Below, one piece after another: positions 1 to 44,434 of a stretch of DNA of 44,434 nucleotides. Under the pieces are notes generated by a model that had not been told where the DNA came from, made no database searches, and saw nothing but the letters and a program-made list of their open reading frames with translations. The stretch comes from Nemertoderma westbladi (lineage: Eukaryota > Animalia > Xenacoelomorpha). The stretch is from contig JAUCBJ010005187.1 of NCBI GenBank assembly GCA_032718475.1, positions 1 to 44,434 of the forward strand, written 5' to 3'. The position numbers and the translations under genes were made by a program. The stretch's first letter is position 1, and each line of letters starts with the position of its first letter.

Positions 1-325
1 TCGTCCTCTCTTCTATGTTGTTCGGCCTGCCGTTCGGCCTCTCTTCTATGTTGTTCGGCCTGCCGTTCGGCCTCTCGTCTATGTTGTTCGGCCTCCTGTT
101 TGCGTTGTTCGGCCTGCCGTTCGGCCTCTCGTCTATGTTGTTCGGCCTCCTGTTTGCGTTGTTCGGCCTGTCGTTCGGCCTCTCGTCTATGTTGTTCGGC
201 CTCCTGTTCGCGTTGTTCGGCCTCCTGTTTGCGTTGTTCGACCTGTCGTTCGGCCTCCCGTCTATGTTGTTCGGCCTCCTGTTCGCGTTGTTCGGCCTGT
301 CGTTCGGCCGCTTGTTCGGCCTCTC
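1..325 (-). repeat. Coding tandem repeat (coiled-coil EAEQREQ/EAEQHRREAERQ units) inside the gag-like ORF
   Basis: Repeated GTTGTTCGGCCT cores in frame-preserving units; they encode a charged coiled coil on the minus strand. Confidence 0.85.
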
Positions 326-968
326 GCCTCTGTGTTTCGGCGGCTAGTACATCTTGCTCGGCTTGCAGTTGAATATACTCATCTTCCATCCGAGCTTTGA
401 GGGCTAATGCCTTCCGTTCTCTCAGTTGGTCTCGGAGTGGCGGCGCCCCTTGAGAACTGCGCGCTGAGCCGGATATCTCGCTCCTAGCGCTGGAGTGCTG
501 ATTTCTGGTGGACCCCATTCTCTTGTGATGTACTCCTGTCCTGATGCTGGAGGATCGTACTGATTCCGCGTCTGTTCTTTCAGCCCTCTTGTAATACTGT
601 TCCTCATAGCCTCTCACCAGGCTGAGGGTCCTCCGGTGTTGTTTGCGGAACCCATCTAGATGTACAACGTGTTCTTCCAGCTTGGGGTAGTTTTCCTGAT
701 CGGTGGGAGGAACGAGCTCTTGGTACGCCTGTATCATTCTTTCGTACCGCTGTAGGATATTTCGGATACTTTGAAGCTGAGTTTGTACCTCATTGAGGGG
801 GGTTTTGACTCCCTTGAGTTGTTTCTCCATCCGTTGATACGCTCGGGTTACTCCGCCTTTAAGAGCCCCTAACCGACGGGTCATGTTCTTGACGTTTGGG
901 ACCTCGTCGGCTTCCGAGTCTGTGTGGTGATCCATCTCGTCGGTATCGGATATGTTATTTGTGGTCAT
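1..968 (-). CDS. BEL/Pao-like retrotransposon gag N-terminus (ORF runs off the left edge of the window)
   Basis: Minus-strand frame open from ATG 968 (MTTNNISDTDEMDHHTDSEADEVPNVKNMTRRLGALKGGVTRAYQRMEKQL...) to the window edge; missing from the ORF track, presumably because no stop lies in the window. An RxxGxxKxxxTR helical N-terminus, S/R-rich linker and EAEQ/EAERQ coiled-coil repeats resemble BEL/Pao gag. No DUF1759 or pol is in view, so the family is inferred. Confidence 0.6.
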   Translation of the reverse strand, partial: MTTNNISDTDEMDHHTDSEADEVPNVKNMTRRLGALKGGVTRAYQRMEKQLKGVKTPLNEVQTQLQSIRNILQRYERMIQAYQELVPPTDQENYPKLEEHVVHLDGFRKQHRRTLSLVRGYEEQYYKRAERTDAESVRSSSIRTGVHHKRMGSTRNQHSSARSEISGSARSSQGAPPLRDQLRERKALALKARMEDEYIQLQAEQDVLAAETQRREAEQAAERQAEQREQEAEQHRREAERQVEQRKQEAEQREQEAEQHRREAERQAEQRKQEAEQHRREAERQAEQRKQEAEQHRREAERQAEQHRREAERQAEQHRRED

Positions 969-1156
969 TGTAACGCCTCGTCGATGGCGAGATACGCGAT
1001 GTCGTAAAACAGTTCCTCGTAGGTATTGTACTCAGCTTGGACCACCCGAACAGTAATCCTGAATCGTCCAACGTTCGTTCCTTGTACCTCAACTTCGACG
1101 TGCCAGATTCCTGGCTCAACTTGAATTATATCAATGGGTGTGATCGATACTTCCAT
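965..1156 (-). CDS. 63-aa small ORF immediately upstream of gag, with its stop overlapping the gag start (ATGA)
   Basis: MEVSITPIDIIQVEPGIWHVEVEVQGTNVGRFRITVRVVQAEYNTYEELFYDIAYLAIDEALQ; non-repetitive, with alternating hydrophobic beta-strand patterns then an amphipathic helix. TGA (967-965) overlaps ATG (968-966). Confidence 0.55.
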   Translation of the reverse strand: MEVSITPIDIIQVEPGIWHVEVEVQGTNVGRFRITVRVVQAEYNTYEELFYDIAYLAIDEALQ

Positions 1157-1785
1157 TCCCTGTTAACAACTCTCCCGAATTGTGATCTGCCGACTACGAG
1201 TTGGTTAGATCGAGTTTGTTGTTTAATTAAACCACGACTTTGTCTCAACTCAAATACCAGAGTTTCCTCGTATTGCAGTTTTTGAAGAGTATTGAAGGAT
1301 TCTCAACTTCCACCAGTTGAAGTTGACCGTAATTATCCTTAATTTTGACACCGTGTCAAAATTAACCGCATTAATTATTCTTAATTTTGTTGCCGTTATT
1401 CCTACACCAGGGGGAAAAACGCCGATGCTGGAGACGTGACTTAACAGACCACCGAGCCCCGGCCAGTCACCGGATATTGATTGTGGGGAGGGAATATTTC
1501 TAAGATGCAAGTTTGCGGTTGAGAAAAGCTGCATTAGTTAGATATACTCTTTAATGTAACTTCCTATAGTTGAAAACCTGTTGAAACCTGATTAAGAATA
1601 ATTTTGGGCTTCCCCAAATCAATATACACCAAATATTCACAATAAGTATACACGATAATATAAATCCCTACGGTATATTATTTAATAACCCACTGTTCGC
1701 TCAGAATTTTAGCCTACCTAATGTTCCCCAGATTTTCCCTCAGTCCCAGTCTTAGTGCCGTAGTGTCGGTGTCGGTCGACCCTGT

Positions 1786-2682
1786 CGCGTGTCCGTTCCA
1801 CCCCTCACGAACCCCGAAGGGAACGATCATCGAGAACCAGCACGGCTTGGCTAAGGGTCGGTCCAGTCGGTAGACTCTGTCGCGTATCCGTACCACCCCT
1901 CTCGAACCCCGAAGGGTTCGGTCATCGAGAACCAGTACGGCTTGGCTAGGAGTCTGTCGTGTCGGTGGACCCGTTCGCGTGTCCGTTCCACCCCTCACGA
2001 ACCCCGAAGGGTTCGATCATCAAGAACCAGAACGGCTTGGCTAGGGGTCCGTCAGTTCATCACAGAAACCCAACCACCTAGGCTTTCCGAGTCCTTTTCA
2101 GGCTCGTAGTCGCTTCGGCAGCCGAGAAACTGCTCCGAACAGTCGGTAGGCCAGTAGAGTCTAGTCGAGTCTAGTCCTTTGTCTTTCGACCCCATCGCGT
2201 GTCCGTTCCACCCCTCACGAACCCCGAAGGGAACGATCATCGAGAACCAGAACGGCTTGGCTAAGGGGTCTGTCGTCGGTTCCCGTCGCGAATCACAGTC
2301 AAGCAGTCAGCGTTCCGAGTCCTTTTCAGGCTCGTAGTAGCTGCAGTTGACCCGAGACCGCTAAGGGCAGTCCTTGTCAAACCAGTCCTGTGGCCAGCCC
2401 TTTCGCATGTCCGTCCCACCCCTCACGAACCCCGAAGGGATCGGTCATCGAGAACCAGTACGGCTTAGGTCAGGGGGCAGTCTTAAGTTGGCCACCTGTT
2501 CGCGTGTCCGCTCCACCCCTCACGAACCCCGGGGTTCGATCATCGAGACCCAGAACGGCTTGGCTACTAAGGGGCCGTCGGTGCCCGTCGCAAATCCCTG
2601 ACACAAGCAGTCAGCGTTCCGAGTCCTTTTCAGGCTCGTAGTAGCTGCCGTTGGCCAGGGACCGCTAAGGGCAGTCCTTGTC
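1786..2682 (-). ncRNA. Array of structured RNA modules (6x kink-turn/UUCG hairpin, 3x GAAA hairpin), putative retroelement 5' leader
   Basis: Module A starts at 1786, 1881, 1976, 2196, 2404, 2501; module B at 2085, 2313, 2617. Canonical cUUCGg and GAAA tetraloops read only on the minus strand; compensatory and wobble changes occur between copies. Confidence 0.6.
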
Positions 2683-2981
2683 CTTTAGGCCTGGCACATT
2701 ACCAAATCCACCCCTACAGGCAGCAGGAAGTTGGCCAGGGCCTAATAGTACTCAGGCTAACCTGAATACTGCTTGCATTTTCCATCCCCCCTGGCCCTTA
2801 TAACTATGAAATTATTCCCGTACCCTGTAAGTTGCCCCAAAGTTCGCCCATAAATCGCCCCCAGTTTATTGAATGTGCCCAAAACCCATGGTCCCGCACC
2901 CAGTAGTAATATCGGAATAATCAATTTTAATAAAATACAAAAATATTCAACTCGCGTTATGGAAAGTTGAAATACCGCGAA

Positions 2982-4350
2982 CATAAGGTGCCGTTTGCCC
3001 TACTTGTTGTCTTCTTTTGAATTGTAAAGTTTAGATAAATCTTCTAGATAAATTTTTCGATAAATCTTTGTCATTTACGTTCAAATATACTGTAAACTCA
3101 GAACATGTAGCCTTGTAGCTTTTAGCGTATCTACCTTGAACAGCCAAACGCTTTCGGGAATGGCTGCCTAGACCTTTAGGCCACAGCAACGCAAGGTGAA
3201 GGGATGTCCATGACGCATAAATGAACCCGCACTATCTTCGCCCACGTCCATTTGGTCGTCCATTGCGTCTATTGCTGATCGCGCCCACGTCAGAGGGGGT
3301 AAGACTTTGTTCGATACCTTTGCCCGCCGTAAGTTCCTTAGATCAGGGTGAAGCATGACGCCATCCTGGGACGCCGTAAAATTTAGGACCAAATATCTCA
3401 GATTCAGACAGGAAAAACCCGGGTCAACCTGTATCTCTTATATAGGTGCGAGCTGATGCTGTTTGTTAGTATGCGCAAGCAAGTACGCTAGGTGCAAATA
3501 GCACGCTTTATAATTTGGTGATTTGCTGTACTAGCAGTACAGTACCGGTTAGCCCTGTAGGCCTTGCAGTTTGACTGACCTGTCTGAGTCCAAAGTATTT
3601 GATTAGGCAAGAGGCAGCTTTCTGCTACCGGCATGCATTTTGGCTAAGGGAGGTTTACTAACAATCTACCGCGCCCTTGCCACATACTGATAGGTATTTA
3701 TTGCAGACCACCGCGGTAACAAAATTCTAGAATTAAATTACATACCAGATCAGCTAGACGTAGGTAGTAAATTAACACCCATTTCATTATCTCACAATCA
3801 GAATCTGGTATCAGTGCCAATCGCGGGCGTAGTTACTAACACAGTAATTGCCTGACTGAGTTGTGAATATAGGAGGAGAGATCCCTTTTGACGTCAGTTT
3901 GTAAGTATTACGCCTACAGCGTGCGGCTAGCATATTCAAGTAGCTAGCGCCCGGTATTGTAATTTTGTTAAAATCACCAAAACCTAGTATAACAGCGGTA
4001 CACCAAAATTGTTTTATCGTAACACACACACACGCGTCTTGAGATCTACCGGTTTACAGATAGGATTATTATTACTTGTAGAAATATTTGGTATTTGTTT
4101 GATCAGGCTGTTTTTAGCAAGTTTGAGAGGTAAAAATATTCGCCCGCGACGGTGGAAATGGAATAGTTCTCGTCTGGTTTGTATCTGGGGATCTGTATGA
4201 CTGGAAGATCAAAGGAACGTAAGTTTTACGACTCGTGTCGTTTAAATTTAAGAGCACAGTAATACTCAAAATTTGTGGGTTCCACTATCTAATTTATGCA
4301 TTCATTGGTACTTATTTTCCCCTAGTCGTTGCTGTTTTGCCTATTATTCG
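2982..4350 (+). mobile_element. Non-coding LTR/leader-like sequence, copy 1 (diverged homolog of 21690-23070)
   Basis: Colinear shared blocks at about an 18.76-18.79 kb offset, e.g. TGGCTGCCTAGAC (3161) vs TGGCTGGCTAGAC (21920); CTAACAATCTACCGCGCCCTTGCCACATACTGATAGG (3658) vs CTAACATCTACCGTGTCCCCGCCAACATCCTGATAGG (22451). Confidence 0.5.
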
Positions 4351-4762
4351 TACTTGTTATCTATATTTTGATAGCGTATACTGCTTTCTACCATATTTGT
4401 ACAGATTTAGCCGGTAGGCTGAATTTTTTATTATTTTATTATATACCTTTTGATTTATTTTGTACCGGTTAGGGTATATATATAATATATATATATATAT
4501 ACCAAGCTAAGTCTGACATTTTGACACTTCGACATTCGACATAAACGCAGGTCCATCTCTCTCTATAAGTAAACTACGGCTTATAGTGGGTGGCCTGCTT
4601 TACCTTACCTGCTAGAATCGGTTATGAAGTCGCTCGTGGCTGCGGAACCGATTCAGGTAAAACAAACCTGTTATTTTGAATTGCACACACAGGCGATATT
4701 TCTTTTGGCTTCGCAACTATGATCGGTTTTACTGGTGTCGTGGGTTTGAGCATAGGAATAAC

Positions 4763-5235
4763 TTAGGGAAAACGCTGACAATAATCCTCGACAAATTCCT
4801 CTCCCCGCTCATTCGCTCCTACACTTCTTTTCTGTAATCGTTTCTGGATTCCGCGATATCGAGTCTCCATGCAATCCAGTGCAGACAAGTCATGTCCAGT
4901 TCGAGATCTTATAGATCTATCTCTCGCGTCGAGTTCGAGATCCTCTTTTGTGTTTGCCAACTTGCGCGATCTGCGATTTAGTTCGAACTGGAGCTGCATC
5001 TCTCTTTCGCGTTGGTCAGCCTGCTGCTGTTGCACCGCTAACTCCGCTTCCCGTACAGCCAAACGAGCGTTTATCTGTTGCACTTCCAGTTTGGCATGTG
5101 CTTCGGAAGCTGCCTTGTCTCGCGCTAACTCAGCTGCTGCTAATGCTGTCTGTCGCGCTATTTCCTCCTCCAATTTGCGCATCTCTGACGCTTCAAATTC
5201 GGCTTTGGTTGGAACTGTGCTATCATTATGTACGT
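4763..5235 (-). pseudogene. Coiled-coil gag-like fragment (BEL/Pao-like), isolated
   Basis: ORF 4763-5182 (open to about 5235) encodes an E/A/Q/R-rich coiled coil ending in EEFVEDY, similar in composition to the region preceding the BEL gag core. No flanking domains. Confidence 0.35.
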
Positions 5236-5388
5236 AGGCCCTACAGTATAACTATGCACAATTATTTGTTGTATTTCGTAAAACTAATCCAGTTATGTTT
5301 TTCTTATCTAAGCCTCATTTGTAACTGGGAATTGTGGAATATAGCCTACTCTTAGATTGGACTGTTGGATATGGTGGGATATTTCCGG

Positions 5389-6635
5389 GTAGGAGTTTGG
5401 GAGGCTTGACTCGGATATATTAAGAGTAGTAGGAGTTTGGGCGGGTTGGCTCGGATATATAAAGAGTAGTAGGAGTTTGGGCGGCTTGGCTCAGATATAT
5501 AAAGAGTAGTAGGATTTGGGCGGCTTGGCTCAGATATAGTAAGAGTAGTAGGAGTTTAGGCGGCTTGGCTCGGATATATAAAGAGTAGCAGGAGCTTGGG
5601 CGGCTTGACTCGGATATATTAAGAGTAGTAGGGGTTTGGGTGGCTTGGCTCGGATATATAAAGAGTAGTAGGAGTTTGGGCGGCTTGGCTCGGATATATA
5701 AAGAGTAGCAGGAGCTTGGGCGGCTTGACTCGGATATATTAAGAGTAGTAGGGGTTTGGGTGGCTTGGCTCGGATATATAAAGAGTAGTAGGAGTTTGGG
5801 TGGCTTGGCTCGGATATATAAAGAGTAGTAGGAGTTTGGGCGGCTTGGCTCGGATATATAAAGAGTAGTAGGGGTTTGGGCGGCTTGGCTCAGATATAGT
5901 AAGAGTAGTAGGAGTTTAGGCGGCTTGGCTCGGATATATAAAGAGTAGCAGGAGCTTGGGCGGCTTGACTCGGATATATTAAGAGTAGTAGGGGTTTGGG
6001 TGGCTTGGCTCGGATATATAAAGAGTAGTAGGAGTTTGGGCGGCTTGGCTCGGATATATAAAGAGTAGTAGGAGTTTGGGCGGCTTGGCTCGGATATATA
6101 AAGAGTAGTAGGAGTTTGGGCGGCTTGGCTCGGATATATAAAGAGTAGTAGGAGTTTGGGCGGCTTGGCTCGAATATATTAAGAGTAGTAGGAGTTTGTT
6201 GGCTCGACTCGGATATATAAAGAGTAGTAGGAGTTTGGGTGGCTCGGCTCGGATATATAAAGAGTAGTAGGAGTTTGGGCGGCTTGGCTCGGATATATAA
6301 AGAGTAGTAGGAGTTTGGGTGGCTTGGCTCGGATATATAAAGAGTAGTAGGAGTTTGGGGGTGGCTTGGCTCGGATATATAAAGAGTAGTAGGAGTTTGG
6401 GTGGCTCGGCTCGGATATATAATATAAAGAGTAGTATGAGTTTGGGCGGCTTGGCTCGGATATATTAAGAGCAATAGGAGTTTGGGTGACTTGGCTCGAA
6501 TATATATAGAGTAGTAGGAGTTTGGGTGGCTCGGCTCGGCTCGGATATAGAATGAGTAGTAGGAGTTTGGGGGCGGCTTGGCTCGGATATATAAAGAGTA
6601 GTAGGAGTTTGGGTGGCTCGGCTTGGATATATTAA
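5389..6635. repeat. ~40-bp minisatellite (CTCGGATATATAAAGAGTAGTAGGAGTTTGGGCGGCTTGG)
   Basis: About 30 head-to-tail copies with point variants and no spacers. Confidence 0.95.
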
Positions 6636-6688
6636 GGCAAATGTTTTAGCACAACATAGAAGTGACATATTATTTAAAAGATTATTCT

Positions 6689-7010
6689 ATAACAACTTTG
6701 TACAACTGTATTTGCCCTTAATCTATTACAACTTAGTACAATTGTATTTGCCCTTAGTCTATGACAACTTAGTACAACTGTATTTGCCCTTAATCTATTA
6801 CAACTTAGTAGTTAGTACACTGTATTTGCCCTTAATCTATTACAACTTAGTACAACTGTATTTGCCTTTAATCTATTACAACTTAGTACAACCGTATTTG
6901 CCCTTAATCTATTACAACTAGTGTACAACTGTATTTGCCCTTAGTCTATAACAACTTAGTACATCTGTATTTGCCCTTAATCTATTACAACTTAATCTAT
7001 TACAACTCAG
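6689..7010. repeat. 36-bp minisatellite (TACAACTGTATTTGCCCTTAATCTATTACAACTTAG)
   Basis: About 8-9 tandem copies. Confidence 0.9.
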
Positions 7011-7139
7011 TGCAACTCAGTGTGGCTGATTTTGACATCTTGTACCCTGATTATTCATCTACGTATGTAATCCTATCAAATTGTGCAGACTGCACTTATT
7101 TAGGTTCTATTATCACCCAGAAAGGTAGACTTAACGGTT

Positions 7140-7400
7140 CTATTCGTGCACATGGGAAAGACAAAGCGAACTTATTTTGTACCGATACATGTCTCCAATT
7201 TGGTTAATTAATACATAGAAAACAATAATATATGTTAGAGGATCCAATCCGCTGCACCACCCAGCGAGAATATGGGGAATTCGTGATTTACGAATTATGA
7301 TCCAATATGCAATATTGTCCAACGCAATATTGCATAAGACAATATACTGCCAGCTGGAGAGAGATACCAATACATCTCAGCGCGTGGGCTGGGAGCCATT
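7140..7400 (-). pseudogene. Possible 7TM receptor (TM6-TM7) pseudogene fragment
   Basis: HILAGWCSGLDPLTYIIV contains a DPxxY motif like rhodopsin-class TM7; a hydrophobic stretch (ALRCIGISLQLAVYCLMQYCVG) lies upstream in another frame. Weak evidence. Confidence 0.2.
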
Positions 7401-7408
7401 CTTCGCGT

Positions 7409-9685
7409 CAGCGGGGGTAACTATAACTGTAACTGTAATTGCGAATTTTGAATACTGTAACTGTAACTGAAACTGTAATTAGGAAATTTGAATACTGTAA
7501 CTGTAACTGAAACTACTAAAAATCGATTCAGTTCTCAACCACACAATTAACATAAATGAGCACTTGAAACAGTATTGTAATAGTTTAATAAATTAATAAC
7601 AGTGGTCGATATGGGTATCATTTTTAAAACATTTGTATTTTTATTTATTATTATCGTTTTGAACCTTGATAGTAGTCAAGTGGTCCAAAGACCCATTGCA
7701 CACTTAGCTCAACTGTGATTTATTTGGCGAGTCAAGCATCGAGTAATGAACGAAGATCTAGCATACTGTAGTTCTAATTAGTCATGTTTATCTATCTCAA
7801 CTATTAGACTATTATCAGCCTTATCAGCACTCTTTGCTTCCTAAATATCGCATACCAAATGTAAATGTTTTAGATACACAAAAATATAGTTAATGGTAAT
7901 GGTCGGTAGAGGGATATAACGGATATATAATTTACATTATGAATTATTAATGTTACTGGTACTATTAATATCACAGGGGATATCACACTAGAGGTACACT
8001 GGAAATTACATTTTTATCAAATTTACCATTATAAATTACAAAATTACGATTAAACTTAAAAAGTGAAAGGAGTAGCTTAACGAGGTGGGTCTAATCAAAA
8101 CTACAAATATATGATTACTACAACAAATTATAAATTAAGGAAAATGATGAGCAGGTTTCAGAAGCATGGCCTTTATAACCAAAACAATAAATGATAACAG
8201 TACAAGCACTGAAACAAGATGTACAGTAAAATGTGGGTACCTTGAGTTGATCTTGAGTTGATCTTTTTCATTACATACAGTACTATCAGTAGGCCCTATA
8301 TTAGTTACAAAATATTACCATAGATGGGGTCCATCTTTCCTACAACAACTACCTATACCGCTCAGGCAGTCAGGCTCTATAAAGAGCCAGTTTCGTAATG
8401 AATATTATTATTAGTATATATTACAGTAATATATATTAAAGTGACTCACTTTTAGTTTTAGATAAAACCTTTTGTACTTGGCAAGTGACTCATTGGCAAG
8501 GATGTTTTACGTTACGTTACGGTATTGCGTCACATTACGGTTGAAAACCTGAACTTTTTACGTTACGATATTACATTACAGAATAATTTCAAAATTACAT
8601 TACGTTACTGTATTCCGAAAAAAATAATTGCGTATTACCGAAAAAACCGTAACGTAATAACCGGTTCTGATTGCCATAGGACCACAAAGAGATATTTAAA
8701 GTTTCATCCTAATTTTGTTTGAAAATCGGAAAATTATAGTTACAATGTTTTGAAATTGCAAATTAAAATAACTTTAATAAAAAAAATAACTTTAAATTGG
8801 TAGAACGGCTTGGCTTGTGTTGTAATAGGTTGTCATAATAAGACATACAGGTAGCGGTGGTCATGTAGGTAGGCCTACCATGTACCCTACTGACCTGTCC
8901 TGTAAATGTATGATCTATACCATTACAGCATACTGCGTTATTATAGGCTACAGCTAGGATAGAGCAGAGATTCAGTATAAATAGTTCAGTCAGTAGCCCT
9001 TGCTTAACATTAATTAAAACTTAATGTTTAATTAAAACTTAATTTAACTATTAATTAATTATTAATTACAACTTCATCATAAATAACTGGAGAAGCCAGG
9101 AAGCTGGCTATAAGGATACCGTGTACAGACAAACAAAACCTAAAATTATTTAGCTTTATATTGAATAGCTAGAACGTTCAAGTGAAAGTTTTTTGTCGAA
9201 AGATTTACTTTTTTGTCCAAAATGATTGCTTGGTAGATAAAACAAATATTACACTATTACGTTACGGTTTACGGTAAAGATATACAGTAATATTACGTTA
9301 CGGTATTGAAAAAGCTATTTCGTTACAGAAAAATATTGAGCTACGGTATTCCTGAAAAGATACCGTAACGTAACGTAACAACATCCTTGCTCATTGGGTG
9401 AATGACTGCACTGTACCCCGCCCCAATGAGACTGAAATTATTTCAATGACTGCTTACTATGTGGGATAATATATTGAATCTATAACTGAAACTGTAACTG
9501 AAATTTTATCGCGATCAAAACTGTAACTGAAACTGAAATGCTCAATTTTGTAATACTGAAACTGTAACTGAAATGTTACACTTTGTAAGAATGAAACTGT
9601 AACTGTAACTGAAATGCAAAACTTTGAATACTGAAACTGTAACTGTAACTGAAATTAGTTAAAATTGATTCAGTTCTCAACACTA
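7409..9685. mobile_element. Non-autonomous DNA element with ACTGTAACTGAA subterminal repeats
   Basis: Clusters of ACTGTAACTG(A/T)A at 7418-7515 and 9481-9655, each followed by GATTCAGTTCTCAAC. Ends and TSD are not resolved. Confidence 0.45.
8497..9389. mobile_element. hAT-type MITE nested in the previous element
   Basis: TIRs CAAGGATGTT...TTACGTTACGTTACGGTAT / ATACCGTAACGTAACGTAA...AACATCCTTG; exact 8-bp TSD CTCATTGG at 8489-8496 and 9390-9397. Confidence 0.9.
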
Positions 9686-11431
9686 CTTACGACATCGTGA
9701 GGCAATACCAAGGTATTGAAGGAGGATTCACTACTGCATGGCGAGCCCTGGACAGGGAATTCGGCCATCCTGCGAAGATTATCCGACAAACTTTAAGGGG
9801 AATAACATCAGGCGGACTCGCAGATAACCCCGTTAGCATCAAGACTTTCGCTAACAAAGTAGAGAAAGCGCTAATAGTATTAAAGACTCTAGATGCATCT
9901 TACGAACTCAATGCATCAAACAACATCACCATGATAGCACAGGCACTACCGATTTGGCTGAGAAACAAATGGAGAAAGATCGCTTTCTCCACTCGAGAAA
10001 GGAAATGTGTGGAGCCAGGGTTGGAGGAGATGTCGAACTTCCTTAACTACGAGGCGGAGTTAATAACAGATCCAGTCTATAGTGAGGACAGTCTCGGTAA
10101 GGTTTGCGGAATGCAGCCGACCTAAACCGGAACATAGTCCGGCGGATGCATTTCCGAAAGTGAGACAGTCGCTACCGCAGTGCTGGACTTCTAGTCCACA
10201 GAGAGCTGGGAGTAGAGCCCCACCGTGGCAGGAACAGAAGCAAAGTAACAACACAAACAAATACAAACCCAATACCCCCAGTAGGCCGAGTCCAAATAAC
10301 CAAAACACTAAACCACTAGATATGAATCTAAGCGCAATACGTGAAGCTAAAGGAACGCTACAACCCCCCATACAAATGTCAATTGCATAGAGATGGGACC
10401 CATAAGACCATAGATTGTAAGCATTGGCAGGCGTTACTCAAACAAGATCGGATAGCCTACACTGGTAAGAATGGACTATGTCATCGATGCGTGGTAGGAG
10501 GACACTGGAAGGATGAGTGCCAGGAACCACCGATAAAATATGCCGAGACTGATGAGATTGGAGGCCAAACCATGGCAATGAAGGAAGGAGCAAGGAGGAA
10601 GAGGACAGTACTACTCGGGAGTAGTACCAGTGAGAATAATAGGAGAGAACGGGCTATCGGTTACGACACTAATGTTGGTCGATAGTGGAGCAGCATTCAT
10701 GCTAACGGAGAGTTGGGTGGCCGAGAAGATAGGATTACGAACCAGGCCAAGTAAAATGGCGGTGACCACGATCTCAAGCAAAGACGAGATCATGAAGATG
10801 AGGGGGGGACGATGCGAGATTGCAGCGATAACGCCAGGGTGCGACTATGGGGATACCATCGAACCCATTCAGATAATAGAGTCGATCAACATTAACGCCA
10901 GGCGACCTACGAAGATCGAGGTCGAGCAGTACCGGTACCTGGACGACATCGACTTTTCCGTACCGGAACTGGACGTCCCAAAAGTCTCTCTCATAGTCGG
11001 CATGGATTGTCCAGAAAGTTAGAGGAGACGTGTTGCGCACGGGGCTGGCAGAGTGCGAGGGGGCATTAAATGGTAAGCCATTATGCGTACCGAAGGATGA
11101 CCAAGGGTCATCGGGGGCTTCAATGCAGGCGCACATATTGAGGGGGAGGCCAGCAGAGGTGGCATGTACCAGTGAGGATGACATGAAGGGCGGCATTCTA
11201 CCGCCAAGTGACGACAAGATGAAGGGTGGCATTTTACTGCCAAGGGACCACGAGGAGATCCGTGAGGTGACGGAAAGACCCGATTTAAGGGTGGAGGAGA
11301 AGGAAAGGTCAATTCCAAGAGAGTTGGAATTGACAAGGAGAGTGGGGCGAAGAATAAGAGGACCTACAGGGGGGCAGTGGGAGAGTTGCCTGCTGGAAGA
11401 ATCGCCCTTAGGTTGTCGAGTCGTCCAATAA
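9686..11431 (+). pseudogene. BEL/Pao gag core, Zn knuckles and aspartic protease, frameshifted; no RT follows
   Basis: AWRALDREFGHP...LPIWLRNKW...FLNYEAELITDPVYS (BEL gag core), CQLHRDGTHKTIDC and CHRCVVGGHWKDEC knuckles, LVDSGA protease motif, LIVGMDCP, ESPLGC; spread over several frames. Confidence 0.85.
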
Positions 11432-11636
11432 GTTGGACTGAGGGGGTGGGAATGAGGGCAATACACCCTTATAAATAAAATAAGTAGTTAGTACCAAGGT
11501 ATGCTGTAGGTAGACATTATGTACATCTGATGGGTACGGACGTACCAATGTACATAATATACGAGTGTAGGTAGTGACAATTACGTACGTCGAATGGGTA
11601 CAATAATGTACCAAGGTACATACGTACATACGCACT

Positions 11637-11865
11637 ACTTGTGGGCACTGAGGGCACCACATGAGGAATTGAGGGGGGGTATGTACGCATACCGTAGTTG
11701 AAGGGTACATAGTACCGTAAACTTGTGGGCACTGAGGGGGCGCCACGTGAGGAGTTGAGGGGGGGGGGGGTGGGTATGTACGCATACCGTAGTAGAGGGG
11801 TACATAGTACCGTAAACTTGTGGGCACTGAGGGCACCACGTGAGGAGTTGAGGGGGGGTATGTAG
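11637..11865 (+). repeat. Three ~85-95 bp tandem units containing a GGTATG-TACG-CATACC hairpin
   Basis: ACTTGTGGGCACTGAGGG at about 11637, 11721 and 11816; the hairpin is perfect in the first two units. Confidence 0.8.
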
Positions 11866-12324
11866 GCATAGTAGGATAGACCGTGTAGGCCGCACGAACT
11901 AGACTACTGTAGCGCATAGCCCGTAGTGCAGACTTAGGGTATTGTTACAGAGCCAGGAAACTGTCTGGTATGAAGCTAGTACGGTAATAATAAAACTGTA
12001 GCTAGTCTTCTCTGTATACAAGTAGAGCGGGGTTACTTAAGTAAGTAACCAGATGGCAGATAGAATAATAGGACATGTAGGGGGGAATATAAATAGTAAT
12101 AAAATTAACAAATTATGGCAACTGAGGGAGAAAATTCTAGAATCATTAATAAAAGGCAATGGACAAAATTTTAAATTTAGGGTGAATTGGCACATCGAGG
12201 GGAACATTTGTATAAAATTATAGGAAAACAAGAAAGGAGGTAGGCCATTACTGATTTAAACTAATTAAGACCATACTTAGTTATCTCTTGCCCTACTGAG
12301 CCTTTCTAAGGCACCACCAGTCTG

Positions 12325-12852
12325 GTGAGAGAGGAGAATCGTGATGGTGGAGAAACTATGAAAGAGTTATCGTATTCCGTGGAGAGGGGCGGATATATGG
12401 TCCCGGATGACGTGGAGATAGTAGAGGATGATGGTGGGACAAGGAAGGGGTCAGGAGGGTCGAGTAGAACTATATTGCTGCATTTAGCGGCTGTGAACAG
12501 AAATATTTTTCTGTTTGACCTAGCGATCTATGGTAAGAAGACTGGGCCAAAGTTGAACCGCCTACCGGATGCGATGCAGAAGCTGGTAAGGTCAAAGACT
12601 ACGATCGAGATTGGATCGGCGATACGCGACGACACAGAGAGGATTATTGGACGGGGCACCCTGAATCTTCTGGACATGCAGGTAGTCTACATGGCTATGA
12701 CGAAACCTGATGGATTAGGATTGGTGGATAACATGGGACAATACGGAGCCGTGGCGATGGGTCAGTTGATGGGACTCACGTGCCACAAGCCGATGGAGTG
12801 GAACAAGTTCCGAGAGGCATACGGTGCGGGACTTGCTGATTCACTCAAGTAG
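12325..12852 (+). CDS. DEDDy-family (WRN/EXD/RNase D-like) 3'-5' exonuclease domain, probably element-borne and possibly C-terminally damaged
   Basis: ExoI-like DVE (YMVPDDVE), ILLHLAA..IFLFDL, LPDAMQKLVRS...IGSAIRDD (ExoII), NLLDMQ, MGQLMGLTCHK follow the order and spacing of the WRN-exonuclease fold. ExoIII YxxxD is unclear (AYGAGLAD). Confidence 0.7.
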   Translation: MREENRDGGETMKELSYSVERGGYMVPDDVEIVEDDGGTRKGSGGSSRTILLHLAAVNRNIFLFDLAIYGKKTGPKLNRLPDAMQKLVRSKTTIEIGSAIRDDTERIIGRGTLNLLDMQVVYMAMTKPDGLGLVDNMGQYGAVAMGQLMGLTCHKPMEWNKFREAYGAGLADSLK

Positions 12853-14252
12853 GGGGAGGGACAAGTTATATCACCTCCGAAAGGGGAGGGGGGGGGGGGG
12901 GGGGGGGGTTAAGACACGTCATGTAGACGAATGTATAATATATAATATACGTACTATAGTCAAGTACAACCTTTTTCCAACTAGCTACTGGGACTGGGGA
13001 CTAATTGACTAGAACAGGAGGACGAGACATTAGACGGATCCTATTTCTCAAGTGGGGTCACACTAATGAGAATGTGGGAGCCCAACAGGAGCGTACGGAA
13101 GGTGAGAGCAAAGGGGGTTGAGTATTGGGGAAGTATGGGAGGAGTATGGGGAGGAGGCATTAGGGTATGAGGAAGTGAAAGAGGTGCGAGATTCAAGTGT
13201 GGGGAGCAAGCATAGAGGGGGATGAGTCCCAAGGGACTAGTGAGAGAGGAAGGGACAACAAAGTCCGTGAGGAAAAATTGTGTGAGTAGTGAGGGCGATC
13301 ATCTAAAACAGAGACGCCAGATGCCTTGGTATAGCATAGCTCGTAGGTGTACCAAGGATGAGTAGTGATAACAGACCCATGGGGCCGGCCTGGAAAGCTG
13401 ACCCCGAGAAGAGAATTCCACCCCACATCCAATATTAGATTGGATTCCAGCGGAATTGAAGCGCACTTAAGGTTGATGCTATCTTCTCACTGGGAAGATA
13501 GCATGGGGGGGGGGGGTGTAAGCGGATTCAATTCCGTGCATTACCCACCTAAAATGGGATTAGTGGCATTTTACCAATTATAGTTGGCGAGGTGACATTA
13601 GCAATAATAATGTCACCTCACAACCAACTAAGGCGATACACGCTGCAAGCCACAGGGAGAGTTGAGAGGTCAAACCACCTCAGAGGGACAAACAAGCTAT
13701 TAAGGCTAGCACGAAGGGACAGTGGCAACAGGGAGTGGCGAGGTGACAATTAATCAGGTTAAGCCAATGGTGGGTGGGAAAGCACATTGGGAGTGATTAG
13801 AGCGCATCTATTGGATACTCAGGCCACTCAGTAGTGTAGAGGTAATTTAATATGTGTCAATGATAATATAACCGTTGTGGTTATTGATTACTGGTTCAGT
13901 TGGTTCCTATGCAGTTGTGAGACCGGAACAGTTTTAACCGTCGTCACTACCTTACTATTATATTCAGACTGTGCTATTATTGATTACTGTGATTATAAAC
14001 GCTGATAGTAAAACTCAGTTATTTGAATGGCCTTCCGCCTAGTATATACTTATATCCAGACAACAGCTTCAGCAGCCTACAGACGCGGCGACGCATACAC
14101 ACAGACACCGGTCGGGATTTATACTGCCAACTCAAAGATCCCGTCCCGATTGCCGTCAATTTTTAGCGTGGGGAAGGGCTACCCCCCCCCCCCCCCCCCC
14201 CCTCCCCACCCCCCAAGGGTTGTAGGATTTATTAGATAAACGATTCGAGTTT

Positions 14253-14275
14253 AGAAGGGGAGGCGAATGCTGTAA
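14253..14275 (+). other. Possible polypurine tract followed by a TG LTR start
   Basis: AGAAGGGGAGGCGAA immediately followed by TGCTGTAAT; no matching 5' LTR in the window. Confidence 0.3.
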
Positions 14276-14811
14276 TATTGGAGGCGCTTTACTTAAAACA
14301 AAGGCAACATAGTTTTTTTAGTGAAACCGAATATTCAAAAAATCCTAAGTAAAACCAAAATATAACACAATGCAGTTTACCGGAGACATTCAAATCCGTG
14401 GAGTGAATTATTGTTGACATTCAGGTGGGATCGAACTGGTGACCTGAATGATGGAAGTCGGTCAGCTTTACTAACAACCAATAATCAATAGGAAACAGAG
14501 TCAGGTATGAATGGTTAGAACTCCCCAACCAAGAGGTCACCAGCTCGAACCCACCTGGAAGTCGGTCAGCTTTGCTGCGCCCAACGAAAATTATATTAAT
14601 GAAAACCACTTATCCTCCCAAAATACTAATAACAAACATAAATATTGTTGCTATACTTCAGCTTATCATTGAGTCGACGTGGTGTATCACAGACTGGGTG
14701 CGAACAAAGGTCGCATAAGAGAATAACAAATAATAATTTACGGAGCAAGTGGAAACATTCACACGATATTTAAATAAAGACATCGACAGTAATGTTTCAT
14801 TCAGTTACTTG

Positions 14812-17745
14812 CACCTGTACTTGTACACTACATACTACAACCAGTTCACTACATACTACAACCTGTACACTACAAACTACAACCTGTACACTACATACTA
14901 CAACCTGTACACTACATACTACAACCTGTAGACTACTTACTACAACCTGTACACTACATACTACAACCTGTACACTACATACTACAACCAGTTCACTACA
15001 TACTACAACCTGTACACTACAAACTACAACCTGTACACTACATACTACAACCTGTACACTACATACTACAACCTGTACACTACTTACTACAACCTGTACA
15101 CTACATACTACAACCTGTACACTACTTACTACAACCTGTACACTACTTACTACAACCTGTACACTACATACTACAACCTGTACACTACATACTACAACCA
15201 GTTCACTACATACTACAACCTGTACACTACAAACTACAACCTGTACACTACATACTACAACCTGTACACTACATACTACAACCTGTACACTACTTACTAC
15301 AACCTGTACACTACATACTACAACCTGTACACTACAAACTACAACATGTACACTACATACTACAACCAGTACACTACATACTACAACCTGTACACTACTT
15401 ACTACAACCAGTACACTACATACTACAACCTGTAGACTACATACTACAACCTGTACACTACATACTACAACCTGTACACTACAAACTACAACCTGTACAC
15501 TACATACTACAACCTGTACACTACATACTACAACCTGTACACTACATACTACAACCTGTACACTACATACTACAACCTGTACACTACATACTACAACCTG
15601 TACACTACATACTACAACCTGTACACTACTTACTACAACCTGTACACTACATACTACAACCAGTTCACTACTTACTACAACCTGTACACTACAAACTACA
15701 ACCAGTTCACTACATACTACAACCTGTACACTACAAACTACAACCTGTACACTACTTACTACAACCAGTACACTACATACTACAACCTGTACACTACATA
15801 CTACAACCTGTACACTACTTACTACAACCTGTACACTACTTACTACAACCTGTACACTACTTACTACAACCTGTACACTACATACTACAACCAGTTCACT
15901 ACATACTACAACCTTGTACACTACAAACTACAACCTGTACACTACATACTACAACCAGTACACTACATACTACAACCTGTACACTACTTACTACAACCAG
16001 TACACTACATACTACAACCTGTACACTACAAACTACAACCTGTACACTACATACTACAACCAGTTCACTACTTACTACAACCTGTACACTACTTACTACA
16101 ACCTGTACACTACATACTACAACCAGTCCACTACATACTACAACCTGTACACTACATACTACAACCTGTACACTACTTACTACAACCTGTACACTACATA
16201 CTACAACCAGTTCACTACTTACTACAACCTGTACACTACAAACTACAACCAGTTCACTACATACTACAACCTGTACACTACAAACTACAACCTGTACACT
16301 ACTTACTACAACCAGTACACTACATACTACAACCTGTACACTACATACTACAACCTGTACACTACTTACTACAACCTGTACACTACTTACTACAACCTGT
16401 ACACTACTTACTACAACCTGTACACTACATACTACAACCAGTTCACTACATACTACAACCTTGTACACTACAAACTACAACCTGTACACTACATACTACA
16501 ACCAGTACACTACATACTACAACCTGTACACTACTTACTACAACCAGTCCACTACATACTACAACCTGTACACTACATACTACAACCTGTACACTACTTA
16601 CTACAACCTGTACACTACATACTACAACCAGTTCACTACTTACTACAACCTGTACACTACATACTACAACCAGTTCACTACTTACTACAACCTGTACACT
16701 ACATACTACAACCTGTACACTACATACTACAACCTGTACACTACATACTAGAACCCGTACACTACTTACTACAACCCGTACACTACATACTACAACCTGT
16801 ACACTACATACTACAACCTGTACACTACATACTACAACCAGTACACTACATACTACAACCTGTACACTACTTACTACAACCAGTACACTACATACTACAA
16901 CCTGTACACTACATACTACAACCTGTACACTACTTACTACAACCTGTACACTACTTACTACAACCAGTACACTACATACTACAACCTGTACACTACTTAC
17001 TACAACCAGTACACTACATACTACAACCTGTACACTACATACTACAACCTGTACACTACTTACTACAACCAGTACACTACATACTACAACCTGTACACTA
17101 CATACTACAACCTGTACACTACATACTACAACCTGTACACTACATACTACAACCTGTACACTACATACTACAACCTGTACACTACATACTACAACCTGTA
17201 CACTACATACTACAACCTGTACACTACATACTACAACCTGTACACTACATACTACAACCAGTACACTACATACTACAACCTGTACACTACATACTACAAC
17301 CTGTACACTACATACTACAACCTGTACACTACATACTACAACCTGTACACTACTTACTACAACCAGTTCACTACTTACTACAACCTGTACACTACATACT
17401 ACAACCAGTACACTACATACTACAACCTGTAGACTACATACTACAACCAGTACACTACTTACTACAACCAGTTCACTACTTACTACAACCTGTACACTAC
17501 AAACTACAACCTGTACACTACTTACTACAACCTGTACACTACATACTACAACCTGTACACTACTTACTACAACCTGTACACTACATACTACAACCAGTAC
17601 ACTACATACTACAACCTGTACACTACATACTACAACCTGTACACTATATACTACAACCTGTACACTACTTACGACAACCTGTACACTACTTACTACAACC
17701 TGTACACTACTTACTACAACCAGTTCACTACTTACTACAACTTGT
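14812..17745. repeat. 21-bp minisatellite (CTACAACCTGTACACTACATA), ~140 copies
   Basis: Direct tandem array with variants; source of the 989-aa and related spurious ORFs. Confidence 0.97.
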
Positions 17746-17816
17746 AATTTATTCCGAATAATTCGGTATAAATCGGTGTAATATGTTTTCCGGCACCATG
17801 TCGGATCTGATTGTTA

Positions 17817-18260
17817 ATAAATTATTTCTACTTTTCTTTATAATTATTTCTACTTTTCTTTATACTTATTTCTACTTTTCTTTATACTTATTTCCACTTT
17901 TCTTTATAATTATTTCTAATTTTCTTTATAATTATTTCTACTTTTCTTTATAATTATTTCTACTTTTCTTTATAATTATTTCTACTTTTCTTTATAATTA
18001 TTTCTACTTTTCTTTATACTTATTTCTACTTTTCTTTATAATTATTTCTACTTTTATTTATACTTATTTCTACTTTTCTTTATAATTATTTCTACTTTTA
18101 TTTCTACTTATTTCTACTTTTCTTTATAATTATTTCTACTTTTATTTCTACTTATTTCTACTTTTCTTTATAATTATTTATACTTTTCTTAATACTTATT
18201 TCGACTTTTCTTTATAATTATTTCTACTTTTCTAAATAATTATTTCTACTTTTCTTTAAA
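17817..18260. repeat. 22-bp AT-rich minisatellite (TAATTATTTCTACTTTTCTTTA)
   Basis: About 20 tandem copies. Confidence 0.95.
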
Positions 18261-18289
18261 ATTATATCTCTATTAATTTGTATGCGACT

Positions 18290-18358
18290 ATGATTTGTTC
18301 CGGTATTATTATTGTGCTGCTTGTTAGTACCACTATGGCATGGAGTCCATACGACCCG
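18290..18358 (+). CDS. Coding exon 1 of a putative neuropeptide precursor (signal peptide)
   Basis: ATG 18290 gives MICSGIIIVLLVSTTMA-WSPYDP (hydrophobic core, T-x-A cleavage site), ending at a consensus donor CCG|GTGAGT, phase 0. Confidence 0.7.
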
Positions 18359-19154
18359 GTGAGTCGACCCATGGAACTGATATACCGGTATTCACTTTAT
18401 CTATATGTTACACTCCCGACCAACCCAATTATAAAGGTAGGGTAATAGACTAAAGGGTCGTTTGCACAAAAAGTGGCCAGATTCAAGGTTAAAATTTTTT
18501 TTCCTCAACCCTATCAAATCGTACATATTTAGAAACCCATTAGCGTGCTGATTTCAAATTTCATAGTGGTTAATTTTTTCTACCAATAGTAAAAAAGTTA
18601 TGGACGAAAAACGTATGTCTCGTCGGTAACGCTTTGTTAAACATGCGTTTCGCTTTGGACATGTCTCATCATTAACGACAGTTTATTTGCGTTACATATT
18701 TCTGTGCATGCTTTACAAGTGAGACAGCGTTACAATGCGTTACATACCGTTACGTGCAGGACAATTGGGGACATGCTTAGCAAACTCGTTAGGTTAACGT
18801 GAAATCTTGACCTTGTATATCATTAGATAGCGCTTTCAGAAGCGGTATAAATAAACTTTACCTTAAGTGAATCCGATTTATAGAAGAAAAGTTAAGCGAA
18901 AATAAGGGCGTTACAATTTCCAATAACGTAAAAAAAACTGCATGGTTAATTTTTGGGCATAACTTCTGTTAGACTTATCGTTTCGCATTCAATCGTATAT
19001 ATACGGATAGCAATAAAATGATCTTTCGGAAAATACTTACTTTGACACATTTCACACTCAAAAGTTATCTCTAAAAAACGAGCGTTACAACACATGAAAA
19101 ATTTCTAAAAACGAATTTATAGCATTTTTTATTGCCTCAAAAGCAAATTTTAAA

Positions 19155-19259
19155 GAAGTGTATCCGCATAACGACTAGTAGTGTGTATCCGAAGTGTATC
19201 CGCATAACGACTAGTAGTGTGTATCCGAAGTGTATCCGCATAACGACTAGTAGTGTGTA
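19155..19259. repeat. Three copies of 36-bp satellite A, detached from the main array
   Basis: Identical unit to the 23201-25191 array. Confidence 0.9.
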
Positions 19260-19387
19260 TATAGAATTATATTCCCTAAACGCCGTGGATTTTCAAAATT
19301 TTTGTTTTATTCGAATTAACTTTGTTAAAGATTACATTGAGTCCTCATTTGTATTTACTATATCTATTTGAACGCTGATTATTCAAG

Positions 19388-19641
19388 TGGTTCAGTAGCT
19401 CAGGCAGAATACCTAAGGACTGTGGTAAATCTAAGGTTGAGAGTAGGCTAGAGCTAAGGTCGCGAGTAGCGTGGAGGTGAGGAAGGGAGTAGCTTGCTTA
19501 GGTGGATGGTAGGAAAAACCCGGCTTTCTATTGGCTGCTATAAATAGCTTACATAGTTTAAACTATATAGTAGTTCCCCTGGTTGAGGAGATGGGAAATC
19601 ATGTACTGGGATAGGCTGCTAGGTTAACCCAACAAAACAAC
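19388..19641 (+). mobile_element. Possible degenerate SINE
   Basis: GC-richer island with a vaguely tRNA-like head (TAGCTCAGG...GACTGTGG...GGTCGCGAGT) and a CAACAAAACAAC tail; no TSD found. Confidence 0.25.
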
Positions 19642-20709
19642 TAAACTTTTAATTAATTATTGATTACAGGCAAGGATTTGGAAGGAATTTTTTAATTTCA
19701 TCAAAGGTTTACGTTTAATTAAACGAGTATCAGTTAATCGTGTTATATTGACAAATAAAGTATCATATTACAAATATATTATCTAGTTTTCTAGACTTAT
19801 GAGTAAATAATAAACTTTCAATAATGTGTCATGAGTTCCAAGGCATCCACGAGTACCGTGTTTGTATACGGGAATTAGCAAAGGAGACCTGCCATTTAGC
19901 GGAGGGGGGGGGGGGGGGGGGGGTCATTTTTGGGGGTTTTACAGCATGTAGTCGTAGGCCTAGGTTTTTGTACTACATGGTGTTGATCGTGTGGGTGGAC
20001 CACCGAACAGTTGCGAATTTTAGACTAAAATAGACAATTGTTTAAAATGTATTGTTTATTTGGTAATCCGATACTCACATTGCACATATAGAGTAAGATA
20101 TACAGTATATTGTATAATTGCAATATTAAAAGTTAAGTTACAATAATACTTTGGACAATGGTGTGGCTAGTATTATAGCCCAATGTATTGTCTGGAAGTG
20201 CCGAGCAGATAGGTATGTAGTGTAGGTAGGTAGGTAGGTAGGTGTGCACTGTGCAGTGCTTGCAAAAAAAAGGGGGGGGGGGGATATTACTATTATGTGA
20301 ATTGTGAGGTGTGAGATTGTTACTGTTGTTGTTGATAGGGAAATAATTAATTATCCTAAGTTAATCTCCAGCGCAATCAATTGTTTCACTGGAGTTCCGA
20401 TGCTGATCCAGGTATATAAAACTAAACTAAATGAGTCGAGATAGGAAATACATAAAATATTGGATGGAAAAGGTTATGGAAAATTGGTAAGACCTATGTT
20501 TTATTGATTGTTTACAGTGTACTTTAATTTAATATTTTAGAAGGTGACCTATTTCGAAAAGGGTACTATATTTTAGATTTTTTATGTTTTACGTCAGCAA
20601 AGGAATCAGAGTTCCATATCGTTGGCCCTGAAAAATAATTATTAGTGTTAGGAAATTATTGGAAAACTAATGTATCTTTGAGATGAGCAATGCGCATATC
20701 CTTGCCTTA

Positions 20710-21092
20710 AGGCCTGTTTACGCGTGGCAACTTTTAGAGCAACTTTCTCGGCAACTTTTAGAGCAAACCAGGTTGCCGATCAAGTTGCTCCGTGTAAACA
20801 CGTAAGTTGCTGAAAAAAAATGCCGTAAAATTTGCTCAACTTTTACGGCAACTTGAAGGAATTTGCGTTGGGGAATTAAAGCGGGATAATCAGATGTAAT
20901 TATCAAAAACTAGCTAGTAGATAAAATTACCCACTATTTTACAGTTAAACTCGCCAAGTTGCTCTAAAAGTTGCCGGCCAAGTTGCTGGTAAAGTTGCCA
21001 CGTGTAAACAGCGATTAAATTAAGTTGCTCCAAAAAAAGTTGCTAGTTTGCCGAGAAAGTTGATCTAAAAGTTTCCACGTGTAAACAGACCT
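20710..21092. mobile_element. Harbinger/Tourist-like MITE
   Basis: TIRs AGGCCTGTTTACGCGTGGCAACTTTTAGA / TCTAAAAGTTTCCACGTGTAAACAGACCT; TTA TSD at 20707-20709 and 21093-21095; internal AAGTTGC repeats. Confidence 0.85.
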
Positions 21093-21395
21093 TTAGGGGT
21101 CGAATAGCCTACGTTGATAGTTAGACGTAAAGGATAATATATTATTTGTTGAATAAGTTAAATTTGTATAAGTTACTGTATAATGTACAATGCTCTATAT
21201 GTATATTACATGTTCTCATACTGTATAATATTAATATTGATGTTTCAATATTTACAAAGTATAATAATTCTAATAAAAATATGTATGGTAGAAAAATACA
21301 TTATTGCGTTTTTCCTTTCTCTCTGCGTTTTTCCTCCCTCTCTGGTCATTTTTCCGCGTAATTCTTTTCCCCCCTTGTTTACAGTCTGTTTTGCC

Positions 21396-21471
21396 CCAGC
21401 CCTAGCTCAGTCGGTAGAGCGTTGGAAATTATATATGTAGTAGGTATTGAGTTCGAATCCTTGTAGGTGCG
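21396..21471 (+). pseudogene. tRNA-derived sequence (tRNA pseudogene or SINE head)
   Basis: A box TAGCTCAGTCGG (21403), B box GAGTTCGAATCC (21449); the anticodon arm does not pair. Confidence 0.6.
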
Positions 21472-21532
21472 AATTATTTTTTGTACAGAATTTCAACTCA
21501 TTTAAATTGACCGCTACAAATTAAATTGCATT

Positions 21533-23070
21533 TGTCTGTACCTAGATTAACCAATGGGACTGTAGTTATTTGATTGTAACCAATGTCGTGCAAGTTATAT
21601 ATTAGCTGTACCAATAGCTATCTTTAAAAACCTGTTAGAACCTATAGAACAATCGAGAATTTTCTCGATTGATTGCAGCACAAATTTGCTATATAAAAGG
21701 TGCGATTTCGTTCATTAGTTATCTTACACAATATCTTTCAAGCATTATATCTTCAGTCTATCTATCTTTCTTTCTCATTACATTATTTCAGATTACATTG
21801 TTTATTGTATAATAGTTATTGTTTGATTTTGTAATAAAAGTTAGAAATACTTGTCACATCTGCCCTTTTCTATCTGTTTTATCATGCTTCACCACGGTGA
21901 ACCCAACTAAGGGACAGGATGGCTGGCTAGACTTCGGGCCGCAGCAATGAACGGGAACATCTAAAGAATGTAGACAGGAGACAACCCGCAATATCATCTT
22001 AGTTATTCGCCCATCGCCTGAAAGGTTAGACAGCGTTCGATGCCTTGCTACCTAAGTGTAAGACCAAAGATCAAAGGTAGAGGTAGTGACACGCTGTACG
22101 CCTAAAATTACATCTTAGGGACTGTACTGTCTTGATTCAGGAAAAACCGCAGTAGACCTTCATATTCCTACGGGGGGGGGGGGAGAGCGCAGGCAGATAC
22201 TAGTACGCAGATAGGACTTAGGCACACCGGTACAAAGCATACACATTGGTAGGGTGCAGCAAACTGTACGCCTAACTCTTGCTAAGTACAGGTGCGTCTG
22301 CGACTATTTGTAGTACAACGGTGTCCATTCCATTGCATTAGAACTTGTAGGCTAGGAGGGTTACTGTGTTTCACCTGAATTAGGATTGTACCGTTCAGGC
22401 GGTAGGGCAGTTTACGACTAGGCGCAAATAAATTGAGGCTATTAGGGATACTAACATCTACCGTGTCCCCGCCAACATCCTGATAGGAAGTTACCAAGCC
22501 CACCTAGGTAACCAAAATTCTAGATAGGACGCCAGGCTAGCTATTAGTAACCGTACGCCTACTGTAGTAAACTAACACATTTCTTCTTAGTATTAGGGAC
22601 CTGGTAAAATAAAATTGCCGAATTCTGGGCGTAGCATTAACCTTATGCCTGGATTTGAGTCCTGGAAATACGCAAGAGGGGAAGGAGCCTTATCATTCGT
22701 GAGTATTGGACCTACAAGTTACAAAATTAGAATATTCGTAAAATGCACACCGTACCCAGTAATTATATATATGAAGGAGCAAAACTGATCTTGACTGTTC
22801 AGAATTAACACACGCGCGTTAGAAATTATTTACACCTCAAAGTATATAAAATTAACTTTTGTCCGTACTGCGCTTTGCCCGCTAGTTAGACATCTCCAAA
22901 ATCTCTGCACCTAGCTAGCGTCCCTTTCGCCCAACCATATAAATCACACCGCGGCAAAGTATACGAGCCCCTTAGTCCGTCAGTGAGTCAGCCTGATTTT
23001 AGGATTCGCTGCGCGGGATTTTGTTTTATCGAAGTTTGTCTGCTCGTAGACTGTTTTCTGCCTCACCGGT
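21533..23070 (+). mobile_element. LTR-like segment (~21533-21916) plus long non-coding leader, copy 2
   Basis: TGTC...GACA ends, three CCAAT boxes about 30 bp apart (21551, 21580, 21611), TATAAAA near 21692, AATAAA 21833, TGG at 21920 in a PBS position; the leader is homologous to 3161-4350. Confidence 0.5.
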
Positions 23071-23200
23071 TATAAGGGACCAATACTGCAATATATTCGC
23101 TTACTTGGAGTTTACTGTTTTGGTGAGAAGGTCGGATTTATGATTTGATTCACAAACTTTACAGTAAGATATTGCAGGTATTGTTACTGTCTCTTCGAAT

Positions 23201-25191
23201 TAGTGTATCCGAAATGTATCCGCAGTAGTGTGCAGTAACGACTAGTAGTGTGTATCCGAAGTGTATCCGCATAACGACTAGTAGTGTGTATCCGAAGTGT
23301 ATCCGCATAACGACTAGTAGTGTGTATCCGAAGTGTATCCGCATAACGACTAGTAGTGTGTATCCGAAGTGTATCCGCATAACGACTAGTAGTGTGTATC
23401 CGAAGTGTATCCGCATAACGACTAGTAGTGTGTATCCGAAGTGTATCCGCATAACGACTAGTAGTGTGTATCCGAAGTGTATCCGCATAACGACTAGTAG
23501 TGTGTATCCGAAGTGTATCCGCATAACGACTAGTAGTGTGTATCCGAAGTGTATCCGCATAACGACTAGTAGTGTGTATCCGAAGTGTATCCGCATAACG
23601 ACTAGTAGTGTGTATCCGAAGTGTATCCGCATAACGACTAGTAGTGTGTATCCGAAGTGTATCCGCATAACGACTAGTAGTGTGTATCCGAAGTGTATCC
23701 GCATAACGACTAGTAGTGTGTATCCGAAGTGTATCCGCATAACGACTAGTAGTGTGTATCCGAAGTGTATCCGCATAACGACTAGTAGTGTGTATCCGAA
23801 GTGTATCCGCATAACGACTAGTAGTGTGTATCCGAAGTGTATCCGCATAACGACTAGTAGTGTGTATCCGAAGTGTATCCGCATAACGACTAGTAGTGTG
23901 TATCCGAAGTGTATCCGCATAACGACTAGTAATGTGTATCCGAAGTGTATCGGCATAACGACTAGTAGTGTGTATCCGAAGTGTATCCGCATAACGACTA
24001 GTAGTGTGTATCCGAAGTGTATCCGCATAACGACTAGTAGTGTGTATCCGAAGTGTATCCGCATAACGACTAGTAGTGTGTATCCGAAGTGTATCCGCAT
24101 AACGACTAGTAGTGTGTATCCGAAGTGTATCCGCATAACGACTAGTAGTGTGTATCCGAAGTGTATCCGCATAACGACTAGTAGTGTGTATCCGAAGTGT
24201 ATCCGCATAACGACTAGTAGTGTGTATCCGAAGTGTATCCGCATAACGACTAGTAGTGTGTATCCGAAGTGTATCCGCATAACGACTAGTAATGTGTATC
24301 CGAAGTGTATCCGCATAACGACTAGTAGTGTGTATCCGAAGTGTATCCGCATAACGACTAGTAGTGTGTATCCGAAGTGTATCCGCATAACGACTAGTAG
24401 TGTGTATCCGAAGTGTATCCGCATAACGACTAGTAGTGTGTATCCGAAGTGTATCCGCATAACGACTAGTAATGTGTATCCGAAGTGTATCCGCATAACG
24501 ACTAGTAGTGTGTATCCGAAGTGTATCCGCATAACGACTAGTAGTGTGTATCCGAAGTGTATCCGCATAAAGACTAGTAATGTGTATCCGAAGTGTATCC
24601 GCATAACGACTAGTAGTGTGTATCCGAAGTGTATCCGCATAACGACTAGTAGTGTGTATCCGAAGTGTATCCGCATAACGACTAGTAGTGTGTATCCGAA
24701 GTGTATCCGCATAACGACTAGTAGTGTGTATCCGCATAACGACTAGTAGTAGTGTGTATCCGAAGTGTATCCGCATAACGACTAGTAATGTGTATCCGAA
24801 GTGTATCCGCATAACGACTAGTAGTGTGTATCCGAAGTGTATCCGCATAACGACTAGTAGTAGTGTGTATCCGAAGTGTATCCGCATAACGACTAGTAGT
24901 GTGTATCCGAAGTGTATCCGCATAACGACTAGTAGTAGTGTGTATCCGAAGTGTATCCGCATAACGACTAGTAGTGTGTATCCGAAGTGTATCCGCATAA
25001 CGACTAGTAGTGTGTATCCGAAGTGTATCCGCATAACGACTAGTAGTGTGTATCCGAAGTGTATCCGCATAACGACTAGTAGTAGTGTGTATCCGAAGTG
25101 TATCCGCATAACGACTAGTAGTGTGTATCCGAAGTGTATCCGCATAACGACTAGTAGTGTGTATCCGAAGTGTATCCGCATAACGACTAGT
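23201..25191. repeat. 36-bp satellite A (GTGTATCCGAAGTGTATCCGCATAACGACTAGTAGT), ~55 near-identical copies
   Basis: Tandem array; several distal units carry an extra TAG. Confidence 0.97.
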
Positions 25192-25219
25192 ACTCGATTG
25201 TAGATCAGGAAATAAACTT

Positions 25220-25411
25220 TTGGCCGATATATAGTTGGCCGATTGGCCGATATATAGTTGGCCGATTGGCCGATATATAGTAGGCCGATTGGCCGATATA
25301 TAGTTGGCCGATATATAGTTGGCCAATTGGCTGATATATAGTTGGCCGATTGGCCGATATATAGTTGGCCGATTGGCCGATATATAGTTGGCCGATTGGC
25401 CGATATATAGT
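25220..25411. repeat. 23-bp repeat (GGCCGATATATAGTTGGCCGATT)
   Basis: About 8 tandem copies inside the Harbinger-type element. Confidence 0.9.
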
Positions 25412-26005
25412 TTACTGGAAGTATTTCTCACTAACATTTGGTTATGATTGTTTGTATCTCAAAAATATATAATGGGACATCGCAAAAAATGCCTTTTCAT
25501 GCTAGTAATTCGATAGAAATATGTCAAATTGCTTAAAACAATGGCCATTGCCAATTAAACAATTGCCAAAAAATGGGCAAAAATTAACTCTACAGAAATA
25601 TATAAAGGTTTATATGGTTTTGGTTATTTTCTGCTGAGTTACGGCTTATAAAATGGCGAAATTACAGGGGACGCAATTTGGCAACTTTTTGTGCAAACGA
25701 CCCAAACAGACCCTATTAGAAAATTTCACAATTATTTAACTCTTGGACTATTGAAAGAGTTTTTTATTATTGAATAATAATAACTTGATCACGTTCAGTA
25801 GGGAAAAAAATTGGAAGAGTTTAGTAAAGTAGTACATAGCATTATTGCGGCAAAACCAATTTAGTACAACTCATGAGAATGAATTGAACCAAAACCATAA
25901 AGATTTGTGGCAACTAAAAATACAGATAAACTTTTATCGCGATTAGCAAAGTCCCCTAGATTGAAACGTCCATTCTCAAATATTTCTAAAATATGTAACT
26001 CATTT

Positions 26006-27072
26006 ATGTAAGGGCCACCACAAACACCAATGTAAGGGCCAACACAAACACCAATGTAAGGGCCAACACAAACACCAATGTAAGGGCCAACACAAACACC
26101 AATGTAAGGGCCAACACAAACACCAATGTAAGGGCCAACACAAACACCAATAACACAAACACCAATGTAAGGGCCAACACAAACACCAATGTAAGGGCCA
26201 ACACAAACACCAACGTAAGGGTCAACACAAACACCAATGTAAGGGCCAACACAAACACCAATAACACAAACACCAATGTAAGGGCCAACACAAACACCAA
26301 TGTAAGGGCCAACACAAACACCAATGTAAGGGCCAACACAAACACCAATGTAAGGGCCAACACAAACACCAATGTAATGGCCAACACAAACACCAATGTA
26401 AGGGCCAACACAAACACCAATGTAAGGGCCAACACAAACACCAATGTAAGGGCCAACACAAACACCAATGTAAGGGCCAACACAAACACCAATGTAAGGG
26501 CCAACACAAACACCAATGTAAGGGCAACCACAAACACCAATGTAAGGGCCAACACAAACACCAATGTAAGGGCCAACACAAACACCAATGTAAGGGCCAA
26601 CACAAACACCAATGTAAGGGCCAACACAAACACCAATGTAAGGGCCAACACAAACACCAATGTAAGGGCCAACACAAACACCAATGTAAGGGCCAACACA
26701 AACACCAATAACACAAACACCAATGTAAGGGCCAATACAAACACCAATAACACAAACACCAATGTAAGGGCCAACACAAACACCAATGTAAGGGCCAACA
26801 CAAACACCAATGTAAGGGCCAACACAAACACCAATGTAAGGGCCAACACAAACACCAATGTAAGGGCAACACAAACACCAATGTAAGGGCCAACACAAAC
26901 ACCAATGTAAGGGCCAACACAAACACCAATGTAAGGGCCAACACAAACACCAATGTAAGGGCCAACACAAACACCAATGTAAGGGCCACCACAAACACCA
27001 ATGTGAGGGCCAACACAAACACCAATGTAAGGGCCAACACAAACACCAATGTAAGGGCCAACACAAACACCA
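26006..27072. repeat. 24-bp minisatellite (ATGTAAGGGCCAACACAAACACCA)
   Basis: About 45 copies, some truncated to 15 bp. Confidence 0.97.
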
Positions 27073-27098
27073 AGTTGCATCTGCATCCCCCCAGCACA

Positions 27099-27264
27099 AT
27101 GTTTAAACATTGAGCCTACGATAATAGAAGGACAGACAGGCAAACAGACACTGCCCATTAGCCGTACTGATTTCTATGCTAGTTAACTCATTGTGATTCC
27201 GTTAGTTCGATGTTTAAACATTGAGCCTACGATAATAGAAGGACAGACAGGCAAACAGACACTG
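27099..27264. repeat. 55-bp direct duplication
   Basis: ATGTTTAAACATTGAGCCTACG...CAGACACTG at 27099 and 27210. Confidence 0.9.
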
Positions 27265-27344
27265 GCAATTATTAATCTAGTGATATATGGTATTGTAAAC
27301 GATACAAGAGTGTCGGGGAAAAAACAATATTATTTTACATTTAG

Positions 27345-27396
27345 GATGATGAACCTGTATGGGGAAGGAGCCTTCGTAACAAAGCCCTAAAAAAAG
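27345..27396 (+). CDS. Coding exon 2 of the putative neuropeptide precursor
   Basis: TTTTACATTTAG| acceptor, AAG|GTAAGT donor; 52 nt, DDEPVWGRSLRNKALKK, phase 0 to 1. Confidence 0.7.
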
Positions 27397-27607
27397 GTAA
27401 GTATAAAATGATATACGTGGCCTATGGGGGGGGGGGGGGGGGGGGGGGGCGTATACTAAGTTAATTATTGACCTAGAAAATAAAAATAAAATTATATAAA
27501 CCCAAATCTAAAACGAACTCTAATACTGAACATAATAACGCTAAATAATCGAACACAAAAAAATCATTCTCGCCAGAAATTACCAAAAAATTCAGGTGGA
27601 AAAGATT

Positions 27608-30600
27608 TATCCTACGTTATGTGTAACACTCTGGATACTCATGTATCCTACGTTATGTGTAACACTCTGGATACTCATGTATCCTACGTTATGTGTAACA
27701 CTCTGGATACTCATGTATCCTACGTTATGTGTAACACTCTGGATACTCATGTATCCTACGTTATGTGTAACACTCTGGATACTCATGTATCCTACGTTAT
27801 GTGTAACACTCTGGATACGCATGTATCCTACGTTATGTGTAACACTCTGGATACTCATGTATTCTACGTTATGTGTAACACTCTGGATACTCATGTATCC
27901 TACGTTATGTGTAACACTCTGGATACTCATGTATCCTACGTTATGTGTAACACTCTGGATACTCATGTATTCTACGTTATGTGTAACACTCTGGATACTC
28001 ATGTATCCTACGTTATGTGTAACACTCTGGATACTCATGTATCCTACGTTATGTGTAACACTCTGGATACTCATGTATTCTACGTTATGTGTAACACTCT
28101 GGATACTCATGTATCCTACGTTATGTGTAACACTCTGGATACTCATGTATCCTACGTTATGTGTAACACTCTGGATACTCATGTATCCTACGTTATGTGT
28201 AACAACACATTCGAAAAGAGTAAGGGGAAGCTATGGACCTTTCAATACCCTAATGGAACCAAAGCACAACTGGATTACATCCTTATAAACAAAAAGTGGA
28301 TAAATAGCATGATCAACTGCGAGGCATACAGCTCGTTCAACCTAATTGGTTCGGACCACAGAATTGTGACTGCAGAGATCAGACTCAGTTTGAGAGCCAG
28401 CAAACCCAGGACAAGCAAGCAAATCAACTATGACTGGGAGAAACTCAGAACTGACAATGCTGTAAAGGATGCTTATACAGTAGAAGTTCAAAACCGCTTT
28501 GAAGCACTTCAGTCAATGGATGAAGACCAATCCACCGATTCAATATACCAGAATATAATAACAGCCCACAAGGAATCAGCTAAGAGGCATATCCCCCAGA
28601 AACCTAAACGAAAACAGTATGTGCCATGGCAAAACTCTGAGGTTACTTGTAAGAGATAAGATCTTAAGATAGCCTACAAAGTTAAAACCGAACAACCAAC
28701 AACCGAAAACATTAACAAGGTTGAGAAAGCTAAGGACGATCTTAAATTGGCCTACAACATCAGCCAGGAAAAGTACATACAGGATAAAACTGAAGCAATT
28801 ACAACTGCTCACATACAGCAACAATCAAGACTTACCTGGCAAACTGTAAATGAGGTATCTGATCGGAAAAGTTGTGCAAAGGGGCGCCTCAAAGCCGATA
28901 GTCCTGAAGAACGTGTTGGGAAGTGGAAAAATCACTTCAGCAACTTGCTTGGGCAGCCACCAAACATCGAGGTCAGCCCTACAAGGAAAATATATGACAA
29001 GACACTACCTATAGAAACAGGGGACTTCACACCTGCCGAACTCCAAAGAAGCATTAGAAGCATGTCCAATAATAAAGCGAGTGGATTAGATGAAATCCCA
29101 GCGGAGGTATGGAAAACCGGAGTGCTAAATAGACCATTATTGAATGTTTGCAACCGGATGTTAAAAGGGGAAAAGCCACCACCAATTTGGACTAAAGGTC
29201 AACTAAAGCCTCTCCCCAAGAAAGGAGACCTCGGCATACCAACAAACTATCGTGGGATCTGTCTGCTTGTGGTAGCTGCCAAAATATACAATAAAATGAT
29301 TCTATATAGGATTAGGCCTCACATAGAGAAACTACTGCGTAAGAGCCAAAACGGATTTCGACCAAACAGATCAACAATAGCTCAGATACTTGCACTACGG
29401 AGACTGATTGAAGGAATTAAGTCAAAGAATCTCCCCGCAGTCATGACTTTTGTGTACTTCAAGAAGGCATTCGACTCCATCCATAGAGGTAAAATGCTTG
29501 AAATCCTAAGAGCTTATGGAATACTAGAAGTAATTGTTGCTGGCATTGGATTGCTATATTGTGACACAGAAGCGCAGGTACTCTCACCAGATGGTGAAAC
29601 TGAGTTTTTCTCAATCCTGGCTGGCGTACTGCAAGGTGACACATTAGCACCATTACTATTTGTAATTGTGCTGGATTACGCAATGACGACAGCCACAAAG
29701 GGTGAAGATCTGGGATTTACACTTCAAGAACGCAGAAGTAGTAGATATCCGGCAACTACAGTCACAGACACCGACTTTGCGGATGACATCGCCCTGTTCT
29801 CTAATACGCTAGCAGATGCACAGCTTCTGCTAAATAAAGTGGAGAGGGCTGCTAAGGAGGTTGGATTGCATATAAATGCTACCAAGACCGAATTCATGAC
29901 CTTTAATGTTGATGGAAACTTGACAACCATTGATAATAATCAACTAAGGAAGGTCGATGACTTCCAGTACCTTGGATCATGGATAGAGAGTAGCAAAAAG
30001 GACATAGAAGTTAGGAAAGCAAAGGCTTGGGTAGCTCTATCAAAAATGGATACTATCTGGAAATCAGATCTCTCCAGGCACCTGAAGACTAAGTTCTTTC
30101 GAGCCACAGTGGAAAGTGTATTTTTATACGGGGGTGAGACCTGGACACTGATTAAATCACTTGAACAACGAATTGATGGTTGCTACACAAGACTACTAAG
30201 GGCAGCCCTAAACATCAGCTGGAGACAACACATGACAAACGCCAAGCTTTATGGTACAATACCACCTGCATCAACCACCCTGCGTGAACGCAGATTAAGA
30301 CTCAGTGGGCACTGCTGGCGAAGTAAAGACGAGGTCATACCAGATCTACTTCTCTGGCAACCAACTCATGGAAAGCGTAGTCGTGGACGACCTGCCATAA
30401 CATATATAGATCAACTTGAAAGGGATACTGAACTTGGGAGAAACGAAATTGCGACAACTATGGAGAATCGGGAAGCCTGGATGGATCTCATTTCCACTGT
30501 CCGAGTTCGCTCGACCTAGTAGTAGTAGTAGTGTAACACTCTGGATACTCATGTATTCTACGTTATGTGTAACACTCTGGATACTCATGTATCCTACGTT

Positions 30601-32100
30601 ATGTGTAACACTCTGGATACTCATGTATCCTACGTTATGTGTAACACTCTGGATACTCATGTATCCTACGTTATGTGTAACACTCTGGATACTCATGTAT
30701 CCTACGTTATGTGTAACACTCTGGATACTCATGTATCCTACGTTATGTGTAACACTCTGGATACTCATGTATCCTACGTTATGTGTAACACTCTGGATAC
30801 TCATGTATCCTACGTTATGTGTAACACTCTGGATACTCATGTATCCTACGTTATGTGTAACACTCTGGATACTCATGTATCCTACGTTATGTGTAACACT
30901 CTGGATACTCATGTATTCTACGTTATTTATCCTACGTTATGTGTAACACTCTGGATACTCATGTATCCTACGTTATGTGTAACACTCTGGATATTCATGT
31001 ATCCTACGTTATGTGTAACACTCTGGATACTCATGTATCCTACGTTATGTGTAACACTCTTGATATTCATGTATCCTACGTTATGTGTAACACTCTGGAT
31101 ACTCATGTATCCTACGTTATGTGTAACACTCTGGATACTCATGTATCCTACGTTATGTGTAACACTCTGGATACTCATGTATCCTACGTTATGTGTAACA
31201 CTCTGGATACTCATGTATCCTACGTTATGTGTAACACTCTGGATACTCATGTATCCTACGTTATGTGTAACACTCTGGATACTCATGTATCCTACGTTAT
31301 GTGTAACACTCTGGATACTCATGTATCCTACGTTATGTGTAACACTCTGGATACTCATGTATCCTACGTTATGTGTAACACTCTGGATACTCATGTATCC
31401 TACGTTATGTGTAACACTCTGGATACTCATGTATCCTACGTTATGTGTAACACTCTGGATACTCATGTATCCTACGTTATGTGTAACACTCTGGATACTC
31501 ATGTATTCTACGTTATTTATCCTACGTTATGTGTAACACTCTGGATACTCATGTATCCTACGTTATGTGTAACACTCTGGATACTCATGTATAAAAGATT
31601 TATCCTACGTTATGTGTAACACTCTGGATACTCATGTATCCTACGTTATGTGTAACACTCTGGATATTCATGTATCCTACGTTATGTGTAACACTCTGGA
31701 TACTCATGTATCCTACGTTATGTGTAACACTCTGGATACTCATGTATCCTACGTTATGTGTAACACTCTGGATACTCATGTATCCTACGTTATGTGTAAC
31801 ACTCTGGATACTCATGTATCCTACGTTATGTGTAACACTCTGGATACTCATGTATCCTACGTTATGTGTAACACTCTGGATACTCATGTATTCTACGTTA
31901 TGTGTAACACTCTGGATACTCATGTATCCTACGTTATGTGTAACACTCTGGATACTCATGTATTCTACGTTATGTGTAACACTCTGGATACTCATGTATC
32001 CTACGTTATGTGTAACACTCTGGATACTCATGTATTCTACGTTATGTGTAACACTCTGGATACTCATGTATCCTACGTTATGTGTAACACTCTGGATACT
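27608..32100. repeat. 36-bp satellite B (TATCCTACGTTATGTGTAACACTCTGGATACTCATG), split by a LINE
   Basis: Arrays at 27608-28204 and 30531-32100. Confidence 0.97.
28205..30530 (+). mobile_element. RTE-group (RTE/RTEX-like) LINE, 5'-truncated, inactive copy
   Basis: APE C-terminus (QLDYIL, GSDH), RT (NYRGI, QNGFR, GVLQGDTLAP, FADD, YLGS), C-terminal GKRSRGRP. Premature TAA at 28657; first catalytic Asp changed to Tyr (FVYFKKAFD); (TAG)n tail; TSD GTGTAAC(A). Confidence 0.95.
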
Positions 32101-32154
32101 CGTATTCGAATTGTCTATATTCCATGTGTATAGCGTAATATAATGTAATGAACA

Positions 32155-32430
32155 CATGTTGTATATTTGGAGTCTCATGTTGTATATTTGGAGTCTCATG
32201 TTGTATATTTGGAGTCTCATGTTGTATATTTGGAGTCTCATGTTGTATATTTGGAGTCTCATGTTGTATATTTGGAGTCTCATGTTGTATATTTGGAGCC
32301 TCATGTTGTATATTTGGAGTCTCATGTTGTATATTTGGAGTCTCATGTTGTATATTTGGAGTCTCATGTTGTATATTTGGAGTCTCATGTTGTATATTTG
32401 GAGTCTCAGGTTGTATATTTGGTGTCTCAG
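32155..32430. repeat. 21-bp minisatellite (CATGTTGTATATTTGGAGTCT)
   Basis: About 13 copies. Confidence 0.95.
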
Positions 32431-32467
32431 TATTTAAATTTGTTTTTTTAATTGTTTAATTCTACAG

Positions 32468-32538
32468 AAGAAGGGGCGAATGATTCTCTCGACAATAAAG
32501 ATTTCCGTCGAACACTAATGTCGGGTGACGTAATGTAG
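32468..32538 (+). CDS. Coding exon 3 (probably terminal) of the putative neuropeptide precursor
   Basis: T-rich tract plus TCTACAG| acceptor; phase 1 continues exon 2 as EEGANDSLDNKDFRRTLMSGDVM-stop (TAG 32536-32538). Confidence 0.6.
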
Positions 32539-32669
32539 CCGAGATATGAGTTTATATGACTGCAATTAGTTTATATGACTATCATGAACAATATTCCGCC
32601 GGCATAATGGTAATGGTGTGGATTTGGAAATAGTAAAATTTGTTTTTTATTACATGCGAAGTAGGTTAG

Positions 32670-33120
32670 AGGCCGATATCCGGACACGCCTGGTAAAGGG
32701 CCGATATCCGGACACGCCTGGTAAAGGGCCGATATCCGGACACGCCTGGTAAAGGGCCGATATCCGGACACGCCTGGTAAAGGGACGATATCCGGACACG
32801 CCTGGTAAAGGGCCGATATCCGGACACGCCTGGTAAAGGGCCGATATCCGGACACGCCTGGTAAAGGGCCGATATCCGGACACGCCTGGTAAAGGGCCGA
32901 TATCCGGACACGCCTGGTGAAGGGCCGATATCCGGACACGCTTGGTAAAGGGCCGATATCCGGACACGCCTGGTAAAGGGCCGATATCCGGACACACCTG
33001 GTAAAAGGCCGATATCCGGACACGCCTGGTAAAGGGCCGATATCCGGACACGCCTGGTAAAGGGCCGATATCCGGACACGCCTGGTAAAGGGCCGATATC
33101 CGGACACGCCTGGTAAAGGG
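32670..33120. repeat. 28-bp minisatellite (GGCCGATATCCGGACACGCCTGGTAAAG)
   Basis: About 16 copies. Confidence 0.95.
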
Positions 33121-33220
33121 GTAAAAAATACCTAGAAATTCTTAAATCTTAAAATATAATGTTAGAAGAAAATGTTTAAATCATGTTTTTCATTAATATA
33201 TTAAAAACTATTCATTTTAC

Positions 33221-35809
33221 TACTACTACTACTACTAGGTCGAGCGAACTCGGACAGTGGAAATGAGATCCTTCCAGGCTTCCCGATTCTCCATAGTTGT
33301 CGCAATTTCGTTTCTCCCAAGTTCAGTATCCCTTTCAAGTTGATCTATATATGTTATGGCAGGTCGTCCACGACTACGCTTTCCATGGGTTGGTTGCCAG
33401 AGAAGTAGATCTGGTATGACCTCGTCTTTACTTCGCCAGCAGTGCCCACTGAATCTTAATCTGCGTTCACGGAGGGTGGTTGATACAGGTGGTATTGTAC
33501 CATAAAGCTCGGCGTTTGTCATGTGTTGTCTCCAGCTGATGTTTAGGGCTGCCCTTAGTAGTCTTGTGTAGCAACCATCAATTCGTTGTTCAAGTGATTT
33601 AGTCAGTGTCCAGGTCTCACCCCCGTATAAAAATACACTTTCCACTGTGGCTCGAAAGAACTTAGTCTTCAGGTGCCTGGAGAGATCTGATTTCCAGATG
33701 GTATCCATTTTTGATAGAGCTACCCAAGCCTTTGCTTTCCTAACTTCTATGTCCTTTTTGCTACTCTCTATCCATGATCCAAGGTACTGGAAGTCATCGA
33801 CCTTCCTTAGTTGATTATTATCAATGGTTGTCAAGTTTCCATCAACATTAAAGGTCATGAATTCGGTCTTGGTAGCATTTATATGCAATCCGACCTCCTT
33901 AGCAGCCCTCTCCACTTTATTTAGTAGAAGCTGTGCATCTGCTAGCGTATTAGAGAGCAGGGCGATGTCATCCGCAAAGTCGGTGTCTGTGACTGTAGTT
34001 GCCGGATATCTACTACTTCTGCGTTCTTGAAGTGTGAATCCCAGATCTTCACCCTTTGTGGCCGTCCTCATTGCGTAATCCAGCACAATTACAAATAGTA
34101 ATGGTGCTAATGTGTCACCTTGCAGTACGCCAGCCAGGATTGAGAAAAACTCAGTTTCACCATCTGGTGAGAGTACCTGCGCTTCTGTGTCACAATATAA
34201 CAATCCAATGCCAGCAACAATTACTTCTGGTATTCCATAAGCTCTTAGGATTTCAAGCATTTTACCTCTATGGATGGAGTCGAATGCCTTCTTGAAGTCC
34301 ACAAAAGTCATGACTGCGGGGAGATTCTTTGACTTAATTCCTTCAATCAGTCTCCGTAGTGCAAGTATCTGAGCTATTGTTGATCTACTTGGTCGAAATC
34401 CGTTTTGGCTCTTACGCAGTAGTTTCTCTATGTGAGGCCTAATCCTATATAGAATCATTTTATTGTATATTTTGGCAGCTACCACAAGCAGACAGATCCC
34501 ACGATAGTTTGTTGGTATGCCGAGGTCTCCTTTCTTGGGGAGAGGCTTTAGTTGACCTTTAGTCCAAATTGGTGGTGGCTTTTCCCCTTTTAACATCCGG
34601 TTGCAAACATTCAATAATGGTCTGTTTAGCACTCCGGTTTTCCATACCTCCGCTGGGATTTCATCTAATCCACTCGCTTTATTATTGGACATGCTTTTAA
34701 TGCTTCTTTGGAGTTCGACAGGTGTGAAGTCCCCTGTTTCTATAGGTAGTGTCTCGAGATGACCTCGATGTTTGGTGGCTGCCCAAGCCAGTTGCTGAAG
34801 TGATTTTTCCACTTCCCAACACGTTCTTCAGGACTATCGGCTTTGAGGCGCCCCTTTGCACAACGTTTCCGACCAGATACCTCATTTACAGTTTGCCAGG
34901 TAAGTCTTGATTGTTGCTGTATGTGAGCAGTTGTAATTGCTTCAGTTTTATCCTGTATGTACTTTTCCTGGCTGATGTTATAGGCCAATTTAAGATCGTC
35001 CTTAGCTTTCTCAACCTTGTTGATGTTTTCGGTTGTTGGTTGTTCGGTTTTAACTTTGTAGGCTATCTTGAGATCTTCTCTCTTACAAGTAACCTCAGAG
35101 TTTTGCCATGGCACATACTGTTTTCGTTTAGGTTTCTGGGGGATATGCCTCTTAGCTGATTCCTTGTGGGCTGTTATTATATTCTGGTATATTGAATCGG
35201 TGGATTGGTCTTCATCCATTGACTGAAGTGCTTCAAAGCGGTTTTGAACTTCTACTGTATAAGCATCCTTTACAGCATTGTCAGTTCTGAGTTTCTCCCA
35301 GTCATAGTTGATTTGCTTGCTTGTCTCTTGTCTGATCTCTGCAGTCACAATTCTGTGGTCCGAACCAATTAGGTTGAACGAGCTGTATGCCTCGCAGTTG
35401 ATCATGCTATTTCTCCACTTTTTGTTTATAAGGATGTAATCCAGTTGTGCTTTGGTTCCATTAGGGTATTGAAAGGTCCATAGCTTCCCCTTACTCTTTT
35501 CGAATGTGTTGTTTGTTGGTATCAATTCACATTCTTCCATTAGGTCTAAAAGTAAGTACCCATATCTGTTAGAACTGGTGTTATAGGTGTACCCCTTGAT
35601 GTCTTCTGGGCCAATTTGCGCATTTAGGTCACCAGCAATGACTTTAACATTGTGTTTCGGGATGTCCTTAATAAGTCCAGTCAGTTCTTCATAAAACTTG
35701 ACTGCTTGTTCTGGCACTGATGCATTGGTTGGACTGTAGCAACATATAACTGTTGTCTTGGAATTCCCATCAAATGTTGCGATCATAACCCTGGAATCTA
35801 TAGATTCGA
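33221..35809 (-). mobile_element. RTE-group LINE, same family as 28205-30530, 5'-truncated
   Basis: APE (CYSPT, AGDLNA, LDYIL, SDH) and RT with intact VDFKKAFD/FADD; small frameshifting deletion near 34757; (TAG)n tail; 8-bp TSD CATTTTAC at 33213-33220 and 35810-35817. Confidence 0.95.
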
Positions 35810-35864
35810 CATTTTACAAATATGTAAACAAACTACAATAAATAATCACCAGCCCTAACTTTAC

Positions 35865-36006
35865 CTGTATAGTCGCAAAGACGAGCTTCTTTTAGGTTGC
35901 CACTAGCAACCATTGCTATGGGAACGCGACATTCGGAACAACGGAAACTCTGGGCAACCAAACCCTTCGTTGGACGAATTAACATACAAATGTGTTTCTT
36001 ATGAAC
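35865..36006 (-). CDS. DEF8: DEF8 homolog, internal exon (start of the Rubicon-homology region)
   Basis: TTTTCTTAG| ... G|GTAAAG; VHKKHICMLIRPTKGLVAQSFRCSECRVPIAMVASGNLKEARLCDYTG matches the GLxxQxxxCxxC...ARxCDYTG motif of DEF8/PLEKHM1/Rubicon proteins. Confidence 0.9.
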
Positions 36007-36161
36007 CTAAGAAAACATCGGGTTTAATTCCTGTCAGTAAAGTAAATAAAAATCAAATGAAATGTTATAAACCCAATGTAAATGTAGAGATTACAAAAAA
36101 CATCGAAAATGTGTGAATAATATATCATTATTATTATGACAATAAATATATATCAAGATAC

Positions 36162-36245
36162 CTGATTAGCTGCACACGTCCTTGTAACCTTGTTGGAACA
36201 GCGAATGTGACAGTTGAAACGGCATTTACTACATTTATACCAAAC
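36162..36245 (-). CDS. DEF8: DEF8 homolog, internal exon (second half of the C1 zinc finger)
   Basis: TTTCCTATAG| ... CAG|GTATCT; 84 nt, VWYKCSKCRFNCHIRCSNKVTRTCAANQ; phase 0 on both sides, in frame with neighbouring exons. Confidence 0.9.
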
Positions 36246-36929
36246 CTATAGGAAAGAGTTAGGTACAATATTATCAAGCATTATTATAATAAACCCACAA
36301 GTATAAGTATTACAACGGCGTATTACAGCAATAGATAATGGCCCTGGCGGCAGAAAACGATAAACATTGATTTTCACTAGCAGAGTATAATAATAAGTAA
36401 AGAAGGAACGATGACCTTAAAGTCAAAATGTATTCCATATTAATCAGAAGTATCAAATAATAGGTTAAAGAAACTACATCGTGTTGTACTGAACTCAGTG
36501 GGTTAAATAATACTACCATTACAGAAAGAAGTATTGTAAAAAAGTATAAGTTTTATTCGGCCGTTAGACCAACCAGGGATTCCGCACAAAGTTATTTCCA
36601 GTGCGGTCCCCCCAGAACTTTACTCCCCAGAGGAAACACCAGTACGCATTTAGCTACCATTTAAGGATGCAAGACAGATGCGCCCTGGCTGGTCCCTTTA
36701 AAGCATTTGTGTCGAAACGAAAACTTAGTTTATCTATATATGTAAGTAATTATTCATCAGACTGATTGGTTAGTCTAATGGTTTTAGTTGTGTTGTTCAG
36801 CTGGTGATTTAGAGAGTGCCATTTGATTTAAGTACCAGTGTTGGGGGCGGAGAAAGTATCTTGTTTATTGAATTAATAAATAGATAATTATGTAAACTGA
36901 ATTAGTTGTTAATTTGCCTGGTAGAACAT

Positions 36930-36943
36930 TGGCGACGAGAATG
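36930..36943 (+). promoter_or_regulatory. Primer-binding site, tRNA-Ser(GCT)-type
   Basis: TGGCGACGAGAATG one base after the LTR-terminal CA. Confidence 0.8.
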
Positions 36944-39057
36944 TCGAGTCCAAAAATATATTTAAATAATATTTGTTAATTAATTTTGTTACTGTATAAT
37001 AATATTTTATTACTATAATAATTTATTATGCCCTGAAATATTATCTATTGATTATTTGCGGGAAATTTGCCAACAACACAAACTGCTTTATACTGGCAAA
37101 ACTAAACCGGAGATTATTGATGTCATTCAACAATTTATGGTCGAGCATGGTTTATGTCTTAGGGCTCGATGTCTTGTTGGGTCTTGTTCAAGCCTCACAT
37201 GTTTCGGATGTCCCGATCGCGCCATCTCCGATTTTACCTCTAAATCTAAATCAGCCAGCAGCTTTTGATATGCATGAGTCTGGTAGTGATCGTCGCTGGG
37301 AGGCGTACCGAAGGGATTTTCAGACATACATACATACATACATACATACATACATACATACATACCTTCAGGCATTAGGTTCATCAATTATTGACGCGCA
37401 GAAGAGGGCTCTGTTTTTGCATTCTGCAGGTCAAGATCTGGCAAGATCGGTGGAAACCATGGTCATTTCTGAGCAAGCTGGTGAATAAAGCTATGATGCT
37501 TTTTTGATACGCCACATTGGACTACAATTTAGACCCATTGATTCTAAATTGTTTGAAATATATCGGCTGGGAGAAATGTCACAAGAGCAAGCAGAGTCCA
37601 GTCCATTAATGATTACGTAATGCGACTCAGGAAACAAGCAAAATATTGCAAGCTAACATGCAGCAATTGTTCTGCATCAATGCAATTGCTCCGCCACACA
37701 ACGATACCTTATTACGTACACGTGTATTTGAAAGAGGTCTTAATAAGCTAGATACCGTTTTGTCCTTGGCTAGAGCCATGGAAGTAGCCAAACGGCAATC
37801 CGATGCAATGAATGGGACTTCACCATCGGATGTGAATACGAGCAAGCATTTTGACAACAAAAGAACACCATCATTAGCTAAAGATAGACCAGCAGGGCAA
37901 CATGAGCAGCCAATAAAATGTAAATTTTGTGGTGGTTTCTATCGGCTAAGTCGAGAGGTTTGTCCCGGATTTGGCATTGTGGATTTTGCAAAGGGGGGAA
38001 TCATTTCGCACGATGCTGCCCAGCAAGATTCAACAACTTCGCCCCTAGAAACTCCACTTGGGTTCCACGAGGGGGGCTTTTCAGTCGCAGCCGTCCACTA
38101 ACATGATTGGTCACGAGAACGTTGTTGTGGGAGAAGATTTTGCAAACGCACTGATTGTACATATTCATTCCTTGTAAAAGGGAGGTCGCAAATTTTTGGT
38201 ACCTTAGTAATTGAAGGAACACCTAGAAAATTGCTGTTAGATTCAGGGGCATCTAGGAACATAATTCCGCTTTCATATTTACCTGGTCGATATCAGTTGT
38301 CAAAAACAGCAGCATTTGTGTGTATTTGGTAAATCAGCTGTAATCCCACTTGGGACGGCAAATTTGTCAGTTTGTTTTCCGGGACATGAGGAAGTTTATC
38401 GTGAATTGATTATAGTTCAAGACAATATTGGTTCTCCAATCCTTGGACTTCAGTTATGTGTAGAATTTAACTTTATTTCTCAGAATCCAGATACAGTTCA
38501 TGCAGTAGAACCGATAACCAAAACACCCTGGAATAATGTAATTGACTTGGTCAAAGCATATTCTGATATTTTTTCACCCAAAATAGGGAAAGTGAAAGGG
38601 TTTCAAGCTCACATTTACCTAAAACATGACGCGAAGCCAGTGTATAGGAAAGCGAGACATGTGCCCTTAGTGCTACAGTCGAAGGTTAAGGACACATTGG
38701 AAGACATGGTAAAACGGGGTACACTTAAGCCAGTGGCCACATCAGACTGGGCATCACCAATGGTTACAGTTGCTAAGCAAGGTAGTGAGGTAAGACTTTG
38801 TGCAGACTACAAAGGCACGGTTGATGGACAAATTGACACAGAAGCATATCCCCTTCCACTATTTGATAATATATTCACAAAATTGGCAAATAAAAAATTA
38901 TTCACGAAATTGGATATGCGGACTTGTTACAAACAATTTGAACTAGATGTGACCTCCAAGGAAATTCTTACAGTTAACACAACAAAAGGTATCATGTAAT
39001 ACCAACGATTACCCTACGGAATATACTCAGCCTCTGGCATAGTTTAAAGAGACTACT

Positions 39058-40430
39058 AGGATCGGCATGCTGCATTGCAGCTGCATTTTTAAGAATGCTG
39101 TGCCGGCTTGTCGACAAAATTGCGACACCACAACTCCCTATCACCCATGACATTTTATACATCATCCGCATCTTCAAGGCCAGTGTCCTTTAAGATGCAT
39201 CTCAAGAATGTCATGGACTGTCCACCATGCTTATTCACTCCATGAGGCTGCCAAAGTACAAGATTATGCACTGGCTGGTCCTCACGGCAAAAGCAATGTC
39301 CTGCAAAGCGGAGGTGACTTTGTTCTAGTGTCAAGCTTGGGGGAACCAATGTTATATAGTGTCTGGTTGGAGATGTGTGCATTGCACTTGACCCAATGAA
39401 CTCGGCGTAGCATTCTTATGAATGTGCCATCCAGAGATTCGGTGTCCTCAGCAGTTAGAGCCCAGCATGGATTCCCATAGAGGAGTACTGGAACTACTGC
39501 TGCTCTAAATAATCGGACCTTAAGTTTCCGATTAATTCTCGTTGACTTCTAAATCCTGGAAAGCCTATTCAAGGCTGCCCATGCCTTTCCCTTACGTATT
39601 CGAAGGTCATCACCTGACTTCCGGATCCATGATCCCAGGTAACTGAAGTCGTCCACATGCTCAAGCATACCATCCTTTGAGCTTATGCTCATCCGATCAG
39701 AGACTTGCTGAGGACTTTCAAAGTTAACTGTCAAAATTTTGGTCTTTCTGGAGTTAATATAAAGACCAACACTAGAAGTAGCATGTTCTAATGAGCTGAG
39801 GAGCCGTTGGGCTCCCTCTAGTGATTCTGAGAGTACTCCTAGGTCATCAGCAAAGTCTAGATCAGTTAGGTACTTGGCAGGATTTCCTCGACTTCTGGAG
39901 CCAGTAGGTGGATTTATCATCACCCCATCATCATTATGATGATCTAAGGACATGCATAGAACATAGTCAACCACAATAATGAACAAGAATGGTGCAAGTG
40001 TGTCTCCTTGGAGGACGCCCCATAACACTTCAAATGGTTCTGTGTCACCGTCAACAGTAGACACAAATGTTGTCGAACCACCGTATACTGATCTGATTGC
40101 TGCAATAATTTCATCAGGAATCCCATATAATAAAAGTATGCTGAACATACGTGAGCGAGAGATTGAATCAAAGGCCTTGAAGAAGTCAACAAAGATAACA
40201 GCCAGATGCCTGTCTTTCTTTTTGATAACTCTTCAATTATCCTTCTAAGTGCCAAAATGGGCTCCATGGTCCCACGACCTTTACGGAACCCATTCTGATT
40301 TCCACGGAGCAGTCTCTCAATGGGATCTCTGATGCGATTTAATAGAATTCTATTGTATAGCTTTGCAGCAATCGAGATCAATGAGATTCCCCGAAAAGAA
40401 CCATAGAGTGTTAGGTTACCCTTCTTGCAA
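39058..40430 (-). mobile_element. Older RTE-group LINE fragment (different family) nested antisense in the Gypsy RT
   Basis: FRGISL, NQNGFR, GVLQGDTLAPFLF, FADD, YLGS, LWQP; frameshifted. Confidence 0.9.
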
Positions 40431-40911
40431 CAAAGGTCTAGGGGCAGTTCTCTCACATAGAGTAGTCTACAAAGAATATCCAATCGATTATGGTTCATAG
40501 ACATTAACCGAAGCAGAGTACAATTACTCAAACATAGACAGAGAAGCATTGGGTATCATGAATTGGAAAATTATAATCCTATTTGTGGGGTCAACGTTTC
40601 GAGCTAGTGACTGACCAGTGGCCACAAACCTCTACTGACCATTTTTGGTAGCAAAAAGGGTCTCCCAGAACTCGTGTCTCAACGTCTTATGCAATACGCT
40701 TATCTGCATTTAACTACACAGTTGAATATCGCAAGAGTTCACTTCATGGTAACGCCGATGCCTTAAGTCGGGCTCCAACACAGTCTGAAACTTCAAAGTG
40801 GGAGACAATAAATATGGTGATAGATGAAGTAGGTCCAATTAATATTGATGAAATTAAAACAGAAACATACAAAGATGAGGACCTACGCTCTGTTATTGAT
40901 ATGATAAGACA

Positions 40912-41091
40912 AGCAAGCAAAGCAAAGCAACAAGCAAACAGTCGGCTGAAGCCGGAGGCGACCCGAAGGCTCCTCTTTCGATGGCTGCTACCCTAGGGTA
41001 GGGGTGGGCGCTACTCCTATCCCAAGATTTGCTCCCAGTTATTTAACTGGTACTCATTTTATCGACCCATCGACGATACTCATTTTTATTT
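40912..41091 (-). mobile_element. 5'-truncated SINE-like insertion in the Gypsy pol
   Basis: 12-bp TSD TATGATAAGACA (40900-40911, 41092-41103); (TTGC)n-like tail; GGTCGATAAAATGAGTACCAG core on the minus strand. Confidence 0.75.
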
Positions 41092-41822
41092 TATGATAAG
41101 ACAGTATGTTGATATTCAACCTTCGGGGATGTTGAAACCATTATGGCAGAAGAAATTCACATTCTCTGTTGAAGATAATGTTTTATTTATGGGTATCGTA
41201 GCCGGGTAGTTTTGCCAAAGTCACTTAGTAGAAGGTATTTAGATTAATTACATCGCTAAGAAGAAATCCTTGGCTCGGTTACACATTTGATGGCCGGGTT
41301 TAGACACCCAACTTGAACAATTGTCTTCAAACTGTGAAACTTGTCAGTCCAACATGAGCTCCAGGCCGCAGCAATTTTGTGACTGGCAACGTTTGGGAGC
41401 GGGTACATGTGGATTATTTCTCGTCCAATGGTCAGGACCACTTATTTCTAGTAGATTATGGGAGCAAGTGGATCGAAGTAGAGACGATCTAAGGCAACTT
41501 TAATGAAATTATTCGAATGGATTTAGTAGATTTGGTTTCCATTTACGGTTACATTCTGATGGCGGGATACAATTTACAAACAAATAATTCAAAGACAAAC
41601 TTGCGGAATGGGGTATCGAATACACAGTAAGTCCCGCTTATCACCCCCAATCCAATGGATTAGCAGAGAGGGCCGTCCGGACAGTCAAAGAATCAATATT
41701 AAAAAACGGTGTTACAAAATTAAGAGAGATATTGTTCCGGTACTGCGCGACTCATAATTATGTAAACTGTATTAGTTGTTAATTTGCCCGGTAGAACACA
41801 AACATATAGCCTATACACCCAC

Positions 41823-42107
41823 CTGCATGAACCCGAGAATGATACCCCCACAACAGTCACAGTAGTGTCTGGCAGTGATCGAGTCGGTTTTGGCGAAGGA
41901 GTGACCCAGTACCGCAGTGGCGCTCTCCCCGGCAACTAGGGCCGTCTCTACTGGGGAGATAACGTCGCACAGTTTCAACCGGAGTTCAACCAACCGCTGC
42001 ACCATAATGTTCCGCTTCTCCTTGGCCGTGGTGCCGCCCGATATGGCTGTCTTCAGACCCCGGATAGCAGCCCGTAACTCCTCAACGTCGCTCTCGTTAC
42101 AATGGAA
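41823..42107 (-). CDS. DEF8: DEF8 homolog, internal exon (N-terminal helices plus first half of the C1 domain)
   Basis: TTTTACAG| ... CAG|GTGGGT; 285 nt, FHCNESDVEELRAAI...MVQRLVELRLKL...VLGHSF...YCDCCGGIILGFMQ; parallels the remembered DEF8 pattern SDVxxLRxAI...VxRLxxLRLKL...HxF...CDxC..IIxGxxQ. Confidence 0.9.
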
Positions 42108-42375
42108 CTGTAAAACAGAGTAAAATCACTCCACATAGAATCAATCCCTGAGAAAAATCGAAGCAAATAACAACTGATTGCGAGTACCGGTATGAATAAA
42201 CTAAAACCTGTGATAGTCGTTCTCGATTAGTCTTTTGGTAAGGTAGGACCCGCCTTCGTAACCTATTCCTTTAATTTAATTGATAATTAACAAGGTTAAC
42301 TCGTCGATATGGAATTTCTGGGAATATCAACCTTCCAGCGGCAAATTTCAAAGAGGAAACCCAAAATTAAAACAA

Positions 42376-44434
42376 AGGGGATAAAGGAACCACAAAAGTT
42401 CAAATATCGGGGGATAAAGGAACCACAAAAGATCAAATATAGGGGGATAAAGGAACCACAAAAGATCAAATATAGGGGGATAAAGGAACCACAAAAGTTC
42501 AAATATAGGGGGATAAAGTAACCACAAAAGATCAAATATAGGGGGATAAAGGAACCACAAAAGATCAAATATAGGGGGATAAAGGAACCACAAAAGATCA
42601 AATATAGGGGGATAAAGGAACCACAAAAGTTCAAATATAGGGGGATAAAGGAACCACAAAAGTTCAAATATAGGGGGATAAAGGAACCACAAAAGATCAA
42701 ATATAGGGGGATAAAGTAACCACAAAAGATCAAATATAGGGGGATAAAGTAACCACAAAAGATCAAATATAGGGGGATAAAGTAACCACAAAAGATCAAA
42801 TATAGGGGGATAAAGGAACCACAAAAGTTCAAATATAGGGGGATAAAGTAACCACAAAATATCAAATATAGGGGGATAAAGTAACCACAAAAGATCAAAT
42901 ATAGGGGGATAAAGTAACCACAAAAGATCAAATATAGGGGGATAAAGGAACCACAAAAGATCAAATATAGGGGGATAAAGGAACCACAAAAGTTCAAATA
43001 TAGGGGAATAAAGGAACCACAAAAGTTCAAATATAGGGGGATAAAGGAACCACAAAAGATCAAATATAGGGGGATAAAGTAACCACAAAAGATCAAATAT
43101 AGGGGGATAAAGTAACCACAAAAGTTCAAATATAGGGGGATAAAGGAACCACAAAAGATCAAATATAGGGGGATAAAGGAACCACAAAAGATCAAATATA
43201 GGGGGATAAAGGAACCACAAAAGATCAAATATAGGGGGATAAAGGAACCACAAAAGATCAAATATAGGGGGATAAAGGAACCACAAAAGATCAAATATAG
43301 GGGGATAAAGGAACCACAAAAGATCAAATATAGGGGGATAAAGTAACCACAAAAGAACAAATATAGGGGGATAAAGGAACCACAAAAGATCAAATATAGG
43401 GGGATAAAGTAACCACAAAAGATCAAATATAGGGGGATAAAGGAACCACAAAAGATCAAATATAGGGGGATAAAGGAACCACAAAAGATCAAATATAGGG
43501 GGATAAAGGAACCACAAAAGATCAAATATAGGGGGATAAAGGAACCACAAAAGATCAAATATAGGGGGATAAAGGAACCACAAAAGATCAAATATAGGGG
43601 GATAAAGGAACCACAAAAGATCAAATATAGGGGGATAAAGGAACCACAAAAGATCAAATATAGGGGGATAAAGGAACCACAAAAGATCAAATATAGGGGG
43701 ATAAAGGAACCACAAAAGATCAAATATAGGGGGATAAAGGAACCACAAAAGATCAAATATAGGGGGATAAAGGAACCACAAAAGATCAAATATAGGGGGA
43801 TAAAGGAACCACAAAAGATCAAATATAGGGGGATAAAGGAACCACAAAAGATCAAATATAGGGGGATAAAGGAACCACAAAAGATCAAATATAGGGGGAT
43901 AAAGGAACCACAAAAGATCAAATATAGGGGGATAAAGGAACCACAAAAGTTCAAATATAGGGGGATAAAGGAACCACAAAAGATCAAATATAGGGGGATA
44001 AAGGAACCACAAAAGTTCAAATATAGGGGGATAAAGTAACCACAAAATATCAAATATAGGGGGATAAAGTAACCACAAAAGATCAAATATAGGGGGATAA
44101 AGTAACCACAAAAGATCAAATATAGGGGGATAAAGTAACCACAAAAGTTCAAATATAGGGGGATAAAGGAACCACAAAAGTTCAAATATAGGGGGATAAA
44201 GTAACCACAAAAGATCAAATATAGGGGGATAAAGGAACCACAAAAGATCAAATATAGGGGGATAAAGGAACCACAAAAGATCAAATATAGGGGGATAAAG
44301 GAACCACAAAAGATCAAATATAGGGGGATAAAGGAACCACAAAAGATCAAATATGGGGGGATAAAGTAACCACAAAAGATCAAATATAGGGGGATAAAGG
44401 AACCACAAAAGATCAAATATAGGGGGATAAAGTA
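42376..44434. repeat. 33-bp minisatellite (GGGGGATAAAGGAACCACAAAAGATCAAATATA), runs off the window edge
   Basis: About 62 tandem copies. Confidence 0.97.

What the first reader, a model, noticed from the sequence alone, without database searches (positions are those of the whole stretch)
18290..32538. Hidden 3-exon neuropeptide-precursor-like gene, antisense inside the DEF8 locus
Seen: three tiny exons with strong splice sites and matching phases (0, then 1) join to 192 nt encoding MICSGIIIVLLVSTTMA/WSPYDPDDEPVW-GR-SLRNKAL-KK-EEGANDSLDNKDF-RR-TLMSGDVM*. Established: signal peptide plus peptide-Gly-basic residue is the signature of amidated neuropeptides, and N-terminal trimming at acidic residues occurs in cnidarians and ctenophores. 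Inference: it yields WSPYDPDDEPVW-amide or (E)PVW-amide, which I cannot assign to a known family. It is invisible to ORF scanning (69, 52 and 71 nt across 14 kb of repeats).
Basis: partly seen in the sequence, partly recalled or inferred. Interest (0 to 1): 0.85.

Follow-up and report, generated by a model that had tools for sequence, protein, structure and literature searches.

The report
Tiny hidden gene for Wamide-like peptide
Three very short, well-bordered exons spread over 14 kb of repeats in an unidentified animal join in frame into a 63-residue protein that is predicted to be secreted and cut into a tryptophan-amide signalling peptide resembling the Wamide family, and the gene likely sits inside an intron of DEF8 on the opposite strand.

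Summary
The exons (69, 52, 71 nt) have GT-AG borders, matching phases and give one 63-codon frame. A blind scan of both strands returns this chain as the best signal-peptide/Gly-basic gene model; 1 of 1000 shuffled strands scores as high, 0 of 1520 with a composition filter. DEF8 is confirmed on the minus strand, but its Rubicon-domain exons are not in the window, so nesting is inferred. Best reading: a single-copy precursor whose signal peptide is followed directly by an acidic 12-residue Trp...Val-Trp-amide. It meets the sequence features of Wamide/MIP peptides but not their multi-copy precursor, so I do not file it as a MIP. No transcript, orthologue or peptide evidence was obtained; my RNA test was underpowered, and no close relative of this animal's DEF8 turned up either, so the blank protein searches say little. 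The scan had not noted this gene on other DNA. A probable new neuropeptide gene of an ordinary kind; more interesting only if the animal is an acoel.

The parts
18290..18358 (+). Exon 1 (coding part): start codon, predicted 17-residue signal peptide (18290-18340) and first six residues of the predicted amidated peptide; phase-0 donor
   Evidence: donor rank 4 of 1795; 7-residue hydropathy peak 4.21; A at -3 of the ATG
27345..27396 (+). Exon 2: last six residues of the predicted peptide, Gly-Arg (27363-27368), a 7-residue spacer and Lys-Lys (27390-27395); phase-1 donor
   Evidence: (acceptor rank 14 of 1953, donor rank 2 of 1795)
32468..32538 (+). Exon 3 (coding part): acidic 13-residue spacer, Arg-Arg (32506-32511), 8-residue tail, stop
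   Evidence: acceptor rank 2 of 1953; nearest and strongest of the acceptors that close the frame
18359..27344 (+). Predicted intron 1, 8986 nt; 3351 nt tandem arrays; holds a 7.2-kb segment between 29-nt inverted repeats
27397..32467 (+). Predicted intron 2, 5071 nt; 2443 nt tandem arrays and a reverse-transcriptase frame at 28660-30519
17767..18289 (+). Upstream region: only TATAAA box of 17700-18290 at 17767, a G-free 22-bp array (17820-18269), no AG from 17724 to 18325, and a 3-codon upstream frame at 18282 overlapping the start; possible promoter and 5' UTR (weak)
32632..32637 (+). Variant polyadenylation-like hexamer 94 nt after the stop; no AATAAA in 32539-33260 (weak)
35865..42107 (-). 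Three exons of the likely host gene DEF8 (42107-41823, 36245-36162, 36006-35865); the last ends in a phase-1 donor just before the Rubicon-homology domain

Best explanation
The three exons likely form a real spliced gene for a small prepropeptide that is predicted to enter the secretory pathway and to release one acidic 12-residue peptide with Trp at both ends and a Val-Trp-amide end, which would act as a neuropeptide on a receptor. Shown by the sequence: exon borders, open frame, hydrophobic N-terminus ending in Thr-x-Ala, Gly-Arg after Trp29, and dibasic sites at 39-40 and 54-55. Inferred: signal peptidase cuts after Ala17; prohormone convertases cut at the single Arg31 and the two dibasic sites; carboxypeptidase removes the Arg; the amidating enzyme turns Gly30 into the amide; residues 32-38, 41-53 and 56-63 are spacers or non-amidated co-products. 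The Tyr in an acidic context may be sulfated (inference from recalled rules). The gene is likely nested antisense in a DEF8 intron longer than 35.8 kb, a passive arrangement in a genome of very large repeat-filled introns.
For: Site ranks; blind recovery as best chain on both strands; nulls 1 of 1000 and 0 of 1520; an open ATG plus a hydrophobic run of this strength precedes 2 of 972 T-rich YAG-by-frame tests, a set that by its filter should include this site; 18 of 46 post-signal residues charged, no Cys; exon GC 43-44% against 16-33% in five of six flanks (41% in the sixth); Wamide definition in PMC4307165 and PMC7270403; DEF8 exons end before the Rubicon domain and a 128-sequence profile finds no further exon, best 3.0 bits.
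Against: No spliced read, orthologue or peptide seen. Matrix, signal rule and filters are hand-set and were chosen after seeing the gene; loose thresholds give chains in 129 to 193 of 400 shuffles; a per-window chance near 0.001 is not decisive in a scan of some 250,000 windows. The signal peptide is short with no basic n-region. The amidation site is a single Arg with no basic residue at -4, -6 or -8 (a recalled rule for monobasic cleavage). No canonical poly(A) signal. Exon 3 is not the only acceptor that closes the frame (3 at strict, 6 at moderate thresholds).
Confidence: 0.62

Rival explanations
1. The gene is real and secreted, but the single Arg is not cut or the cells are not neurons: the product is a gland, mucus, pheromone or gamete peptide, or the active pieces are the non-amidated ones.
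For: Only one Gly-basic site, monobasic; no repeats of a motif; non-amidated active peptides are common in acoels (PMC6188537 section 9). Expression site cannot be read from sequence.
Against: Trp-Gly-Arg is the standard amidation signature; Gly-Arg followed by a non-basic residue occurs in several listed xenacoelomorph precursors (read by eye); acidic spacers between basic sites fit a prohormone.
Confidence: 0.17
2. The exons are real but belong to a different transcript: an AG at 18326-18327 inside the 'signal peptide' is the true acceptor and the real first exon lies further upstream, or another last exon is used.
For: The AG follows a 600-nt AG-free zone and keeps the same frame; T-rich acceptor tracts tend to read as hydrophobic codons; other acceptors can close the frame.
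Against: That AG ranks only 166 of 1953; no upstream phase-2 ATG exon has a donor of score 2.5 or more (0 from 37 donors), and none of 26 open exons at score 0 or more is hydrophobic; the AG-free zone is mostly a G-free repeat; hydrophobic run plus ATG is rare before T-rich acceptors (2 of 972).
Confidence: 0.1
3. A chance alignment of splice-like sites and codons in intron DNA, or a dead gene remnant; nothing is transcribed.
For: No transcript or homologue found; the coding total is only 192 nt; scan-wide multiple testing; post hoc filters.
Against: 1 of 1000 and 0 of 1520 shuffles match it; the minus strand yields a best chain of 10.2 against 25.9; three separate exons each contribute a fitting part; frame intact despite large insertions in both introns.
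Confidence: 0.11

Closest known systems
MIP / allatostatin-B / WWamide (Wamide superfamily), e.g. Platynereis MIP6-9 (PMC4307165 passages; PMC7270403 parts 1-2 of 5)
   Same: [quoted passage not shown]
   Different: One copy instead of a repetitive precursor; ten residues between the Trps against seven in Platynereis MIP6-9; acidic and Pro-rich rather than basic or neutral; N-terminus made by signal peptidase rather than a basic site; receptor unknown.
Cubozoan pQPPGVWamide (Tcy-VWamide, PMC6402141 passages) and ctenophore NPWamide (PMC9525235 supplement row)
   Same: Pro-containing peptides ending in Trp-amide, acidic residues near the peptide; the ctenophore NPWa precursor is also short (about 70 residues) and single-copy.
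   Different: No Gln for pyroglutamate, no Gly before Val-Trp, single copy against 4-6 in cubozoans; in NPWa the peptide ends the precursor, here it begins it.
GnRH/AKH/corazonin-type precursors, including xenacoelomorph GnRH/AKH-like ones (PMC6188537 supplement parts 2, 4, 5)
   Same: Architecture: signal peptide, then directly a single 10-12 residue amidated peptide, then an associated C-terminal stretch.
   Different: No shared peptide motif; the xenacoelomorph peptides end Trp-x-Pro-Gly/Ala/Ser-amide before dibasic sites and their associated peptide carries two Cys, absent here.
DEF8 (Rubicon-homology family, PF13901 with C1 domain PF00130)
   Same: The three minus-strand exons match named DEF8 proteins at 35-58% per exon; this is the neighbouring, likely host gene.
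   Different: Only the N-terminal half lies in the window; about 40-43% identical to the 15 best of 131 homologues alike, so it does not place the animal.

Membership tests
Amidated neuropeptide precursor (general) | N-terminal signal peptide | tested here: inconclusive
   Passes a crude rule (7-residue hydropathy 4.21, Thr at -3, Ala at -1); SignalP not available
Amidated neuropeptide precursor (general) | Peptide-Gly followed by basic residue(s) | tested here: met
   Trp29-Gly30-Arg31; monobasic
Amidated neuropeptide precursor (general) | Dibasic convertase sites and hydrophilic spacers | tested here: met
   Lys-Lys and Arg-Arg; 18 of 46 post-signal residues charged, no Cys
Amidated neuropeptide precursor (general) | Transcribed and spliced | tested here: inconclusive
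   No RNA holder listed; 8 of 14 small-share runs laid, none on exon 2; none shown to be this organism
Amidated neuropeptide precursor (general) | Expression in neurons and processed peptide detected | not testable with these tools
   needs in situ, single-cell or peptidomic data
Wamide (MIP/AstB/WWamide) | Amidated C-terminal Trp after a small aliphatic residue | tested here: met
   Val28-Trp29-Gly30 against the definition; amidation itself predicted
Wamide (MIP/AstB/WWamide) | Second, N-terminal Trp; 9-12 residues | tested here: met
   Trp18 and Trp29, 12 residues if cut after Ala17; spacing wider than in Platynereis MIP6-9
Wamide (MIP/AstB/WWamide) | Repetitive precursor with several peptide copies | tested here: not met
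   One copy; no further strong internal exon in either intron; definition
Wamide (MIP/AstB/WWamide) | Activates a MIP/sex-peptide receptor orthologue or MIP-gated channel | not testable with these tools
   no genome held; needs a receptor assay
GnRH/AKH/corazonin | Family peptide motif (pyroGlu start or the xenacoelomorph motif) and Cys-bearing associated peptide | tested here: not met
   Compared by eye with the precursors
Nested intronic gene | Host exons on both sides of the gene | tested here: inconclusive
   DEF8 exons on one side only; downstream exons absent from 1-35860

The most novel reading that the evidence does not exclude
The animal is an acoel and this is the missing Wamide/MIP-type ligand of that group: a single-copy, intron-riddled precursor that motif searches for multi-copy precursors could not find, matching the one acoel receptor that clusters with MIP-type receptors (PMC6188537; PMC7270403 calls MIP signalling in xenacoelomorphs uncertain).
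Probability: 0.08. Interest if true: 0.68.

Novelty: new member of a known kind. Interest (0 to 1): 0.37.

Why it matters
New lineage-specific neuropeptide precursors are found in nearly every invertebrate survey and nested genes are common, so on its own this is a modest addition. Its value is as a ready test: the predicted peptide can be synthesised, an antibody against Val-Trp-amide already exists, and a single-copy Trp...Val-Trp-amide would be missed by the multi-copy motif screens used for xenacoelomorphs. If the animal is an acoel it bears on the open question whether Wamide/MIP signalling survives in Xenacoelomorpha.

Tried and rejected
RNA: the one run search used 27116-27600, where only 52 nt would be transcribed; no RNA holder was listed, 14 rows had a share of 0.04. 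Eight of the 14 were laid; none covered exon 2, one gave a short unrelated match outside it. None was shown to hold this organism, so this is no evidence either way; a DEF8 exon would have been the better probe. No genome is held. Protein search with the exon-1 frame, lengths 28-90: no candidate; a DEF8 exon searched the same way against longer proteins also found nothing at E 0.001 among 424 candidates, so close relatives seem absent from the database. Pfam: 0 families for the three exon frames. Metagenome contigs: 0 matches to an exact exon-2 stretch; 6 matches to a degenerate exon-2 motif, of which 5 were displayed by my script, all GC-rich with no signal peptide or precursor context, taken as chance; L004 was not displayed. 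A DEF8-like reading of exon 1 in another frame (tblastn E 0.08-0.13) was rejected: in-frame stop, wrong spacing, 2.6 bits with a 4-sequence profile and not among the top 8 with a 128-sequence profile. Placing the animal by DEF8 failed. The bacterial promoter scan is not applicable. Literature: 'PVWamide' in 0 papers; no matching precursor in the xenacoelomorph lists (supplement parts 2-5 of 12 read; term search) or in the places shown from the ctenophore/cnidarian supplement (only the first two places per term seen). NPY, CCK/sulfakinin, luqin and phoenixin were considered from memory and dropped for lack of their C-terminal motifs.

Full report
Observation. The window has no N. Both introns are largely tandem arrays and mobile elements, and each exon is single-copy in the window.

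Is it more than chance? I scored every GT and AG outside the tandem arrays with a consensus matrix set by hand from recalled animal splice frequencies. The two donors rank 4 and 2 of 1795 and the two acceptors 14 and 2 of 1953 on the plus strand; the DEF8 sites on the minus strand rank 3, 43 and 20 of 1762 and 11, 91 and 147 of 1625, so the candidate's sites are at least as strong as those of a real neighbour. A blind search for chains of ATG exon with signal-like N-terminus, internal exon giving Gly-basic, and terminal exon with a dibasic site returns only the start at 18290 and the internal exon 27345-27396 at the strict and moderate settings, one start at every setting, and nothing on the minus strand. 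In block-wise dinucleotide shuffles a chain appears in 0, 8, 129 and 193 of 400 strands as thresholds loosen, so the mere existence of a chain is not evidence; its strength is. Without fixed thresholds the real chain scores 25.9, reached by 1 of 1000 shuffles (876 had some chain, median 14.6); requiring a hydrophilic post-signal region, 0 of 1520 exceed 20.7. These filters were chosen after seeing the gene, and the scan covers very many windows, so I put chance or a dead remnant at about 0.1.

The N-terminus. An AG at 18326-18327 lies inside the predicted signal peptide, after 600 nt without AG, which raises the possibility that the hydrophobic codons are just an acceptor tract. Against this, the site ranks 166 of 1953, no suitable upstream coding exon exists in the window (0 open exons from 37 good donors; 0 hydrophobic of 26 at a lower cut), and only 2 of 972 T-rich YAG-by-frame tests show an open ATG with so hydrophobic a run. 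The ATG has A at -3; a three-codon upstream frame overlaps it, and the only TATAAA nearby is at 17767.

Anatomy and mechanism. After a predicted cut at Ala17 come residues 18-29: Trp first, three Pro, one Tyr, four acidic residues, and Pro-Val-Trp last, followed by Gly-Arg. Then a 7-residue piece, Lys-Lys, an acidic 13-residue piece, Arg-Arg and an 8-residue tail. Eighteen of the 46 post-signal residues are charged and none is Cys. By established prohormone processing (recalled) this yields one amidated 12-mer and three non-amidated pieces. The weak point is the single Arg, which lacks upstream basic residues. Every processing step is inferred.

DEF8. The first minus-strand exon found 7 proteins at E up to 0.001 among 1.84 billion; three of the seven clusters carry the name DEF8 and four of the seven proteins bear the Rubicon-homology domain. 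tblastn with these maps three exons. The third ends at a phase-1 donor just before the Rubicon domain, and profiles of that domain from 4 and from 128 sequences find nothing in the window (best 3.3 and 3.0 bits; 20-residue pieces of a training sequence score 6 to 28, an optimistic power check). So DEF8 either continues beyond base 1, putting the peptide gene in an intron over 35.8 kb, or is truncated here. Unchecked earlier notes describe 40-60 kb introns in this genome, which makes nesting plausible.

Which animal? DEF8 is about 40-43% identical to its 15 best of 131 homologues, mollusc, nemertean, hemichordate and unnamed alike: a fast-evolving lineage with no close relative among those fetched. 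One unchecked note calls the genome a likely acoel; I could not test this.

Comparison with known peptides. No Pfam family, homologue or metagenome counterpart was found, and 'PVWamide' occurs in 0 papers of the library. The library lacks most subscription papers, bioRxiv supplements are closed, and I read only two supplementary sets, so a published match could be missed. The closest resemblance is to Wamides: amidated Trp after a small aliphatic residue (PMC4307165 passages), paired Trps and 9-12 residues (PMC7270403, parts 1-2 of 5). The same review defines the precursors as repetitive and warns that Trp-amide ends arise in unrelated families; this precursor is single-copy, so it works like a Wamide at best and is not filed as one. 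The layout of signal, single peptide and tail recalls GnRH/AKH precursors, without their motif. In xenacoelomorphs no MIP precursor was found, although one acoel receptor groups with the cluster that includes MIP receptors (PMC6188537: abstract, sections 9 and 25, passages, supplement parts 2-5); that study's motif screen required three or more repeated sites. A 2026 review (PMC13551398 passages) says acoel repertoires may be under-sampled.

Expression. Not shown. The run search and both read-laying runs were uninformative (see Tried and rejected).

Verdict. Observation confirmed; interpretation partly supported. Probably a real, unannotated single-copy peptide precursor (about 0.6 for the amidated neuropeptide reading, about 0.9 for real exons), a new member of a known kind. 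Interest 0.37; 0.68 if it proves to be an acoel Wamide/MIP ligand (probability about 0.08).

Noticed in passing
window 18455-25703: 29-nt inverted repeats (93% complementary) 7.2 kb apart, each flanked by AAA: a likely DNA transposon with a 3-bp target duplication filling most of intron 1.
   Followed up: partly
window 20705-21097: About 390-bp element with 50-nt inverted ends and internal repeats, MITE-like.
   Followed up: no
window 28660-30519 (+) and 33235-35813 (-): Two very similar LINE-type reverse-transcriptase frames in opposite orientation on either side of exon 3 (RVT_1 above cut-off; endonuclease hit below cut-off); a third, degraded RT at 39549-40232.
   Followed up: partly
window 9649-11022 and 37003-41782: Remnants of LTR retrotransposons: DUF1759 (below cut-off) plus aspartyl protease, BEL/Pao-like; and a broken gag-pol-integrase series, Ty3/Gypsy-like by eye.
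   Followed up: partly
window 12310-12852 (+): 180-codon frame that by eye recalls a DEDD 3'-5' exonuclease domain (recalled); no Pfam family and no solved-structure match.
   Followed up: partly
window 32671-33120: 28-bp array of 16 copies starting 133 nt after the stop; each unit reads as a donor-like site on the plus strand and an acceptor-like site on the minus strand, possibly one of the splice-junction satellites that earlier notes describe in this genome; its frames do not match DEF8.
   Followed up: partly
window 18283-18381 (+): In another frame exon 1 reads as a weak look-alike of the missing DEF8 exon (E 0.08-0.13, in-frame stop); judged coincidence.
   Followed up: yes
window 27345-27396: By eye, the spacer after the amidation site faintly resembles one stretch of the unassigned acoel precursor Cmac_7555.1 (an RNxALK motif); too short to mean much.
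   Followed up: no
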